DNA from: an uncultured Thermoplasmata archaeon | GTDB taxonomy: Archaea; Thermoplasmatota; Thermoplasmata; UBA10834 | Length of the DNA stretch: 64,000 nucleotides | Direction of reading: 5' to 3' | Assembly (NCBI GenBank): GCA_963719945.1 | Contig: CAVRDX010000001.1 | Coordinates: 512,001 to 576,000, forward strand | Shown: one piece after another, positions 1 to 64,000 of the stretch | Numbering within the stretch: the first letter of the stretch is position 1 | How the letters are laid out: every line of letters begins with the position of its first letter | The notes under the pieces: model-generated | Told to the model about the DNA's origin: nothing | The model's input: only the letters and a program-made list of their open reading frames with translations | The model's database searches: none | Program-made: the position numbers and the translations under genes

Positions 1-469
1 TCAGTATATCACAGATAAAGGCGGACCTGAAGACTCCATGATGTCTATCGCCCTGTCCATCGGGGATTCCACTGTAACGGCATCGCTGATCAATACTGGC
101 GAGCCGCATATGATAATCTTCACCGACGACATAGATGCGGTCCCAATGGTGAATATCGGGACACATGTCAATAAAGACAGAGCACGATTCCCAAAGGGGA
201 TGAACATCAACTATGTCCAGATCACGGGGCCTCATGACATAAGCGTGAGGACTTACGAACGAGGAGTCTACAACGAGAGCATGGCCTGTGGCACGGGATC
301 GACGGCATGTGCAGCGGCCTCACTGATGCTAGATAAGATACAGCCTGGAGCCGTCAACGTCAAGACTCTAGGCGGCATGCTCGTCATAGAAGTAGATGAA
401 AATGCGAGAGCGGTCATGACCGGTCCCGCAGAGAAAGCGTTTGAAGGGAAACTGACGGTCGAGGTATGA
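1..469 (+). CDS. dapF: Diaminopimelate epimerase, C-terminal part (5' truncated by window edge)
   Basis: Motifs NTGEPH, GMNINYV, RTYERGV..ESMACGTG (second catalytic Cys), GGML, MTGPA. Confidence 0.9.
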   Translation, partial: QYITDKGGPEDSMMSIALSIGDSTVTASLINTGEPHMIIFTDDIDAVPMVNIGTHVNKDRARFPKGMNINYVQITGPHDISVRTYERGVYNESMACGTGSTACAAASLMLDKIQPGAVNVKTLGGMLVIEVDENARAVMTGPAEKAFEGKLTVEV

Positions 470-504
470 TGGATAACTGGCATCCTCGAACCGTGTTTCT
501 TTGA

Positions 505-1881
505 TCACTTCGCGGACTTCATCTTCTTGAGGACTTCCTCTGCAGCCTTGAGCGTGTTATCTATGTCCTTATCGGTATGCTCAGTGCATGTATAGAACGG
601 CTTGTCCGGATGGAAGTGCATGCCCCGTGCCAGCAGACCGTAATCGAACTGCTTCCGCGCGGTTTCATCCATCTTGAGGGTATGCCTGTAATCGCGGATA
701 TCGTCCAGCTTCTGGCCCTCCTTCCCGAACAGAACATTGAACGTCGATCCCGGACCCAGGGCTTTCGCATTGAATCCAAGCCTCTGGAACAGGTCGTTCA
801 ATCCATCCTGGAACTTGTCCGTGATCCTCATGAGGTATGGATAGGTCTCTGGCTGCTCCAGTATATCCATTGTCGCCATGCCTGCGGCCAATACCGTCGG
901 GTGTCCGTTGAATGTACCTCCATGGAAGACTCGATTGTCCTTTGCGCGGGTGACAGGGTTCACGACATCCATTATCTCCTCTTGTCCCAGGAACGCGCCA
1001 CACGGGAATCCGCCGCCGATGATCTTTCCGAGGCACATCAAGTCCGGAGTTATCCCGACCATGGTCTGTGCCCCACCGAGCTTATCCATCCTGAACCCGG
1101 ACATTACCTCGTCGAATATGAGGATGATATCGAGCTCCGTGGTGGTCTCCCTGACGGCCTTCAGGAACTCAGGTTCCCCTTCGATGAAGCCACGCTGTAC
1201 GGGCTCCATGATAACCGCTGCCAGGTCGTTCTTGTGGGCTTTCAGGAGCCGAATCGTGTCGTGGATATCGTTGAATGGGAGCACCTGCGTGCTCTGAAGC
1301 GTGTATTCTGATGTCCCCAGGGAACATGCGACGGCCTGAGGCGCGGCTTCGGGCCCTGCGACCTCTTCGCTCGGGGTCAGGCTCACTAGAGCCTCATCGT
1401 AGCATCCATGATAATGCCCCTCGAACTTAGCAATCCTGTTCCTCTTTTTGTATCCCCTAGAAACTCTAAGGGCGTGGAGCGTCGCCTCAAGTCCTGAATT
1501 GGTGAAGCGAACATATTCCGCGCATGGGAATATCTTTTCCAGACGCTGAGCCATCTTTGCTTCCATCTCGTGTGGAGCGCCGAATATCGCAGTTCCATCA
1601 GTGTCCAGCTGCTTCTTGATGGCCTCATGGACCTTTGGATGTCCGTGGCCGAGGATCATGGGCCCGAAGCATAGCATGTAGTCGATGTATTCGTTCCCGT
1701 CCAGGTCCCATATGTGGGATCCCTTGGCCTTGTTTGCATAGACAGGGTATGGCGGGTAGTACTTGACGTTCCCCGTCACGCCTCCTGGCAGGTACTCCTT
1801 CGCGAATTCGAACCATTTGGCGCTCTTCTGCGTTTTAGCCTTGTATTCAGCCACCGCGTCGTATGGTGTCATTTCAATCAC
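505..1881 (-). CDS. Class III PLP aminotransferase, HemL-like fold; probably a beta-amino acid or beta-aminoacyl-CoA transaminase rather than true HemL
   Basis: WDLDGNEYIDY, FTNSGLEA, YHG, FDEVMSGFR, GKIIGGG (PLP Lys). N-terminal PGGVTGNVKY and HGGTFNGHP differ from HemL PGGVNSPVR and QAGTLSGNP. Start overlaps the upstream stop (GTGA). Confidence 0.8.
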   Translation of the reverse strand: MIEMTPYDAVAEYKAKTQKSAKWFEFAKEYLPGGVTGNVKYYPPYPVYANKAKGSHIWDLDGNEYIDYMLCFGPMILGHGHPKVHEAIKKQLDTDGTAIFGAPHEMEAKMAQRLEKIFPCAEYVRFTNSGLEATLHALRVSRGYKKRNRIAKFEGHYHGCYDEALVSLTPSEEVAGPEAAPQAVACSLGTSEYTLQSTQVLPFNDIHDTIRLLKAHKNDLAAVIMEPVQRGFIEGEPEFLKAVRETTTELDIILIFDEVMSGFRMDKLGGAQTMVGITPDLMCLGKIIGGGFPCGAFLGQEEIMDVVNPVTRAKDNRVFHGGTFNGHPTVLAAGMATMDILEQPETYPYLMRITDKFQDGLNDLFQRLGFNAKALGPGSTFNVLFGKEGQKLDDIRDYRHTLKMDETARKQFDYGLLARGMHFHPDKPFYTCTEHTDKDIDNTLKAAEEVLKKMKSAK

Positions 1882-2645
1882 CCGAGGTATATCTTCTCTG
1901 GATCGAGCGCTCTGAGCGTGGAGATCTCCTTCTCGGTCGGTGGAGGGGTATTCTCCAGCTTAGGCGAGACCTTCAGATCCCATGGAGTGTTCTCCTTTAC
2001 CTTCTCCACAGTAGCTCCTGGGTGCAGGGACACCAGAGTCATCTCTCCAGTGACCTCATCGAACTTCATCGTGCCCAGGTTTGTTACGACGGCATATGGG
2101 CCGCCGCCCTGAAGCCCGAGCTTCTTCCAGGCTTCTTTTCCGTCCATGAATCCAGGACTGGTCTTGAAATCGACCTTCTCCACGAATCTGCGCTTCTCAT
2201 GTGGAGTTATCACTATGATCTTCTTGACGTTCGAGGCAATGTCACAAGCGCCACCGCTTCCAGGCAGTCTTACCTTAGGCGTCTTGTACTTGCCGATTAT
2301 CGTGGAGTTGATGTTGCCATATTTGTCGATCTGCGCCCCTCCGAGGAATCCAACATCAATCCTGCCGCCTTGAAGATAGTATGCGAACTGTTCGTACATC
2401 GAGCATACACTCTTCGCGCCGGTGACGAGGCATGGGTCCCCTATGGACAAAGGCATCCTGCTAGGGTTGGAACCGACTGCTCCGGACTCGTATACCATGT
2501 TGAGTCCGGGTGCCTGCAACTTCTTCGCGAGGTTGGCTGCCAGGTTGGGTATTCCCACACCGACCAGGACAGATTCTCCGTCCTTGAGTTCCCTCGCAGC
2601 GACTATGACCATCAGCTCACTTGGTGAAACTTCTGTCATCTTCAT
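1878..2645 (-). CDS. Family I CoA-transferase beta subunit (glutaconate/3-oxoadipate CoA-transferase type)
   Basis: VGVGIP, YESG (catalytic Glu), FLGGAQIDKYGNINST, LPGSGGACD; AGGAGG RBS before ATG 2645. Confidence 0.88.
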   Translation of the reverse strand: MKMTEVSPSELMVIVAARELKDGESVLVGVGIPNLAANLAKKLQAPGLNMVYESGAVGSNPSRMPLSIGDPCLVTGAKSVCSMYEQFAYYLQGGRIDVGFLGGAQIDKYGNINSTIIGKYKTPKVRLPGSGGACDIASNVKKIIVITPHEKRRFVEKVDFKTSPGFMDGKEAWKKLGLQGGGPYAVVTNLGTMKFDEVTGEMTLVSLHPGATVEKVKENTPWDLKVSPKLENTPPPTEKEISTLRALDPEKIYLG

Positions 2646-2652
2646 GACCTCC

Positions 2653-3570
2653 TCATACACTCCCATAATTCACAGGGGCACTGTAAGCTGCCTTCGGAAG
2701 GAGCTTCAATACCTTCTCTGACGAGAGCTTCTTCATGTATGCCGCACGGTCCTCCACTCCATATACCCACTCATCGAGGTACTTCATGGTCGTCTCGTGC
2801 TCCTTCGTTACATCATCCCATTGCATGTAGAACTCGTTATCCCTGTCGTAATATCCCTGGGTATAGGAGGGATGCGCACACCATGGCTCGCAGACCACCG
2901 CATGAGAGATGAAATCAGGTATCAAGGTCCTGTTCGGATCGGACCGGATGACCGACTCATCAACTATCTCCTCACAGCTTATGATGACCTTCTTGGCAGC
3001 GAACGCTGCATCCTTCTGTTCGCCAGTTATGCCCCAGATGTGACAGTTGCCCATAGCATCTGCCCTCTGGACATGCACGACGGCGACATCAGGGTTCAAG
3101 GGTGGCACGATGGATACCTCCTCGCCAGTGTACGGGTTGTTGATGGTCTTCATCAACGGGTTCTCTGGTGGCAGGTCCGAGCCGAGATTGGTCCTCATCG
3201 GGAGGAACGGCATCTTGGTGGCTCCCGCAAACAATCTTCCCGAGAGCCCGAAATGTGTGTACTCCTCAATCTCGATTGGATTTGGAACGCCCTTCTCAAG
3301 AGCCCTTCTGAAGCATCTTAGAGAGCCAACGCCAGGGTTCCCAGCGTAGCTGAACATCATCTTCTTGGCGCAGCCAGCTGCGATCATCTGGTCATAGATG
3401 ATGTCCGGCGTAGCTCTGCACAAGGTGAGGTCTTTGCGCTTCTGCCTGATGATCTCATGTCCTGCAGCGAACGGGATCATGTGAGTGAATCCCGCCAGGT
3501 ACACGGTGTCCCCGTCCTTGACGAACTTTGACACCGCTTCCTTCATTGTCATCGATTTCGTCGAATCCAT
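2653..3570 (-). CDS. Family I CoA-transferase alpha subunit (GctA-like)
   Basis: GFTHMIPFAAGHEIIRQ, PDVAVVHVQRADAMGN, HPSYTQGYYDRD; GGAGGGG RBS before ATG 3570. Confidence 0.88.
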   Translation of the reverse strand: MDSTKSMTMKEAVSKFVKDGDTVYLAGFTHMIPFAAGHEIIRQKRKDLTLCRATPDIIYDQMIAAGCAKKMMFSYAGNPGVGSLRCFRRALEKGVPNPIEIEEYTHFGLSGRLFAGATKMPFLPMRTNLGSDLPPENPLMKTINNPYTGEEVSIVPPLNPDVAVVHVQRADAMGNCHIWGITGEQKDAAFAAKKVIISCEEIVDESVIRSDPNRTLIPDFISHAVVCEPWCAHPSYTQGYYDRDNEFYMQWDDVTKEHETTMKYLDEWVYGVEDRAAYMKKLSSEKVLKLLPKAAYSAPVNYGSV

Positions 3571-3571
3571 A

Positions 3572-3997
3572 TCAGTTCCCCTCCAAATCGGGTGTGAACT
3601 TGAAACCATATCGGATTACGCCTTCTTCGACATAGACCTTCTTCAACTCCGCTTTGACGGGCATATCGAACTTGACCTCTTTCGGGTTGACATCGCTCAT
3701 CTGGCCTATGACCTTGGGGCCTTCCTCTAGCTCAACGATGGCGACAGGATATGACCCGCCGGACCTCATCTGTTCAGCGAACTCCGGAGGAGCGCCACCA
3801 GCGCCGATCAGAACGAAGGTGTGTATCTTGCCCTTTCCGCTGAGTTGGATTTCATCGAACTCGGACGAGGCGTTGCAGTACTTGCACACACCCTTCGGGG
3901 GGAAGTTGACGGCCCCGCACTTCTTGCACTTCTGGCCGACCATCTTGTATCTCTGGGGTATTGTCCTCCAATACATCGGGACTGAAACATGTGCCAT
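3572..3997 (-). CDS. DUF35 family Zn-ribbon/OB-fold protein (thiolase scaffold, PhlB-like)
   Basis: CKKC..FPPKGVCKYC Zn ribbon, ELEEG, YGFKF terminus; adjacent to thiolase and HMGCS-like genes. Confidence 0.92.
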   Translation of the reverse strand: MAHVSVPMYWRTIPQRYKMVGQKCKKCGAVNFPPKGVCKYCNASSEFDEIQLSGKGKIHTFVLIGAGGAPPEFAEQMRSGGSYPVAIVELEEGPKVIGQMSDVNPKEVKFDMPVKAELKKVYVEEGVIRYGFKFTPDLEGN

Positions 3998-4008
3998 ATC
4001 TGTTCACC

Positions 4009-5025
4009 TCACTTTAGGGCTCCCTTGAGTTTGAGGTATTGGATGTAATCGATGTACTCCTTCTTCTCAAGCTGAGCCTTCAGACTCGGATTTGCTTTCC
4101 TCTCGCCTACCACTTTGAAGCTCATTGCATCGCTACCGGCGCCAGAGCCATAGGAGACTACCATGATCCTGTCACCGACTTTTGCAGATTCGAGCGCGGA
4201 CACCAATCCAACCGGAGTCGACGCCGCTCCCAGGTCTCCCATTGTAGCGGAAACCATGCTGGATGCGAGCTTCGCAGGATCGATTGTCAGTTTTCCAGCG
4301 ACTGATGCCGGGGCCTTCGCATCAGCCTGATGAATAACCACATGGGCATAATCCTCGGGTTTGGAGCCAAGCTTCTTCATCAGCGAAGAGCAGGCCTTTG
4401 TCGTTGTGGAAACAAATGCAGATGCTGAGAACTTCTTTACACCCAAATCTTGGATCATGTCCTCGTTGGATGGTCTGAAGCGCTCACCGAAATGCTCCAT
4501 GGCATAGGATGCAGAACCCTCGAATTCCGCCATCAGGTTCTCCGAAGACAGAACGAAACCAGCAGCACCTGCGCCGAGGCCATGCTCCGTCGAATCCCAC
4601 ATGCTCGCCTTTGGCGCGTCACAAGCAGCAACGACCGCTACACCACTCGGATTCGCCTTGAGATGCTCGAAGGCAGATATCAACGCCTCCGTCCCTGCGC
4701 GCGTTGAGGAAGTATGGTCGCTGCAGAATGCAGAGTTCGGCATGCCGACATTTACGATAACTGTGCCAGACAACATCTTCTCTAGGTACGGTGCGGATGT
4801 CGATGCGAATGCGAACCTCGACACCTTATCTGCCGTCATCGGTACGGATGCCAGGGCACTTTTCGAGACCTTCGCAGCGGCTGTGAGGACGTCCTCATCA
4901 AAGCTCATCACCGACTTCTCGGCCACTCCTGGCGCCTGGAATGATCCCCATACCTTTGCATAATCTTCCTTCTTGATCCTGAGCCGTGGGACATATACCC
5001 CATATCCAGATATTCCAACTGCCAT
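4009..5025 (-). CDS. HMG-CoA synthase-like protein lacking the catalytic Cys and Glu (PhlA-like)
   Basis: Archaeal HMGCS fold motifs GYGVYVPRLRI, DED, GAGAA, SYGSGAGSDA, YIDYIQY. DHTSSTRAGT replaces FACKAGT and ASTSAPY replaces GSESHPY. Confidence 0.85.
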   Translation of the reverse strand: MAVGISGYGVYVPRLRIKKEDYAKVWGSFQAPGVAEKSVMSFDEDVLTAAAKVSKSALASVPMTADKVSRFAFASTSAPYLEKMLSGTVIVNVGMPNSAFCSDHTSSTRAGTEALISAFEHLKANPSGVAVVAACDAPKASMWDSTEHGLGAGAAGFVLSSENLMAEFEGSASYAMEHFGERFRPSNEDMIQDLGVKKFSASAFVSTTTKACSSLMKKLGSKPEDYAHVVIHQADAKAPASVAGKLTIDPAKLASSMVSATMGDLGAASTPVGLVSALESAKVGDRIMVVSYGSGAGSDAMSFKVVGERKANPSLKAQLEKKEYIDYIQYLKLKGALK

Positions 5026-5031
5026 CCAGAA

Positions 5032-6198
5032 TCACCTCTCCATAATAGACACGGAAACTGTGCCGCCGGACCCACCGACATTATGTATGAGCCCTCTCTC
5101 AGCGTTCTTGACCTGACGGACGGGTTTGTTGACCTGTCCACGCAGCTGGTTGAACATCTCATATGCCTGACCGGTCCCGGTGGAGCCGATCGGGTGCCCC
5201 TTGGATTTGAGTCCTCCGCTCGGGTTGATGGGCATATCCCCTCCAATCTGAGTATGCCCCTCCTCGATGAACTGACCTGCCTTCCCCTTCTCGCAGAATC
5301 CGAGATCCTCGGTTGCTAGAAGTTCGGCAATAGTGAAGCAGTCATGGACTTCAGCCAAGTTCATGTCCTTCGCTGTCCTGCCTGCCATCTTATATGCCTG
5401 ATCAGCAGCCCTTCTGCTGCCCTCGAGCGTGACTGTCCTTACCCTGTCATGTATTGCTAGGTAGTCACTCGATGTGCCGAAACCGGTGACATATATCGGA
5501 GTGTCCGTGAACTGCTTAGCGATCTCAGCATCGCATACCAGGACCGATGATGCGCCATCCGTAGTCGAGCAACAGTCGAACAGATTCAGAGGATATGCTA
5601 CGATCGGGGCCTTCATGGCCTGTTCCAAGGTAATCTCTCGTTGGAATTGAGCCTTGGGGTTCTGAGCCCCGTTCTTGTGGTTCTTCAATGCCACCATTGA
5701 TAGATGCTCCCTCTTGGTGCCGAACTCATGCATATGCCTGTGGGCTATGAGCGCGTAAAGACCCGCAAATGTAGTTCCAGCGAGCCTCTCGTATTCAGTG
5801 TCTCCAGACACGCCAAGCCAATACTTCTGCTTCATTCCAGAAACATCGGTCATCTTCTCGACGCCACCTGCTATGACCATCTTGTGGGCGCCTGAAAGAA
5901 CATCCATTATCGCGGCAACCAATGCATAACCACCGGATCCGCATGCGTTTTCAATCCTTACAGTGTGTATGTAGGGCAGTCCCGCGTACTCTGCGACAAG
6001 TGCCGACATGTTACCCAGCTGGAATCCACCGGACCCAAGGTTGCCAATGTATGCACCTTCGATCAGCTTCGGGTCGTAATTCTTGTCCACACTCGAAGCC
6101 ATGTCCTTGTACGCTTCAAAGAACAGTTCCTTTATTCCCTTCTCGGGAAATTCGCCGTACTTGCTCTGCCCTGCTCCGACAATCGCTACTTTCCTCAT
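5032..6198 (-). CDS. Archaeal (SCP2-type) thiolase / acetyl-CoA acyltransferase
   Basis: ENACGSG (nucleophile Cys), GVEKM, EVHDCF, GGLKSKGHPIGSTG, HNVGG. Confidence 0.92.
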   Translation of the reverse strand: MRKVAIVGAGQSKYGEFPEKGIKELFFEAYKDMASSVDKNYDPKLIEGAYIGNLGSGGFQLGNMSALVAEYAGLPYIHTVRIENACGSGGYALVAAIMDVLSGAHKMVIAGGVEKMTDVSGMKQKYWLGVSGDTEYERLAGTTFAGLYALIAHRHMHEFGTKREHLSMVALKNHKNGAQNPKAQFQREITLEQAMKAPIVAYPLNLFDCCSTTDGASSVLVCDAEIAKQFTDTPIYVTGFGTSSDYLAIHDRVRTVTLEGSRRAADQAYKMAGRTAKDMNLAEVHDCFTIAELLATEDLGFCEKGKAGQFIEEGHTQIGGDMPINPSGGLKSKGHPIGSTGTGQAYEMFNQLRGQVNKPVRQVKNAERGLIHNVGGSGGTVSVSIMER

Positions 6199-6513
6199 AT
6201 TAGGTCCCTCGCATCGCTCGCCACAACCTGCCACACGCACGAAGTCGTGCGACGGTCGTCAGCAGCCATTCTGCGAGTCTGGTATGGCAATTTTTCGAAA
6301 CACGAATCCGCCTATATAACCATTGGTGATTAACACACATCTCTGGACCGTTTTAGACAGCGTATTACGAATCCGTGTTATCGGTCACGGTCATTTGTTC
6401 CCTTTTTCGTAGTTTATAAACGACAGTTCGTAACAAGTTCGACGATAGCCTGAGCAGATGATAAATACGCAGTCTAATATTTAGTCAATCGAACATCTGA
6501 TGAGGTATTGCGC

Positions 6514-7785
6514 ATGAGGTCTTACAAGGATATTGCTCTGTGGAAAGACGTCACACCCGAAGAATGGAATGATTGGAAGTGGCAACTGAGAAACAGGATC
6601 ACGAGCGTAGACCAACTGAAGCAAGTAATCAACCTCACGCCTGAGGAAGAGGCTGGTGTCCGTGATTCGCTTAGGATTCTGAGAATGGCAATCACGCCAT
6701 TCTACGCGACCCTCATGGACCCTAACGACCCCCATTGTCCGGTTAGGATGCAGGCGGTCCCGACAGCCAAGGAGATCGATTTCAGCGAGGATGACATGGA
6801 GGACCCTCTCTTCGAGGACATAGACTCACCAGTCCACGGATTGACTCACAGATATCCAGATAAGGTACTCTTCCTGATAACCGATCAATGCGGCATGTAC
6901 TGCAGGCACTGCACTCGGAGGAGGCTCGCAGGTCAGACGGACACTGAAAGGGATTCTAATACAATCGATGCCGTCATAAAATACATCGAAGAGCACGAAG
7001 AGATACGCGATGTGTTGCTTTCCGGCGGTGACCCACTCACCGTGTCCGACAAGGTCTTGGAAAACATCATATCACGGTTGCAGGCGATCGACCATGTCGA
7101 GATTGTTAGACTGGGAAGCAGGACACCATGCGTCCTGCCTCAGAGAATAACACCTGAGCTATGCGATATGCTGAAGAAGCATCACCCCATCTGGCTCAAC
7201 ACGCATTTCAACCACCCAAAGGAGATAACCCCTGAAGCGAAAGCTGCTGTCGAGAGACTTGCGGACGCAGGTATTCCCGTCGGAAACCAGAGCGTTCTTC
7301 TCAAGGGCATAAACGATTGTCCAACGATAATGAAGAAACTCGTCCACGAACTTGTGAAGATGAGGTGCAGGCCATACTACTATTACCAATGTGATATGTC
7401 CCGAGGAATCGAACACTTTAGGACCTCTGTCGCCAAGGGTGTGGAGATCCAGGAGGCCTTGAGAGGACACACATCAGGATATGCCGTCCCATTGTTCATT
7501 GTCGATGCTCCTGGAGGCGGAGGGAAGATCCCGCTCAGTCCGAATTACTTCGTGAGCATGTCCGACAAGCGCATAGTGCTCAGGAACTATGAGGGCGGTA
7601 CTTTCCAGTACCCAGAGCCAAAGGACCGTGTCAGCACATGTCCACCTACCTGCAAGATGTGCAAGGATTACAGCAACATTGAGAGCAAGGAAGGTGTCGC
7701 GGGTGTTCTATCTGGAAATAAATTCGCGCTGATACCAGAAGGGAACGCAAGGGCCGAGAGACGCAAGCATTACGACAAACACTGA
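6514..7785 (+). CDS. kamA: Lysine 2,3-aminomutase (radical SAM, PLP)
   Basis: LTHRYPD, CGMYCRHCTRRR, SGGDPL, YQCD and VDAPGGGGK (Asp residues typical of lysine rather than glutamate aminomutases), C-terminal CPPTCKMC. Confidence 0.93.
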   Translation: MRSYKDIALWKDVTPEEWNDWKWQLRNRITSVDQLKQVINLTPEEEAGVRDSLRILRMAITPFYATLMDPNDPHCPVRMQAVPTAKEIDFSEDDMEDPLFEDIDSPVHGLTHRYPDKVLFLITDQCGMYCRHCTRRRLAGQTDTERDSNTIDAVIKYIEEHEEIRDVLLSGGDPLTVSDKVLENIISRLQAIDHVEIVRLGSRTPCVLPQRITPELCDMLKKHHPIWLNTHFNHPKEITPEAKAAVERLADAGIPVGNQSVLLKGINDCPTIMKKLVHELVKMRCRPYYYYQCDMSRGIEHFRTSVAKGVEIQEALRGHTSGYAVPLFIVDAPGGGGKIPLSPNYFVSMSDKRIVLRNYEGGTFQYPEPKDRVSTCPPTCKMCKDYSNIESKEGVAGVLSGNKFALIPEGNARAERRKHYDKH

Positions 7786-7882
7786 CGGCCTTATCAAACC
7801 CCTTAGGAAGCCATTTTGTTTAAATCCGAAACAATTAAGAATGAATATCATATCTTCGGATTCAAGCCTGCGAGGCGAGCCT

Positions 7883-9079
7883 ATGGACAGGAACATTCTA
7901 ATTGAGGAGTTGACGCACACTCCAATTGAACAACAGACTGTTGAATTCGTCGAAAGAAAAGGTATCGGCCATCCGGATAGCATTGCGGACGGGCTTGCCG
8001 AGAGTGTAAGCCGTGCACTGTCTCAGATGTATATCGAGAGATACGGAAGGATTCTCCACCACAATACTGACGAGACCCAGATCGTGGGTGGACAGTCTGC
8101 ACCGAAGTTCGGTGGCGGCTCGATCCTCGAGCCGATATACATACTCCTAGTAGGAAGGGCTACCACGAATGTCAATGGCGAGCGACTTCCGTACAGAACT
8201 GTCGCAATGAAGGCGGCATATTCCTACCTCGAGAAGACGTGCAAGAATCTCGACGTCGATTGGGACGTAGTCCTTGACTGCATGATCGGCCAGGGTAGCG
8301 TTGACTTGACGGGCCTCTACGAAACCCAGAGACTGTTGGCCAACGATACGTCGTTTGGTGTTGGATTTGCACCATTCAGCGAGACAGAGAAGATAACTCT
8401 CGAAACTGAGAGATACATTAACGGCAAGCTCTGGAAGAAGATGCCGGAGGTAGGCGAAGACGTTAAAGTCATGGCCTGCAGGAACGGCTCTAGCATCGAT
8501 CTTACAGTTGCGGCAGCGATGGTATCCTCCAAAATTCCAGACAAGAGCCACTACAAGAGCGTCGTAGAGGAACTCCGGGAGAATATCGCTGATTTTGCAT
8601 CAAAGTACACTAAGCGGAACCTCAGAGTGTTTGTCAACACGGCGGATGACTACAAGAAGAACATCTATTACCTGACAGTATCCGGCCTTTCGATGGAGAA
8701 CGGCGACGATGGATCTGTTGGCAGGGGAAATCGAGCTAACGGCCTCATCACGCCGATGAGGCCCATGAGCATGGAGGCATCAGCCGGCAAGAACCCTGTC
8801 ACACATGTCGGTAAGTTGTACAACCTGCTCTCGATCAGGGTTGCCGATGAGATCTACAAGATGGGCAAGGGTGACATACTGGAAGTTCACACGAGGATAC
8901 TGTCACAGATTGGAAAGCCCATCGATTATCCACAAGCGGCGAGTGCCAACATGATATTCGCGCCCAATGTGGACAAGAAGAAATATCAGAAGGAAGCAAC
9001 CGCAATCTTCGACGAGAAGCTCGCGACAATAAACAAACTGACTGACGAGATCGTCGCTGGTAAGTTGACAGTATTCTGA
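7883..9079 (+). CDS. mat: Archaeal-type S-adenosylmethionine synthetase
   Basis: [57 protein letters not shown]. Confidence 0.95.
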
Positions 9080-9118
9080 GAAAACCTATAAACCCTGGAC
9101 ATGGGTCCTTTACAGGAC

Positions 9119-12100
9119 CTATGACCCTAGTTCTATTCTTTTGATCTCCTCTTCTCTATCTCTGAGGATCTTGGCCAGCTGCTCGAGCTCATCTTGGATG
9201 GATTGAAGCCTGCTCCATTCCTCCTCGAGCCTCTGTTCATCTTTTCGGATCGTCTCCTCGCGGTCTGAAATCTTCAGGTAGAGTCCGTCCAGTTCCTCTT
9301 TGCGGCGCTCGAGTTCCTCGAAAGTCTTCTCATCGACCGATGTAAGACCCTGCTTAGAGGCATCGACCTTCTCCCACAAGTCCTGGATTTCGGCTCGTTC
9401 ACGCTCAAGCCGTTCTAGCTCGATTATGAGGGTCTTCTCGCGGCTCTCAGTATCGCGTTCCTTAGCCTTGATCGATTCGTCCATGCGGCGCAATTCTAGT
9501 TCGCGCCTAAGGAGGGCATCCTCGTCTGGGGTGACAGGTTTCGGCTTAGATACGGCCATCTCCTTCGATATCTCAGCGACGCGTTCGCGCACTTCCTCCT
9601 CCAGCTTCTCCCTACGCTCCAATAGCTCCTCGCGCCACTTCTCGAGCTCAATACGGAGCTGGTCCAGCCCTGCATCCTTCTGTGCTATGGTGGATCGTTC
9701 TCTATCCAGCTCTATCTGGAGAAGCTCGAACTCATCTATTCCACGCTCTAATTCGACCACGCGCTTATCCAACGACTCCTCTTTGGCCCTAAGCGCCTCC
9801 TTCTCCTTTGAGATCTCATCAAGCACGGTCCTGTAATCGGATATTGATTGGTCAACACCTTGCTCTCGCATGTTCAGAGCAGTCTCCCGTGATGTCTGTT
9901 TCTCAAGGTGTGACTGTAATTCTGACTCTCTACGGACAAATTCGTCTTCTTGTGATGACAATCTGCTCTCGCGTTCCAGCAGGGCCGCCTCTTTCCCAGC
10001 GAGTACCGCTTCGACTTCCCCGGAGGCGCTCATCGCATTATCTATCTCAGCCTTCTGCTGTTCCAGCTCATTTCTGAGGCGTTCCAGCTCTTCTCTTTCT
10101 TGAGATGCAGCGATAGATTCGTCCTGGGATATGCGCTTCATCTCCGACTCCATCAACGCCAATGCAGTTTCTCGGGCCTCTAGCTCACTCATCTTCTTTC
10201 CAAACTCAGCTTCACTTGAGGATACGTGAGTGACCCGTTCTTGATGCTCCGCCTCAAAAGCAGATATCCGTTCGGATAGGCTCTTCTCAGCATCTGACAA
10301 TTCGGCCCTGAATGCTTCGAGCTCCTGTTCCTTGGTCTCCATCAGAGCTGATCTCTCCCGCAGCTCATCCTCTTTTGTTGAGATGTTGGCATTCAATTCT
10401 CTAAGGCCTGCATCCTTCTCTTCGAGCTCCCGTCTATGCGCTTCGATCTCTGCCTTGGATGCTGTTATGTCAGATTCCAATTTTGCAGCTGCAACCTCAT
10501 ACGATTCGCGATCGGCTGCGAGTGATTCGATGCTCTTATCCAATTGATCTCTATCGGAGTTGAATGATGAAACCTGATGCTCGAATTGACTCATCTTTTC
10601 AGCGAGGGTCGCTCTATCCGCGTTCAGGAGCGACATAGCCTCGTCAAGTGATACTCTCCTTCGCTCGATATCCTGCTCAAGAGAAGATAGCTCCTCCCGC
10701 TTGGATGCGCTCTGAGATTGAGTATCTGAGAGCTCGCCTCGGATCGTCTCAATCTCCCTCCGCTGTGATTCGATCTCCGACAACTGACTCTCCAGGTCAT
10801 TCTTGCCAGCCTTCAGCGACTCATCCTTCTCTGCAAGCCCCTGTTCCATGGATTCGAGGTCAGACCTGAGATTCTCGAGTTCGGCATTCTTGGTCTCAAC
10901 ATCCTTCTCTCTCTGCTCAAGTTCAATTGACCTCTGATCAAGTGTCTCAGCATGTTCGGTATGAGCTTTCCTGTGAGATTCGATCTCCACTCTTGATGAT
11001 TCGATCTCCGCCTGCATCCTCGCTAAATCATCAGATGCGCGGGCCCGTTCCTCCTCGAACAATTTCCGCTCTGCCTCGGTCGAACTGCGGATTTCATCGA
11101 GGTCGCTCTGGGCTCTATCAAACTCACGCTGGCGATCCTCGATTGCTCGTTCCTGTTCGGCCAGACGCTGCTCACGTCCACTGACTTCCTTTTCGAGTTC
11201 CCCCATCTCGCTTTTGACTGTCTCGAGAGCCGCCTCTGTCTGCGTCATCCGCACATCTCGTTCTTCCAATGAAGCCAGTTTGGCCGAGTACTCCGAACGC
11301 ATCTGTGCCAGGGCATCTTCCGATTCGCGCTTCGTTGCCTCCAATGACGCTTTTGTGGATTCGAATTCGTGATCTCTCGTCTTGAGATCTCTTTCCTTTG
11401 CACTGAGGCCGGATGCTATCTCATCCAATTCAATCTTCCAAGTCTCGAGCTCTGACTGCATGGATGATATCTCCATGGACTTCGCATCCAACTCATCCTT
11501 CGTCTTGTTGAATTCAGTCATCTTCTCGTCGACTTCGATACTCTTCTTCTCCAGTTCCGACAGCTCGACCTCATTCTTCACCAGTTGATCCTTCAGAACT
11601 CTTTCTCGCTCATCTAGTGTGCTTCGAGTCTGTTGTAGCATCTCGGCTGTCGATTTCAGATTATCTTGTTTTACTGCAAGTTCCCGCTCCATATCCTCGT
11701 AGCTCTCAGAGCGCTTGTTATGCTCACGCCTAATAAGGTCCAGTTCGACGCGCTCCTCCGCCATCTTGAGTTCTTGCGCGGCGATATCACTGGACCTCTG
11801 ATCCAGTATATTCTTCATCTCATCGACGGAGTAGCTCTTCTCTTCAATCTCCTTTCGCTCCTCCTCGATCTTTGCAAGCTTATCCTCATATGATGATTGC
11901 AGTTCGGAAATCCTCCTCTGCGTATCCGCGCTGGAGTTATCGAACGCGATCTTATCTTGCTCCAAGGAATTGCGGTCGAGAGTCAGTTTCTCCCTTGTAT
12001 CCTCGACTTCCTTGGCGAAAGAATTCTTCTCGTCCACGATTATATTCCGCTCTTCTTCGAGAGAATTCCGTTCTGCTTCGATTTTTGAACTCAGACCCTT

Positions 12101-13978
12101 GAGATCAATTTCACGCTTGGCGATCTCGGACATCTGTTCTGATAAGTTCGCATCTCTCTCCTTCAATCTGGATTCGAATTCCGATAGAGCGTCCTTCCTT
12201 GATGCGTACTCGCTTGAGAAGCGGTCTTCATCTGAGCGCAGCTTTTCCTCTCTTGTCTGCATCTCTGAAAGCTTCGAATTTGCCTCAGATTTCAACTGGT
12301 CGACCTCTTCAAGCAGTCTCTTCCGTTCATCATCCAGAGCAGACTGCCTCCGCTCACATGTCTCTTCCAACGATGCAGCGGTCTCCATCCGCTGTCGGCC
12401 CTCCTCCTCAACGGATGCAAGCTCCCTCTCCCGCTCGGCTATCTCCTCGAGCTTGCTAGTGACCTTTGCCTCTCGATCAGTCAGATTCTGTTCCTGAGAG
12501 ACGAGTCGGGCCCTGAGCGCATCGATCTCATGTGTCAAATGCGATACGGATTCTTCTCGCTGGGATACCTCGGATATGGAACGATCTATTGCCGAGCGTC
12601 TCTCGGAGAGTTCGTCCTCCTGGACCGTCCTTATTCGATCCAGTTCCTTCCTCTCGGAGTCAATTGACGCCCTCTCCTTCTCAAGCTCTACTTTGGACAG
12701 AGCGAATGTGTGCTCCTTCGCCTCCAATCCCGTTTCCCTTGAGCGAAGTTCTGCAGATAGGCTCTCCAGGGCGTTCTCCTTCTCCTGATGAATCCTCATC
12801 CGCTCGTCAAGAGACCGTCGGTCTGATTCAATTCTGGCCGTCAGGTCGACAAGGCGGCTCCGCTCACCTTCGAGACGCTTGGATTCGCCCTGTATCTCCA
12901 TCATCTTCTGTTCGGTCTTGAGGCTGACTATCTTGTCCAGCTGAAGATATCTTGCCTCTATCTCCTTCTCGACAGATTCAAGGTTGGCCTTCTTCGCATC
13001 CAACGCATGCATCTCTTTTTCCAGCTTGGCCTTCACCTTGGATGTCAACTGGGCTTCGTCACGAGTGAGTCTCACTCGGAAATCCTCGAGTTCTTTTCTC
13101 GTCTGGCGCACCTTGACGAGAGTCTGTCGAACTTCTTCACGTTCCTTTTCCAATGAGGCCCGTTCCGAAATTAGCTTCTGACCATCCTCATTTAATTTTC
13201 GTTCTTTTGAAAGGAGCTTCTCACGAGTTTCCTCCAGATTCTCCGCCTCTATCATCATCTCGTCTTGGCGGAGTTCTGCCAGAAGCTTGGCCTCGACATC
13301 TACCCTTATGGGCATTTGTTGCGAATCATCTGGAGAATATACTTCGAGTTCGCGCTGGATGGCCCCGAGCTTGGATGACTCCAATGTGGAAGACTTGAGT
13401 GATACTATGCAGACCGCTTTCTGCAATGCCACCAAGTCCCTTATGCTCTGAAGCAGCCTCATGACGCTTACAAATTTATTGTTCGTGATCAGGTACTCGA
13501 GAGAATCTATCAGGACCAGCCGTCCTCCACCCTCTTCCAAGAACCTCTTGATCGTCAAATTAAGCCGTTCGAGGTCCTTTGGACCTATGGCGTCCTCGCT
13601 CATCGCATTTGTGAGCCAGAATACTGGCACGTCCTTGAGATTGAAAGCCTTCTTGAGATTCTTCGGGTAGGTCCTGGAGACAATCATGCCCCTTTTGCCA
13701 TCTGCAAGGAATGATAGGAACAGGGAGTATGCGATTTCTGGCCGCTCTTCCTCCACGAGATAGGTCACAGAAGGCTCCAGCTGCCTGAGCTTATGAATAT
13801 CAGCCTTGGCCTCGTCAGCTCGGGGAATCTCATTTGGCTCTTCAGGGACGGTAACTCGCTCAGCCTGGGATAAAGGCTCGACCGCCTGGTCGGATATAGG
13901 TTCCTCGACCTTTGCACTGCTCTCTCTCGCCTTATCTCTCAAACCCATGGTGCCGGGCTCCATGTGTATGACGTTCAT
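9119..13978 (-). CDS. Giant protein: N-terminal DUF835 (inactive KaiC/RecA-like) domain plus about 1350-1400 aa Glu/Arg/Lys-rich coiled coil
   Basis: YLVEEERP..GMIVSRTYP..VFWLT..IGPKDL..LIDSLEYLITNN (DUF835), then a nearly Pro-free heptad-rich region; 1619-aa uninterrupted ORF. Confidence 0.85.
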   Translation of the reverse strand: MNVIHMEPGTMGLRDKARESSAKVEEPISDQAVEPLSQAERVTVPEEPNEIPRADEAKADIHKLRQLEPSVTYLVEEERPEIAYSLFLSFLADGKRGMIVSRTYPKNLKKAFNLKDVPVFWLTNAMSEDAIGPKDLERLNLTIKRFLEEGGGRLVLIDSLEYLITNNKFVSVMRLLQSIRDLVALQKAVCIVSLKSSTLESSKLGAIQRELEVYSPDDSQQMPIRVDVEAKLLAELRQDEMMIEAENLEETREKLLSKERKLNEDGQKLISERASLEKEREEVRQTLVKVRQTRKELEDFRVRLTRDEAQLTSKVKAKLEKEMHALDAKKANLESVEKEIEARYLQLDKIVSLKTEQKMMEIQGESKRLEGERSRLVDLTARIESDRRSLDERMRIHQEKENALESLSAELRSRETGLEAKEHTFALSKVELEKERASIDSERKELDRIRTVQEDELSERRSAIDRSISEVSQREESVSHLTHEIDALRARLVSQEQNLTDREAKVTSKLEEIAERERELASVEEEGRQRMETAASLEETCERRQSALDDERKRLLEEVDQLKSEANSKLSEMQTREEKLRSDEDRFSSEYASRKDALSEFESRLKERDANLSEQMSEIAKREIDLKGLSSKIEAERNSLEEERNIIVDEKNSFAKEVEDTREKLTLDRNSLEQDKIAFDNSSADTQRRISELQSSYEDKLAKIEEERKEIEEKSYSVDEMKNILDQRSSDIAAQELKMAEERVELDLIRREHNKRSESYEDMERELAVKQDNLKSTAEMLQQTRSTLDERERVLKDQLVKNEVELSELEKKSIEVDEKMTEFNKTKDELDAKSMEISSMQSELETWKIELDEIASGLSAKERDLKTRDHEFESTKASLEATKRESEDALAQMRSEYSAKLASLEERDVRMTQTEAALETVKSEMGELEKEVSGREQRLAEQERAIEDRQREFDRAQSDLDEIRSSTEAERKLFEEERARASDDLARMQAEIESSRVEIESHRKAHTEHAETLDQRSIELEQREKDVETKNAELENLRSDLESMEQGLAEKDESLKAGKNDLESQLSEIESQRREIETIRGELSDTQSQSASKREELSSLEQDIERRRVSLDEAMSLLNADRATLAEKMSQFEHQVSSFNSDRDQLDKSIESLAADRESYEVAAAKLESDITASKAEIEAHRRELEEKDAGLRELNANISTKEDELRERSALMETKEQELEAFRAELSDAEKSLSERISAFEAEHQERVTHVSSSEAEFGKKMSELEARETALALMESEMKRISQDESIAASQEREELERLRNELEQQKAEIDNAMSASGEVEAVLAGKEAALLERESRLSSQEDEFVRRESELQSHLEKQTSRETALNMREQGVDQSISDYRTVLDEISKEKEALRAKEESLDKRVVELERGIDEFELLQIELDRERSTIAQKDAGLDQLRIELEKWREELLERREKLEEEVRERVAEISKEMAVSKPKPVTPDEDALLRRELELRRMDESIKAKERDTESREKTLIIELERLERERAEIQDLWEKVDASKQGLTSVDEKTFEELERRKEELDGLYLKISDREETIRKDEQRLEEEWSRLQSIQDELEQLAKILRDREEEIKRIELGS

Positions 13979-14047
13979 CTCCGGGGGGAGGCTAACGCCA
14001 AAGAGTCTTGCTCTCGTAATATAGCGTAATATACATTAAATCATGGT

Positions 14048-15244
14048 TCAAATTTTCATGCGGTCAAGTACGCGTTCGTAAAGTGTGAAATCCTCAGATT
14101 TCGAGAATTTATCTATTACTTCGCTCGGCAGCTGCCCCAGCAGGTTGTCCAAAACCTTGAGGAGACGACGGACCTCCTCATCAGCCCCTGAGATATCTGA
14201 GAGCCTACCCTCCATCTCCTTCTTATCATTCAATATCGCACTTATGTGGTTGGACGCATCTTGAATCACAGCCGAAATATCATTTGCCCCTTCCATATCA
14301 ACAGCCATATCGATCATCTGACACAAGCCCGAGATTGCACGAACGAGATCTTCTCGATCATCTGTCGTCATGACACTGACTGCGGGCGCATCCGAAGCAG
14401 GTTCTGTGTTCCCTCCTTCACGCAGTTCAGCTTCGCGAGCCTCTAGCTGTTTCATCTTCGAGGCATATGCTTTGATCTTCCTATCGACCATCTCCTCTCG
14501 CTTTGCAATCTGCATCTCCCTCTCAGAGCGGTCAGCCACAGGATCCCCGCATGATTCATTGACCATGGATTCCAAGAGCGGTCGCATATCGCGTCCTTCC
14601 AACATCGAGGCTATCGCCGGTAATTGTATGATACGGTCAACATCGATGGACAACCCATGTATCCTCCGCTCCAGAGCCGATATGTCTGCAAAGTCTTTCG
14701 AGAGTGCAGATAATGCCCCCTCGAAGTCGTCTGGCCCAATCGGAGGGGATCCATCGCCGGATGAAGTGAATGCAGAGATATTGACACGTACCTGATCGAT
14801 CCTGTTCCTCATCCTAGAGAGCGTCGCCTCACGTTCGGATATGAATGCCTCAAGCGCCTCGCCGAGATCACCAATAGAAGATGCTACTTCTTCAGAGATG
14901 CTAGTCGTCTCATTCGGCGCCTCTGCAGACATCTTGGATATTTCATCCTCCTCGCCAGTCTCACTCACTGGCCTCTTGCCCCAATCCATGAGCTTGGCCA
15001 GGAGCTTGTCATCCTCCGCTGGGTCTTTTGGCTTGACTGATTTGACAATGAATCTCATCGAGCATTTGGTGCATTGCGCAGTGCCGAGTTCCATGACAGT
15101 TTTGCAGCGCGGGCAATTGAACGCCTTGACTTCGCTGTCCAGCTCGGAATAGCATGACTGACATCTATCGCTGTTCTGGTCGACCACCGCGCCGCAGCTC
15201 ATGCAGTATGCTTCACCAGCCTTCGTTATTCCCTTTGAAACCAA
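14048..15244 (-). CDS. Double Zn-ribbon plus coiled-coil hypothetical protein
   Basis: Four CxxC pairs at the N-terminus (CMSC, CQSC, CPRC, CTKC), helical middle, C-terminal LDNLLGQLPSEVIDKF..F.LYE helix bundle; GAGAGGAG RBS before TTG. Confidence 0.8.
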   Translation of the reverse strand: MVSKGITKAGEAYCMSCGAVVDQNSDRCQSCYSELDSEVKAFNCPRCKTVMELGTAQCTKCSMRFIVKSVKPKDPAEDDKLLAKLMDWGKRPVSETGEEDEISKMSAEAPNETTSISEEVASSIGDLGEALEAFISEREATLSRMRNRIDQVRVNISAFTSSGDGSPPIGPDDFEGALSALSKDFADISALERRIHGLSIDVDRIIQLPAIASMLEGRDMRPLLESMVNESCGDPVADRSEREMQIAKREEMVDRKIKAYASKMKQLEAREAELREGGNTEPASDAPAVSVMTTDDREDLVRAISGLCQMIDMAVDMEGANDISAVIQDASNHISAILNDKKEMEGRLSDISGADEEVRRLLKVLDNLLGQLPSEVIDKFSKSEDFTLYERVLDRMKI

Positions 15245-15327
15245 CTCAATCTCTCCTCTTCGGACCGGGGGGGTTCGCAGGTTGGTCCTTTTCCTCTGAA
15301 CACAGATAGCCGCAAGTGCCTTTAGGC

Positions 15328-15846
15328 TTATTGGTATCGATCGTACATCACGAGATCTTCGATATTCTTACGCGGAACGCGTACTGGAACCTCGTCAGGA
15401 TATCCGAGAGGGGTCATCGCAATCACCTTGACGTCCTCAGGTATCGACAACGCCTCACGCACCTTATCCTCCTTGAACCAGGCGATCCAGCAAGTGCCAA
15501 GACCCGTTGCATGGGCCATCAGCGTCAAGTGATCCATGGCGATAGATGCATCAATCACATGACTGCTCATATATCCACCAACTGTCTGGAACGCCTCGTC
15601 TGGAATCCCACAGATCACGAGGACAACCGGCGCCTGAGCGATGAACTTCTGGCCATTTGCTGCTGCCACCAGCTTGAGCTTAGTATCCTCATCCCTAACC
15701 ACCAGGATTCTCCAGGGTTGAGCATTGTTTGCGGATGGCGCATACCTCGCAGCGATCAGGACCTCTCGGAGTAAATCGTCAGGTACTGGCATCGCTTTGT
15801 ATCGTCTGATACTGCGTCTTCCCTTGATGGCATCCATCAAGTCCAT
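15328..15846 (-). CDS. Nitroreductase family protein
   Basis: RRSIRRY, APSANNAQPW, GLGTCWI, LGYP. Confidence 0.92.
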   Translation of the reverse strand: MDLMDAIKGRRSIRRYKAMPVPDDLLREVLIAARYAPSANNAQPWRILVVRDEDTKLKLVAAANGQKFIAQAPVVLVICGIPDEAFQTVGGYMSSHVIDASIAMDHLTLMAHATGLGTCWIAWFKEDKVREALSIPEDVKVIAMTPLGYPDEVPVRVPRKNIEDLVMYDRYQ

Positions 15847-15967
15847 GGGGTCCCTGGCATCAGTAAGGATTACTGCCAATAATAATCTTTACTCATTAGC
15901 CACGGCTGTTCATGGAGCATCGAATCAGTGCGCATCTACAGAGACAGATATGATTCTGCAGCTATGA

Positions 15968-16366
15968 TCACTTCTCAATCAGCTTGATCAGCGTAGCTGT
16001 CCTCAGGACTCCTGGAAATGCTCTCAGTTCGTCGACTCTTTTGTTCAGTTCGTCCAGGCTATCCGCCCTCAAACGCACCGCGACGTCGAACTCGCCTGAA
16101 CATTCGAACACGCTTTCAGACAGCTCAGTCGCTTTCGCCTTGACCGCTGGAGTCCTACCGACATGCGTGTCGATCAGCACGATCCCCTCGAATCCGACTG
16201 GGGTTGTCTCTATCGTGAACTTGCGAATGACTCCCTCGCGAACGAGCTTCTCTATCCTGGCACGGACCGCTCTTTCAGTCAGATTGACCCTGCGGGCGAT
16301 CTCCGTATTCTTCATCCTTGAGTTGTCCCTCAGGAGGTTAAGGATCTTTACGTCGGTATCGTCCAT
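15968..16366 (-). CDS. Lrp/AsnC family transcriptional regulator
   Basis: MDDTDVKILNLL..NSR..EIARRVNLTERAVRARIEKL..GVI HTH; SGEFD effector domain. Confidence 0.92.
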   Translation of the reverse strand: MDDTDVKILNLLRDNSRMKNTEIARRVNLTERAVRARIEKLVREGVIRKFTIETTPVGFEGIVLIDTHVGRTPAVKAKATELSESVFECSGEFDVAVRLRADSLDELNKRVDELRAFPGVLRTATLIKLIEK

Positions 16367-16510
16367 GAATCCGGGTATACGTCGTTCCTATTTTCGTACC
16401 TTTCGATGAAAAACATGCAAAAACGTCGTTTATGCCGGGTTCGCACCCCGGCAGACGCCCCCTAGAGTACACATATGATCCCTAGGGGTGTGTCTTGAAT
16501 AGGGTTTACT

Positions 16511-16843
16511 TCAGATCTTCTGAAGGATATAGATCGTTGCTTCGTCGCTCTCAGTCGGCCTTTCGGAGAACTTATAGAGCTTTCCAAGCTTGTTCATTAG
16601 GTCCTGTCTCTTCTCGCCCTTCTTTGCCTCGAGGTCGTACTCAAGAAATGCAAGAGGTACATCCTTCAGCTTCACGGTCGTAGCCATCAGGACACGTGCC
16701 CTGAACTTGACCTTGGGGCCCTGTACCTCAACCGTCTCATCCGGAACAAACTTCAGGTCGCCTCTCTGCACTCTGATTGTGGCGAATACCCTGTCCTTCA
16801 ATTTATCCCAGTCCTGTGAGAACTTCATCGTTCTAGCTTTCAT
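16511..16843 (-). CDS. Hypothetical protein (possibly ASCH/PUA-like)
   Basis: 110-aa basic ORF with F.TIR motif near the N-terminus; fills the intergenic space. Confidence 0.6.
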   Translation of the reverse strand: MKARTMKFSQDWDKLKDRVFATIRVQRGDLKFVPDETVEVQGPKVKFRARVLMATTVKLKDVPLAFLEYDLEAKKGEKRQDLMNKLGKLYKFSERPTESDEATIYILQKI

Positions 16844-17038
16844 CGAATATCACTGATATCCCGTGATATCTACCGAATATTAAGTGTTGCTGGCAAACAA
16901 CCTGTTAAGTGCTCAATTGCGTGCACGGTCAAAGTATCATCACCAGAAAGAAAATCCACCTCCGTTCAAGGGCTATCAAACCATGCTTTTGAATATGTGG
17001 ACTACAACTGAATATACAGCTGATCAGAAAAGGATGGA

Positions 17039-17116
17039 TGGTGGGCCCAACCGGATTTGAACCGGTGACCTCCCGGTTATCAGCCGGGTGCTCCAGCCAA
17101 CCTAAGCTATGGGCCC
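17039..17116 (-). tRNA. tRNA-Ile(GAT), CCA encoded
   Basis: GGGCCCA acceptor stem, anticodon arm CCCGG-CT-GAT-AA-CCGGG, GGTTCAAATCC T arm, ends ACCA. Confidence 0.96.
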
Positions 17117-17185
17117 ATGTGGCTTTTTGCGCAATACAGTGATTGGGATTAAATACTTTCCATCCAGGTTATATTATCATATTGT

Positions 17186-18262
17186 TCATTCCTTGAGGTC
17201 GAATGAGCCATATGTGCCCGTACATGGCTTCCCACTGCATATATGTGCGCGAAGATTTGTCAAATCGTATATCACGGAGAATATGGTCTCTGATACATCC
17301 AGGGGATGATCTTTCGGGTCTGCGTGCCTGCACACTGACCCGGGTTTGTCCACATGATCCCTGAAGATGGATATGATTGATTCGACTGTGACCTCACCCA
17401 GCTGTGCCTCGATCAACCTCAGCGCGCGATGGTATCTTACCAGAGAACACGCAATGGAATCAGGGTACTGTTCAAAGCGAGACATCTTCTCCGTCAGGTA
17501 GTGATTCGTATGGACTAGGTATCCATCAATAGCATACATGCACGCATAATCGGTTGCCGAACCTTCCAGAGAGTATATCTCCCCGCTCTTATCCGAGCAG
17601 ATATTGTTGTAACTCGAAGCACGGCTTGGAGGCATTGCATATCCGATTGCCTCCCCTATCCGTCTTGACTCTAGAGCCTTTCTGACTGGGAAGAGCTTCG
17701 GAATGCCGATCCTAGTATCGTTAGGATTGAGGGCGTTTCCCGTCAGGCTGATTCCGCTGCTGTTCATTCCTGAGGAAGGCACAAGCCCGGCATATGATGT
17801 AGCGATGAATGCGGGCTTCTTGCTGGGGCGCGCGTGAAGCAGCACGACAGTCTCTAGTTGATTCTCGGACCAGTCCTCGTTGTGTCCAATGAGGACATCA
17901 CCGTTCTTAGTCACATCCCCGTTCGTGGCGACATCCGTGCATCCCCGGAATCCCAACGGATTGAGCAGCTCGTGGCAACAGAGGACAAAGGCGTCCTCGA
18001 AAGGCATCCTTGCGCCATCGGAATAACCTCTGATCTCCTCAATGAAATCAGGGTAGAATCCCTCAGCATGAGGCAGGTACAATTTTGCTCTCCTGACCGT
18101 TTTCTCCCAAGACATACCCGTCGAATGAATTATGGTCTGAGAGATGGCGTCTCTGTAGACACGTGCCTTTTTCGCGCATTTTGAGCCTGCCTGTTTACCC
18201 ATGTCGTATGGCTTGCCTGACACCTCGACTATCGGAAGGCCGCCGACAGACTGCTTCTTCAT
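17186..18262 (-). CDS. C45 family autoproteolytic Ntn-hydrolase/acyltransferase
   Basis: G-CT self-cleavage site (FRGCTD), GHNEDW, GMNSSG, VHTNHY. Confidence 0.88.
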   Translation of the reverse strand: MKKQSVGGLPIVEVSGKPYDMGKQAGSKCAKKARVYRDAISQTIIHSTGMSWEKTVRRAKLYLPHAEGFYPDFIEEIRGYSDGARMPFEDAFVLCCHELLNPLGFRGCTDVATNGDVTKNGDVLIGHNEDWSENQLETVVLLHARPSKKPAFIATSYAGLVPSSGMNSSGISLTGNALNPNDTRIGIPKLFPVRKALESRRIGEAIGYAMPPSRASSYNNICSDKSGEIYSLEGSATDYACMYAIDGYLVHTNHYLTEKMSRFEQYPDSIACSLVRYHRALRLIEAQLGEVTVESIISIFRDHVDKPGSVCRHADPKDHPLDVSETIFSVIYDLTNLRAHICSGKPCTGTYGSFDLKE

Positions 18263-18317
18263 GGCGCCTGCAAGGAGCAATCTTCCCTAAAAACCCTAGG
18301 ATTCAGAATGATATCAT

Positions 18318-19154
18318 TCAAATCCTCGCATCGAACGAAGGGACAGCCTGCATTATCTTGAGGATTGATTTTGGAACCTTCTTATGAGAGTCTACGATTA
18401 TCCCGCTCCTTGTGATGCTCATCGGTCGGGGTTGAGTGTCATGGGCCGATCCTCGAAATTTCTCGATTGTCACGAATCTCTCAGTCTTCGACGCGACCAT
18501 GAGCTTGTGGAATCTTATCATACCCCTTGCCATGAGTGTCTCAGGCTCCATCGACGTAGGGTCAGGCATGTCCGTTATCAGGATACAAGTGACATTTGAC
18601 TCTGAAAGGAATCTCAGCAATGACATGACCCCCATATCCACATCATCTTCTCCACCGGATAGCCGCTTCAATGACGTCATCGAATCGATGACGACACGTG
18701 AGTATCTTACTTCCTGCAGCTCCTGCCGAAGCATCATCTGAAGCGATTGCGGAGATAGGTCAGGTGAGACCTGTTTCATGGCCTCTGCGCGACCATCCTG
18801 TCGAGCTTCTCGAAGCGATCCCACGCTCCTCTGCGCGCCAACTTCCACAAGCGAGTCTTTCCTATTGTAGGCTTTTGCGGAAGGATGAACGTCAAGTATC
18901 CGTATCTTCCCTACGTCCCAGCCCAGGAATCTCACATTCTCCCTAAGCTCGGATGGAGGTTCGTCTATCGACACGAAAAGCGCCCTCTCGCCCTGTCTGA
19001 CCCCCTGTTGAAGGAATTGTATGCTAAACGTGGTCTTGCCGCTGCCTGTCGTGCCTGCCACCACATAAGGGCGGCCAGCTATCAACCCGCCCTTTAGCAT
19101 GTCATCCATCCCAGGGATGCCAGTGCTCATCCTAGTCTGTTTATCTTGAGTCAT
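18318..19154 (-). CDS. KaiC/RAD55-like single-domain ATPase
   Basis: STGIPGMDDMLKGG, Walker A GTTGSGKT, IDEPP, VIDSMT, EKFRGS; GGAGGTGG RBS before ATG 19154. Confidence 0.9.
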   Translation of the reverse strand: MTQDKQTRMSTGIPGMDDMLKGGLIAGRPYVVAGTTGSGKTTFSIQFLQQGVRQGERALFVSIDEPPSELRENVRFLGWDVGKIRILDVHPSAKAYNRKDSLVEVGAQRSVGSLREARQDGRAEAMKQVSPDLSPQSLQMMLRQELQEVRYSRVVIDSMTSLKRLSGGEDDVDMGVMSLLRFLSESNVTCILITDMPDPTSMEPETLMARGMIRFHKLMVASKTERFVTIEKFRGSAHDTQPRPMSITRSGIIVDSHKKVPKSILKIMQAVPSFDARI

Positions 19155-20190
19155 CTGGATCTCCACCTCCATAAGGACCATCAATTCGATCGGATGATGG
19201 CGATACTGGCAATGCCTTGTCCTCTGGCGGAGGAGGCAATTCCTCTGGGACGACCTCCGGTGGCGGTCTTCCATCCTCAGGTGGAGGAGGCTCGCTATTC
19301 GAAGGCTCGGATGCAGGCTTTGATATCTCAGAAGATTCAGCTGCAGCTCCAGTTGCTTCTGCATCTTTCGACTCATCCATAGTATCTGGGGATTCCGCCT
19401 CTTCTTCCTTCGGTTTCTCCTTCTTCTTTGGTGTGTTGACCTTGATATGGACGCCAGTATCATCCAGTTTCATGGAACGCATGGAGGAATCGTGGGACGA
19501 CCCTCTGTATTTCTCGATGGTTGCGCCCCTCACCAGACCTCGTCCGTCGAACCATTTATACAGCCTTATCTCGCCCCGAGCCATGTGCGACTCAGCGTCT
19601 GGTTTGGAAATCTCTGGCAGCTCTACCGTCAGGATAGTCGTTATTCCTAGGTCAGACAGCAATCTGAAGAATGATTGGAGGATCAGATACTCCTCACTTG
19701 TGCGTATGTAGAATCGCCTAAGAGATGTGACGGAATCAACCACTACTCGGGAGTACTTCCTTATCTTCATCTCTTGTTTCAGCAGTTCCTGAATGGTGTT
19801 TATAGTCATGTCAGAAGGACCTTTCTCGGATGTTTTTCGTATGTTATCTGGGAGGTCTCTGAACATCACGACTCTTCTCTCAGTCGAGATATCTCGCACA
19901 GGCGTCTTATCGTAGCTCAGGACGTCAGGCGTCCCATCGAACACGAATATTTTGGAGATATCCCATCCGAACGAGGTCATATTGGCCCTCACCTCGTTAG
20001 GGGGTTCATCTATTGCCACGTACAATACCTGTTCACCATTCATGGCACCTTCCATCAGGAATCGCATGGCAATGGCAGTCTTGCCAGTACCAGCTGTACC
20101 AGAGACTATGTATGGCCGAGCGGGGATCAATCCGCCTTCAAGCATCTCATCGATACCTGGTATTCCAATCTCGACTTTGTCCTTGATCAT
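19141..20190 (-). CDS. KaiC/RAD55-like ATPase with Pro/Glu-rich disordered C-terminal tail
   Basis: IGIPGIDEMLEGG, GTAGTGKT, IDEPP, VVDSVT, EKYRGS, then about 95 aa of low complexity. Confidence 0.9.
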   Translation of the reverse strand: MIKDKVEIGIPGIDEMLEGGLIPARPYIVSGTAGTGKTAIAMRFLMEGAMNGEQVLYVAIDEPPNEVRANMTSFGWDISKIFVFDGTPDVLSYDKTPVRDISTERRVVMFRDLPDNIRKTSEKGPSDMTINTIQELLKQEMKIRKYSRVVVDSVTSLRRFYIRTSEEYLILQSFFRLLSDLGITTILTVELPEISKPDAESHMARGEIRLYKWFDGRGLVRGATIEKYRGSSHDSSMRSMKLDDTGVHIKVNTPKKKEKPKEEEAESPDTMDESKDAEATGAAAESSEISKPASEPSNSEPPPPEDGRPPPEVVPEELPPPPEDKALPVSPSSDRIDGPYGGGDPDDSR

Positions 20191-20435
20191 CTCGAGCCCC
20201 AGCCCCGCGCCGGATATAGCGTAACTGCACCATCCGATTTAGAATCAGGATGCTTATATTTTTCCATCAGAATCCAAATGATGAGAATTATGGTCATGAC
20301 AATGAAGATTTTACCGTTAAAACGGATGTTTTATTAGTGGAGATGGAAATACGCCTTGTAGCTGGCTTCGTGCTCGAATCATGGTCATAAATGACCGATT
20401 TACTCATGAATCAAGCCCATCGATGGTGATAGATC

Positions 20436-21725
20436 ATGTCAGACAAACCGGGCGAATCCGGAATCCTGGGCAAATTGAGGAGCTCAGTACTTCTATCAAG
20501 GGATTTTTCAATACTCATGATGGGACTCATGGTCGTCAGCCTTGGCTTTGGGCTCCTCGCACCTATCATACCAGATTTGGCGAGGCGGCTGGGGATAAGC
20601 GATGGTGCCATGGGAGGCATCTTTGCTCTCTACTTCGTCGCTCTCGTCCTCGCAATGCCCCCTTCCGGATACCTAGCAGACAAGGTCGGCAGGAAGAAGA
20701 TGATAATCGGAGGACTCATCGTCTTCAGTGTAACCACATTTGCACTTGCCTTCGTGACTGATGCGCTCCAGTTCGCTGTGCTTAGGTCTATCGAGGGAGT
20801 CGGCGCTGCGATGATGGCTCCAGCATCATTCGCTCTGACAGTAGATATCGTCCCTGAGGACAAGCGGGCAACCGCGATGGGTATCGAAGGGACGGCTCAA
20901 GTAATCGGTGTCTTCGCCGGACCTGCAATTGGAGGTTATGTCGCAGGAGAGATCAATTTCTACTATCCATTTTACATCGGGGCGGGATTATCCATCATAT
21001 GCGCATTGATCGTCAGCTTTGTAAGGGAACCTGAAATCATCCAGACCGATGAGCACCCATCACTGTTGACAATGTTCGGTGCATGGAAGAGAAATGTGCA
21101 AGCCAATCGGACCATGATCGCTCTCACCGTCAGAGGCTTGGTCATGGGCGTCGTTCAAGGATTGTTCATGCTCGGCATCATCCTGTACTGGCGGGATGAG
21201 ATAGACATGTCGCTCACACAGGTTGGGATTGCGATGTCCATTGGGACAGCTGTCATGGCCGCAGGCACGCTATACTTCGGGACTTTGTCGGACAAGTATG
21301 GGAGAGTGCCATTCATCCTCGTGGGAGGGACACTTATGGCAGCCGGCCTCGCGGCCATGGTATTTGCTGAAAATGTCATGCACATCTATCTCCTTGTCGC
21401 CATCTCAGACCTCGGAGCTGCTATCTCAAATCCCTCTGTGGGAGCGCTACTTGCAGATACCATGCTGAAGGAGGAGCGCGGACGGGTAATGGGTGCATAT
21501 CAGACGGTCCAAGGCATCGGAAGCATCATCGGTCTGACAGGTCTCGGCATCGTATATGATAGCATAAATCATGATATGCCGATCATCATTGGAGCACTGG
21601 CCCTGGCGGTCGCGACGACAATCATAGCCATATATATCAGAGATAAGAGAAAACTGCCCTCTTCGGAAGCGAACGTCGCTTCATCGAACACCTCTGCAAT
21701 CAGATCAACACCAAGAGACGAATGA
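20436..21725 (+). CDS. MFS transporter (DHA1-like, about 12 TM)
   Basis: Motif A GYLADKVGRK and GTLSDKYGR; hydrophobic helices. Confidence 0.9.
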   Translation: MSDKPGESGILGKLRSSVLLSRDFSILMMGLMVVSLGFGLLAPIIPDLARRLGISDGAMGGIFALYFVALVLAMPPSGYLADKVGRKKMIIGGLIVFSVTTFALAFVTDALQFAVLRSIEGVGAAMMAPASFALTVDIVPEDKRATAMGIEGTAQVIGVFAGPAIGGYVAGEINFYYPFYIGAGLSIICALIVSFVREPEIIQTDEHPSLLTMFGAWKRNVQANRTMIALTVRGLVMGVVQGLFMLGIILYWRDEIDMSLTQVGIAMSIGTAVMAAGTLYFGTLSDKYGRVPFILVGGTLMAAGLAAMVFAENVMHIYLLVAISDLGAAISNPSVGALLADTMLKEERGRVMGAYQTVQGIGSIIGLTGLGIVYDSINHDMPIIIGALALAVATTIIAIYIRDKRKLPSSEANVASSNTSAIRSTPRDE

Positions 21726-21797
21726 GCAGGTACTCCCTGGAAATTCCTGATAACCTTTTATATGCGCATCGGCTTTTCTCAGAATTGCCGATTGACC

Positions 21798-23453
21798 ATG
21801 CCAGTAATCAATTTCAGCTATTCCGATCTATGCCACTTGCTAGGAATGCAGGTCTCCAGGCAGACACTCCGAGAGAAGCTTCCCATGATGGGTGCGGACC
21901 TCAACTCAGTCGATGAAGGATCCGATGATGTCTCTTTCGAGTTCTTTCCAGATCGACCGGACCTCTACTCAGTAGAAGGAATCGCAAGAGCCCTTCGTGC
22001 ATTCCTTGGCAAAGAAACTGGCCTCAAATCGTATCCTGTCACCCGTTCAGATGTTTCGGTCCTTGTCGATCCGAGCGTGGACCAAGTTCGACCATATATC
22101 TGGACAGCGATCGTCGAGGGGAATCGAATAGATGACGCATTGATACGGTCCATGATGGACCTGCAGGAGAAGCTGCACATAACCCTGGGACGGAACAGAA
22201 GAAAGGTAGCCATAGGACTTCACGACATCAAGGAAGTGAAACCACCATTCACCTACAAAGCGGTGGGACCGGACGAGATATCGTTCTTTCCACTGCAGGG
22301 TTCTCGAGAGATGAGTCTGAAGGAAATCCTAGAAGAACATGAGAAAGGAAAAGCTTATTCGTTCGTGCTTGAAGGGAAGGATAAGTATCCGATTATCCTC
22401 GACCGAGAAGGAAAGGTGCTCTCATTTCCACCAATAATAAATGGGATCACGACAGCAGTCACTGATAATACGAGAGACATCTTCGTCGATTGTACGGGGA
22501 CTGACGCGAATGCAGTTATGGCCGCAGTGAATATCATCGCAACGGCACTCGCAGAGCGCGGAGGGAGCATCAAATCAGTTTCCATGCAGCAGGGCGGCAG
22601 CAGCGCCAGTGCACCGAATCTCGAGCCGCGCATCATGAACCTCGAGATAGACTATGTAAAGCGCCTCATCGGCATTGATTTGGATGCTAGAGAAATGACT
22701 GAGTGTCTCGCAAGAATGGGCTATGGTGCCACATCAGGTGATGATGGACTCCAGGTCCTCATTCCTGCATACAGAGCAGATATCATCCATCCTGCTGACC
22801 TGGCAGAGGACGTCGCTATCGGATACGGCTTTGACAAATTCGGCGCTGAACTCCCACGAAAAGCGACTTTTGGCGTAGAGGATCCAACCATTGGATTCTC
22901 TTCAAGAGTACGACCCATTCTGACGGGGCTTGGATACCTCGAGATTGTAACCCTGTCCCTTTCAAATCCAAGAGATCAATACGAATTCTTGGGCCTGCCG
23001 GTTAGAGACGACGCGGTGCGCATCATGAACCCCGTCAGTGAGGATCATGTCCAGATACGCACGTCACTCCTACCGAGCATATTGACCATTCTCAGAAAGA
23101 ACAAGCACCGTGAACTTCCGCAGAGAGTTTTCGAAATTGGGGACACGGTCATCAACCATAGAAACTTGACATATCTATCAGGAGCATCCATACATGCAAA
23201 AGCGAGCTTCACAGAATGCAAATCAGACATACAATCATTAATGACTGCGCTCGGTCTCTCAGTGACCGTCGAGAAGATGGATAATAAGGCATTTGCCGAT
23301 GGCAGATGCGCTGCGATCAGGCACGCTTCAGGCCTTCTCGGCGTATTCGGAGAATTGGCCCCTTCGACTATCGAGTCGTTTGAACTCGGTTATCCAATCG
23401 CAGCATTTGAGTTCGATCTTGAATTGATAATCAGGGCAAGAAGATCACGATGA
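21798..23453 (+). CDS. pheT: Phenylalanine-tRNA ligase beta subunit (archaeal type)
   Basis: PDRPDLYSVEGIAR, QEKLH..GRNRRKVAIGLHD, YRADIIH..DLAEDVAIGYG, RTSLLP. Confidence 0.95.
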   Translation: MPVINFSYSDLCHLLGMQVSRQTLREKLPMMGADLNSVDEGSDDVSFEFFPDRPDLYSVEGIARALRAFLGKETGLKSYPVTRSDVSVLVDPSVDQVRPYIWTAIVEGNRIDDALIRSMMDLQEKLHITLGRNRRKVAIGLHDIKEVKPPFTYKAVGPDEISFFPLQGSREMSLKEILEEHEKGKAYSFVLEGKDKYPIILDREGKVLSFPPIINGITTAVTDNTRDIFVDCTGTDANAVMAAVNIIATALAERGGSIKSVSMQQGGSSASAPNLEPRIMNLEIDYVKRLIGIDLDAREMTECLARMGYGATSGDDGLQVLIPAYRADIIHPADLAEDVAIGYGFDKFGAELPRKATFGVEDPTIGFSSRVRPILTGLGYLEIVTLSLSNPRDQYEFLGLPVRDDAVRIMNPVSEDHVQIRTSLLPSILTILRKNKHRELPQRVFEIGDTVINHRNLTYLSGASIHAKASFTECKSDIQSLMTALGLSVTVEKMDNKAFADGRCAAIRHASGLLGVFGELAPSTIESFELGYPIAAFEFDLELIIRARRSR

Positions 23454-23469
23454 TTGTGGATCATCACCT

Positions 23470-23556
23470 GCTGAGGTAGCTAAGCCCGGTTCACGGCGCC
23501 AGCCTTGAGAGTTGGTGGTACTACGTACCACGGGAGTTCAAATCTCCCCCTCAGCG
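23470..23556 (+). tRNA. tRNA-Ser(TGA)
   Basis: GCTGAGG/CCTCAGC acceptor stem, CCAGC-CT-TGA-GA-GTTGG anticodon arm, long variable arm TGGTAC/GTACCA, GTTCAAATC. Confidence 0.95.
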
Positions 23557-23642
23557 CTCAATCCACTCCTGCAACAACATATAATATCCCTAATCCTCAT
23601 TAACAATGTCAATCGATGTTCGAATTGAGGGAGGCATAATTC

Positions 23643-26267
23643 CTGATTCGCGTACTCCTCGTGGACGATGAGCCTCAGCTCCTAGAACTCGCAAGATTCT
23701 TTCTCGATAAACAGGGCCAATTCACGGTCGATACGGCGACATCCGCGAAAGACGCTCTGAAAAAAATCTCCAAGGGTGGGCTAGATGCGATCGTCTCAGA
23801 TTACCAGATGTCAGAGATGGATGGCATAGAATTCCTGAAAGTCCTCAGAGCGCAGAATAATGACATCCCATTCATCCTATTCACAGGACGAGGCAGGGAA
23901 GATGTCGCCATAGAGGCGCTCAATTCCGGCGCGAACTTCTATCTGCAGAAAGGAGGCGACCCGAAGTCTCAGTTCGCAGAACTGGCCAACATGGTGAAAT
24001 CATCCGTCGAGAAGATCCACGATAGACAGGAACTCATGGAGTCAGAGCGCCGATTCAGAAGCATGCTTGCCAATATCCATCATGCAGCCCTCGTCCTCGA
24101 TAAGGATGGCAATATCACATATTGCAATGATCATTTGCTCAAGATTATTGGCTATGAATCTCATGAGCTGATGGGTCGAAACGCAACCGAGATATTTCTC
24201 TCACCTGAAAAGAGGGAGGAGTTTCGAGAAGAGCAACGACGAGTGATGGACCTCGGCACATACCCTACAGGAATCCAATATGAGACCATCTTGAATACAA
24301 AGACCGGAGGGAAAGTCCTGATTGGATGGGACTCAACTGCACTCAGAGACCGAGATGGGAATCCAATCGGTACTGCAAGCATAGGCGAGGACATAACACA
24401 GAAACGGAAGGTAGAGGAAGAACTAAGGCGATCAGAATCACAGTACCGAAGACTCGCTGTCACAGCGCCCTGCCTCATCTGTGCATTATCTCCAGATGGT
24501 CAGACCATTTTTGTCAATGATTATGTCGAGGCATTGAGCGGTTACAAACCATCCGAACTCATAGGCAAGAATTGGCTGGATATATTCTATCCAGACGACC
24601 TTCACAACCAGATTGACGAACTCTTTCGCTTGTTCGAGCAGGGGGATGTTGAGAACCACGAGATGACCCTCCGTGCCAAGGACGGCAGCCTGCACACCGT
24701 CGTCTGGAATTCATTCAATGCATGGTCTGAGGATGGTACCCAGCTCATTGAGATAAATGGCGCGGGACTGGATGTCACATCAAGGAAGAGAACGGAGGAC
24801 GCACTCAGAGAGAGTGGCGCATTCAATCGTGCGGTACTAGATTCACTTGATGCAAACATAGCCGTACTTGATAGGAGAGGAGACATCGTCGCTGTCAATC
24901 GTGGCTGGTGGATGTTCGCCAGGGAGAACAAAGGAGACAGTAGTAAAGTAGGGGTGGGAGCGAACTACCTCGACGAATGTGATAAGGCATCGAGTGACGT
25001 CCAAGAAGCTCGCACCATGCGCAATGGCATAGTCTCAGTTCTTAGCGGAGAGAATGAATCCTTCACGCTTGAATACTCAGGCGAAGTCAATAGTGAAGAG
25101 CGATGGTTCTTGGCGCAGATCAATTCGCTGCAAAGGAAGCGGGGAGGGGCGGTCGTATCGCACATCGATGTGACAAAGCGCAAGATGGCACAGAAAGAGT
25201 TAGCCCAAAGCGAAGATCGCTATAGAACCATCTTCGAGACGGTTGGTGATTCGCTCATAATTGCGGACAATACTTCGACAGCAATTCTAGTCAACTCCGA
25301 ATTCGAGAAGGTTTCTGGCTACCAGAAATTCGATGTCGAGGGGAAGATGAACCTAGCAGATTTCTTCGCAGAGCACGATGTGAAGACCCTCATAGACATC
25401 GCTAAGAAGAAGAGAGACGATCCTGTGTCAACAATTCAGCCACATGAATTCAGAACTAAGGACAAATTTGGAAACGAGAAGGCTTTCATGGCGACTGTGT
25501 CTATTCTTCCGACATCGGAACGCATCGTGATATCCTTGGTAGACCAGACTGAGAGGAAATATTACGAAGATGCGCTTGAGCAGGTCAGGCGAAAGATGGA
25601 CATTCTCAGCAAAATCACTCGGCACGACATTCTAAACCAGCTTTCTGTGATATATGGATATGTGGATTTGGCGAGCGATCAGACAACCGATATGAAGCTC
25701 TCGGGGACATTAGAGCGATTGCATCTGGCTACCGATTCAATAAAGCACCATCTGGAATTTGCCAGGGACTATCAGAACATGGGGACGAAGAGACCGCAAT
25801 GGGTGGATGTCAGAGCAGCCTGTAAGAGGGCGGCAAGCAACATGGACACGAAAGATGTCTCCGTAGTCATCGAACTGAGGGACCTGGAGGTGTTCACGGA
25901 TCCTATGCTGGAGAAGGTCTTCTACAACTTGCTCGATAACTCAATCAGACATGGTGGCGACGTCAAGAGTGTCAAATTCGCCTTCGTACGTGACCGACAG
26001 GGCATGAGGATAATCTGCCAAGATGATGGAATCGGAATCCCAGTGGAGCGCAAGACTGCGATATTCAAAAGAGACGATGGCAGGGAAGGGGAGCAGCGCG
26101 GCTACGGTCTATACCTTGCCAAGGAGATATTGGGCATCACGGGCATGACAATATCTGAAAATGGAACGCCGGGCGAGTGTGCTAGGTTCGTCATTCACAT
26201 TCCTCAAGGCAAGTATAGGACTAAGCCTCCTTTGAGAAGACGCAGAAATCAAAAATCAGCGTATTGA
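23643..26267 (+). CDS. Hybrid sensor kinase REC-(PAS)x4-HisKA-HATPase; probable CTG start
   Basis: IRVLLVDDE..IVSDY..FTGRG..YLQK receiver; PAS/PAC repeats; RHDILNQL H-box; NLLDNSIRHG, DDGIGI, GYGLY. Confidence 0.9.
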   Translation: MIRVLLVDDEPQLLELARFFLDKQGQFTVDTATSAKDALKKISKGGLDAIVSDYQMSEMDGIEFLKVLRAQNNDIPFILFTGRGREDVAIEALNSGANFYLQKGGDPKSQFAELANMVKSSVEKIHDRQELMESERRFRSMLANIHHAALVLDKDGNITYCNDHLLKIIGYESHELMGRNATEIFLSPEKREEFREEQRRVMDLGTYPTGIQYETILNTKTGGKVLIGWDSTALRDRDGNPIGTASIGEDITQKRKVEEELRRSESQYRRLAVTAPCLICALSPDGQTIFVNDYVEALSGYKPSELIGKNWLDIFYPDDLHNQIDELFRLFEQGDVENHEMTLRAKDGSLHTVVWNSFNAWSEDGTQLIEINGAGLDVTSRKRTEDALRESGAFNRAVLDSLDANIAVLDRRGDIVAVNRGWWMFARENKGDSSKVGVGANYLDECDKASSDVQEARTMRNGIVSVLSGENESFTLEYSGEVNSEERWFLAQINSLQRKRGGAVVSHIDVTKRKMAQKELAQSEDRYRTIFETVGDSLIIADNTSTAILVNSEFEKVSGYQKFDVEGKMNLADFFAEHDVKTLIDIAKKKRDDPVSTIQPHEFRTKDKFGNEKAFMATVSILPTSERIVISLVDQTERKYYEDALEQVRRKMDILSKITRHDILNQLSVIYGYVDLASDQTTDMKLSGTLERLHLATDSIKHHLEFARDYQNMGTKRPQWVDVRAACKRAASNMDTKDVSVVIELRDLEVFTDPMLEKVFYNLLDNSIRHGGDVKSVKFAFVRDRQGMRIICQDDGIGIPVERKTAIFKRDDGREGEQRGYGLYLAKEILGITGMTISENGTPGECARFVIHIPQGKYRTKPPLRRRRNQKSAY

Positions 26268-26396
26268 GGGATTAGGAATCATCAAAACCCTGTTCCCTTC
26301 AGAGATAACACCGAGATAAAACGCGACATATCGCATACATTTATGTGCGCTCACGCGCATTCTGTATTGTCCGATAGGATACGGGATGGGAAACGA

Positions 26397-26684
26397 ATGT
26401 GTAAGTACAGCTACCTTAGCGGAGCTTGTGCTAACCGCCACATAGATAGCCTTGAATGCGTCGGAGAGAATGAGTGCAAGTTCTCGGATATGAACATACT
26501 CACCAAGAGAACGACATCGCAATCCAATGCCGAATGTGGAGCCGACAAATGGCTAGGGCTCTATTGTGAGAAGTACAAACGATTCTTCTGTGCCGGGAAA
26601 GACAATTGCGCAACCCCTGATTCATACATGACCCACTTCAGCGAGCATCAGGATAGACTTTTCAAGAGATTCGAGGAGGAATGA
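26397..26684 (+). CDS. Small Cys-rich hypothetical protein (paralogue 1)
   Basis: 8 Cys; YCEKYKRFFCAGKDNC motif shared with the next ORF. Confidence 0.7.
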   Translation: MCKYSYLSGACANRHIDSLECVGENECKFSDMNILTKRTTSQSNAECGADKWLGLYCEKYKRFFCAGKDNCATPDSYMTHFSEHQDRLFKRFEEE

Positions 26685-26688
26685 TATC

Positions 26689-26919
26689 CTGCATTGTAAA
26701 CACCTCAGCAAGAACGGCATGTGCGAGGGGAAATACTCCGGATATGCGTGCATCCGAACGCATTGCGCGATAGTCCGTGAATCCAAGTTGTGCGAGCACC
26801 ACGACATCTCAGGAGATTATTGCAGGAAATATGCTAGATTCGGGTGCGTCGGCAAGGGAAACTGTGAATCAGCCGAAGATTATCTTGATTCGATATGCGA
26901 GGACGAGCAGACATCCTAG
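26689..26919 (+). CDS. Small Cys-rich hypothetical protein (paralogue 2); probable CTG start
   Basis: YCRKYARFGCVGKGNC motif; GAGGAGG RBS 9 nt before CTG; this start restores the first Cys (HCKH) that aligns with paralogue 1. Confidence 0.65.
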   Translation: MHCKHLSKNGMCEGKYSGYACIRTHCAIVRESKLCEHHDISGDYCRKYARFGCVGKGNCESAEDYLDSICEDEQTS

Positions 26920-27899
26920 ACTTGTTCACAATACAACTCACACCTTATCCGTGGTATGATTGCCATCAAGACCGCGATTTCGGTTAGCGACGTCCGATCT
27001 ATGAGCCCATCCGACAGATATCCTACGGATCCGGATTTGTGACCAATCCTGTCTATCCCAGTTAGTTCGCTCATCACATCGCCTACTGCCCTTCCTTCTG
27101 AAACTGCCTTCAGCACCGATGGAGGATACTCGAATCCTGGCCCATGACCGATTGTCGTACGACGAGCGGAATCAATCACAACACAATACTGGACGTCCAA
27201 TCGGCGTTTCATGTAGCGATCTATGTGCAGACCCGCTTCAATCCCTACCCCGAAGTCCGCTCCTTCAACCAAGACCGCTTTCTCCGCTCGCTTCATCGCA
27301 CCCTGGAGCACCTGTTCATCCATCGGTTGCCGAATAAGGTCGTCTCCTGGATCTATGGACGATACATCCACAAGCCCGAACGCCTGGGTGAATATGTTTC
27401 TGACCGCATCAATCTTCACCTTATTTGTCGAGCCCACGACAACCCTAAGCGGGCGAAGCAGGTGTCCGTCTTTATCGATCTCGCCTTTCATGATACGGGT
27501 GGAACTGATTGGAACGGAATCCTCTGCCTTGACCGATCGTATACAGAAGACCTTGAGCGCATTGAGACCGTGTGCCTTCCTTGCAGAATTTATGGATTCG
27601 GCGTTATGTTTGGTCTCAGGTGAGACGACTATGCCATCCAACCGCTCCGAAGTAGCGGCCGTCCCGAATTCGTCGGTGATCATTATTATCTCGAATGGCT
27701 TTCCAAAGCGTTCAAGGAATCTGATCAGGTTGGCCTTGCGCTGGAAGTACGGGGCTACCAGCGTCTTTCGCGTTGACCTGGCGAATTCGTCTGAGGTAAG
27801 ACCTATCTCGACCTCGTCCGCGACCGAGAATGCGGTCTCGAACAGAAGTTCATGACCACCATGGATCAAGTTGAACGTCCCACCAACACCTACGCGCAG
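26916..27899 (-). CDS. coaD: Fusion of phosphopantetheine adenylyltransferase and YjjX-type inosine/xanthosine triphosphatase; probable CTG start
   Basis: RVGVGGTFNLIHGGH, IGLTSDEF, VVSPET, ISSTRI, then VGSTNKVK, QP, GIEAG, G.VGYLS..R. Confidence 0.88.
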   Translation of the reverse strand: MRVGVGGTFNLIHGGHELLFETAFSVADEVEIGLTSDEFARSTRKTLVAPYFQRKANLIRFLERFGKPFEIIMITDEFGTAATSERLDGIVVSPETKHNAESINSARKAHGLNALKVFCIRSVKAEDSVPISSTRIMKGEIDKDGHLLRPLRVVVGSTNKVKIDAVRNIFTQAFGLVDVSSIDPGDDLIRQPMDEQVLQGAMKRAEKAVLVEGADFGVGIEAGLHIDRYMKRRLDVQYCVVIDSARRTTIGHGPGFEYPPSVLKAVSEGRAVGDVMSELTGIDRIGHKSGSVGYLSDGLIDRTSLTEIAVLMAIIPRIRCELYCEQV

Positions 27900-27903
27900 G
27901 CCA

Positions 27904-28101
27904 TCACCCCAAGAACATCAGCGTGACTGCAAATATCATTATGATGACCATCACGACGTAGAAGTACATCAACTGGTTCTTCTTCTTGGACATCTTCGTC
28001 TTCCACTCTGTCTCGCATTTATCATCACAGTACTGATCCTTGTACGGAATCGCCTTCTCGCAGTTTCTGCAATGTCTATGCTGACCAATGCGTTCTACCA
28101 A
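27904..28101 (-). CDS. DUF2116-like Zn-ribbon membrane protein
   Basis: HRHCRNC..IP...YCDDKC followed by a C-terminal TM helix. Confidence 0.85.
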   Translation of the reverse strand: MVERIGQHRHCRNCEKAIPYKDQYCDDKCETEWKTKMSKKKNQLMYFYVVMVIIMIFAVTLMFLG

Positions 28102-28173
28102 TATCTCACCATCCTTGCTAACATTATGCGAACTTATTATCGTTTTCCCAATGGGTTCGCGCTCTTATGATGA

Positions 28174-29100
28174 TCAGAGTTCGACCCTTACGCCTTCGCA
28201 ACCGACCTTGACCGAGTATGGTCTTCCGCCTGCATCTATGATGGCGTCACATACTTCAGCGGGATGGTCGGTCAGTGCAATCATGCTTCCGCCACCACCG
28301 GCTCCAGTGAGTTTAGCACCATATGAATGACTCGATGCTGCATCGATTAACCTATCAAGGGTCGGATGACCAACACCCAGAGATATGAGCAGGGAATTGT
28401 TCTCTGTCATCAGATGACCTATCTTGACCTTGTCATTTTTGCGCATCGCATCCATGCCATCCAAAACTAGCTCCCCTATGCGATCCACTGCTCTCCTCGC
28501 ATCTAGGCTTGAGTCCACTAGCTTCCGGACCCCCTCCACCAATGGTCCAGTCAAGGCATGCGTTCCCGTGTATCCAATGACAAAGGTGAGGTCAGGGACT
28601 TCGCAATCGTGGATGTTCCACATACGATTGCCGTTCATTATGCACCACAAATGATTATCCATCTTCTCAGGGCTGACAAGGATTCCCCGTCCGTTCGTTG
28701 AGACGGATGTATCTGTTGGGCTAGCATTGCCTTGCACAGACAATTCCACCCGGAATGCTTTTCTTGCGATGGATTCCAACTCGAATGCGTTCTTCTCTGA
28801 CAGGAGGGAGCCAATGGTCGCCACGGTCACCGCTGCAGACGACCCCAGGCCGGATCCAGATGGAATCCATGATCGAGTCCTAATGTCAATAGGAGGACCA
28901 GCCCAAGCTTCATCCAACGCTGCCGATATATAGCCATGATGTCGACTGTTCATCGGTCGGCCGTTCACGAGATAGCTGCTAGCGGGTCTCATGCTGCTCT
29001 TAATTCTGAGATCTATGGCCAAAGCTAGCGCGGGCTTCCCGAATACCACCGCATGCTCGCCGAAGAGTATTATCTTCCCAGGAGCCGAGCACTTGCTCAT
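28174..29100 (-). CDS. mvk: Mevalonate kinase
   Basis: APGKIILFGEHAVV, PSGSGLGSSAA, QGNASPTD, AKLTGAGGGG. Confidence 0.92.
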   Translation of the reverse strand: MSKCSAPGKIILFGEHAVVFGKPALALAIDLRIKSSMRPASSYLVNGRPMNSRHHGYISAALDEAWAGPPIDIRTRSWIPSGSGLGSSAAVTVATIGSLLSEKNAFELESIARKAFRVELSVQGNASPTDTSVSTNGRGILVSPEKMDNHLWCIMNGNRMWNIHDCEVPDLTFVIGYTGTHALTGPLVEGVRKLVDSSLDARRAVDRIGELVLDGMDAMRKNDKVKIGHLMTENNSLLISLGVGHPTLDRLIDAASSHSYGAKLTGAGGGGSMIALTDHPAEVCDAIIDAGGRPYSVKVGCEGVRVEL

Positions 29101-29220
29101 CGAATCCCCCAGACATCACAGCAGATATATCCTTTTCTTAGACAGATGCCGAAGATTGAGATTGCCTGCGCGCAAGGGTTATTACTCGTTAATCACTTGT
29201 CGAAAGCACCAGTGGTCCAC

Positions 29221-30501
29221 ATGACAGGAACTTCAAGGATAGAAGGATTCTACAAGCTGAGCATCCCAGAGAGGCTCAAGATATTGAAAGAATTCGCGAC
29301 ACTGACCGACGAAGAAGTCAATGCTCTAGCGGGGACCAACGGACTCAACGTCGAAGCCGCGGACAAGATGATCGAGAATGCAGTAGGTACCTTCTCGTTG
29401 CCACTTGGGATAGCCACTAATTTCGTCATCAATGGAAAGGATACCCTGATCCCGATGGTCATCGAAGAACCATCGGTGGTGGCCGCCGCGTCGAACTCCG
29501 CGAAGATAGCGAGGGAGAGGGGAGGTTTCACTACTAGCAGCACTCCCCCGATAATGATAGGCCAGATTCAGATCACCAACATCGATGATCCAGATATGGC
29601 CGCCAAGAGCATACTTGACAACAAGATAGCCATAATCGACCTCGCCAACAAGCAGGACCCCATGTTGATAAGTCTGGGGGGCGGCGCCAAGGACATGGAT
29701 GTCAGAGTCATTCAGACGATAAAAGGTCCAAACGTGATCATACATCTGCACGTGGATGTGCGTGATGCCATGGGGGCCAACGCTGTTAACACGATGGCTG
29801 AGGCAGTGGCTCCGCTTGCTGAGAAATTGACCGGAGGGAGAGTCTACCTCAGAATACTATCAAACCTCGCAATATACAGACTGGCGAGAGCAGAGGCTAT
29901 CTGGTCAAAGGAAGCTATCGGCGGAGAGGATGTAGTCGACGGCATCATAGAAGCCTATTCGTTCGCTGATGCGGACCCGTTCAGATGCGCAACCCATAAC
30001 AAAGGAATAATGAACGGCATAGATGCAGTCATGATAGCGACTGGGAATGATTGGAGGGCGATAGAGGCAGGTGTCCACGCATATGCTTCGCTCAAAGGAT
30101 CGTATAAGCCTCTGACAATCTTCGAGAAGACCTTGGACGGTGACCTTCACGGCACTATCGAAATCCCAATGGCGGTAGGATTGATAGGCGGAGCGACAAA
30201 GGTTCACCCTACAGCTCGAGCATGCATCAGATTACTAGCTGTGACCAAAGCCAACGAACTTGCTGAGATCGGAGCAGCGGTGGGACTCGCCCAGAACCTC
30301 GCTGCACTGAGAGCACTCGCAACCATTGGGATCCAGAAGGGACATATGTCTCTTCATGCCAGGAATATAGTGGCCAGTGTCGGTTGTCCTCCGGAGCTGA
30401 TGCTGGAGGCCGTTGACATAATCGTAGGAGAACGCAAGATACGCATGGATAGGGCCAAGGAAGTCGTAGATGAGCTTAAACGAAAAAGGGGCCTCGGTTG
30501 A
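29221..30501 (+). CDS. hmgA: HMG-CoA reductase, class II
   Basis: MIENAVG, EEPSVVAA, DAMGANAVN, THNKGIMNG, GIQKGHMSLH. Confidence 0.93.
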   Translation: MTGTSRIEGFYKLSIPERLKILKEFATLTDEEVNALAGTNGLNVEAADKMIENAVGTFSLPLGIATNFVINGKDTLIPMVIEEPSVVAAASNSAKIARERGGFTTSSTPPIMIGQIQITNIDDPDMAAKSILDNKIAIIDLANKQDPMLISLGGGAKDMDVRVIQTIKGPNVIIHLHVDVRDAMGANAVNTMAEAVAPLAEKLTGGRVYLRILSNLAIYRLARAEAIWSKEAIGGEDVVDGIIEAYSFADADPFRCATHNKGIMNGIDAVMIATGNDWRAIEAGVHAYASLKGSYKPLTIFEKTLDGDLHGTIEIPMAVGLIGGATKVHPTARACIRLLAVTKANELAEIGAAVGLAQNLAALRALATIGIQKGHMSLHARNIVASVGCPPELMLEAVDIIVGERKIRMDRAKEVVDELKRKRGLG

Positions 30502-30566
30502 TTTATTATCTCTGGGGGCCAGGCAAAGCATATATGCCCATATAGGTGATAATCAGGGGAGTGCCC

Positions 30567-31253
30567 ATGCCTACACAAGGCGATCTGATTGGATTGGCGG
30601 GTGTCTATGGCTATGTCTCGGCAATAATCATTATCACATGGGCATCAAGAAGCAGAATGCATAACCCGAGAAAAGTCCTCCACATCCTTACAGGAGGCAT
30701 AGTGTTCTTCTGGTGGACCTTTGAGTCCCGAGAGATCATGGCGTTCCTGGCTGCAGCGCCTTTCGCCATTCTGCTATTATTATGCTCTCCCATGTCCCCC
30801 ATCCGCAGTCTCCGTGAGAGCCCACTCGGAAGCCGTTCGTCAGAAGGCCATCCTTATGGCCTCGTCATGTATGCAATCTCATGGACATTGATTGCATACT
30901 TCCTGTTCGAAGACCTATTCGCAGCATCCATCGCGATAGCTGCCATGTCATTCGGGGACGGAATGGGAGAATTCATCGGCAAGAGATACGGAAAGATACG
31001 ATATTTCAATCACAGAACCCTCGAGGGAAGCGCAGCTGTGTTCATATCGACCTTCATCGCAATAATCATCCTTGAATGGTTCTACTTCGAGATGATTGGA
31101 TACTCTGGTGGTGGGGTACCGGACATGCTCATCCTTTTCGGATTGTCCGCTGCAGGCATCGTCACCTGTCTTGAGGCGATCACACCAGGCCAGATAGACA
31201 ACCTGGTCATACCACTCCTGGTTGGAGGTTACTTACACATGCTGGGGGTTTGA
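30567..31253 (+). CDS. SEC59/DGK1/VTE5-type polyprenol (dolichol/phytol) kinase
   Basis: RKVLHI, G.VMY, FGDGMGEFIG, RTLEGS, IDNLVIP; multi-TM. Confidence 0.85.
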   Translation: MPTQGDLIGLAGVYGYVSAIIIITWASRSRMHNPRKVLHILTGGIVFFWWTFESREIMAFLAAAPFAILLLLCSPMSPIRSLRESPLGSRSSEGHPYGLVMYAISWTLIAYFLFEDLFAASIAIAAMSFGDGMGEFIGKRYGKIRYFNHRTLEGSAAVFISTFIAIIILEWFYFEMIGYSGGGVPDMLILFGLSAAGIVTCLEAITPGQIDNLVIPLLVGGYLHMLGV

Positions 31254-31831
31254 GACTGAAGAGACTGATAGCAGTAGACGGACTAGATGGAAGCGGTAAG
31301 AATACGCATGCTTCGAGTATCAAGACCCTGATTGAACGTAATGGCGAGGTTGTTGTCATTAGATCCCATCCATCGGCCGGAAGACTGGGAAGGGCGTCCA
31401 AGAATGCCCTGCAAGGGGAAGGGCATGTCGCCAGGTTCCTTGCCACGATATTCTTCACACTAGATGTGCTAGTCTCAGTCAGATGGTACAATAGGAAGGC
31501 TGATAGCACGGTGATATTCGTCAGGTACATCCTAGGAACGGCATATCTGCCTCGAAGACTCGCCCCATACGGCTACCGTCTATTCAGAAACATGCTCCCA
31601 TTCCCTGATCTGGCGCTATTCATAGACATCGATCCTGAGATCGCCATCCGTAGGATAGAGCAGAGAGATCACACACGAGAGATGTTCGAGACAAAGGACA
31701 AGCTCGACAAGGTCAGACATACGGTCGGAAGACTCATCGGAGACGAATGGACTGTTGTGGACAATTCAGAAGATGGAGAACGAGCCTTCAGACAGATAGA
31801 GGAAATCCTAGGGGAAAGAGGATTCATCTGA
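31250..31831 (+). CDS. Thymidylate kinase-like NMP kinase (divergent)
   Basis: P-loop DGLDGSGKNT; FVRY in place of DRY; PDLALFIDIDP; overlaps the prenol kinase stop codon. Confidence 0.8.
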   Translation: MRLKRLIAVDGLDGSGKNTHASSIKTLIERNGEVVVIRSHPSAGRLGRASKNALQGEGHVARFLATIFFTLDVLVSVRWYNRKADSTVIFVRYILGTAYLPRRLAPYGYRLFRNMLPFPDLALFIDIDPEIAIRRIEQRDHTREMFETKDKLDKVRHTVGRLIGDEWTVVDNSEDGERAFRQIEEILGERGFI

Positions 31832-31850
31832 ATGCAGTCTCCGCCTTGGC

Positions 31851-32771
31851 TCAAATGCCTCTGAATACCTTCTCAGCATCCTTCAGCTTGCACTTCCTGC
31901 AATCCTTGTCACAGGGCTCGATATGGATTATGGCAGTGCTCCCTGGCAAAGCTTTCCTTATCTCTGTTTCCAGATGTTCCACCAAATCGTGACCATCCTT
32001 GACACTCAGGTATCTAGGTACCGTCAGATGTAGGTCGATCTGTCGTTCAGCACCTGACTTCCTAGCCCTTAATCTATGAAAGTCGACGAAATCAGTCGCG
32101 TGTTCGTTCATTACCATCTCGATGGCTGTGATCTCAGGATCTGGCAGACTGACATCGAGCAGTCCCTCCGTCGACCTCCTCGTTATGTCATAGGCCGCGC
32201 GGATGATGAAGAGAGCCACTATTAGAGCAATTACCGGATCGATGAGTTTCTCACCGGTTACAAATATGATTCCCAAAGCCACGAACACTCCGACAGACGT
32301 CCACACATCAGTCTTCAGATGATATGCATCCGCTTCCAGGGCGAGGGAGTCAGTCCGCTTCGCGACCTCCATTAGCTTCCTCGATACGAAGAAGTTCAGA
32401 ATCGCCGATATACCCATAACGACCATTCCGGCAGCAACGAATTGGACTTCTGCAGGCTTGGCCAGTCTCTTCCCGGCTTCGTATACGATCACTGCGGCGG
32501 CGACGAATATCAAAGCGCCTTCGATCATGCCGGATAGATTTTCGAATTTACCATGGCCGTACTGATGGTCCTCATCGGCTGGTTGAGCCGATTTCTTCAC
32601 AGAGTATCTGGCGATGACCGCGGCCACCAAATCAATCCCAGAGTGGATTGCCTCGGAGATGACACTTATGGACACCATCATCACTCCAACGACTAATTTC
32701 ATTACGACCAGGAACGTGTTGGAGTACACGGAGAGTCTGGCCACCGAAATCTTCTCTTCATTGGCGTCCAT
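31851..32771 (-). CDS. Cation diffusion facilitator (FieF-like)
   Basis: SEAIHSGID, HQYGHGKFE, ADAYHLKTD, IHIEP. Confidence 0.93.
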   Translation of the reverse strand: MDANEEKISVARLSVYSNTFLVVMKLVVGVMMVSISVISEAIHSGIDLVAAVIARYSVKKSAQPADEDHQYGHGKFENLSGMIEGALIFVAAAVIVYEAGKRLAKPAEVQFVAAGMVVMGISAILNFFVSRKLMEVAKRTDSLALEADAYHLKTDVWTSVGVFVALGIIFVTGEKLIDPVIALIVALFIIRAAYDITRRSTEGLLDVSLPDPEITAIEMVMNEHATDFVDFHRLRARKSGAERQIDLHLTVPRYLSVKDGHDLVEHLETEIRKALPGSTAIIHIEPCDKDCRKCKLKDAEKVFRGI

Positions 32772-32892
32772 CGGTCTGCTCGATTATCCTGCCGCTACTT
32801 AGGTTTTGCTGGGCTATCACAAAGGGATGGACCTTCCGAAACAATTATCATCAAAAATAGGGATAAGCAAGACGAGTTAGCGAGGAATTCTG

Positions 32893-34458
32893 ATGGCCGA
32901 CATCGTACCCCCCCATTTAGAGAATCTCACGATTTCAAAGCTGAAACGAATCGCTCAGGAATACAGCCTCAACATATCATCATGCAGACACAAGAAGGAT
33001 TTTCTTGCGATCGTTATCGCCGCCAGTATAACCGAGGAGCAGGTAGATAGGGCCCTTGGGAATGCGGAGGATCGGCCCGCACACCATGAATCGACCATAC
33101 AAGCCGAGGAGGAACGACTCAAAGAAGAAATCGAGGAGATAGCTGAGAAATCTTCCGATATCCCAGAACTTTCCAGACAGCAGAACCTCGATGTCGAAAG
33201 GAATATCGACCAGACGCTCCTGATGAGGCCATCATTCTTTGAGATAGATTCACAGGTCGAGACCGCGTGGACCCGAATGATGATGGGGGATTACCAAGAA
33301 GTGCTCAAGATGAGTCGGGATGCACGAACCAAGATGCTCGACAGGTTCAGTTCATTCCAACTATATACGACGGCTCTATCGATTAGAGCTGCCGAGAGCA
33401 TCCAGAAGGATCTTGCTCAGGCACAGGGGAAACCAATCGACACCAGATTCAAGACAGCGCTTGCCGAGGCCAAGAATGCATTCATAGATGGTAGTCCTCG
33501 GCGAAGAGAGGAGACCTTGGAAGAACTTGAGGGACTAGCGGCAAAGGCTTATGAGGCGTTCTTTGAGGGAAGCATTGCAGCTGCTTCGGAATTGCGGACA
33601 ATGTTGGCAGATTACGAATCCTTCGGGACGCAAGTGAGCGAATCAAGTCGCATTCTTGATATAGCGGAACAGGCAAGGCAGGCGTATAACATATCCGAGT
33701 ACAGCACCCTCGTCACACAGGCAAGAGAGATGGCCGAAAAGGCAAAGCTGGTCCGAACAAAGGAGATTGAAGAATCATTGGGATCTGTCAAAGCTGCTCT
33801 TGATGAGGCGAGGGAGGTAGGAGCAACTCCCAGCATGGGAGAAAAAGAGTTGGAGGAGGCGAAGGTAGCCCTGGAGAAACAGGCGTTCAAGAAGGCCATC
33901 GATCTTCTCTCTGCAATCGAGAGAACTGCTGACCAGGCACATCTTGAGAAAGTGGGAGACAATTCGATTCGGACACGCCAGGTCGAGAAGATCACCTCTG
34001 CCATCGAGAACATGGGGCCTGCGCTAGAGGAGGCCGCCTCATATGGACTCGAGGTGCAGCAGGGTTTGCTCTTCGTAAGAAGCGCCCAGACCGCGCTAAA
34101 TGGAAAGGACTTCGTCTCTGCAGCGAAGTACGCCAGACGGCTGAAGCAAGTCTCTGGACCAGTCAAATCCGATCTGGACAAGAAACGCATCGAGCTCGGC
34201 GTGGCTAAGAAGATCGAAGGCGCCAAGTGTGGAAAGTGCGGAGAAGAGGAGTTATACGCTCATCCTGACGGCATCCAAAAATGTAACAAGTGCGGGCATT
34301 CCTTTTCCCTAGCCCGCGTCATGGAACAACGAGGGCAGTCGACCGATATGAACCCGATCGAGAAACCGGTCTCTTCGTCCAGTAATGAATCTCAAAAGGA
34401 CTCTTCTGATGAGACCAAAGAGGGGAAGAGCACCATCACGAGGCTCCTCCGACGGTGA
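32893..34458 (+). CDS. Hypothetical helical-repeat protein with possible N-terminal HeH/Rho-N-like motif and C-terminal Zn ribbon
   Basis: LENLTISKLKRIA; long alpha-helical body; CGKC..CNKC. Confidence 0.75.
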   Translation: MADIVPPHLENLTISKLKRIAQEYSLNISSCRHKKDFLAIVIAASITEEQVDRALGNAEDRPAHHESTIQAEEERLKEEIEEIAEKSSDIPELSRQQNLDVERNIDQTLLMRPSFFEIDSQVETAWTRMMMGDYQEVLKMSRDARTKMLDRFSSFQLYTTALSIRAAESIQKDLAQAQGKPIDTRFKTALAEAKNAFIDGSPRRREETLEELEGLAAKAYEAFFEGSIAAASELRTMLADYESFGTQVSESSRILDIAEQARQAYNISEYSTLVTQAREMAEKAKLVRTKEIEESLGSVKAALDEAREVGATPSMGEKELEEAKVALEKQAFKKAIDLLSAIERTADQAHLEKVGDNSIRTRQVEKITSAIENMGPALEEAASYGLEVQQGLLFVRSAQTALNGKDFVSAAKYARRLKQVSGPVKSDLDKKRIELGVAKKIEGAKCGKCGEEELYAHPDGIQKCNKCGHSFSLARVMEQRGQSTDMNPIEKPVSSSSNESQKDSSDETKEGKSTITRLLRR

Positions 34459-34492
34459 ACATACAGCCATCTGAAGAGGGAATCCGATCGGA

Positions 34493-34996
34493 TCAGGCTT
34501 TCGGTGCCCCAGATTTAGTATTGTTTCCTTGTTCACGAGCCAGTCCGCGTATGATGTCTCCGCGCGTGACAATACCAACAAGGCTCTTTTCCTGGACGAC
34601 GGGCAGCCTGTTGATCTTGTTCTGGACCATCTTCATGATCGCCTCATTTATCGTGATGTCAGGTGCAACGGTGAAGACCTCTTTAGACATGATATCCTTC
34701 ACTTGCATGTTCCCGATCTCCTCGTAAGCGTCAATGATCTCTCTTTGAGTCACTTCCTCCTGGAAGGCGATACCAAGCGTGGAGATCGATGGAAAGATCA
34801 GCCTCATGTCTTTCTTAGTGGTCTTTATCGACCGGAGAACATCGACTTCGCTGAATATCCCTATGACAACTCCTTCACTGACCACTGGAGCGCCAGATAC
34901 GTTCAATTCCGCGAGTTTGGCGGCAGCATCCTTGACCAATGCATCTGGTGAGAGACTCATGACAGGTGAGCTCATCACTTCCCTGACCTTGACCAT
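34493..34996 (-). CDS. CBS domain protein
   Basis: VREVMS, GAPVV, RLPVV, GIVTRGDI. Confidence 0.9.
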   Translation of the reverse strand: MVKVREVMSSPVMSLSPDALVKDAAAKLAELNVSGAPVVSEGVVIGIFSEVDVLRSIKTTKKDMRLIFPSISTLGIAFQEEVTQREIIDAYEEIGNMQVKDIMSKEVFTVAPDITINEAIMKMVQNKINRLPVVQEKSLVGIVTRGDIIRGLAREQGNNTKSGAPKA

Positions 34997-35080
34997 AGTA
35001 TCGAATCCATTCAACTGCAGGAAAGCTATAAATCTTTTCTTCAGGCTTTATCATGTCTGAGAATCGGGAGCGTAAAGGCG

Positions 35081-36034
35081 ATGCGCACAAAACTGAAACC
35101 TATAACGGACATGGAGATCACGCCCGATATGAGCGTGAGCGAACTGACATCTCAGATGTTTGCATCAGGCGGATTCACTGCGAAGAAGCTCGGTCAAGCA
35201 TGCGAAATATTGCGCAGCATGCTGAAGGAGAAGAATTGCACGATCTTCCTATCCTTCCCTGCATGCATAATATCGACCGGCACGAGAGGGGTCATCAGGA
35301 AACTGGTAGAGGAGAAATTGGTCGATGTGATCATAACCACATGCGGAACGTTGGACCACGACCTCGCCCGCGTCTGGAAGAAATACTATCACGGCGATTT
35401 CCTCATGGATGACGCAGACCTTCACAAGAAAGGTATCAACAGGCTCGGGAACATCTTGATACCGAACGAAAGCTATGGTATAGTCCTAGAGCAGAAGATG
35501 CAGCCAATCCTGAGAGACCTATACAAGTCAGGAAAGAAGACCCTATGCAGTCGGCAGCTGGCTGAGGAGTTCGGCCTCCGCATAGAGGACAAGAATTCCA
35601 TATTGTATTGGGCATCGAGGAACCAGATACCGATATACATACCAGGCATAACGGACGGCGCATTTGGAGCTCAGCTATGGCTGTTCAGGCAGCAGCATCC
35701 GGATTTCACAGTCGATGTCCTCAAGGACGAGCAGGAATTGTCTGATATAGTATTCACCTCCAAGAAGGCAGGCGCTTTGATGATCGGCGGTGGAATATCT
35801 AAGCACCATGTCATATGGTGGAATCAGTTCAGGGACGGGCTAGACTATGCCGTCTACCTGACGACTGCAGAGGAATATGACGGTTCATTATCCGGAGCCA
35901 GGATACGTGAGGCAGTCAGCTGGGGAAAGGTCAAGGAATCGGCAAAATACGTCACAGTCGAGGGTGATGCGACCATAACCATGCCGATAATCGGCGTGTC
36001 AATGTTGAGTGCAAACAGGCCAGCAAGAGATTAA
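35081..36034 (+). CDS. dys: Deoxyhypusine synthase
   Basis: GGFTA, INRLGNI, GGGISKHH, DGSLSGA..EAVSWGK, GDATI. Confidence 0.94.
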   Translation: MRTKLKPITDMEITPDMSVSELTSQMFASGGFTAKKLGQACEILRSMLKEKNCTIFLSFPACIISTGTRGVIRKLVEEKLVDVIITTCGTLDHDLARVWKKYYHGDFLMDDADLHKKGINRLGNILIPNESYGIVLEQKMQPILRDLYKSGKKTLCSRQLAEEFGLRIEDKNSILYWASRNQIPIYIPGITDGAFGAQLWLFRQQHPDFTVDVLKDEQELSDIVFTSKKAGALMIGGGISKHHVIWWNQFRDGLDYAVYLTTAEEYDGSLSGARIREAVSWGKVKESAKYVTVEGDATITMPIIGVSMLSANRPARD

Positions 36035-36074
36035 TAGTGTTCAGTATGGTTACCTATGTAGGGGAGCGCTAGAA

Positions 36075-37142
36075 ATGAGTCCAAATGAAGGTGGTCCGGA
36101 AATACCCGTCACTCAGGACCTGGTTGCATTTGCAAGAGAGTACTTCAAAGCATATATGGACACCATCGAGGAGAAGAAACCGCAGACATATCCGAGGTTC
36201 GCTCAAGACGCGCCATATGCGATCCGAGTCTACATTCTCCCGAACAGCTGCATATGCATGATTTTCAACTCCGCCAAGGAACTTACCTTGAGCGGTGACG
36301 AGAAGGAATGGGATGAAGTCCAGGACATGATTGTAAAAGGAGTGGACCACTTCGCAGGGTTCTATCCTTTCGAAGGCAGGTCCCTAGGCGATTGGGCCAA
36401 GCGGGGAAAGCGCGATGCATTGAGAGACTTGCGCCTCCTCGACAAGTCGGAGCTTGCGCGGGCGGGAGCCGAACTCGAAGGAGTTATGGAGAACATAACG
36501 AAGATGATCAAAGCGAACCCCTGGCTGAGCAAGTCGGGCACTGAGGTCATCACCACCCTCAAGAATCTTGATGGACGAGTTCGGGGAGGATTCCCGACCG
36601 TCGATGCGATCGCGAACCTGCAATCGATGAAAGCATACACACCTGGCTCTGAGAATGTCAGCATAGAATTCCCAGACAGGGAGGTCCTCGACCGCATATT
36701 GGAGAGCATAAAGGACGTCGCAGCTGTCGAGAGCAAGCTAGATATGGTCGAGACAAGGATGTTTGAGATGGAGAAGGTAGCCCAAACACCCGACCCGTCT
36801 GACAAGCTCATCGACATAAGTGATCGTGTTGACAGACTCGAGAAACAACTCGAGAAGGTATCAAACATACTGACGATGCTCAATTCTAAGGTCGAAAGCT
36901 ATTTCTCAAAGACCGCGGAAAAGGAGCGTCAGGCGGACCTCGAGCTTCGAATAGAAGAGCATACATCCAAAGCGCTCTCTCACGAATCGAAGATCGCATC
37001 CTTGGAAAAGGAGGCCGAGAGCCTGGTCGCCGAGATGAAGCAGATGACGGTCAGGATGGATAAGGACATCCATGACAGCAGGAAGAGGATTGCAAGGGTC
37101 GAGAAGCATTTTGTGGATTTTGCCAAGCTAGTCCAAGAATGA
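36075..37142 (+). CDS. Hypothetical protein with C-terminal coiled coil
   Basis: 355-aa ORF with RBS; heptad-rich last ~140 aa. Confidence 0.75.
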   Translation: MSPNEGGPEIPVTQDLVAFAREYFKAYMDTIEEKKPQTYPRFAQDAPYAIRVYILPNSCICMIFNSAKELTLSGDEKEWDEVQDMIVKGVDHFAGFYPFEGRSLGDWAKRGKRDALRDLRLLDKSELARAGAELEGVMENITKMIKANPWLSKSGTEVITTLKNLDGRVRGGFPTVDAIANLQSMKAYTPGSENVSIEFPDREVLDRILESIKDVAAVESKLDMVETRMFEMEKVAQTPDPSDKLIDISDRVDRLEKQLEKVSNILTMLNSKVESYFSKTAEKERQADLELRIEEHTSKALSHESKIASLEKEAESLVAEMKQMTVRMDKDIHDSRKRIARVEKHFVDFAKLVQE

Positions 37143-37149
37143 GATCCTT

Positions 37150-38160
37150 ATGAAGCGGATATGTGTCCTCCCTGGTGATGGTATCGGACCTGAGGTGATA
37201 GCTCAGGCGGTCCGAGTTCTCGAATCAGTCACCGATGAGCTGGAATTCAAGTACTTGCCTATCGGTTCAGCTGCCTTCGAGAAGACTGGATGCTCCATCA
37301 CGGATGACACCCTGCAACATATGAGGGACGCTGATAGCTGCCTATTCGGAGCGGTTACCTCATCGATGGATAGGGGATACAAATCCCCGGTCCTCAGATT
37401 CCGGAAAGATTTGGACCTATTCGCTAATGTCAGACCGGTCAGGAGCCTGCACGCGTTGCCTGGTAAACTATACACGGACCTCATCATAGTCAGGGAGAAC
37501 ACAGAAGGGATGTATACCCAAGACGAGGCTGTGGACTCCGACGGCGTGACCACATATAGAAGGGTGTCTCGCCACGCATGCGAAAGGATAGTCAGGTTCG
37601 CTTTCGAACTTTGCCAGTCAAGGGAAAAGAGACGGATATGTTGCGTGCACAAAGCAAATGTGCTTCGCGAATCGGATGGACTCTTCCTGAAGATATTCAA
37701 TGAGATATCGGAGGACTTCAGTGAAGATATCGAAGCCAACGACCAACTAGTCGACTCAGCAGCCATGAACATTGTGACCGACCCAGCTAGGTTCGAAGTC
37801 ATAGTCACCCTGAATCTCTATGGGGACATCTTATCGGACGTCGCTGCAGGAATGGTCGGCGGCCTTGGATTCGCACCTTCGGGCAACATTGGACCATCTA
37901 ATTCTGTCTTCGAACCGTGCCATGGCTCGGCCCCAGACATCTCTGGAAAAGGGATTGCGAACCCAACCGCTGCGATTCTGGCATCGGCGATGATGTTGAG
38001 ACATCTGGGGATGGTTAGAGAAGGAGATTCTGTGGAGAATGCAGTCGAAAGCGCATATTCCTCCGGGAACCTTACAATGGACATCGGCGGATTGAATGAC
38101 TCAGTCAGATTCACTGACTCCGTCATCGCAGCCATTAGGAAGAATCCGTGTCCTCTATGA
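37150..38160 (+). CDS. Isopropylmalate/homoisocitrate dehydrogenase family enzyme
   Basis: LPGDGIGPEV, FANVRP, VRENTEG, HKANV, NLYGDILSD, FEPCHGSAPDI. Confidence 0.9.
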   Translation: MKRICVLPGDGIGPEVIAQAVRVLESVTDELEFKYLPIGSAAFEKTGCSITDDTLQHMRDADSCLFGAVTSSMDRGYKSPVLRFRKDLDLFANVRPVRSLHALPGKLYTDLIIVRENTEGMYTQDEAVDSDGVTTYRRVSRHACERIVRFAFELCQSREKRRICCVHKANVLRESDGLFLKIFNEISEDFSEDIEANDQLVDSAAMNIVTDPARFEVIVTLNLYGDILSDVAAGMVGGLGFAPSGNIGPSNSVFEPCHGSAPDISGKGIANPTAAILASAMMLRHLGMVREGDSVENAVESAYSSGNLTMDIGGLNDSVRFTDSVIAAIRKNPCPL

Positions 38161-38661
38161 CGACAACTCTTTCGCCCCTGAAGCGGGCCTGCGCAGACTC
38201 CTCAATTCCGAAACGATATATTTTAGGAAAGAAGAATCAGAGTATAGAGATTTGTAGAACGAGTACCTGATCCACAACAATGTCCCTGAAGCACATGCCA
38301 TTAGTATCAGCTCAGGTCCGGAGAACACTCCGAGTAATGAATCTTCCAACCAATCCATAGATATGTGGATCCCCCAGAATATCAATGGAACCGCGATTCT
38401 CGATGCGGTAGAGATGGGCCCTACAATCATTATGGATATTGGGCTATGTAGAAGAGATTTCCATTGACCGTCGGCATTCATCAGCGATTTTAAATCGAAA
38501 ATGCTGGCAATACCATTTGTCTTAGCATATGAATTCAAACCGAACAGGTGATCAACATCTATGATGACACCGAACATGAGCGCTACAAATGCATCATTCC
38601 TATCGAGAGATAGCAATTGTATCAGCAACAGGCTAACAGCGAGGTGTGTGATCGCCAGCAT
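38155..38661 (-). CDS. Membrane protein, YdjM/metal-dependent hydrolase-like
   Basis: TH, IDVDH, LLHS, HISMD metal-ligand pattern between TM segments. Confidence 0.65.
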   Translation of the reverse strand: MLAITHLAVSLLLIQLLSLDRNDAFVALMFGVIIDVDHLFGLNSYAKTNGIASIFDLKSLMNADGQWKSLLHSPISIMIVGPISTASRIAVPLIFWGIHISMDWLEDSLLGVFSGPELILMACASGTLLWIRYSFYKSLYSDSSFLKYIVSELRSLRRPASGAKELSS

Positions 38662-38849
38662 ATTCTGCCATCGGTCCCGTTTTCGAGAAACACCATTCTC
38701 ACGCCCAATATATCTCCGTATCGGCGATTTCGATCTAGACTGGCCAAGACCGACAGACACATCGAATCATCAATGAACCGATTTTGCTCATGATGATTAG
38801 ACGCAATGTTGCATTCAGCCATACTATATCGGCACAAGAAAAATCGAAG

Positions 38850-38934
38850 TGCGGGGGCTGAGATTCGAACTCAGGGACTCCTTCGAGACCAGACCCTCAA
38901 TCTGGCGCCGTTGACCGGGCTTGGCTACCCCCGC
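38850..38934 (-). tRNA. tRNA-Leu(GAG)
   Basis: GCGGGGG/CCCCCGC acceptor stem, CCAGA-TT-GAG-GG-TCTGG anticodon arm, variable arm, GTTCGAATC. Confidence 0.95.
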
Positions 38935-39188
38935 TTGATGGTGCTGGCATTCGGTCGATATATGTTCCCTCATTAAAGCCTTTCGTATCGATGAGTGCAT
39001 GTCACGCATCATAAACGAAGGCATGATGCACTATGAGATATCGAGCGGGCCAGTAGTCGCAATGAACATACATGTCTATCATTGTTCTCCGGATATCAGT
39101 AAATAAATACTCATTTGCAATACGGTGTACCCGAAGCACACAGTCGGAGCTAGCTCTGACCGTGGAAGCCAAACAGGGGAATGTTAAA

Positions 39189-40655
39189 ATGATCGGTTTC
39201 CCGAAAGGAAAAATCGCGTTCCGAATGTTCCAGGAGAAGGACCTGGAATCACTTCACTGGGGAACGTTGGACGTGCTCGAGAACGCAGGAATAAAGGTCT
39301 TCAGCGAAGAATGTCTGAAGCTCCTTGAGGATGCAGGGGCCACTGTGGATTACAAGCAGAGCAGTGCCAAGATCCCCGGAAACCTCGTTGAGGAGGCCAT
39401 AACCAAGGCAAAGAAGAACATAACACTCTTTGCAAGGAACCCGAAGAACGATGTGGTACTCGATGGACGAAGAGTCTATTGCTGCACTGATGGAAACGGC
39501 ACTGGTGTTATGGATTTCGAGACCGGAAAGAGACGCATGTCTACGAGCAAGGACCTTGAGATGGTTGGCAAGGTCGCAAATGCTCTCGACTCCGCGCACA
39601 TCTTCTGGCCTTGTGTGAGCAGCCAAGACATACCTGATTATTACAGGCATGTCGTGGATCTCAAAGTCGCATTAATGAGCATCGAGAAGCATGTTCAGGT
39701 AGAGACGACCAGCCACCGCAGAGAAGCACAATGGCTCGTCAAACTCGGTTCCGCGCTCGCAGGTGGCGAGAAGGAATTGAGAAGGAGGCCAATATTCTCA
39801 TCCATGCACTGCCCGTTCTCCCCGCTCCAGCTTGACGGAGGTTCGACTGAAGGTGCTCTTGCACTCGCAAGGGCCGGCGTGCCGATATCGTTCTACGGAA
39901 TGCCACAGGCAGGCATCACCGGGCCTGTGACACTCGCAGGATCAATCATTGTGAATAACGCTGAAGTACTAGCTGGCCTAACGATGGCACAGCTCGCAGC
40001 CCCCGGCTCACCGTTCATGTACGGGACGGGCGGAGCAGCATTCGATATGAAGACAATGACTTGGGCAGGCGGCGGACCGGAGAGAGCGCTAATATCCAGT
40101 GGAGCAGGAGAACTAGCTCATTGGTACGGATTCCCGATCCTTTGTGGTGGAATAGTCACCTCCGCGAAGGTACCTGGCCCACAGTCCTGCTATGAGAAGA
40201 TGTCTAGCGGAATGCCACAGTTCTACGCGGGCTGCGACATGATTGCGGGATTGGGTCTCCTTGACGATGTTTCTATGCTCTGCTATGAGCAGATGGTCAT
40301 CGACAACGAAATGGTCAAGATAATGGCTAGACTCGCTCAAGGCGTCATCGTTGACGACGAACACATGGCAATCGACCTGATCAAGAAGGTCGGACCCGGC
40401 GGTAGCTTCCTGCCAGAAAGACACACCATGAACTGGCTTCACAAAGAGCATTTCATGACTGAGATAACTGACAGGAGGACTGGCGAGATATGGGAAGCGG
40501 ATGGCAAGAAGAGTGCCGTCGACCGCGCCAGGGAGAAGGCTGCCAAGATCATGAAGGAGCATGTGGTCCAGCCTGTCGCAGCTGAGGTCTCGAAGCGGTT
40601 CGAAGACATAATCGTAGCCGCGGAGAAGGACATCCGCGAGAATGGACTCAACTGA
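39189..40655 (+). CDS. MttB-superfamily (trimethylamine/quaternary amine) methyltransferase, non-pyrrolysine
   Basis: SPLQLD, GPVTLAG...NAEVLAG, FDMKT, GPE, SAK.PG.QS.YEK, EQMVIDNE, VGPGG.FL..HT; no in-frame TAG. Confidence 0.88.
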   Translation: MIGFPKGKIAFRMFQEKDLESLHWGTLDVLENAGIKVFSEECLKLLEDAGATVDYKQSSAKIPGNLVEEAITKAKKNITLFARNPKNDVVLDGRRVYCCTDGNGTGVMDFETGKRRMSTSKDLEMVGKVANALDSAHIFWPCVSSQDIPDYYRHVVDLKVALMSIEKHVQVETTSHRREAQWLVKLGSALAGGEKELRRRPIFSSMHCPFSPLQLDGGSTEGALALARAGVPISFYGMPQAGITGPVTLAGSIIVNNAEVLAGLTMAQLAAPGSPFMYGTGGAAFDMKTMTWAGGGPERALISSGAGELAHWYGFPILCGGIVTSAKVPGPQSCYEKMSSGMPQFYAGCDMIAGLGLLDDVSMLCYEQMVIDNEMVKIMARLAQGVIVDDEHMAIDLIKKVGPGGSFLPERHTMNWLHKEHFMTEITDRRTGEIWEADGKKSAVDRAREKAAKIMKEHVVQPVAAEVSKRFEDIIVAAEKDIRENGLN

Positions 40656-40754
40656 GACCGTCAGAAAAACTATTAGTATAAACCAACTACGGGCGGATGG
40701 TGCTTGGAGGAAGCCTCCGCCCTTAGAAACATCTTATCTCGGGTGATCTAGGCT

Positions 40755-41699
40755 TTGATACCGTTGGAGCTGGTGCGAGAGTTCGAACAGCAGATGCACA
40801 ACCTTCGAATCGGGCACACGTCATTTAGAAGAGCTTCTAGGCTCGAGAAAAAGCTCGGTATCAGACGGCTGCATCTCAAGCTGGAATCGGAGAATTCTTC
40901 AGGGACGCACAAGGACCGTTCCGCCCTTCTATACGCACTCGATGCAAGGAAGAAGGGAAAGAACACCTTGGCCGCAGTGACATGCGGCAACTACGGCGCA
41001 GCGCTCGCCTATGTGTGTTCAAAGCTCGACATGAACTGCCAGGTCTACGTACCATCAGAGTTTGCGTCGAGCAGGAACAAGGACATAGAGGCTTTTGGTG
41101 GCAATGTTGTCATAGCGCAGGGAGACTACGAGGCCGCGCTCAATGCCTGCGTGAAGGACACGACTGCAAACGGATGGTACAACGCCAATCCAGGTGGTCC
41201 TGACAAAGAGCTCGCTGTATACTCATACTCATTCATAGCAAGGGAGATAGCACAGGAACTGGGGAGACAGCCTGATTGGATATCCGTACCATTTGGAAAC
41301 GGGACGCTACTTGCAGGCATTTGGCAAGGGTTCCGCGCAATGAGCATGAAACCCAGAATCCTTGGCTACTCCAACAACAACTCTGCAATCCATGGTCTGG
41401 TTAACAAGTCACGAGTGCCCATCCCAGTGAACGGGTTGACAATAACAGAGGTGAATGAGCCATTGGCAGGCAATTTTCTCCTCGACTACATAGACGGAAT
41501 GAACGCGATACTGGAATCCAATGGGGCAGCTTTCGAGATATCTGACGAAGAGATGTTGAAAGCGTCCAAGCTCATCATGGATCAGGAATCCCTCGATATC
41601 CTACCAGCATCGGCCGGGGCGATCACTGCCATCACAAGATTAGAATCGCGCAACCACACATTCGCTGCCGTCATAACAGGCCGAGGGCACCACGGTTAG
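40755..41699 (+). CDS. Threonine synthase-like fold-type II PLP enzyme
   Basis: LKLESENSSGTHKDR (PLP Lys), TCGNYG, VPFGNG, VITG. Confidence 0.85.
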   Translation: MIPLELVREFEQQMHNLRIGHTSFRRASRLEKKLGIRRLHLKLESENSSGTHKDRSALLYALDARKKGKNTLAAVTCGNYGAALAYVCSKLDMNCQVYVPSEFASSRNKDIEAFGGNVVIAQGDYEAALNACVKDTTANGWYNANPGGPDKELAVYSYSFIAREIAQELGRQPDWISVPFGNGTLLAGIWQGFRAMSMKPRILGYSNNNSAIHGLVNKSRVPIPVNGLTITEVNEPLAGNFLLDYIDGMNAILESNGAAFEISDEEMLKASKLIMDQESLDILPASAGAITAITRLESRNHTFAAVITGRGHHG

Positions 41700-41770
41700 G
41701 CCGTCGACCTATGTACAATTCTGTCCTAGCGAACATACCGTTCAATGGCCAAGTCCGTCCAGACAAGATA

Positions 41771-41778
41771 TTAATATA
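41771..41778 (+). promoter_or_regulatory. Probable TATA box of the ilv operon
   Basis: TTAATATA preceded by a purine-rich BRE-like AGACAAGA, about 30 nt before the leader ATG. Confidence 0.55.
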
Positions 41779-41806
41779 TCGACAATCATCTGCAAACCCG
41801 GTACAA

Positions 41807-41887
41807 ATGTCCGCTGGTCAAGTCAATCTGACGCTTCTTCTTAGGACCCTAGAGGTCATTGTCGACCTGCGGATTGTAGGCCTGTGA
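41807..41887 (+). CDS. Putative ilv leader peptide MSAGQVNLTLLLRTLEVIVDLRIVGL
   Basis: 26-codon uORF; 13 of 26 residues Leu/Val/Ile; lies directly upstream of ilvB. Confidence 0.7.
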   Translation: MSAGQVNLTLLLRTLEVIVDLRIVGL

Positions 41888-41943
41888 TGGGCACACGACC
41901 TGAGAGGTGTTGTGTCCATACGGGCAGGATTTGAGGAGTGTGA
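41834..41943 (+). promoter_or_regulatory. Putative attenuator RNA structure
   Basis: Long hairpin from about 41880 to 41926 (GCCTGT-G-ATGGGCACA...TGTGTCCAT-ACGGGC); CTTCTTA (41837-41843) can pair with TGAGGAG (41932-41938) in the ilvB SD. Confidence 0.55.
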
Positions 41944-41950
41944 TTTAGAG

Positions 41951-43633
41951 ATGAAAGGTGCCAGAGCCGCCGTGAAATTGCTGGAGAAGCAGAATGTCGA
42001 TTTGATGTTTGGCATCCCTGGCGGCGTTCTACTTCCGTTCTACGATGAGCTCGTTGACACGGATATCAGGCACATCCTTGTACGCCATGAACAGTGCTCG
42101 GCACACATGGCTGACGGTTATGCGAGAGTATCCAAGAGACCTGGCGTTTGCGTAGCGACCTCAGGACCAGGAGCCACGAATCTGGTAACTGGCGTAGCCA
42201 CCGCGTTCATGGACTCATCACCTATAATAGCGATAACAGGCCAGGTCGCGACAGGAGTGCTCGGGAACGATGCATTTCAGGAAGCAGACTCTTTCAGCCT
42301 GATGATGCCGATAACGAAGCACAACTTCAGGATAACTGACCCAAAGGACCTCCCTGAATCAATCAACCGGGCGTTCATGATAGCCACGACAGGGAGATAT
42401 GGACCTGTCCACATAGACATACCAACGGACATATTCCAGGCAGAATACAACGAAGAGGACCTCGATGTGAAGGCGAGGGTGCCAAAGCCACGCAGGAACC
42501 TCTCTGGCCTCCTGGACGCGATCAAGCTACTTGAATCAGCGGAGAGGCCCACCATAATGGTGGGTGGAGGAGTCACATGGTCACGTGCGGGGCCGGAGAT
42601 CACCGTGCTCTCCGATATGTTGATGGCGCCTATTGTCACCACATTAATGGCAAAAGGCTCCGTTCCTGATAACCATCCACTTGTCCTGGGCGTATGCGGA
42701 ATGCATGGGAAACAGGTGGCCAACTATGCATTGAACAACTGCGACGTCCTGTTAGCGATTGGAACCAGGTTCAGTGACAGAGTGACCGGCAAACTCAGCG
42801 AGTTCGGGACCAAGACGAAGGTCGTTCACGTCGATATCGACTCGTCAGAGATAGGTAAGAATGTGAAAGGCAGGGTCGGCCTCGTGGGTGATGCGTGGAC
42901 AGTCGTAAACGCCCTCATAGCGGGCCTGCAGAAGCGGAAGAAGAAGGCCACCTGGGTCGAGAGGATAAAGATACTCAAGAAGGAATGCACCTGCGACTAC
43001 AACATCAAATCAAATCCCATCAAACCACAAAAGGTCATATATGAACTGTCGAAGCTATTGCCCGATGATGCCATCGTCACGACCGAGGTGGGCCAGAACC
43101 AGATGTGGGCACTCCACTTCTACGAATGCTATGGCAACCGCATGTTCATCACATCAGGCGGTCTCGGGACCATGGGTTTCGGGTTCCCTGCGGCCATCGG
43201 TGCGAAATTGGCTAGACCAGATAGCGTCGTCGCGGATATTGCAGGCGATGGCAGCCTGCAGATGGTCTCGCATGAGTTCGCGACAGCGGTCGAGAACGAC
43301 ATACCAGTGATCGTGTGCCTGATGAATAACGGATGGCTCGGCAACGTCAAGCAATGGCAGAAGCTGTTTTATGGCTCGAGATACATTGCGACCGAGTTCG
43401 GAAGGAACCCCGATTTCGTCAAGCTCGCAGAGGCCTATGGGGCGGATGCGATAAGGGTGGAGAAGCAGTCCGAGGTCGCAGAAGCCATTCGGAGAGGAGT
43501 GAAATCCCAGATCCCGATATTGCTCGATTTCGTGATAGATCCCGAGGAGGATGTCCTTCCAATGACCCCGCCTGGCAAGGCATCCTCGGAATGCATAAAT
43601 GGAAGATGCATCTGGAAAGGAGGTGGCGATTAG
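41951..43633 (+). CDS. ilvB: Acetolactate synthase large subunit
   Basis: FGIPGG, RHEQ, TSGPGATN, FQEAD, GMHG, SGGLGTMGFG, GDGS..NN. Confidence 0.95.
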   Translation: MKGARAAVKLLEKQNVDLMFGIPGGVLLPFYDELVDTDIRHILVRHEQCSAHMADGYARVSKRPGVCVATSGPGATNLVTGVATAFMDSSPIIAITGQVATGVLGNDAFQEADSFSLMMPITKHNFRITDPKDLPESINRAFMIATTGRYGPVHIDIPTDIFQAEYNEEDLDVKARVPKPRRNLSGLLDAIKLLESAERPTIMVGGGVTWSRAGPEITVLSDMLMAPIVTTLMAKGSVPDNHPLVLGVCGMHGKQVANYALNNCDVLLAIGTRFSDRVTGKLSEFGTKTKVVHVDIDSSEIGKNVKGRVGLVGDAWTVVNALIAGLQKRKKKATWVERIKILKKECTCDYNIKSNPIKPQKVIYELSKLLPDDAIVTTEVGQNQMWALHFYECYGNRMFITSGGLGTMGFGFPAAIGAKLARPDSVVADIAGDGSLQMVSHEFATAVENDIPVIVCLMNNGWLGNVKQWQKLFYGSRYIATEFGRNPDFVKLAEAYGADAIRVEKQSEVAEAIRRGVKSQIPILLDFVIDPEEDVLPMTPPGKASSECINGRCIWKGGGD

Positions 43634-43996
43634 ATGGAAGTTATGATGCTCTTGGTGTACGACCAGCCCGGCGTGATGCAACGTGTGATGGGCGAGTTCA
43701 CCAGAAAGAGGATAAATGTCGAGACCATCGTGGTCGGCAAGTGTGAGATGCCTGAGAGAGCGAGGATAGTTCTCTCCGTTACGGATAAGGAGAAGGCTCA
43801 CGGCGTGCTCGAACATCTGAGAGCGCTCCAGGAAGTCATAGAGGCCGATATCGTCGATTCAGATAGACACGAGGCATATGCCATCCTCCAAGGCAAGGAA
43901 GGGATATGCCGAGTCACAGGTACGGTGGAAGAGGTTGAGGCACTCGTAATGAAGAGCCAACCCAAGAGATACATAGAAGCTATGAATGCAATTTGA
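43634..43996 (+). CDS. ilvN: Acetolactate synthase regulatory subunit (ACT domain, short)
   Basis: DQPGVMQRV..FTRKRINVETI ACT motif; located between ilvB and ilvC. Confidence 0.85.
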   Translation: MEVMMLLVYDQPGVMQRVMGEFTRKRINVETIVVGKCEMPERARIVLSVTDKEKAHGVLEHLRALQEVIEADIVDSDRHEAYAILQGKEGICRVTGTVEEVEALVMKSQPKRYIEAMNAI

Positions 43997-44013
43997 AAAC
44001 GGAGTGGTCTAGA

Positions 44014-44994
44014 ATGGCTAGGATATACTACAACAAGGATGCGAACCTGAACGCGCTCAAGGGCAAGAAGGTCGCAGTGATAGGATACGGAATACAGGGA
44101 AGAGCCCAGTCGCTCAACCTGAGAGACAGCGGAGTGAACGTGGTAGTTGGACTCAAGTTCAGGGACGATTACTGGAAGCAGGCGAAGGCCGATAAGATGG
44201 AAGTCCTGGATATCCCTACAGCGGTAAAGAGTGCCGATATCGTCATGATGCTCATCCCAGACGAGGTCCAGAAGATGGCCTACGATGCAGAGGTAGCGCC
44301 GAACTTGAGACCAGGAATGACTCTCGACTTCGCTCACGGATTCAACATCCACTTCAAACTCATAGTCCCTCCGAAGGACGTCGATGTCATAATGGTCGCT
44401 CCGAAGGGACCTGGTGCCTTGGTCAGAGAAACTTTCGTAGCGGGCAATGGAGTACCCGCACTGATAGCGGTCCATCAGGATGCGAGTGGGAAGGCCAAGA
44501 AGACCGCGCTTGCCATAGCGAAGGGACTCGGAGCGACAACGAAGGGAGTCATCGAAACCACCTTCACCGAGGAGACTGAGACAGACCTGTTCGGAGAGCA
44601 GGTGGACCTATGCGGTGGCGCGAGCGACCTCATAAAGAAATCGTTCGAGGTTCTGGTCGAAGCCGGCTACCAACCAGAGATCGCTTATTTCGAGGTGCTC
44701 CATGAGCTCAAACTCATAATCGATCTTGTCCAGAAGGGCGGTATCGAGGGCATGTGGAAGAACGTCTCCAACACCGCCGAATATGGCGGAAGGACACGTG
44801 GACCAAGGATAATCGATGATCGGGTCAAGAAGAACATGCAGGCCGTCCTCAAGGAGATCCAATCAGGTGCATTTGCCAAGGAATGGGTCAACGAATGCAG
44901 CTCAGGCATGGCCACACTCACCAAGCTCAGGAAAGATGGTGAGAAGGACCAGATCGAAGTCGTCGGCAAATCAATAAGGAAGATGTTCAAGTAG
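44014..44994 (+). CDS. ilvC: Ketol-acid reductoisomerase
   Basis: IGYGIQG, LIPDE, FAHGFNIH, APKGPG, ETDLFGEQ..LCGG, SNTAEYG. Confidence 0.96.
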   Translation: MARIYYNKDANLNALKGKKVAVIGYGIQGRAQSLNLRDSGVNVVVGLKFRDDYWKQAKADKMEVLDIPTAVKSADIVMMLIPDEVQKMAYDAEVAPNLRPGMTLDFAHGFNIHFKLIVPPKDVDVIMVAPKGPGALVRETFVAGNGVPALIAVHQDASGKAKKTALAIAKGLGATTKGVIETTFTEETETDLFGEQVDLCGGASDLIKKSFEVLVEAGYQPEIAYFEVLHELKLIIDLVQKGGIEGMWKNVSNTAEYGGRTRGPRIIDDRVKKNMQAVLKEIQSGAFAKEWVNECSSGMATLTKLRKDGEKDQIEVVGKSIRKMFK

Positions 44995-45046
44995 GCCATC
45001 CGAAAAAGACATACATGATCGATGCCTAATGTGTACATCGTAGTAG

Positions 45047-45838
45047 GTGGAGAAGTTGGAACCCTCTATACCAAACGGGATCCGGCTCGGCCGATTCAGG
45101 ATTGGGGACCGGACTTTCGTCGGAATCGTCGATGGAGACGAAGTTATAGAGACAGACAGGACATCCATGGAAGACGTGGTCAGTCAGGGATTCACGAGGA
45201 AAGCTATCAGTCACCAATTCTCGCGAGTCACTGTCCTCGCACCGTTCCCAAGACCATCGAAGATCATCTGCATCGGCCTCAACTATCGCAGTCATATCGA
45301 GGAGATGAACTGGGAGGTCCCAAAGGTGCCGATAATCTTCACCAAGCCGTCCTCCGCTATAATCGGTCCAGGAGACAATATTTGCATACCGAAGATGTCT
45401 TCAAGGGTCGATTACGAGGGTGAATCCGCCATAATAATCAGCAAGAGGGCTAGACACACCGATGACGGCGGATCCCACATTTTCGGTTACACTTGCATGA
45501 ATGATGTCACCGCCCGAGACCTCCAGAAGATCGACCCTGATTGGACAAGGGCGAAAGGCTTCGACACCTTCGCCCCGATGGGCCCGTTCGTTTCAGGTCG
45601 ATCCCCGAAAAGGATATTGACTAGATTGAACGGAAACGTGGTACAGGACGCGCCTCTATCCGACAGAGTGTTCGGCGACGCGGCCTTGGTCGAATACATA
45701 TCAAAAGTCATGACCCTCGAGCCAGGAGACATCATTGCAACTGGTACACCATCTGGAATCTCCGCCATGAGACCCGGAGATCTGGTCGAGGTGGACCTTG
45801 AAGGCATCGGATGTTTGAAGAACAGGGTAGTCAGTTAG
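45047..45838 (+). CDS. Fumarylacetoacetate hydrolase family protein
   Basis: KIICIGLNY..H, FTKP, DYEGE, NDVTARD, RAKGFDTF, TGTP. Confidence 0.92.
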   Translation: MEKLEPSIPNGIRLGRFRIGDRTFVGIVDGDEVIETDRTSMEDVVSQGFTRKAISHQFSRVTVLAPFPRPSKIICIGLNYRSHIEEMNWEVPKVPIIFTKPSSAIIGPGDNICIPKMSSRVDYEGESAIIISKRARHTDDGGSHIFGYTCMNDVTARDLQKIDPDWTRAKGFDTFAPMGPFVSGRSPKRILTRLNGNVVQDAPLSDRVFGDAALVEYISKVMTLEPGDIIATGTPSGISAMRPGDLVEVDLEGIGCLKNRVVS

Positions 45839-45842
45839 GATA

Positions 45843-46784
45843 ATGAGAGGAGATGAGAACTTGCAGATTCAGCCGACCGAGAAGATCTGGAAGAATGGAG
45901 AGTTGATATCGTGGAAGGATGCGACAGTTCACGTGCTCACGCATTGCCTGCATTACGGAACTGGAGCCTTCGAGGGAATCAGATGTTACAGCACGGACAA
46001 AGGACCTGCGATTTTCAGGCTCAAGGACCATATGTCGAGGCTCCACACATCTGCGAAGACAATCAATATCCAGATACCACACAGCGTTGAAGAACTCTGC
46101 ACCGCGGCTAGAGATCTGGTGAAAGTGAACAATCTTGATTCGTGCTACATAAGGCCTATCACATTTTTCGGTGTCTCCGGCATCGGTGTCAATCCTATAG
46201 GCTATCCGATCGAGACATTCATCATCGCGTTCCCTATGGGATCGTATTTGGGAGATGAAGGCATGAAGAAGGGCATCAGGGTACACACATCGTCATGGCA
46301 CAGGATGCCGGTCGGTTCGGTCCCAGCAACCGCAAAGGTCTGCGGCGACTACCTGAATAGCGCCCTCGCAGTCATGGAAGCTAAGCAGAATGGGTTCGAC
46401 GAAGCTATAATGCTCAACGATCAGCACATGGTCGCAGAGGGTTCTGGTGAGAACATATTCATGGTCAGGAACAATAGGATACTCACCCCCCCGATCAGCA
46501 CCGGCATACTACCTGGTATAACGAGAGAATCGGTCATGACGATCGCAGGAGACCTTGGATATCAGGTTGTCGAACAGAATTTCTCCAGAGGCGAGATGTA
46601 TCTAGCGGATGAGTTGTTCTTCACTGGCACTGCAGCCGAGGTCACACCGATCAGAGAGGTAGACCGAAGGACCGTTGCGAGTGGCTCACCTGGACCTATC
46701 ACCATGGCGCTCCAGGAGAGATTCCTTCAGATTGCCCGAGGCAATGATACCAAGTACTCATCCTGGCTGGACATTGCAAGATGA
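45843..46784 (+). CDS. ilvE: Branched-chain amino acid aminotransferase
   Basis: LHYGTGAFEGIR, YIRP, AKVCG.Y, EGSGEN, LPGITR, GTAAEVTP. Confidence 0.95.
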   Translation: MRGDENLQIQPTEKIWKNGELISWKDATVHVLTHCLHYGTGAFEGIRCYSTDKGPAIFRLKDHMSRLHTSAKTINIQIPHSVEELCTAARDLVKVNNLDSCYIRPITFFGVSGIGVNPIGYPIETFIIAFPMGSYLGDEGMKKGIRVHTSSWHRMPVGSVPATAKVCGDYLNSALAVMEAKQNGFDEAIMLNDQHMVAEGSGENIFMVRNNRILTPPISTGILPGITRESVMTIAGDLGYQVVEQNFSRGEMYLADELFFTGTAAEVTPIREVDRRTVASGSPGPITMALQERFLQIARGNDTKYSSWLDIAR

Positions 46785-46862
46785 TCCTCCACCAATAGCA
46801 AATAATATATATCGTTGCGGACAATACTTCGTCTGACGATTGTCATACGCGAGATGAGGATC

Positions 46863-47141
46863 ATGTCAAGCATCACGATCGAAGAGCTCACAGTCCAGGC
46901 TGAGAAGAATGGGCTTACGCTTGCAGATATGATTTCCACCATGATGTCCTCAGAGGACATCGATCGTATCCAAGCGCAGATCAAGTCTCAGATGTCCGCA
47001 AACTATGCGTCGATAGAAGATTTCATGAAAGAAGTTGAGGTACCCAGCATCGATGGCCTCTATGAATTCTCAGAAGACGAACTCCAACGAATGCAGCAGG
47101 ACATCAATCATGCGATGTCAGACGAATCGTCATTCGCCTAA
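46863..47141 (+). CDS. Small acidic hypothetical protein
   Basis: 92-aa ORF with GAGG RBS. Confidence 0.65.
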   Translation: MSSITIEELTVQAEKNGLTLADMISTMMSSEDIDRIQAQIKSQMSANYASIEDFMKEVEVPSIDGLYEFSEDELQRMQQDINHAMSDESSFA

Positions 47142-47149
47142 TATTCGGT

Positions 47150-47974
47150 CTAGCAGGCTCGGATGAATATCCTATTCTCAGGATCTATTATCTCGAAGTG
47201 GGATCTCATGCGACCCATGAGAGCCTCTGTCCGGCCAAGCATCAAAAATCCCTGAGGCCGAAGGGATTCATGCAAATTCTTGATCACTTCGTCGTGAGAA
47301 GGCCGAGAGAAGTAGATGAGCACATTCCTACAGATTATCGCATCGAAGAACTTGCTCTTGGGCGCCTCCATAAGATTCTCCTTCATGAACCGAACTCTCG
47401 TTCTCAGAAGGTCGTTGATCTCGTATGACGACTCAGTTTTGATGAAGTAGCGCTTAAGAAGGGATATTGGGATGTTCTTCACCTGTAGCTCTGAATAGAC
47501 CCCTTTGCGAGCATATGCTAGGGCGCTAAGAGAGATGTCAGTGCCAGTCACAATCGCAATCATATCATCAGACATATTCGCACGCCGCATCTCCTCATTC
47601 AGACACATGGCAATCGTATAGGTCTCCTGTCCTGTTGCACATCCAGCACTCCAAATCCGCAATATCCCTCCAGTTTGCCGTTTCGACCTAAGGAGTGGAC
47701 GTATGATCTTTTCAGAGACGGCCTCAAATGCCCCCTCATCTCGGAAGAATTCGGTCACATTTATCGATAGAGCACCTATCAGCTCGCTGGTCTCCCCATC
47801 GTCATGGACGAGCAAATCGATATATGACCCAATATCTGGCATCCCTGACCGGCCCATCCTCTTCCTGATGCTACGCATCATGAATGTTGGTGAATAGCCA
47901 GATATGTCGATTCCTCGTGATTCAAACAGATGCTCGCGGATGCGGACCAACGCAGCATCATCAGTGAGCGTCAT
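47150..47974 (-). CDS. cheR: Chemotaxis methyltransferase
   Basis: INVTEFFRD, WSAGCATGQE.Y, GTDIS, CRNVLIYF, LG.TE. Confidence 0.94.
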   Translation of the reverse strand: MTLTDDAALVRIREHLFESRGIDISGYSPTFMMRSIRKRMGRSGMPDIGSYIDLLVHDDGETSELIGALSINVTEFFRDEGAFEAVSEKIIRPLLRSKRQTGGILRIWSAGCATGQETYTIAMCLNEEMRRANMSDDMIAIVTGTDISLSALAYARKGVYSELQVKNIPISLLKRYFIKTESSYEINDLLRTRVRFMKENLMEAPKSKFFDAIICRNVLIYFSRPSHDEVIKNLHESLRPQGFLMLGRTEALMGRMRSHFEIIDPENRIFIRAC

Positions 47975-48178
47975 ACCATCTGTGGATGTCTATCAGGTTA
48001 GATAGTTTCTTCCTTGACCCGTCTGGCCATGACAAATGATTTCACATCATCAGAAATGAGTTTCTGGACGACATACTTTTATATTGTCCAGGGTGATTTT
48101 GACCAAGATGCGGGTGTTCAAAAAGCTTTCGATTGAAGATCCAAGAGAACTTCACCCGAGTGTTGTAAAGGTGATTCG

Positions 48179-50140
48179 TTGAGATTCCCCCTCACCGCGA
48201 AACTAGTGTCTGTAATCCTCATTCTTGTATTGGTGCCAGTGGCAGGCCTCAGCTATCTTGCTCTGGACGGTTTGAACAACATCAGGGGGAACGTAGATGT
48301 CCTCTACACTGAAAACATGCAGGTCGCCTCATTCATCGCCAATGGATCCACTTCACTCGCAGATGTTGAGAGCATGTTCATCTTGTACTACGTGAACTAT
48401 GGTTCTTCCCCGTCAACACAATATAAGACTGACCTACTGGCCCAAGTGCAGGATTTCAACAGTTTCGTCTACACATTCGAGCAGAGCTATAGTTTCAGCG
48501 TCCTGCCGAATATGGCTGAAATAGTGACCAATCAAGGCAGGCAGGATCTGTTGACCGATCAGACTACTGCACTCAACATAATAGATACCAGATGGGCTCA
48601 GTATCAGATAGAGCTCAATGCCGTCTTCGACGACCTAGATGATGCAGATTATGTTGCGGCTGCGGCATCCATGGATAATGCCACCATCGAGATGGTCGCC
48701 ATCAACTCCGCAATGAATGACCTCATTGTCACCTGCGTTGGCGGAGCAGCCCTCATGAACATCGTCGCGGAGGACACCATACGGGCGAGTGTCTTCTGGA
48801 CAATCATTGGAGGCACCTCAGTAGCCATCGTAATATCAATCATATCAATGGGCGTCTCGATGACAGTCACGAGACCAATAGTCACAGTTTCCAAGGCCGC
48901 GATGACAATCTCCGAGGGGAATTTCACCACCAGGCTTGAGATCAATGTCAATGATGATGAGATAGGTGACCTCGTGAAGTCCATGAATCTTCTCATTGAT
49001 AATACCTCGAAGCCGCTCCAGAGGCTCATCGAGAGTGCCGAGGCAATCTCAGCGGGCGACTGGACAATCGATATGAATGTTGAGGCCAAGGGCGATATCG
49101 CAAGGCTCGTAGGCAGCTTTAAGAAGATGAGGACGAACCTCATGACACTCACAGAGCAGATACAGGTCGCATCGAAGACCATCCTAGAATCATCGGCAAT
49201 CCTCGCGGAGACCGCCAAGCACATGACAGATGCAACACAGCAGGTATCATCCTCTGTCACTCAGACATCGAAGGGTGCCCAGATACAGGCAGCGAAGGTC
49301 GACGAGATGGTAAGGATGCTTGGCGAGCAGACGAAGGCAATCTACGATGTGGTCCAGAGCTCCCAGAATGCAGCAAGGGCGTCCGAGGATGCAAGCGATG
49401 TGGCGCAGAACGGTAGCAGATCAGCGGAGGACGCATTGCAGAGGATAAAGAGCCTGCTCACCAGCGTCGAAGAGACCGCTGAATCCATGAATGCCCTATC
49501 CAAGAAATCCAAGGAGATATCAGAGATCGTCATGATAATCACAAACATAGCGCAGCAGACCAACTTATTATCACTGAATGCGGCGATAGAAGCTGCCAGA
49601 GCGGGAGAGCACGGGCGAGGATTCGCCGTCGTCGCAGACGAAGTTCGAAAGCTCGCTGAGGGCTCCAGAAAAGCCGCGGGCCAGATTCAGGGCTTGCTCG
49701 AATCTGTCGAGCACGATATTGAATCGAGCACACACAAGATGGATCAGACCCGGATGAACGTCTCCGAAGGGACAAGAACCATCTCTGACGCACTCAAATC
49801 GCTTGAGGATATCGCAGCCACCGTAGAGGAGACAGCCGCTATGGTTCAGGAGATAAGCTCTTCGACGCAAGAGCAAAAGGCACTAACAGAGAGTCTCGCA
49901 AAGAATCTGGATGAGGTTGCAAGCATAGCGAACGAGACTTCATCATCGGTAGAGGAAGTATCCGCTTCAACGGAGGAAGTCGCTGCAGGGATGGAGGAAC
50001 TGACTGCCTCTGCTCAGGATCTCTCCGACCTCGCCAATGCATTGAACGATATCACCAAGAGCATATCCACCGTCAATCAGGAAATCATGAAACGCGTGCA
50101 TGAAGAGATTGAAACGCGTGATAAGAGGGAGCGGAATTGA
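48179..50140 (+). CDS. Methyl-accepting chemotaxis protein (2 TM, helical sensor, HAMP domains, MA domain)
   Basis: [38 protein letters not shown]; DEIGDL HAMP. Confidence 0.95.
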
Positions 50141-50604
50141 TGGATAAATCTACCCCGAGCCAGCAATACATAGTCTTTAGGCTTGGGAAGGAAGAGTACG
50201 CATTTGACATAGTCAATGTCAAGGAGATAAAGGACATTGATGAGATCGCCAAGGTTCACAGAACCCAGTCTTACATTGAGGGCGTCATGAACCTCAGAGG
50301 AAAGTTGGTGACAATCATCGACCTTAGGAAGAGGTTGGGACTGAAAACGAAATCACTAAACGAAGCATCCAAAATCGTGGTGATCGAGGCTCCTGACGCA
50401 CCCGTAGGATTTCTCGTTGATGAAGTATCTGAGGTCTTGAGACTGTCTGAATCAGATGTCGAGGCACCCCCATCGTACATCGCAAATTCGCTTGAGGCAG
50501 AATACGTCCGTGGCATCGCCAAACTGGGCGAAAGGCTGATAACAATTGTCGACCCAGTCAAGATATTAGAGTTATCACCGAATGAAACCCCTGGAGGAGG
50601 ATGA
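50140..50604 (+). CDS. cheW: Chemotaxis coupling protein
   Basis: FRLGKEEYA, GVMNLRG, GFLVDEV. Confidence 0.94.
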   Translation: MDKSTPSQQYIVFRLGKEEYAFDIVNVKEIKDIDEIAKVHRTQSYIEGVMNLRGKLVTIIDLRKRLGLKTKSLNEASKIVVIEAPDAPVGFLVDEVSEVLRLSESDVEAPPSYIANSLEAEYVRGIAKLGERLITIVDPVKILELSPNETPGGG

Positions 50605-50608
50605 GGAG

Positions 50609-50974
50609 ATGGCAAAAGTTCTCGTGGTAGACGATTCAGAATTCATGCGTAGAGTGCTTAAGAACATCCTTGAGAACGGTGGACACACGGTAAGAGAAGC
50701 AAGGAACGCAAATGAGGCTCTTGAGCTCTTCAAGAAGTTCGGCTCCGATGTCATCACAATGGATATCGTGATGCCAGAGACTGATGGCATCGAGACCGTC
50801 AAGAGACTAAAAGAAGCCGATGATAAAGTGAAGATCATCATGGTTTCCGCTCTGGGCCACCAGAAGACGGTCATGAGAGCATTGGAAGCCGGTGCCCTTG
50901 ATTTCATAATGAAACCATTCACAGCAGATGATGTTCTCGAATCCGTGAACGCGGTTCTCCAAATGGGCATATGA
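50609..50974 (+). CDS. cheY: Chemotaxis response regulator
   Basis: VLVVDDS, MDIVMP..DG, SA, FIMKPF. Confidence 0.93.
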   Translation: MAKVLVVDDSEFMRRVLKNILENGGHTVREARNANEALELFKKFGSDVITMDIVMPETDGIETVKRLKEADDKVKIIMVSALGHQKTVMRALEAGALDFIMKPFTADDVLESVNAVLQMGI

Positions 50975-50984
50975 GAGGTGTCTG

Positions 50985-52043
50985 ATGCCAGACTCGGTCA
51001 AGATCCTCGTCGTCGATGACAGCGCATATATGCGAGTAGTTCTACGCGACATGTTGGAATCTGAGGAAGGATTGACCGTATTAGATACAGCAAAGGATGG
51101 TATCGATGCGCTCGAGAAGCTGGAGAGCCTACGACCAGACATCGTACTCCTCGACATACAGATGCCTCGGATGGACGGACTCACTACCCTCCAAATGATA
51201 ATGAAGAACAGGCCCACGAGGGTGGTCATGCTGAGCGCGATGGACAAGATAGATGGTCAGCTACCATTGAGAGCATTATCGTTGGGAGCAATCGATTTCA
51301 TTCCCAAGCCAAGCGGAACCATATCAATAGACATAATCAACTACAAGGCCAGGATAGCAAACCATCTCAGGAGCATAGCAGGGGCGAAGCTAGAAGCTCT
51401 TCAGAGAAAGACCGCGACTGTCCGTTTACTCTCGAGTGAATCAGAGAAGACGCCAGACATACATGCCAAGACCAAAGCAATCGTATTTGCCGCATCGACG
51501 GGAGGTCCACGGGCCCTGGAGACGGTGTTCTCCATCCTGCCAAAGAATCTTCCAGCATCGATGTTCATAGTTCAGCATATTCCTTCCGAATTCTCGACAC
51601 TATTCGCCAAGAGGCTCGATGCATTGCTAGGCCCGTCGGTGGAGCTCGCATCAGATCGAGCGTTCGTTGAAACCAATAAGACATATCTAGCGCCTGGCGG
51701 CAGACATCTCATCCTCGAGCCGAAGGAGCGCAAGGGTATCATGATGAAGTTGGATGACGGCCCGCCAGTACAGTTCGTCCGTCCATCTGCGAATATCCTA
51801 TTCGAGAGCGCAGCACGATGCTATGGGCAGAAACTCATGGGAATAGTCCTTACGGGGATGGGGTCAGATGGTGCAAGAGGAGCGGGCATCATCAAGAGAT
51901 ACGGTGGCAGCGTCATCGTCCAGAACGAGGAATCTTCAGTGATGTTCGGCATGGCCAAAGCAACCATAGGAGCGGGTGCTGTAGACGAAGTGTTGCCACT
52001 GGAGGCAATTCCAAGCAGGATCATAGATTTCATCGAGGAGTGA
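50985..52043 (+). CDS. cheB: Chemotaxis methylesterase (REC-CheB)
   Basis: REC domain; ASTGG, VQH, RPS, LTGMGSDG triad. Confidence 0.94.
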   Translation: MPDSVKILVVDDSAYMRVVLRDMLESEEGLTVLDTAKDGIDALEKLESLRPDIVLLDIQMPRMDGLTTLQMIMKNRPTRVVMLSAMDKIDGQLPLRALSLGAIDFIPKPSGTISIDIINYKARIANHLRSIAGAKLEALQRKTATVRLLSSESEKTPDIHAKTKAIVFAASTGGPRALETVFSILPKNLPASMFIVQHIPSEFSTLFAKRLDALLGPSVELASDRAFVETNKTYLAPGGRHLILEPKERKGIMMKLDDGPPVQFVRPSANILFESAARCYGQKLMGIVLTGMGSDGARGAGIIKRYGGSVIVQNEESSVMFGMAKATIGAGAVDEVLPLEAIPSRIIDFIEE

Positions 52044-53968
52044 TACGACTGACAAAGGAGTTCGATCTCAACAAGTACTCGAAGCTCTTCGTGAGCGAAT
52101 CCAGAGAGTACCTCCGTTCACTTAATGAGGCGATGATAGCGCTCGAATCGAACGGGGAAGACAAAGAGCTTATCGATCAGATGTTCAGGGCATGCCATAC
52201 GCTCAAAGGCATGGCAAGCATGATGAATCTCAATCCTATCACTGAGACAGCGCACGCGCTCGAAGATGTTCTCGCTTCCATCAGGGACGGAAAGATGTCA
52301 GTGAATGAAACGGTTATCGAGGGCATATTCAAGGGCATCGACGGACTAGAATCCATGGTCTCCGAGGTCGAACGTACCCTTGATGTCAGCCAGAACCCAG
52401 AGCTAGTCGCCAGACTCAGGACACTAACCACTAAACCCCAGGAAACGAAGAAGGCTCCGAAAAAGAAGGCATCTGCCATCGAAATGAAGGTGTCCTCAAA
52501 AGGAAATGTAATCAACATAAAGCTTGCGCGCAGATGCGCCTTGCCCTCTGCCAGGGCAATAGTGATTATGAAAGAACTCGAGAAGGGCGGATCGATCCTG
52601 AGCATGACCCCGTCCGAGGACGATATCGAGAACGAGCGACCCTTCGATGAGCTAGTCATTGAAGTGGACCCTCTGGAGAACTATGCGGATGTCCTTTCGA
52701 GAATAGCAAATATGACGGATGTTGAGCAGCTCCTCGAAGGAGAGGCTGGCACCCCGAAGAACCAGATGAAGCGAGTGTCCAGGCTGGAGAAGAAAACCAT
52801 GGATGGTCAGGAGATTCCGCTCGTGCAGACAGTGAAAGTGGGGATGGACAAACTGGACGATCTCCTCGACGATGTCGGCGAACTTGTAATCGGCAGAAGC
52901 AGACTGGTCGAGAAAGCAACATCGAGCGAAGATTACGAACTCCAGGAGATATCATCACTGATTGATAATCTCACTTCAGAGATCCAGGCGAAGGTGCTGG
53001 GCATACGCATGATACCCCTTGAGTATGTCATGAGCCGATTCCCTAGGATGGTCCGAGATCTGGCCAAAAGCCAAGAAAAGGAGGTCGAGTTCGTCGTCGA
53101 TGGAGGGAATATCGAGCTCGACAGGACTGTCGTCGATAGGATATCAGAGCCCATAGTCCACATAATCAGAAACGCAATCGATCACGGTATAGAGATGCCC
53201 GATGACAGAGATAAGATCGGCAAGAATCGCAAGGGGCTAATCAGAGTGGTCGCATCCAAGCAGCAGGACCATGTATTGATCGAGATAACGGATGACGGAC
53301 GAGGCTTGGATTTCGATCGAATACGACGGAGTGCTGTGACAAAAGGATTCATGTCCAAGGAGAGGGCAGATGCCGCACTCGGGCGAGAACTGATAGAGCT
53401 CATGTTCCTCCCAGGATTCACCACGAAAACCGAAGTATCAGAAACATCAGGAAGAGGTGTTGGTCTCGATGTCGTCAAGAGAGGTGTCGAGGACCTTGGA
53501 GGCTCCGTGATGATGTCCACCTCGAAAGGGGCTGGTACAACCATCTCTCTCTGGCTACCATTCACCCTGGCGATCATCGACGCAATGATGACATCGATCA
53601 ATGAGCAGATATATGCTGCTCCCATGAGTTCGGTAATCGAATCCCACTCTTTCGAAGCATCTGAGATAAGGCTAATACGCAACAGAGAGGTCGTCCAGCT
53701 GAGGGGCGAGGTGCTCCCTCTTATCGACATGTATAATTTCTTCAATTTGGAGCTTTCACCCAAGAAGGAGAGCATCAACACCCTGATCGTTCAGAGCCGT
53801 GAGAGACGCGCGGCCATCAGGGTCGACGAGCTCATCGGGCATCAGCAGATAGTCGTAAAATCATTGGATAGACGCCTAAGGAATACCAGAGGCATATCTG
53901 GTGGAACGATATTGGGCAGCGGCAAGATAGCGCTCATACTGGATGTAGATTCAATCCTCGGAGACTGA
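52040..53968 (+). CDS. cheA: Chemotaxis histidine kinase
   Basis: FRACHTLKG (Hpt), HIIRNAIDHG, DDGRG, SGRGVGLDVV, C-terminal CheW domain; start is GTG 52040 or CTG 52049. Confidence 0.95.
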   Translation: MIRLTKEFDLNKYSKLFVSESREYLRSLNEAMIALESNGEDKELIDQMFRACHTLKGMASMMNLNPITETAHALEDVLASIRDGKMSVNETVIEGIFKGIDGLESMVSEVERTLDVSQNPELVARLRTLTTKPQETKKAPKKKASAIEMKVSSKGNVINIKLARRCALPSARAIVIMKELEKGGSILSMTPSEDDIENERPFDELVIEVDPLENYADVLSRIANMTDVEQLLEGEAGTPKNQMKRVSRLEKKTMDGQEIPLVQTVKVGMDKLDDLLDDVGELVIGRSRLVEKATSSEDYELQEISSLIDNLTSEIQAKVLGIRMIPLEYVMSRFPRMVRDLAKSQEKEVEFVVDGGNIELDRTVVDRISEPIVHIIRNAIDHGIEMPDDRDKIGKNRKGLIRVVASKQQDHVLIEITDDGRGLDFDRIRRSAVTKGFMSKERADAALGRELIELMFLPGFTTKTEVSETSGRGVGLDVVKRGVEDLGGSVMMSTSKGAGTTISLWLPFTLAIIDAMMTSINEQIYAAPMSSVIESHSFEASEIRLIRNREVVQLRGEVLPLIDMYNFFNLELSPKKESINTLIVQSRERRAAIRVDELIGHQQIVVKSLDRRLRNTRGISGGTILGSGKIALILDVDSILGD

Positions 53969-53973
53969 TTGAG

Positions 53974-54585
53974 ATGAAGGAGATAGACGAGAGCAAGGTA
54001 TTGGAGATCGTGCGAGAATTTGCCAACGTTGGCGCGGGAAACGCAGCCACTGCACTCGCCGCTCTTCTGGATATCGAAGTCGTGAATGAGGTGACATCAT
54101 GCAATTTCTTGAAATTCTCTGAGGTTGGTGAATGGCTCGGTGGCTCGGATAAGGTCGTCGTCGGTGTTTATACGCAGCTATGTGGTGACCTTCGGGGTGG
54201 AGTATTGGTGGTGCTTTCAGACAAATCAGCTGCAATCCTCATGAAGCACCTGACCAACGAGGAGATCAATCTATCCGATCTATCGCCGATGCACGCATCC
54301 GCTCTCAGGGAGATAGGCAACATATGCCTCTGTTGGTACCTTGTCGCAGTCTCCAAGATGATAGACACTGACCTCATACCAGCACCGCCAGATGTATCCG
54401 TTGACATGCTGGGCGCCATCATCGACCTCCCGCTCGCCAACCTTGACATCGATGTGGATTCTGTCATAGCGGTACACACGATATTCAAGAGCTTCGAGAA
54501 GGAGTTCGACGGATACTTCCTACTCCTTCCTGAGCAGCAGATGCTGGATACGATACTGGAGAAGATGGGAGATACGATGAGATGA
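53974..54585 (+). CDS. cheC: Chemotaxis phosphatase
   Basis: EFANVGAGNAATAL and SALREIGNI motifs. Confidence 0.9.
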   Translation: MKEIDESKVLEIVREFANVGAGNAATALAALLDIEVVNEVTSCNFLKFSEVGEWLGGSDKVVVGVYTQLCGDLRGGVLVVLSDKSAAILMKHLTNEEINLSDLSPMHASALREIGNICLCWYLVAVSKMIDTDLIPAPPDVSVDMLGAIIDLPLANLDIDVDSVIAVHTIFKSFEKEFDGYFLLLPEQQMLDTILEKMGDTMR

Positions 54586-55058
54586 GAGAACCGATCCTCG
54601 TGGGCATATCGCAATCTGCCGTTGCCAAGGCACCGGAGCTGATATGCTGCATGGGGCTCGGGTCTTGCGTTGCTGTGTTCTTGTATGACCCTCAAATCAA
54701 ACTTGGCGGAGTAGTCCATATCCTACTTCCGAGAGCGCCATTGAGGGTTGAGAACGAAGGCAAATACGCTGACACGGGAGTCAAGAAACTCTTCAGGGAC
54801 ATGATTGCCAAAGGCGCCAAGAAAGACCGAATCAGGGCCAAACTCGTCGGGGGCGCTCAGATGTTCGCAAATCTGAACGTTCAAATCAGCGACATCGGAG
54901 GAGATAACTGCCGCGAGGTCAAGAGGGTACTCAGAGAACTTGGAATCAAGATAATCGCAGAGGACCTTCAGGGGAACAGAGGCAGGTCTGCCACTTTCGA
55001 CCTATTCGATGGACATGTCCTGATCAAGACTGCTTTTGCAGATGCCAGAACAATCTAA
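54582..55058 (+). CDS. cheD: Chemoreceptor glutamine deamidase
   Basis: GLGSCV, HILLP, KYAD, AKLVGGAQMF, IG..N. Confidence 0.93.
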   Translation: MREPILVGISQSAVAKAPELICCMGLGSCVAVFLYDPQIKLGGVVHILLPRAPLRVENEGKYADTGVKKLFRDMIAKGAKKDRIRAKLVGGAQMFANLNVQISDIGGDNCREVKRVLRELGIKIIAEDLQGNRGRSATFDLFDGHVLIKTAFADARTI

Positions 55059-55115
55059 ACATCATATAAAGTATCACGGGAAAGGCTTTTGTAGATGGAT
55101 CGTCTTGATTACATC

Positions 55116-55439
55116 TGCCAGGAGAAGGCGGATGGCTGACGGTAGACTCGTTCTCAGAACGAGTCGGCTGAGGAAAGTCCCCTCTCCAAGAGAAGGTGGG
55201 CTGCCAGAGCAGCAGGGCGAGAGTCCTGGCAAGGGCACAGAAACGGCACAGCCTTGGGATAATGTGATGATTCCTTTGAGGATGAAGTCTCCCGAGGATT
55301 TGTTGAAACGGCGACACCCCACCGGAGCAAGCTCAAACGGCCGAATCGATTCTCATCGTCGGCGGGTAGAGTGCATTAGTCGAATGCCATCAACCTCGAA
55401 AGAGGCGAACAGAAAGGGGCTTATGTCCTTCACCTGGCA
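55116..55439 (+). ncRNA. rnpB: RNase P RNA
   Basis: GAGGAAAGTCC, ACAGAAA, TGAAACG, GGAGCAAG, AACAGAA...GGCTTA; P1 helix TGCCAGG/CCTGGCA. Confidence 0.95.
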
Positions 55440-55615
55440 CTTAAACATCTTAAGAGAGTATATCGCACAATTTCTCTCGCTGGCCATCTTCTTGAAGATG
55501 CAATATGAGTAATCCCATGACAATGAGTATGTCATCTCCTCGTGGAAATCATCTATCCGCATGAGTGGCAGCGAAAACCACAATATTTATCATATATTCA
55601 AGGCTACTAGAATCA

Positions 55616-56563
55616 ATGACCCTCTCGTACCGACATCCCGTAGAACAGGATATCGACCTGATAACTTCAATCACGAACATGTCGAGGCGGGAGACTGCGT
55701 ATCATCACGACCTGACACCAGCCGAACGCAATTCTGAGACCTTTGATGACCCTGACTACAATCCGGAAGGTGCTTGGCTGGTCTTCGACGGAACGAGATC
55801 CATTGCATACGGAATCGGAGTCATCGAAGAGGGGAGAATTCAAGCAGGGCTTGACGATGGATGGGTCGAAATTGATGTCATCCCTGAGGCTCGGGGATGC
55901 GGCGCAGAAGAGGAGTTGATGAGACTAGCGCTCGATTACATCAAATCGCGAGGCGTTGGTCGAGCGATGGCAAGGATAGAAGAGACCGAGAGGTGGAAGA
56001 AGGAGCTATACCTTCGGTCCGGATTCAAGAGCGTCCGGCACTTCTATCGACTGGCACGACGAGACAAAGGAGACATTCCACAAAAGGAATTTCCTCCAGC
56101 AATCGATGTGACGCACAGAATGCTCAAAGAGATGTCAGATGACGAGATAGCAGCCTTCACAGAGATTCTGAACGATACTTTCTCAGAACACTTCAGTTTC
56201 GCTCCTGAGCCACCGTGGAGATGGACAAAGTGGAGAGATGTGTGCGATGACCCCTGGATGGTATCTATGGCGAAGAAGTCCTCGAAAACTGTCGCGCTAT
56301 GTGTCGCTGAGGTCCCACTGAGATATAATGCAGATCACAGAATTCAATCTGGATGGATAGACCTACTTGGCGTGACAAAGGTTATGCGAGGACAAGGACT
56401 CGGAACCGCCATGCTTGTGGATGGGATGAAATGGCTCGAAAGCACAGGGCACGATACAATCTTCATTGGGGTCGATGCTGAGAACGATAAAGCTCTCGGC
56501 CTGTACGTATCTCTAGGTTTCAATGTCGAGAACGAGAACCAGGTATACGAGCTGGTCTTCTAG
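55616..56563 (+). CDS. Tandem-domain GNAT acetyltransferase (MshD-like architecture)
   Basis: V.PEARGCG, LLGV..MRGQGLG, GVDAEN..ALGLY.SLGF. Confidence 0.88.
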   Translation: MTLSYRHPVEQDIDLITSITNMSRRETAYHHDLTPAERNSETFDDPDYNPEGAWLVFDGTRSIAYGIGVIEEGRIQAGLDDGWVEIDVIPEARGCGAEEELMRLALDYIKSRGVGRAMARIEETERWKKELYLRSGFKSVRHFYRLARRDKGDIPQKEFPPAIDVTHRMLKEMSDDEIAAFTEILNDTFSEHFSFAPEPPWRWTKWRDVCDDPWMVSMAKKSSKTVALCVAEVPLRYNADHRIQSGWIDLLGVTKVMRGQGLGTAMLVDGMKWLESTGHDTIFIGVDAENDKALGLYVSLGFNVENENQVYELVF

Positions 56564-56734
56564 GCATAGAATAATGCATCCCTTGATGATTCTGCGACAC
56601 TCAGCTTATGCGAAGCTGGGGATTGCCATCCACAATAAGGCAGAAGAAGATCAATTCCCGTTGATTGGATTCTACTCTAGAAATGAATTCCCCATTGGCA
56701 ACATCGACCCGTGCTGCCATTGATAGGAATGAGA

Positions 56735-57802
56735 TTAGTACATCTTCGAGTAGAACGCCAGCATCATCAGTGCGGTCACCGTGATCCATTGGTCATCGAT
56801 CATGTGAGGCCGCATCGACCTGTACCAAAACCCATCATTTCGCCTCATTCCAATCAGCCATCGGATAGCCTTCTCCATCCTAGGATCATCAGGGCCGAAT
56901 CCCATATACTCAAGGCAGTCTATCGCAGTCAATCCGCACCCATAGTAAACTGGAAATTTCAGCATAGTCCAGTTCTTCTCGGAATAGTAGAAATTGGTGT
57001 GATAGTTGCGCTTGAAGAAACTATTCAGCAGGAAATCGCCACCCGATTTGAATTTTTTGTTTTGACGGAGCGAATCATCCCAATTGAGCCCTCTTAGAGC
57101 TCCCAAGGTACTCCAGATGCAGCTGGGTATAGCTCTAGACTCCTCTGCTGTGCACGCGGCTACCTCACCGCTCTTTACCTTCGCTATGAAATCAGCGATA
57201 GGCAAGTGCTTGTACTCATCACGATACCTTGCGTCCTGAAGAAACGGGATGTTCCATCCACCGTCATGCCTTTGGTTCTTTATGATCCACTGGACAAGCT
57301 TTCCGACTCGTGGGTCGCGTTCCTTCTTAAATCGGTACAGCACGCACATGGCGAGGCCATTCCGTGCTGGACGGGGGAGCAAGTCCTGCTCAGGGCCCTG
57401 TATATACCCATCCTCATGCTGCCATTCGAGTATCCGCTCTAGGGCGTTGTCAGTATAACCCGTCCCTGGTGGCGTGAAGTATTCGAACAGAAGATACAGG
57501 TTTCGCATTACCATCGTCGAGGTCCAGCCAACCGGAGGCCCAGGTCCTGCGCCCTCATCAATCATCCGCTGTTTCGATATCGGCCAGGTACCATCCTCCC
57601 GGAGAGTATTCAGCAGTTTGACTCGCGGAGGATAGTGTTCGCATTCAGCAAGCGCTTTCTGATAAGCGGAATCCTCTCGACCCTTATACAAGACACCGTC
57701 CAAAAGCCAACATCGTACCGGAGGTATGGATACCTGATACAACTTTCGAGACGATTCCTCGATTATCCTATCAATCTCGTTCTTTAGCCCCACCACAACC
57801 AT
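56735..57802 (-). CDS. Prenyltransferase/terpene cyclase-like alpha-alpha barrel hypothetical protein
   Basis: QW-like repeats LREDGTW, WQHEDG, NQRHDGGW, RRNDGFW; start uncertain. Confidence 0.7.
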   Translation of the reverse strand: MVVVGLKNEIDRIIEESSRKLYQVSIPPVRCWLLDGVLYKGREDSAYQKALAECEHYPPRVKLLNTLREDGTWPISKQRMIDEGAGPGPPVGWTSTMVMRNLYLLFEYFTPPGTGYTDNALERILEWQHEDGYIQGPEQDLLPRPARNGLAMCVLYRFKKERDPRVGKLVQWIIKNQRHDGGWNIPFLQDARYRDEYKHLPIADFIAKVKSGEVAACTAEESRAIPSCIWSTLGALRGLNWDDSLRQNKKFKSGGDFLLNSFFKRNYHTNFYYSEKNWTMLKFPVYYGCGLTAIDCLEYMGFGPDDPRMEKAIRWLIGMRRNDGFWYRSMRPHMIDDQWITVTALMMLAFYSKMY

Positions 57803-57943
57803 CAAATGTGACTGCATATGAATCAATCTTGCGGTCAATATTCGAGTGGCCATCGAATTCAAGGAGATCTCTTGGGACAAAGAGACATAGGCTAGAAGAA
57901 GAAGACTGCTTGCCATCGCAATTGAGCCAGGCAACGACCGCAC

Positions 57944-58894
57944 TTAGCGCCTGAGACTCTTCCCGTATGCCATATTGCGATACTGGACCTCGAATCCCAG
58001 CGATTGGTATAGACCAAAGGCTGTCGGGTTTTCGGTATCGACACCGATGTAGACGTTCTCAATGCCCCGAGTCATAAGCCAATGAACACCATCGGCTATC
58101 AATGCTCGTCCTATTCCTCGTCGCCTATGAACTTCGCGAACGCCACCGAGCAGTATCCAACCCTCCTTATTTGCTCTTTCCCTGTTCAGGACCTTGCTGT
58201 CTTCCGTGAGAAATGCACCGACACAATTTCCGTCAACAGAGGCATATGTTACTCGGAAAGTGTCCTGCGAAGTATCCCGGATATTCATCAGCCTGCTTGG
58301 TGGATATGGCTCATAGTTGAATTGTCCTTTGAAAGTCTCTGTCACAATATCGGCAAAGAGCTCAATTTCGTCGTCAGAGCAATCAGTAAGCAGTCGTCCA
58401 TCAAGCGTGCATCCTGTAGGTGGAGATATCCTCGCGAGATTCTCTACATTTTTGGCGAGCATCGAATTGAATACACGCACCATTTGATATCCAGAACCTT
58501 GAAGCAAGTTGATCCTCCAATCATCATCCTCAGTCGAAGATGCCCTAGCGAACATGATGCCCTTGTCGACCATGTAGCTCTCAGCCCGCCGCACTAGTTC
58601 CTCTTCCACACCTTTTCCGCGATATTCTGGAGAAACCTCTATCTTCGCATATCCTTCCTTCTTCCCTAATGCGAGCTTGCCATGGGCTATGAATGCCTCA
58701 CCATATGCAATCGCTTTGCCACCTGAGAGCGCTAGCCATGCTCCAGAGGGATCAAAATCCTCATCATCCATTGTCTCTGCTGCAACTTCATCTGCAGTCA
58801 TCTCCCTCTGGAAAGGGATCCCTCTTCGAGACTGGTTCAGGACCCTAGTGATCTTCCGAAGATCTGCCCTGCGGACATTCCTATATTCGACCAT
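57944..58894 (-). CDS. Tandem-domain GNAT acetyltransferase, paralogue of 55616..56563
   Basis: DFDPSGAWL, VSPEYRGKG, GVREVHRRRGIG, GVDTENP.A..LYQSLGF. Confidence 0.88.
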   Translation of the reverse strand: MVEYRNVRRADLRKITRVLNQSRRGIPFQREMTADEVAAETMDDEDFDPSGAWLALSGGKAIAYGEAFIAHGKLALGKKEGYAKIEVSPEYRGKGVEEELVRRAESYMVDKGIMFARASSTEDDDWRINLLQGSGYQMVRVFNSMLAKNVENLARISPPTGCTLDGRLLTDCSDDEIELFADIVTETFKGQFNYEPYPPSRLMNIRDTSQDTFRVTYASVDGNCVGAFLTEDSKVLNRERANKEGWILLGGVREVHRRRGIGRALIADGVHWLMTRGIENVYIGVDTENPTAFGLYQSLGFEVQYRNMAYGKSLRR

Positions 58895-59092
58895 CGATTC
58901 GTCCCAACCCACGAATCCGTGCCTTTGATTGAAGCGTAGTCTGAATCATAAGTCTGTCGACAATGTCGCAAATAGGGAATGCTGCGACATAATCAGCTAC
59001 TGACACCATGATTAATCATGTCTCCTGCAAAAGAGAATGACGATTTCCCAGATTACATCTGGGAATATCGCACTGACAGCTCCTATTATAAC

Positions 59093-60259
59093 CTAGTTGT
59101 ATTCATCCAGGAACGACCACCAGCCAGTGTCTCTCGCGAATGCAACCTCTGTGTAGGCATCTGCATAGTAATTCCAATCTCCGCCCCAACCCCACCATAG
59201 AGTCAGGCCGCGGCTGTCTTCCGCATATTTTCCACCCCATACATCTAGTATGGAACCATCGATCGCGGATACCATTTCCGATGTCGCGCTTCTGAAGTCA
59301 GTGTCCGTCACCAAGGAATCCGCCAGCAAAATATCCCCTAGATCCGCCATATCGACATGATAGTGCGTCGCCCATGCACAATATGCATCGTTCAATGCCT
59401 GTTTGTAATTGGTCGCATACACGGGCAGATAGGAGCGCATCGCGTCCACCCACTCACAGAACACCGATGAGGATTCTGAAATCGCTGTGATATTCACAGC
59501 AGATAACCCCACGGTTGTAGCCCATGTCTGTGGTGCATAGAATGCTTCGAATCCTTCGACCATATCGACTGCCATCTGTGCGGGTGTTCTAGTCGCATCC
59601 AGCGCTGTGGGCATCAACATAAGGTCATAGGGGAATCCGGTCGTCGGGACGGATTCCTCCGAGCCAACCATTATCCCAACAAGCCCAGTCAGAGACAACT
59701 GATAGGCGACCTCAACGGCAGCCATGTTGCAGGCATCGAATGAAAGCACATCGATATAGACACCTGCGTTCTCGATTGCCATCTGAAGCTCTGGCATCGA
59801 TATCCTGCTGCCAGATGTTGTGTCATCGCTTATGTATCTCCAGGCATAACCATGATCCCATGCTGTAACTGCAAGCTTATCGGAAGGATATCGGGATGAG
59901 ACCTCTTCGAGGAACCATTCGAAAGTCGCGCCATCACCGAAATCCATCTCAGGGTAGCTAGCGACCACATTCCAGGTACTCCCAGATATCTCGATGACCT
60001 CCGTCCCCTCAGTGCTCAACCGGTCCATTATAGCAACGATATGGAACATATCATTGGCTGGTAGGTTGAGAAGAGATGGAAGGCTACTGTCGTCCCAGAA
60101 TCGCTCCAGGCTGTTGTCTCCGCTCACGTACACGGCGTAGGTCCACGATTCTGTCTCAGCCCACTTCAGCCCCGTATGGTTCGCCAGGGACACCCCGGGC
60201 ACAATCATAATTCCAATCGTAGCTAGACAAACACACCAGACCACCCAACGTCTCTGCAT
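59093..60259 (-). CDS. Secreted clostripain-family (C11) cysteine peptidase
   Basis: Signal peptide; WTYAVY..GDN.L, WDHG, FDACNM, SEE. Confidence 0.88.
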   Translation of the reverse strand: MQRRWVVWCVCLATIGIMIVPGVSLANHTGLKWAETESWTYAVYVSGDNSLERFWDDSSLPSLLNLPANDMFHIVAIMDRLSTEGTEVIEISGSTWNVVASYPEMDFGDGATFEWFLEEVSSRYPSDKLAVTAWDHGYAWRYISDDTTSGSRISMPELQMAIENAGVYIDVLSFDACNMAAVEVAYQLSLTGLVGIMVGSEESVPTTGFPYDLMLMPTALDATRTPAQMAVDMVEGFEAFYAPQTWATTVGLSAVNITAISESSSVFCEWVDAMRSYLPVYATNYKQALNDAYCAWATHYHVDMADLGDILLADSLVTDTDFRSATSEMVSAIDGSILDVWGGKYAEDSRGLTLWWGWGGDWNYYADAYTEVAFARDTGWWSFLDEYN

Positions 60260-60475
60260 GCTATTCTTCCCCCGTCGAAGCCCGATCGTGGAATGCACGC
60301 CGGGCAATAACACCATGATAATGGTTCTCATTGTATTAGAATACCAATGGCATTCAGCGATTGAGGATGCATACTGACTTATCTGTCCATCCCCTTGATC
60401 AAACCTCTGTGAAATCATCGATCAATCACACGGCAATCATTCGACCCTCAAGATGAATAACTTTAATCAAGTGAT

Positions 60476-61852
60476 CTAGCTGACTCTTACCCGCCCGCGG
60501 CTCAACGATGCCAACGTCCCTATGAAACAAAGGATCGAGAATGTGATGAAAGCAGGCTGGAAAGCATTCAAGAATTGTGGAGCGAGGTCCGATGCCAATT
60601 CTTGGCTGCCCAGGTAGATGGATATGAATATCGTGGCGATGCCCAGGCTAAGAACCTGACCGACCAGTCTCATAGTGCCCACAGAAGCTGAAGCGGTCCC
60701 GAACTGTCTCCGATCTACAGAACTCATTATCGCATTCGTGTTCGGAGACGAGAACAGAGCGAATCCAAACCCCAAGAAACCCAGCACGACGACCATCATC
60801 CATACGGGGGTACCACTATCGAATAATGAAATCAATGCAAGACCGATAGCTGTGATGAACATGCCCGTGGATGCGATTACGCGCGGTTCGATCACATCAG
60901 ATAGTCGTCCTGCCAAAGGTGAGAATAGAGCCATCACGACCATCTGAGACACCAGTATCATCCCAGTCTGCTCGGGGCTGTAACCTCTCACATACTGCAG
61001 ATAGAGACTGACGAGAAAGCTAACTCCGAACGTGGCGGAATAATTTATCAAAGCTGCAAGATTGGAGAATGCGAACACTCTGTTCCGACTGAAAAGTCGC
61101 ATATCGAATACAGGACTTGCATGGCGCATTTCCCATGCGATGAATACCATCAAGATGATTGAACCCGCGATTGTCAGAGCAAGTCCCAGAGGTTCCCTCA
61201 AGAAGGTGAACCCGATGATGACTGCTGTAATGGCAATCACATAGAATAGAGAGCCCACATGGTCGAACTCCTCCCCGCGAGCCTCGTACCAGTCCCCGAT
61301 TAGTTTCTTTGAGCCAATCCAAATCACCGCTGCTATTCCTGGAATTATCACCAAAAATATGCTTCTCCATCCTAGATAGCTGGTCAGAAAACCTCCCAGG
61401 ACGGGCCCCAGTGCACCTCCAATGTAGACCACTGACACAGTCATGCCCAGAGCCTTTCCTCTCTCCTGTGCGGGGTAGACGGAGGTCAGCAAGGCTATCG
61501 ACGTCCCGAAGATCATGGCGGCACCGATACCTTGGAACCATCTGAACGCTATGAGCATGACTGAAGATGGAGCAAATGCACAAAGGGTGGAAGCGAGAGC
61601 GAACACCCACATACCCGCGATGAATATCTTCTTCCGACCACGGATATCAGCCAGTCTACCCAAGGGGACTAGGAACGTAGCGGCTGCAAGCAAATAGGAA
61701 GTTGCGACCCAACTAAGCATCACTGCACTCATGCTGAATTCATCACCGATGGTCGGCAAGGCCACATTTATCGATGACCCCATGAATGGCGTAAGAAACG
61801 AGCTGAGCATCGCCATTGCCAATGCATAGCGCTTGACATCACCTTGATTCAG
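60476..61852 (-). CDS. MFS transporter (DHA2/EmrB-like, about 14 TM); possible CTG start
   Basis: NVALPTI, GRLADIRGRK, FRWFQGIG, ERGKALG, WRSIF, FSSPN. Confidence 0.88.
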   Translation of the reverse strand: MNQGDVKRYALAMAMLSSFLTPFMGSSINVALPTIGDEFSMSAVMLSWVATSYLLAAATFLVPLGRLADIRGRKKIFIAGMWVFALASTLCAFAPSSVMLIAFRWFQGIGAAMIFGTSIALLTSVYPAQERGKALGMTVSVVYIGGALGPVLGGFLTSYLGWRSIFLVIIPGIAAVIWIGSKKLIGDWYEARGEEFDHVGSLFYVIAITAVIIGFTFLREPLGLALTIAGSIILMVFIAWEMRHASPVFDMRLFSRNRVFAFSNLAALINYSATFGVSFLVSLYLQYVRGYSPEQTGMILVSQMVVMALFSPLAGRLSDVIEPRVIASTGMFITAIGLALISLFDSGTPVWMMVVVLGFLGFGFALFSSPNTNAIMSSVDRRQFGTASASVGTMRLVGQVLSLGIATIFISIYLGSQELASDLAPQFLNAFQPAFITFSILCFIGTLASLSRGRVRVS

Positions 61853-61981
61853 GATGTGCTTCCCCCGACATCATATGGCCAAGCGCGTTGATACGCTATG
61901 ACCTTTTCCGGCAGAGATTTGAATCTAGCATATAAATGGCATTTTGTCAGAATAATGAAATAAGCATTCAAGAGTGCAATT

Positions 61982-62019
61982 GACGACCTGCCGGGGAAAT
62001 GCCTTCACCGGCAGGCGTC
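61982..62019. terminator. GC-rich inverted repeat, possible terminator or stabilising hairpin
   Basis: GACG-A-CCTGCCGG...CCGGCAGG-CGTC downstream of the 62147..62500 gene. Confidence 0.45.
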
Positions 62020-62146
62020 TAATGGGTTTTCAGGGACCATTGTGGTATGTGTTGCTTTCAAGCACATTGGATATCGTCACACGCGTGCCCAACTGCGATA
62101 TCGTCCTGGAACTTCAGCTTGAAATCACATCTCTGCGGTTTCCAAA

Positions 62147-62500
62147 TCACTGGTTGATGCAGTCCTCATCGCAGACTTCATCACAGACTTCATCGCAGAC
62201 CTGGTCACAGTCTTCAATGCAGTCTTCATCGCAGACCTGGTCACAGTCTTCAATGCAGTCAGGGATACCGTCACCGATTGGCACGCAGTCTTCCGGATCC
62301 TCAATACAAGATCCGTCCTTCAGCTGGTCTTTCTCCATTATCTTATCCGCGTCACCTGCGCTTACAGCAGTGACAGCGGCGAATCCACTGACCAGAAGAG
62401 CTGCACCAAGGGCCATGACTAGCCATGCCTTTCCCTTGACCTTCTTCTGCCCCTTTTCAGCGACGCTCTTCGCAAGGTCGCTCTCGAACTCCGTCCTCAT
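62147..62500 (-). CDS. Small exported or membrane-anchored protein with acidic Cys-x3 repeat tail
   Basis: GGAGAGGTGA RBS; hydrophobic segment after a Lys-rich N-terminus; CIEDCDQVCDEDCIEDCDQVCDEVCDEVCDEDC. Confidence 0.8.
   Translation of the reverse strand: MRTEFESDLAKSVAEKGQKKVKGKAWLVMALGAALLVSGFAAVTAVSAGDADKIMEKDQLKDGSCIEDPEDCVPIGDGIPDCIEDCDQVCDEDCIEDCDQVCDEVCDEVCDEDCINQ
62157..62260. repeat. Tandem 12/36-bp coding repeats
   Basis: tcatcgcagacctggtcacagtcttcaatgcagtc occurs twice, plus 12-bp tcatc(g/a)cagact units. Confidence 0.85.
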
Positions 62501-63034
62501 TGTTTCACCTCTCCTTGGGGAGCCGATGACCGATGGAAACAACCGATTGCTGTCTCCTGGCCATCGAACTCATCTTTGGCTCTATCACGACCAACCGGAA
62601 TGACTATCTAAGTCATTTGTGGGACAAGAATCAAAGGTTAGCACAAATCTCAAAGTTACTTCGGGAGGGATCTGACATCATCTGGACGAAGGAGCCCTTG
62701 TATGCTCCTCTCAAGTGCGGTTCGCATCAATCACATTCTGGATCTCCCTATGCCGCCATATGCTCTCAAGATCATTCATGAATCCAAGGGAACGATAAAT
62801 CTCGAGAGTTCTACTATTCTCCGCGTAGACAGATATGTACAATGAGTTCATACCCAAATCGATCACGCTCCTCATGCCATCCACCTATGGCATCTTGCCA
62901 AAACCTTGGCCTCTATATGCAGGCCTGATGGAGGAATTTCAAAGCAACCAGCATCATTTAATCCTATGGAGCACTTATGATGGAAAACGACTTATTCCAG
63001 AATCCAATGCAGGAACCCGAACGTGTGCAAGATC

Positions 63035-63424
63035 ATGGATAGTAACCAACTCTGGCTCGTCCTCCTTGTGGGCATAGGAGGCGCTTCGGGAAGCATTGCC
63101 CGGTACGTATTCTCAGGCTATTTCACCACAGGTGATTTCCCATGGGGGACCTTCTTCGTCAACGCAACAGGTAGCTTCATGATTGCGTTCTTTTACTTCT
63201 GGGGGCTCAACGCAGGGTTCCTGCAGCCGGAGCTCAGGGTTGCGGTATTTGTCGGCGTCTTTGGGGGATATACAACCACATCGGCATTCAGCCTGGAAAC
63301 GGTATCTATGATCTCAGAATCACAGTGGGGATGGGCTTTCGGCAACATTATCCTCAACGGAGGGGTATGCGTAGTTGCAGCGGTCATCGGAAGGGCTGCC
63401 GGGCTTCTAATGGAGGGAGGTTAG
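63035..63424 (+). CDS. crcB: Fluoride channel Fluc/CrcB
   Basis: GG..G..ARY, FPWGTFFVN..GS, GVFGGYTT.SAF..E. Confidence 0.92.
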   Translation: MDSNQLWLVLLVGIGGASGSIARYVFSGYFTTGDFPWGTFFVNATGSFMIAFFYFWGLNAGFLQPELRVAVFVGVFGGYTTTSAFSLETVSMISESQWGWAFGNIILNGGVCVVAAVIGRAAGLLMEGG

Positions 63425-63754
63425 ATGGAGATAGACGAGAAAGCGTTGTGTCTCAAGATATATGTTGGAGAATCCGACCATCATGAAGGTATCCCAGCCT
63501 ACAAAGCGGTCGTCCATCATCTGAGGGAATGCGGGATATGGGGAGCGACGGTCACGAAGGGGATATATGGATTCGGGAAGCGTAGCAGACTACATGCTGC
63601 CAGTCCCTTAAGGCTCAGTGAAGACCTTCCAATCATGATCGAGGTGGTCGATTCTGAGAAGAAGATACTCGAGGTCATCCCAAGGATTAGCGAGATGGTC
63701 AGAGGCGGTCTGGTCACCGTGCATGATGTCAAAGTGATGAGACACATTGGGTAG
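63425..63754 (+). CDS. DUF190 (PII-like) protein
   Basis: IYVGESD, GATV.KGI.GFG, LSEDLP..IEVVD; typical crcB partner. Confidence 0.9.
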   Translation: MEIDEKALCLKIYVGESDHHEGIPAYKAVVHHLRECGIWGATVTKGIYGFGKRSRLHAASPLRLSEDLPIMIEVVDSEKKILEVIPRISEMVRGGLVTVHDVKVMRHIG

Positions 63755-63771
63755 ACCAACAGTTTAACGCA

Positions 63772-64000
63772 TCAGAGATTAGCCTTTTGAGAAATCCTGC
63801 ATGCGTCTCTAGGGATATGAATGACAAAACGAGCCCCTTCTCCCGGCACTCCATCTTCCTTGATCGTCATTCCACTGACCTTCAGGATTTCGCGAGACAG
63901 GAATAGCCCGTATCCAGTGCCTTTCCCGAATCCCCGTTCGAATATCCGTTCTTTCTCATCACTGGGGATGCCTACGCCATTGTCGGAGTATATGATATCA
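63772..64000 (-). CDS. Histidine kinase HATPase C-terminus (5' truncated by window edge)
   Basis: DNGVGIP..KERIFERGFGKGTGYGLFLSREIL..G.ARFVI. Confidence 0.88.
   Translation of the reverse strand, partial: DIIYSDNGVGIPSDEKERIFERGFGKGTGYGLFLSREILKVSGMTIKEDGVPGEGARFVIHIPRDACRISQKANL

Follow-up and report, generated by a model that had tools for sequence, protein, structure and literature searches.

Work from the Barker laboratory is said to have established that Pseudomonas B4 degrades L-beta-lysine aerobically through an N6-acetyl-beta-lysine transaminase (EC 2.6.1.65), followed by cleavage of 3-keto-6-acetamidohexanoate. To our knowledge, the genes of this pathway are unassigned, and our literature search retrieved neither the old Pseudomonas pathway nor any description of the gene cluster considered here. 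Among the nearest described systems is the lysine fermentation variant that uses Kat, the 3-aminobutyryl-CoA:2-oxoglutarate aminotransferase of Candidatus Cloacimonas acidaminovorans and a 'HemL-like' protein encoded beside a thiolase in an organism that lacks porphyrin genes (PMC3149608).

Here, we analyse a window of 64,000 nucleotides (the whole stretch of DNA under study) from a Thermoplasmata genome, in which six tightly packed genes lie divergent from a gene for lysine 2,3-aminomutase, kamA1. Judging from the sequences and their arrangement, we consider it an evenly balanced proposition that the operon and KamA would together convert lysine, via beta-lysine and 6-amino-3-oxohexanoyl-CoA, to acetyl-CoA and 4-aminobutyryl-CoA by a route independent of B12.

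Results

Arrangement and conservation of the locus

On the minus strand, in order of increasing coordinate, the operon comprises genes for a class III aminotransferase (AT3; 505-1881; PF00202), the GctB-like beta and GctA-like alpha subunits of a CoA-transferase (1878-2666 and 2653-3609, matching 1POI_B and 1POI_A, respectively), a DUF35 zinc-ribbon/OB-fold scaffold subunit (3572-3997; PF12172 and PF01796), an HMG-CoA-synthase-like (HMGCS-like) protein (4009-5025) and an archaeal ACAT-type thiolase (5032-6240, the start possibly being the ATG at 6198; matching 6ESQ_A). Of the five junctions between successive genes, three are overlaps (4, 14 and 38 bp) and two are short gaps (11 and 6 bp). At one end, AT3 is convergent with a dapF-like gene, whose 3' end occupies positions 2-469 of the plus strand (full gene, G000:C1:511609-512469). 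At the other, an intergenic gap of 267 bp (6241-6507) separates the thiolase gene from kamA1 (6508-7785, plus strand; probable start, the ATG at 6514), beyond which lies a gene for an archaeal-type SAM synthetase (methionine adenosyltransferase; 7841-9079, plus strand). All genes were confirmed with the content and arrangement given in a preliminary description of this DNA.

Eleven of the 12 loci, spanning four genera of a single family, have the entire layout. The synteny of kamA with the operon, which the preliminary description proposed to test, holds across genera, but we saw no kamA linked to the whole operon outside this one archaeal family, and the KamA-like genes of a sister family (f2) and of genome G048 have no operon genes beside them. 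This single-family linkage counts against the proposed pathway, since adjacency within the family is inseparable from shared descent. Among 24 family genomes, the presence or absence of kamA1 matches that of the operon's thiolase paralogue; one complete genome (G017) keeps five genes (HMGCS-like, DUF35, both CoA-transferase subunits and AT3) and lacks both the thiolase paralogue and a linked kamA1.

The divergent promoter region holds invariant repeats, and alignment of nine genomes revealed the conserved elements TATATAAC (6313-6320), TTCGTA (6406-6411), TTCGTAAC (6427-6434) and ATAAATA (6461-6467). A 16-mer from this region (6397-6412) is identical at 13 of 16 positions to 16384-16399, where chance would give about 0.3 matches per window. 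The second copy sits 18 bp upstream of the start codon of an Lrp/AsnC gene (15968-16366, minus strand) whose product is most similar to LysM and scores 110 bits against NF040947, under the cut-off of 180; we regard this protein as no more than a candidate regulator. The dapF-like protein scores 226 bits against TIGR00652, above the cut-off. In place of the RIFN and GNPH of solved DapF structures it carries RLFE and GEPH, changes that are common to eight orthologues from three genera. This DapF-fold epimerase is possibly a lysine or diamino-acid racemase, and its membership of the pathway is uncertain.

KamA1 is predicted to be of the lysine type

KamA1 scores 601 against TIGR03820 (cut-off 525) and 573 bits against 2A5H, and the three cysteines of its CxxxCxxC cluster motif are invariant. 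It retains Asp293 (YQCDMS) and Asp330 (IVDAPGGGGK), the two residues that bind the epsilon-amino group of lysine. The equivalog score and the two aspartates support the lysine-type activity originally assigned to this protein. We also considered a glutamate 2,3-aminomutase, which the retention of both aspartates rules out.

We searched five family genomes for components of described lysine pathways. KamD was found nowhere in these genomes, whereas three Bacteroidales positives were recovered at E about 1e-274; as controls we used classical lysine fermentation clusters retrieved from Bacteroidales with a KamA-like query (from locus L172). No match exceeded the AblB cut-off (TIGR03827), with a positive control from Methanosarcina, and lysA was not found. 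BKACE/Kce was detected in one of the five genomes (G020). The pairing of B12-dependent KamD with Kce that marks classical lysine fermentation was not found in these genomes, nor was the AblB of the AblAB N-epsilon-acetyl-beta-lysine osmolyte system. The preliminary description saw no classical fermentation genes in the window; genome-wide, this holds for KamD in all five genomes and for Kce in four of them. The lack of an ablB acetyltransferase, first noted next to kamA, extends at the cut-off used to all five. The diaminopimelate route to lysine appears to be missing in the organism and peptide-uptake genes adjoin the locus; hence, the lysine would be external.

The SAM synthetase scores 560 bits against PF01941 and is the single tblastn match in the genome. 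Its gene adjoins kamA1 in every case and is syntenic in 11 loci, and the preliminary description noted that KamA needs SAM. Since the host is an archaeon of the class Thermoplasmata, as its archaeal RNase P shows, this archaeal-type protein is probably just its only, housekeeping copy, and the link to kamA1 is probably incidental.

AT3 lacks hallmarks of HemL

AT3 is 43-45% identical to a true HemL and scores 363.7 bits against the HemL equivalog TIGR00713, under the cut-off of 527.3. We compared hallmark residues with those of 2HOY, of a HemL encoded in a hemA-C-D-B-L operon (on a contig that stops before the Glu406 region) and of two full-length Bacteroidales HemL-type sequences. AT3 keeps the PLP lysine, but has Gly in place of Ser29 and Lys in place of Arg32; it also lacks the FE pair that includes Glu406 and carries seven extra residues in the gating loop, which is short in HemL. 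Neither hemA nor hemB was found in five family genomes, two of them single-contig, whereas controls gave matches. The equivalog score, the substrate-site hallmarks and the missing HemA and HemB steps all set AT3 apart from HemL. The preliminary description had named HemL function as a result that would tell against it; the evidence falls the other way and supports the conclusion that AT3 is not a working HemL. Two features could be used to sort true HemL from proteins mis-annotated as such, an error that affects a large protein group: GGVNSPVR as opposed to GGVTGNVK, and whether the 'FE' pair with Glu406 is present.

A tree places AT3 in a clade of 16 members (support 0.97), shared with CoA-transferase-linked and KamA-linked aminotransferases. 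Two members (L054 and L066) adjoin Gct-like or SCOT-like CoA-transferases, and two others, on unrelated contigs, directly adjoin KamA-family genes (L172, 41% identity, E 2e-80; L171). A homologue of one clade member adjoins an S58 beta-peptidase (L174). The KamA-family and CoA-transferase neighbours lend support to the interpretation in the preliminary description. The closest homologues outside the family (P0121, P0122, P0123, P0281, P0283, P0131 and P0297) have no related neighbours, and among 151 sampled Bacteroidales genomes the AT3 query returned HemL-type matches only, one in a hem operon and the remainder with no operon genes beside them. We propose that AT3 is a beta-amino-acid transaminase acting on beta-lysine or beta-lysyl-CoA, a GSAM-like class III PLP enzyme.

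The same neighbourhoods bear on whether lysine is the substrate at all. The operon might instead break down another beta-amino or 3-oxo acid (3-aminobutyrate, acetoacetate or a peptide-derived beta-amino acid), with kamA1 adjoining it by inheritance and having another role, such as supplying beta-lysine to serve as solute or as building block. Modules that join AT3-like genes to CoA-transferases, or CoA-transferases to thiolases, do occur without kamA (L054, L066, L051 and L053); G017 has AT3 and the CoA-transferase without kamA1; and a second kamA copy in the genome, unlinked to the operon, is nearly universal in the family. However, kamA1 is a distinct paralogue that tracks the operon thiolase exactly, the divergent promoter common to it and the operon is conserved, the AblB required for the known beta-lysine solute was not found in the five genomes searched, and KamA-family genes sit directly beside AT3-clade genes on two unrelated contigs. 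We consider this explanation unlikely, and beta-lysine remains our preferred substrate.

A thiolase trio with an apparently dead synthase subunit

HMG-CoA synthase has an E-C-H-N catalytic tetrad (PMC12960953). In the operon's HMGCS-like protein this tetrad is T-T-H-D, its third residue being Q in other genera, and the protein scores 181 against TIGR00748, under the cut-off of 353. The genome encodes a canonical HMG-CoA synthase, thiolase and DUF35 trio elsewhere, which scores 579 bits against the same model and retains E-C-H-N. By its active-site residues, therefore, the operon subunit is catalytically dead, a PhlA/MucA-like pseudo-enzyme; since it cannot act as a synthase, it requires no step in the pathway. 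Among solved structures it is closest to PhlA (9skh, 5m3k), by a narrow margin over archaeal HMGS 6esq_I. The operon DUF35 protein is 37% identical to that of the canonical trio. The thiolase, 46% identical to the housekeeping thiolase, scores 307 bits against 6ESQ_A and carries the CxS, HDxF and GHx motifs of archaeal ACAT-type thiolases as CGS (within NACGSG, with the Cys), HDCF and GHP; hence, it is predicted to be active. A scan of the genome collection for dead synthases, in which the alignment query was swamped by canonical HMG-CoA synthases, added just one such trio; it belongs to a Helarchaeota MAG, and its neighbours are uninformative. Neither this trio nor that of G048 has kamA, aminotransferase or CoA-transferase neighbours.

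A dead-synthase trio could also serve biosynthesis, through Claisen or Friedel-Crafts-type acyl transfer, as in PhlACB and MucABC, or through a condensation pulled by the aminotransferase, the product being a metabolite or solute derived from a beta-amino acid. Consistent with this, tetrad loss is common to the HMGCS-like protein, PhlA and MucA, including the third-position Gln of other genera and the fourth-position Asp, and an NRPS-like gene adjoins the AT3-clade gene of L171 that has a KamA-like neighbour. PhlACB and MucABC combine their dead synthase with a thiolase that lacks HDxF, whereas the operon thiolase keeps this motif and is close to the housekeeping ACAT. Furthermore, genes for carriers, ligases or tailoring enzymes are missing from the cluster, its genomic context is one of peptide uptake, and related CoA-transferase/thiolase modules in the phylum occupy catabolic clusters. 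We judge a biosynthetic function to be distinctly improbable.

It is barely credible that these are housekeeping genes, with HemL for tetrapyrroles, a mevalonate thiolase and HMG-CoA synthase, and lysine fermentation left to unrecognised analogues. By name, the best family matches are indeed HemL, HMG-CoA synthase and acetyl-CoA acetyltransferase, but the canonical trio elsewhere, the dead synthase, and the lack of hemA, hemB and KamD in searches with positive controls all contradict this reading. The sequence comparisons support the view that the operon is a specialised paralogue set, belonging to neither mevalonate nor heme housekeeping.

The CoA-transferase resembles GctAB

The alpha subunit, single-copy in the genome, matches 1POI_A at E 1e-46, and the beta subunit matches 1POI_B at E 5e-51 and retains the catalytic Glu in YESG; both belong to a family I Gct-like CoA-transferase. 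Two observations ruled out an AibAB-type decarboxylase: retention of the catalytic Glu and a much closer match to GctAB than to AibAB (E 1e-46 versus 7e-20). Elsewhere in the Thermoplasmatota, Gct-like CoA-transferases are grouped with thiolase/DUF35 genes in beta-oxidation-type clusters.

GctAB-type transferases are recognised for C5 dicarboxylates, not amino-oxo acids. The resemblance to glutaconate CoA-transferase would suit a route in which beta-lysine is first stripped of its 6-amino group and oxidised to 3-aminoadipate, whose CoA ester, formed by the Gct-like enzyme, would be transaminated to 3-oxoadipyl-CoA and then split by the thiolase into succinyl-CoA and acetyl-CoA. Such a route would bypass 4-aminobutyryl-CoA, which, like free 3-oxo acids, is chemically labile, and the KamA-family neighbour of the L172 AT3-clade gene is of the acidic-substrate type, with Lys at position 293. 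However, KamA1 itself is of the lysine type, and two transaminations and an aldehyde dehydrogenase would be required, whereas the operon encodes a single aminotransferase and lacks a dehydrogenase. We regard the dicarboxylate route as highly improbable.

A possible route from lysine to 4-aminobutyryl-CoA

In the pathway that we favour, KamA1 would convert L-lysine to (3S)-3,6-diaminohexanoate (beta-lysine), as its homology and its specificity residues indicate. AT3 would move the 3-amino group onto an oxo-acid acceptor, and the CoA-transferase would form the thioester, before or after transamination, to give 6-amino-3-oxohexanoyl-CoA. The ACAT-type thiolase, housed in a mevalonate-type scaffold of DUF35 and the dead HMG-CoA-synthase subunit, would then release acetyl-CoA and 4-aminobutyryl-CoA; since no active synthase would draw the reaction towards condensation, it should run thiolytically, the favourable direction. 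More speculatively, the CoA-transferase may hand on the CoA moiety of 4-aminobutyryl-CoA to another substrate molecule, freeing GABA, a possible substrate for a GabT-like enzyme whose gene lies elsewhere in the genome. The cluster has no N-acetyltransferase to shield the 6-amino group. The specialised operon and lysine-type KamA bear out part of the beta-lysine pathway first proposed; beta-lysine as the substrate of AT3, the sequence of reactions and what becomes of 4-aminobutyryl-CoA are matters of inference.

Discussion

Somewhat tentatively, we suggest that this Thermoplasmata family has an undescribed B12-independent lysine route, with thiolysis by a thiolase/DUF35 complex that includes an HMGS pseudo-enzyme, and that the route is a lysine-specific archaeal counterpart of wider aminomutase, beta-transaminase, CoA-transferase and thiolase modules. 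If so, it would be a third way of degrading beta-lysine, besides B12-dependent fermentation and the acetylation-dependent Pseudomonas route, and would link a beta-lysine-type beta-transaminase to genes. It would also show the archaeal thiolase/HMG-CoA synthase/DUF35 machine turned catabolic, its synthase subunit dead, and help to account for lysine-derived energy in abundant peptide-degrading Thermoplasmata.

The likeness to the Kat variant of lysine fermentation in Candidatus Cloacimonas acidaminovorans is one of genomic logic only: KamA acts first, a 'HemL-like' class III aminotransferase converts a beta-aminoacyl compound to a 3-oxoacyl-CoA, and a family I CoA-transferase and a thiolase act last. 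In contrast to that pathway, KamDE is missing here and Kce is missing in four of the five family genomes, so the C6 skeleton itself would have to be the substrate of the aminotransferase. Moreover, the transferase is Gct-like rather than AtoAD-like, and an archaeal ACAT, in a scaffold of DUF35 and dead HMGS, serves as the thiolase. With the Pseudomonas B4 pathway, the proposed route would share beta-transamination to a 3-oxo-hexanoate, C2 cleavage to a 4-aminobutyryl derivative and the passage to GABA. There, the 6-amino group is acetylated and cleavage depends on acetyl-CoA, whereas the cluster here lacks an acetyltransferase and a CoA-transferase and thiolase would take their place.

GctAB of Acidaminococcus fermentans (1POI) is matched in subunit size (318 and 262 aa), in sequence and in the conserved catalytic Glu; its partners are glutamate fermentation genes, whereas here they are a thiolase and an aminotransferase. 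As in the archaeal thiolase/HMGS/DUF35 complex (6ESQ), three adjacent genes encode the same families, but the operon trio lacks the E-C-H-N tetrad and has the order thiolase-HMGS-DUF35, whereas the genome's canonical copy is arranged HMGS-thiolase-DUF35. The C-acyltransferases PhlACB and MucABC (5M3K, 9SKH; PMC12960953) likewise have an HMGS-like subunit that lacks the tetrad and is presumably structural. PhlC and MucB, however, lack HDxF and transfer acetyl groups to carbon nucleophiles, whereas the operon thiolase, with HDCF, resembles CoA-dependent ACATs.

Results

The preliminary description had six tightly packed genes divergent from kamA and a SAM synthetase gene, with dapF at the other end, and we confirmed this content and layout in the sequence. 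The six genes encode a class III aminotransferase (AT3; 505-1881), CoA-transferase beta, CoA-transferase alpha, a DUF35 protein, an HMG-CoA-synthase-like (HMGS-like) protein and a thiolase. They span 505-6240 on the minus strand, with overlaps of 4, 14 and 38 bp and gaps of 11 and 6 bp. Across a 267-bp gap lies the divergent kamA1 (6508-7785, plus strand), one of two lysine 2,3-aminomutase genes in the genome, followed by an archaeal-type SAM synthetase gene; a dapF-like gene is convergent with AT3. As the genome has no other SAM synthetase gene (tblastn, whole genome), this one probably has a housekeeping role. Just upstream of the window are genes for OppD/F, an M20 peptidase and an amidohydrolase. 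The source genome is archaeal (1.78 Mb, 87% complete), and the window carries an archaeal RNase P RNA (55120-55435), with DUF835, KaiC and archaeal PheRS-beta genes as further archaeal markers; the nearest database proteins bear the name "Thermoplasmata archaeon". A 1619-aa protein (9119-13978, minus strand) has a DUF835 domain at its N-terminus and no other recognised domain.

Of the 24 other family genomes, 23 have an AT3 orthologue (67-95% identity), G004 being the exception. The proposed synteny with kamA was borne out within the family, where 11 of 12 loci show the complete arrangement. We found no AT3 orthologue in the other families sampled from the order or class. We conclude that the operon is real and conserved across one archaeal family. 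The 19 family genomes that have kamA1 (at least 74% identity) are exactly those that have the thiolase paralogue (at least 80%). Neither gene is present in three fragmented assemblies, in G004 or in the complete genome G017, where the remaining five operon genes are retained. This co-occurrence cannot prove a functional link, because the two genes are adjacent.

Alignment of the divergent intergenic region from nine genomes revealed invariant elements: TATATAAC, a direct repeat (TTCGTA ... TTCGTAAC) and, some 47 bp ahead of the kamA1 ATG, ATAAATA. Overlapping the first repeat is a 16-mer that has a 13/16 match at 16384-16399, 18 bp upstream of the start codon of an Lrp/AsnC-family regulator gene (15968-16366, minus strand; best model match LysM, 110 bits, below cut-off). 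Since chance alone would give about 0.3 such matches per window, this copy is weak evidence, and Lrp-family regulation of the kamA1 promoter is a candidate to be taken as a lead only.

Most databases misname the operon products, as HemL and HMG-CoA synthase. A HemL function for AT3, which the preliminary description had singled out for checking, did not hold up. AT3 scores 364 bits on TIGR00713 (cut-off 527), and neither hemA nor hemB was found in five family genomes, two of them single-contig; control genomes matched for both. Overall identity is no guide here, since a HemL control taken from a Rikenellaceae MAG, where it lies in a hemA-hemC-hemD-hemB-hemL operon, shares 43-45% identity with AT3. 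Because the control contig ends before the Glu406 region, we defined HemL hallmarks from this control together with the 2HOY structure and two full-length HemL-type sequences from Bacteroidales. In the alignment with these references, AT3 retains the PLP lysine; GGVNSPVR of HemL is replaced by GGVTGNVK (Ser29 to Gly, Arg32 to Lys), the gating loop has seven additional residues, and the FE pair holding Glu406 is deleted. The HemL signature is present in only 7 of 156 aligned sequences, namely two of the Bacteroidales controls and five among the 150 nearest cluster representatives. Judged by these residues and scores, AT3 is not HemL. A further GSAM-like paralogue occurs in three relatives (G010, G006 and G018; loci L043, L044 and L045), whose genomes are without hemA and hemB; it shares 38-39% identity with AT3, has Arg32 but not Glu406, and is missing from the source assembly.

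AT3 and its orthologues fall inside a 16-member clade (FastTree support 0.97). A member from another Thermoplasmata family (L054) lies beside a Gct-like CoA-transferase whose subunits share 53% and 46% identity with those of the window, at a locus that also has an amidase and an amino-acid permease, and a further member (L066) is beside SCOT-type CoA-transferase A and B subunits. On one metagenome contig (L172, 226-2863), a KamA-family gene is 17 bp downstream of the clade aminotransferase gene, and on another (L171, 3597-6288) a clade gene directly adjoins a radical SAM gene that is KamA-like but more distant. A close homologue of the clade member P0192 (L174; not in the tree) adjoins an S58 (DmpA/BapA-type) peptidase gene. 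Such neighbours suggest that the clade consists of beta-amino-acid transaminases. The L172 KamA-family protein is 41% identical to that of kamA1 (E 2e-80) and has Lys for Asp293, the acidic-substrate type. An NRPS-like gene adjoins the L171 pair.

The kamA1 product scores 573 bits against the lysine 2,3-aminomutase of Clostridium subterminale and keeps Asp293 and Asp330. Both residues are also kept in kamA2 (66% identity to kamA1; G000:C3:297613-298887, L018:7620-8927), which lies beside Dph6 and histidine kinase genes, occurs in almost every genome of the family and lacks an AblB partner. The absences reported for the window largely extended to five family genomes. AblB had no match over the cut-off, and B12-dependent KamD was not found; the built-in KamD control was silent, and the search was repeated with three Bacteroidales genomes carrying classical lysine fermentation clusters, which gave KamD at E ~1e-274 where the archaeal genomes gave none. 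Kce (BKACE) was absent from four of the five, the exception being G020 (G020:C1:771385-772248). lysA was not found in five family genomes, so lysine is probably imported. The DapF-fold protein (window 2-469 plus 392 bp upstream; L001:602-1462) has RLFE and GEPH in place of RIFN and GNPH in solved DapF, and both Asn-to-Glu changes are kept in eight orthologues from three genera; this protein may act as a racemase of lysine or of a diamino acid, not as a biosynthetic DapF.

A second HMGS-thiolase-DUF35 trio lies 165 kb away (G000:C1:679211-681839, L017:7200-9840; tblastn, whole genome). The synthase of this trio reaches 579 bits with the archaeal HMG-CoA synthase model (cut-off 353), and the thiolase 587 with the Methanothermococcus ACAT model. 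We conclude that this is the mevalonate-pathway copy, and that the six-gene operon is not housekeeping. The canonical trio has a gene order unlike that in the window and adjoins a histidine ammonia-lyase gene (L017:5585-7327); HMG-CoA reductase and GHMP kinase genes are inside the window (28174-30501), not by that trio. The window HMGS-like protein scores only 181 on the synthase model, and the catalytic E-C-H-N tetrad of HMG-CoA synthase (as defined in PMC12960953) has become T-T-H(Q)-D in it and its orthologues. Among solved structures it matches PhlA best, which is the non-catalytic subunit in the PhlACB acyltransferase; the archaeal synthase follows by a narrow margin. The window thiolase, 46% identical to the housekeeping one, retains the archaeal ACAT motifs CxS, HDxF and GHx. 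Hence, the predicted complex is a hybrid, a competent CoA-type thiolase scaffolded with DUF35 and a dead synthase, of which we found no description in the literature searched. Thiolysis would be the expected direction, since no synthase pulls the unfavourable condensation forward. Dead-synthase trios in the window gene order also occur in G048, from another Thermoplasmatota class (L064, 8761-11289; T-T-Q-D), and in the Asgard Helarchaeota MAG SUPS01000069.1 (L073, 2776-5423; S-E-Q-D), with no kamA, AT3 or CoA-transferase gene beside either, suggesting a wider, uncharacterised paralogue family.

For both CoA-transferase subunits, similarity to glutaconate CoA-transferase (1POI; E 1e-46 and 5e-51) greatly exceeds that to AibAB, and the catalytic Glu is retained; an AibAB decarboxylase identity is thus ruled out. 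Homologues (41-51% identity) are present in 56 of 400 other phylum genomes sampled (57 of 401 with the source genome). Among the loci fetched, they usually adjoin thiolase and DUF35 genes, with acyl-CoA dehydrogenase and acyl-CoA ligase genes alongside in two and a carboxyltransferase gene in one, a catabolic setting.

Discussion

Most probably, the operon represents a novel variation on lysine or beta-amino-acid catabolism, with a putative substrate assignment. The first step, conversion of lysine to beta-lysine by KamA1, is predicted from residues and homology, and the later steps from gene context. AT3 would carry out beta-transamination and the CoA-transferase would form the CoA ester, in either order; the thiolase complex would then cleave the product to acetyl-CoA and 4-aminobutyryl-CoA, from which the CoA-transferase could take CoA back, freeing GABA. 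A GabT-like gene in the genome scores 501.6 (cut-off 506.65). Rival readings are that the operon acts on another beta-amino acid, that it has a biosynthetic acyl-transfer role, or that the route runs through 3-aminoadipate and 3-oxoadipyl-CoA, which would better fit the Gct-like CoA-transferase.

For AT3, the argument for a beta-amino-acid transaminase repeats the logic by which Kat, the 3-aminobutyryl-CoA aminotransferase, was discovered: that enzyme was "HemL-like", had a thiolase as its neighbour and came from an organism without porphyrin genes (PMC3149608). The thiolase complex differs from PhlACB and MucABC in that the window thiolase has the HDxF motif, which is missing from PhlC and MucB (PMC12960953).

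What the first reader, a model, noticed from the sequence alone, without database searches (positions are those of the whole stretch)
41771..41951. Candidate ribosome-mediated attenuator (Leu/Ile/Val leader peptide) upstream of an archaeal ilvBNC operon
Seen in sequence: a TATA box (41771-41778) is followed by a near-leaderless 26-codon uORF, 41807-41887, MSAGQVNLTLLLRTLEVIVDLRIVGL. It contains 7 Leu, 4 Val and 2 Ile, including a CTT-CTT-CTT run, and is too short for the ORF track. A long hairpin (about 41880-41926) covers its stop codon. The Leu-codon segment CUUCUUA (41837-41843) can pair over all 7 nt (two G-U pairs) with UGAGGAG (41932-41938) in the ilvB Shine-Dalgarno. CCUGC (41866-41870) has two alternative partners, GUAGG and GCAGG. 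Established: bacterial ilv/leu operons use leader peptides rich in branched-chain amino acids, and some use SD sequestration rather than termination. Inference: a ribosome stalled on the Leu codons frees the ilvB SD. No U-tract follows the hairpin, which favours translational control. To my knowledge, leader-peptide attenuation is not an established mechanism in archaea.
Basis: partly seen in the sequence, partly recalled or inferred. Interest (0 to 1): 0.88.

Follow-up and report, generated by a model that had tools for sequence, protein, structure and literature searches.

The report
Archaeal branched-chain amino acid leader peptide
A short upstream reading frame rich in leucine, isoleucine and valine codons, followed by a conserved RNA hairpin, precedes the ilvBNC-ilvE operon in a whole order of uncultured Thermoplasmata archaea; it looks like the ribosome-sensed "attenuator" leaders of bacteria, which are not established in archaea.

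Summary

The uORF is conserved. One copy sits upstream of ilvB in 46 of 49 genomes of the order. It was not found in 133 genomes of other families of the class.

The comparative signs point to translation:
- The frame is open in 41 of 41 distinct leaders.
- All indels are multiples of three.
- The start codon moved by 6 nt in frame in the window's clade.
- The stop varies only among TGA, TAA and TAG.
- T is 46% at codon position 2 against 8% at position 1.
- Leu+Ile+Val make up 44% of residues, with almost no Phe or Met.
- In most species the ATG lies 30-31 nt from the TATA start, so a leaderless start is predicted.

A second Leu/Ile-rich leader precedes leuACDB in the same family. Both keep an in-frame rare CUA-G.

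The hairpin covaries.

Verdict: a probable ribosome-mediated leader-peptide sensor in archaea. Its output step is unresolved and nothing has been tested experimentally.

The parts
41762..41777 (+). Archaeal promoter: BRE-like GACAAGAT followed by TATA box ATTAATAT (41770-41777)
   Evidence: Sequence. WTTAATAY preceded by GCCAAG-like is conserved in the leaders examined (alignment).
41800..41802 (+). Predicted transcription start, inferred and not measured. It would give a 5' UTR of about 6 nt here and 0-1 nt in most relatives.
   Evidence: In 34 of the 40 leaders with a recognisable TATA box, the distance from the first TATA base to the A of the uORF ATG is 29-31 nt (33 of them 30-31). It is 37 nt in the window's clade and 33 nt in two of family f2. 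The usual archaeal TATA-to-TSS spacing is from general knowledge.
41807..41887 (+). Leader ORF of 26 codons plus TGA: MSAGQVNLTLLLRTLEVIVDLRIVGL
   Evidence: open in 41 of 41 leaders, in-frame indels, stop-codon interchange, T at codon position 2, 44% LIV.
41828..41884 (+). Leu/Ile/Val-rich codon tract (codons 8-26), the presumed stalling zone
   Evidence: in the 28-codon leaders, positions 13, 17, 21 and 23 are LIV in 32 of 32, and positions 15, 19 and 20 in 28-29 of 32. I, L and V interchange through first-position changes.
41849..41852 (+). CUAG: in-frame rare Leu codon CUA followed by G, kept in nearly all leaders
   Evidence: Invariant in the 30-leader family alignment. CTA is in 32 of 32 leaders at that codon. 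CTA is 7% of Leu codons genome-wide and CTAG occurs at about one third of expectation. The leuA leader has the same in-frame CUA-G.
41809..41819 (+). P1 5' strand (segment 1, GUCCGCUGGUC, codons 1-5)
   Evidence: RNAalifold. MFE of the leader up to P2. 87% of cells paired against 30-45% when slid, but almost no covariation.
41864..41874 (+). P1 3' strand (segment 2, GACCUGCGGAU, the Asp-Leu-Arg-Ile codons). It can alternatively pair with the 5' base of P2 (UGCGG:CCGUG in the consensus).
   Evidence: Third codon positions are nearly invariant (GAC 29, CTG 32, CGG 27 of 32).
41880..41925 (+). P2 hairpin. The uORF stop codon (41885-41887) lies in its 5' arm, in an internal loop in the consensus.
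   Evidence: -28.9 kcal/mol, z = -5.3. Covariation: 7 of 10 pairs change on both sides, and no shuffle reaches the observed score.
41933..41938 (+). Shine-Dalgarno of ilvB (GAGGAG)
   Evidence: Sequence. A GGAG-like motif is conserved 11-17 nt upstream of the ilvB start in relatives.
41951..43633 (+). ilvB, biosynthetic acetolactate synthase large subunit
   Evidence: Pfam TPP_enzyme N/M/C. TIGR00118 scores 728 bits against a 538-bit cut-off.
43634..46784 (+). Rest of the operon: ilvN (43634-43996), ilvC (43993-44994), FAA-hydrolase family gene (45047-45838), ilvE (45843-46784)

Best explanation
This is a leader-peptide sensor for the ilvBNC-ilvE operon.

Proposed sequence of events:
1. Transcription starts about 23 nt downstream of the TATA box. 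The uORF AUG therefore sits at or within about 6 nt of the 5' end and is translated as a leaderless or near-leaderless ORF.
2. The 26-30 codons are packed with Leu, Ile and Val codons, including an invariant rare CUA and over-used rare ATT and CTT.
3. When charged Leu-, Ile- or Val-tRNA is scarce, the ribosome stalls inside the tract (codons ~8-26).
4. When supply is good, the ribosome runs to the stop codon. That codon is embedded in the 5' arm of the stable P2 hairpin, so the ribosome must melt P2.
5. Ribosome position thus decides which of the conserved leader structures exist. These are P1 inside the uORF, P2 over the stop codon, and a weak alternative pairing between the 3' strand of P1 and the 5' base of P2. 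That in turn sets ilvB expression.

Shown by comparison: the ORF is under coding-type and LIV-specific selection, P2 is a real RNA helix, and the promoter-to-AUG spacing is conserved.

Inferred: that stalling occurs, that it raises expression, and which step is controlled. My best guess for the output is modulation of ilvB translation initiation, with the SD more accessible while a ribosome sits in the LIV tract. Alternatives are control of transcript elongation or stability by a route that does not use a U-tract. The output step is not resolved.
For: Conservation
- The covariance model finds exactly one copy in 46 of 49 genomes of the order, including both families. The copies whose context I read all lie directly upstream of ilvB. 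No hit in 133 genomes of 27 other families of the class.
- An exact-pattern scan of 185,579 species genomes gave 28 hits, all uncultured Thermoplasmata MAGs.

Signs of translation
- Frame 0 is open in 41 of 41 leaders, frame +1 in 0 of 41 and frame +2 in 27 of 41.
- Every indel inside the ORF is 3 or 6 nt.
- The ATG is displaced by 6 nt in frame in the window's clade.
- The stop is TGA, TAA or TAG only.
- T is 46% at codon position 2, against 8% at position 1 and 23% at position 3. LIV is 44% in frame, against 15% and 6.5% in the other frames. Phe is 0.1% and Met 0.2%.
- At the conserved LIV positions, I, L and V swap through first-base changes.
- In 34 of the 40 leaders with a recognisable TATA box, the ATG lies 29-31 nt from the TATA start.

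Structure
- P2 shows covariation. Its energy z-score is -5.3.

Rare codons
- CTA is 20% of Leu codons in the uORFs against 7% in the genome. ATT is 56% of Ile codons against 12%.

Independent parallel
- leuACDB in the same genome and family has its own conserved uORF, M..KSNGLLILPLGLLILA*. It is Leu/Ile-rich and almost Val-free, has a GGAGG SD, interchanges stop codons, keeps an in-frame CUA-G, and is followed by a hairpin and a U4-6 run.

Older origin
- Family f8 (ilvB 52% identical) has a leaderless uORF whose C-terminal half matches codon for codon (LG-IIVDLL-HFIT* against LG-VLVDLR-ILRP*) with synonymous third-base differences.

Ribosome-position folding
- SD unpaired probability is 0.58 with the A-site at codons -16 to -8 from the stop, 0.39 at termination and 0.43 for free RNA. 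The gain is larger than in codon-shuffled controls, 0.22 against 0.10.
Against: - There is no expression, TSS, Ribo-seq or genetic data.
- No conserved anti-SD: uORF:SD complementarity equals that of shuffles. Pairing of the P2 3' arm with the SD is also not clearly above shuffles (0.52 against 0.60, 25 of 41 leaders).
- The stall effect on the SD is modest. It exceeds the codon-shuffled control in only 28 of 41 related, non-independent sequences.
- There is no U-tract terminator after P2. T5+ runs are not enriched after genes in this genome at all, so no readable output device is visible.
- P1 and the alternative 2:3 pairing rest on invariant sequence with almost no covariation.
- Nucleotide-level invariance of third codon positions (CTA, GAC, CTG, CGG) shows RNA- or DNA-level constraint that does not need translation.
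- In Streptomyces coelicolor, comparable LIV-rich ilvB leaders did not respond to codon mutation (cited in PMC1262725).
- The trp and his operons of this genome have no cognate leader.
Confidence: 0.62

Rival explanations
1. The Leu-codon tract base-pairs with the ilvB Shine-Dalgarno, and a ribosome stalled on those codons frees it. This is translational attenuation of the ermC, mycobacterial Cys-uORF or actinobacterial LEU-element type.
For: In the window and its three closest relatives the partition function gives the SD an unpaired probability of 0.02-0.06 in free RNA. It rises to 0.5-0.8 with the A-site at codons ~5-15 and returns to about 0 from codon 16 to the stop. The MFE of the full leader shows the pairing. 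There is an average trend across 41 leaders.
Against: The best uORF:SD duplex is no stronger than with shuffled uORFs (mean z = -0.04, window z = -0.1), and the uORF partner segment shifts from species to species. Free-RNA SD accessibility is 0.1-0.9 in other species. The strongly conserved elements (P1, CUAG, P2) play no part in this model.
Confidence: 0.15
2. The nascent peptide, not tRNA charging, is the sensor. A conserved arrest peptide (..LG[VI][LI]VDL[RL]..[P/L]-stop) would stall the ribosome at or near its stop codon inside P2, possibly in response to free amino acid, as with TnaC, the fungal arginine attenuator peptide or SpeFL.
For: There is codon-for-codon peptide similarity between families f1 and f8 even though the RNA motif GACCUGCGG is lost in f8. 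Non-LIV residues are conserved within f1 (Gly18 in 24 of 32, Asp22 in 29 of 32, Arg24 in 32 of 32) and the last codon is Pro in 24 of 32. The stop codon always lies inside a hairpin.
Against: Asp22 is Val in family f2, and the C-terminal residues vary (GL, SL, RP, HP, SP). LIV enrichment with I/L/V interchange is what a codon sensor predicts. The leuA leader peptide is unrelated in sequence but equally Leu-rich.
Confidence: 0.1
3. It is a structured cis-regulatory RNA whose open frame is incidental. It would be bound by a protein, a tRNA or a small ligand, or it would be a DNA operator in the initially transcribed region.
For: Third codon positions are invariant in CTA, GAC, CTG and CGG, and CUAG is invariant although CTAG is avoided genome-wide. 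P2 covaries. CCTAG is shared by the ilvB and leuA leaders, so it could be a common factor site.
Against: An incidental frame would not show in-frame-only indels, an in-frame relocation of the ATG, stop-only variation at one triplet, an AUG held at the predicted TSS, or strong T2 periodicity with I/L/V interchange. There is no Rfam match, including T-box and the known leaders.
Confidence: 0.09
4. It encodes a free-standing small hydrophobic protein that happens to be co-transcribed with ilvBNC.
For: The ORF is conserved, has a hydrophobic core, and is conserved across families.
Against: The composition is LIV-only, with virtually no Phe, Met, Trp or Tyr, and the core is interrupted by Gly, Asp and Arg. 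It is always fused to a structured leader directly upstream of ilvB. An analogous Leu-rich ORF sits at leuA. The fit between leader composition and operon product (Val present at ilv, nearly absent at leu) is not expected for a membrane peptide.
Confidence: 0.04

Closest known systems
Corynebacterium glutamicum ilvBNC attenuator with leaderless leader peptide IlvL (MTIIRLVVVTARRLP); Morbach et al. 2000 as described in PMC11857589
   Same: Same operon (ilvBNC). A short Ile/Val/Leu-rich leader ORF whose start codon lies at the transcription start with no ribosome-binding site, followed by alternative hairpins.
   Different: The bacterial element ends in a terminator hairpin with a U-run and sits about 290 nt upstream of ilvB. 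The archaeal one has an archaeal BRE/TATA promoter, no U-tract, a hairpin that contains the stop codon, and only about 63 nt to ilvB. There is no sequence similarity.
Classical enterobacterial leader-peptide attenuators (leu, ilvGMEDA, ilvBN, trp, his, thr, pheA)
   Same: A short ORF enriched in codons for the pathway's end products. Rare codons are used; the E. coli leu leader is known for CUA codons (my own knowledge). The layout has four segments with possible 1:2, 2:3 and 3:4 pairings. Two operons of one pathway each carry their own leader.
   Different: There is no intrinsic terminator at ilvB. The 2:3 alternative is weak (5 bp, two of them wobble) against a P2 of about -29 kcal/mol. The stop codon is inside segment 3 rather than between segments 1 and 2. 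Initiation is leaderless. No Rfam leader family matches.
Leaderless polycysteine uORF attenuators of mycobacteria (Canestrari et al., bioRxiv 10.1101/834739) and the actinobacterial LEU element (PMC1262725)
   Same: A leaderless sensory uORF with cognate codons. Control is at the level of downstream RBS accessibility rather than termination. Several operons are coordinated through the ribosome, the 'ribulon' idea.
   Different: Those systems rely on a defined duplex that sequesters the downstream RBS. Here no conserved SD-sequestering duplex could be shown.
Nascent-peptide sensors that stall at a stop codon (TnaC, fungal AAP, SpeFL)
   Same: A uORF stop codon in a special context, frequent Pro before the stop, and some peptide-level conservation.
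   Different: Those peptides are not enriched in codons of the sensed amino acid. Here the dominant signal is LIV codon content.

Membership tests
Ribosome-mediated transcription attenuator (trp/leu/ilv type) | Short translated leader ORF with its own initiation signal | tested here: met
   By comparative signs only. The ORF is intact in 41 of 41 leaders, indels are in frame, stop codons interchange, and the ATG lies 29-31 nt from the TATA start in 34 of 40, so a leaderless start is predicted. Translation was not observed directly.
Ribosome-mediated transcription attenuator (trp/leu/ilv type) | Enrichment of codons for the pathway's end-product amino acids | tested here: met
   44% LIV against a 23% background. 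Other frames give 15% and 6.5%. Phe and Met are nearly absent. The leuA leader is Leu/Ile-rich without Val.
Ribosome-mediated transcription attenuator (trp/leu/ilv type) | Mutually exclusive RNA structures selected by ribosome position | tested here: inconclusive
   P1 (1:2) and P2 (3:4) are conserved, and P2 covaries. An alternative 2:3 helix is possible in 94% of cells but shows no covariation and is weak.
Ribosome-mediated transcription attenuator (trp/leu/ilv type) | Intrinsic terminator (hairpin followed by a U-run) before the first structural gene | tested here: not met
   No U-tract follows P2 in the window or its relatives. T5+ runs are not enriched after genes in this genome. The leuA leader does have a hairpin followed by U4-6.
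Translational attenuation by SD sequestration (ermC, mycobacterial Cys uORFs, LEU element) | Conserved duplex that occludes the downstream SD and is opened by a ribosome stalled in the leader ORF | tested here: inconclusive
   No excess uORF:SD complementarity (mean z = -0.04). Pairing of the P2 3' arm with the SD is not above shuffles. There is a modest average stall effect (0.58 against 0.39-0.43, and 0.22 against 0.10 for shuffles), clear only in the window's clade.
Rfam leader, T-box and riboswitch families | Match to a curated covariance model | tested here: not met
   A cmscan of 41400-42200 at E up to 10 gave only four chance-level hits far below the gathering scores. None was a leader, T-box or riboswitch family.
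Any attenuator | Downstream expression responds to amino-acid supply and depends on leader translation | not testable with these tools

The most novel reading that the evidence does not exclude
Archaea possess true ribosome-mediated amino-acid attenuation. An order of Thermoplasmata would run a two-operon 'ribulon' (ilvBNC-ilvE and leuACDB) through Leu/Ile/Val-rich leader peptides. The ilv leader would be started leaderlessly from a TATA promoter and would end inside a hairpin. Its output would need no bacterial-type intrinsic terminator, so it might work through SD access, factor-dependent termination, or protection of the mRNA 5' end by the stalled ribosome. A related leaderless uORF in another family hints that the device is older than the order.
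Probability: 0.55. Interest if true: 0.88.

Novelty: new variant of a known kind. Interest (0 to 1): 0.8.

Why it matters
Leader-peptide attenuation is a textbook bacterial mechanism that depends on coupled transcription and translation. I found no paper describing it for an archaeal amino-acid operon (five full-text searches). Archaeal amino-acid operons are generally described as controlled by protein regulators (my own knowledge).

A conserved, codon-specific leader ORF at two operons of one pathway gives a concrete test case for three questions:
- Do archaeal ribosomes act as metabolic sensors?
- How does a leaderless uORF communicate with a downstream SD-led gene?
- What replaces the intrinsic terminator in an archaeon?

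It also provides a defined RNA motif (model R1) for annotating these MAGs, and a template for searching other archaeal biosynthetic operons.

Tried and rejected
- Rfam scan of the leader: nothing relevant.
- Anti-SD in the uORF: RNAduplex against 200 shuffles per leader gives mean z = -0.04. Rejected as a conserved feature.
- P2 3' arm as SD sequestrator while a ribosome sits at the stop: 0.52 against 0.60 for shuffles, 25 of 41 leaders. Not supported.
- Intrinsic terminator: no U-tract after P2. T5+ runs are also no commoner than A5+ runs after genes in this genome (33 and 34 of 652), so oligo-T termination cannot be assumed here.
- Simple motif searches found the leader motif only at ilvB in the window's genome. 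The covariance model found one copy per genome.
- Genome-wide scan for uORFs biased towards other amino acids. The hits (His-, Thr-, Tyr-, Phe- and Met-rich) lie upstream of unrelated or unknown genes: MFS transporters, a PolX-like gene, PAPS reductase and others. I treat them as noise.
- The trpE and hisG operons have no cognate leader. The two other HMGL-family genes (cimA-like or homocitrate-synthase-like) have no LIV leader.
- The antisense ORF 41818-42015 is not conserved; antisense frames are open in only 10-20 of 41 leaders.
- The local mini-hairpin around CUAG (GACC-CUAG-GGUC) is not conserved across genera (alignment).
Full report
**What is at the site.**
- A BRE-like GACAAGAT and the TATA box ATTAATAT lie at 41762-41777.
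- An ATG at 41807 opens a 26-codon frame, MSAGQVNLTLLLRTLEVIVDLRIVGL, ending in TGA at 41885-41887.
- GAGGAG lies at 41933-41938 and the ilvB ATG at 41951.
- Downstream genes are ilvB (TIGR00118, above cut-off), an ACT-domain ilvN, ilvC, a FAA-hydrolase-family gene and ilvE.
- Upstream, a PLP-dependent enzyme of the threonine-synthase or dehydratase type ends at 41699.
- The genome-wide Leu+Ile+Val frequency is 23.4%. Thirteen LIV among 25 non-Met residues gives a binomial P of about 0.002.
- The hairpin 41880-41925 folds at -28.9 kcal/mol, z = -5.3, with 0 of 200 shuffles as stable.
- Rfam has no relevant match.

**Conservation.**
- ilvB was found in 34 of 36 sampled genomes of the same family and in the sister family.
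- In all 30 fetched loci the upstream region holds an equivalent uORF of 26-30 codons that stops 54-68 nt before ilvB. The sister family has it too, for example MTRSADKGKIVANQGLLVGVLVVLRIERP.
- A covariance model built from 41 distinct leaders finds exactly one copy in 46 of 49 genomes of the order. It finds none in 133 genomes of 27 other families of the class.
- An exact-pattern scan of 185,579 species genomes returned 28 hits, all uncultured Thermoplasmata MAGs such as RBG_13_57_23 and RBG_19FT_COMBO_56_21.

**Is it translated?** No expression data could be obtained, so the case rests on comparison.
- Frame 0 is open in 41 of 41 leaders, frame +1 in 0 of 41 and frame +2 in 27 of 41.
- All indels inside the frame are 3 or 6 nt.
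- In the window's clade the ancestral ATG is lost and a new one lies 6 nt downstream, in frame.
- The terminal triplet varies, but only among TGA, TAA and TAG, even though it lies in an internal loop of a hairpin.
- T occupies 46% of second codon positions, against 8% of first and 23% of third positions.
- LIV is 44% in frame, against 15% and 6.5% in the other frames. Phe (0.1%) and Met (0.2%) are nearly absent, so this is not a generic hydrophobic peptide.
- In the 32 leaders of 28 codons, positions 13, 17, 21 and 23 are LIV in all, and positions 15, 19 and 20 in 28-29. Ile, Leu and Val interchange through first-base changes, for example ATT, CTC, CTT, GTC, GTT and GTG at position 13.
- Rare codons are over-used. 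CTA is 20% of Leu codons against 7% genome-wide, and ATT is 56% of Ile codons against 12%.
- In 34 of the 40 leaders with a recognisable TATA box, the A of the ATG lies 29-31 nt from the first TATA base. This is the usual archaeal TATA-to-start spacing, so the uORF is predicted to be leaderless. In the window it would carry a leader of about 6 nt.

**RNA structure.** RNAalifold recovers two elements.
- P1 is a long-range helix inside the uORF: GUCCGCUGGUC at 41809-41819 with GACCUGCGGAU at 41864-41874.
- P2 is the hairpin over the stop codon.
- Counting pairs on 41 leaders gives 90% of cells paired, against 29-45% when the partner is slid. No shuffle reaches the observed covariation score.
- Seven of the ten P2 pairs change on both sides. 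P1 is almost invariant, so it is compatible but not proven.
- Before the SD is transcribed, the window's leader folds as P1 plus P2 (-52.7 kcal/mol, z = -3.3).
- A scan of all column pairs shows that the 3' strand of P1 (UGCGG) can also pair with the 5' base of P2 (CCGUG). This gives a four-segment layout (1:2, 2:3, 3:4) like the classical attenuators.
- That alternative helix is 5 bp with two wobble pairs and shows no covariation. It is weak next to P2.
- Third codon positions in CTA, GAC, CTG and CGG are nearly invariant, so RNA-level constraint overlies the coding constraint.

The CUUCUUA:UGAGGAG pairing exists and appears in the full-length MFE.
- The best duplex between each uORF and its SD region is no stronger than for shuffled uORFs (window z = -0.1, mean z = -0.04). 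The uORF partner segment differs between species.
- The ribosome was modelled as an unpaired footprint moved codon by codon.
  - In the window's clade the SD is 2-6% unpaired in free RNA. It is 50-80% unpaired with the A-site at codons ~5-15 and closed again from codon 16 to the stop.
  - Over all 41 leaders the effect is modest: 0.58 in the LIV tract, 0.39 at termination and 0.43 for free RNA.
  - The gain is about twice that of codon-shuffled controls, 0.22 against 0.10. It exceeds them in only 28 of 41 related sequences.
- The converse idea is that a ribosome at the stop frees the P2 3' arm to close the SD. This is not clearly above shuffles (0.52 against 0.60).
- No U-tract follows P2. In this genome T5+ runs are not enriched after genes (33 of 652, against 34 for A5+), so the usual archaeal terminator signal gives no guidance.
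- The sensor is therefore well supported and the output step is unresolved.

**Independent support from leuA.** The same genome carries a second such leader upstream of leuACDB, on contig C1, minus strand, uORF 221191-221132.
- The peptide is MAQENKIQLILPLGLLILA. It is preceded by GGAGG and followed by a hairpin whose loop holds the stop codon, then a U6 run next to the leuA SD.
- It is conserved across the family. The consensus is M..KSNGLLILPLGLLILA*, with TAG, TAA and TGA interchanging as stops and with in-frame indels.
- It is Leu/Ile-rich and almost free of Val, whereas the ilv leader contains Val. This matches the products of the two operons.
- Both leaders keep an in-frame CUA followed by G, although CTAG occurs at one third of expectation genome-wide. 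A single tRNA-Leu(UAG) gene is present.
- The trp and his operons have no cognate leader. Other biased uORFs lie upstream of unrelated genes.

**A deeper relative.** In family f8 (ilvB 52% identical) ilvB is again preceded by a TATA box, 22-24 nt, and a 23-27-codon uORF.
- One example, MKIGSASGTMTLGIIVDLLHFIT, matches the f1 consensus ..LGVLVDLRILRP codon for codon over the last 12 codons. The third-base differences are synonymous (CTC/CTA, GGC/GGG, GTA/GTC, TTG/CTG).
- The stop again lies at the base of a hairpin next to, or overlapping, the SD.
- LIV content there is only about 30%.
- This argues for selection on codons or peptide as well as on RNA. It keeps a nascent-peptide role open.

**Comparison with known systems.**
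- The closest case is the leaderless IlvL attenuator of the Corynebacterium glutamicum ilvBNC operon (PMC11857589).
- Next are the leaderless polycysteine uORFs of mycobacteria, which act on RBS access (bioRxiv 10.1101/834739), and the actinobacterial ilvB and leuA leaders (PMC1262725).
- PMC1262725 also reports that mutating the candidate regulatory codons in the Streptomyces coelicolor ilvB leader had no effect. That is a warning against inferring function from composition alone.
- Five full-text searches found no description of leader-peptide attenuation of an archaeal amino-acid operon. One tool paper states only in general terms that uORFs regulate genes in archaea too (PMC10219788).

**Verdict.** The element works like a bacterial leader-peptide attenuator at the sensing end. 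It fails the terminator criterion of the classical family and does not show the defining duplex of the SD-sequestration family. I file it as a new variant of a known kind: an archaeal, leaderless, hairpin-terminated Leu/Ile/Val leader. My confidence is about 0.6 that it is a translated regulatory sensor.

Noticed in passing
Outside the window: G000 contig C1, minus strand, 221191-221132 (L031:5133-5192, minus); relatives L032-L061: A second conserved leader ORF lies upstream of leuACDB: MAQENKIQLILPLGLLILA, family consensus M..KSNGLLILPLGLLILA*. It has its own GGAGG SD, interchanges TAG, TAA and TGA as stops, keeps an in-frame CUA-G, and is followed by a hairpin with the stop codon in its loop and a U4-6 run abutting the leuA SD.
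   Followed up: partly
L113-L120 (family f8), about 40-125 nt upstream of ilvB: A leaderless 23-27-codon uORF lies upstream of ilvB in a family with only 52% identical ilvB. Its C-terminal half is homologous codon for codon to the f1 leader (LG-IIVDLL-HFIT* against LG-VLVDLR-ILRP*). The stop lies at the base of a hairpin. In one genus the SD (GAGGG) is inside the hairpin's 3' arm. LIV content is only about 30%.
   Followed up: partly
window 41849-41852 and the leuA leader (L031, minus strand): CUAG, the rare Leu codon CUA followed by G, is kept in frame in nearly all ilvB and leuA leaders examined, although CTAG occurs at about one third of expectation in this genome. It may be the key hungry codon or a shared factor site.
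   Followed up: partly
G000 whole genome: Runs of five or more T are no more frequent than runs of A within 60 nt downstream of genes (33 against 34 of 652, using crude gene calls). Oligo-T intrinsic terminators therefore do not appear to mark gene ends in this archaeon.
   Followed up: no
G000 C4:152654-152699, minus strand (L062): A Thr/Ile-rich 14-codon uORF, MSSTTTITTATITM, resembles the E. coli thr leader. It lies upstream of a 351-aa protein with no Pfam match. Conservation was not checked.
   Followed up: no
window 41818-42015, minus strand: A 65-aa antisense ORF overlaps the leader and the ilvB start. Antisense frames are open in only 10-20 of 41 relatives, so it is probably spurious.
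   Followed up: yes
window 39072-40655 and 40755-41699: An MttB-superfamily methyltransferase homologue and a small PLP-dependent enzyme lie directly upstream of the ilv promoter on the same strand. The PLP enzyme's best NCBIfam match is a threonine synthase model, 1 bit under its cut-off. I did not examine whether the PLP enzyme serves isoleucine synthesis.
   Followed up: no
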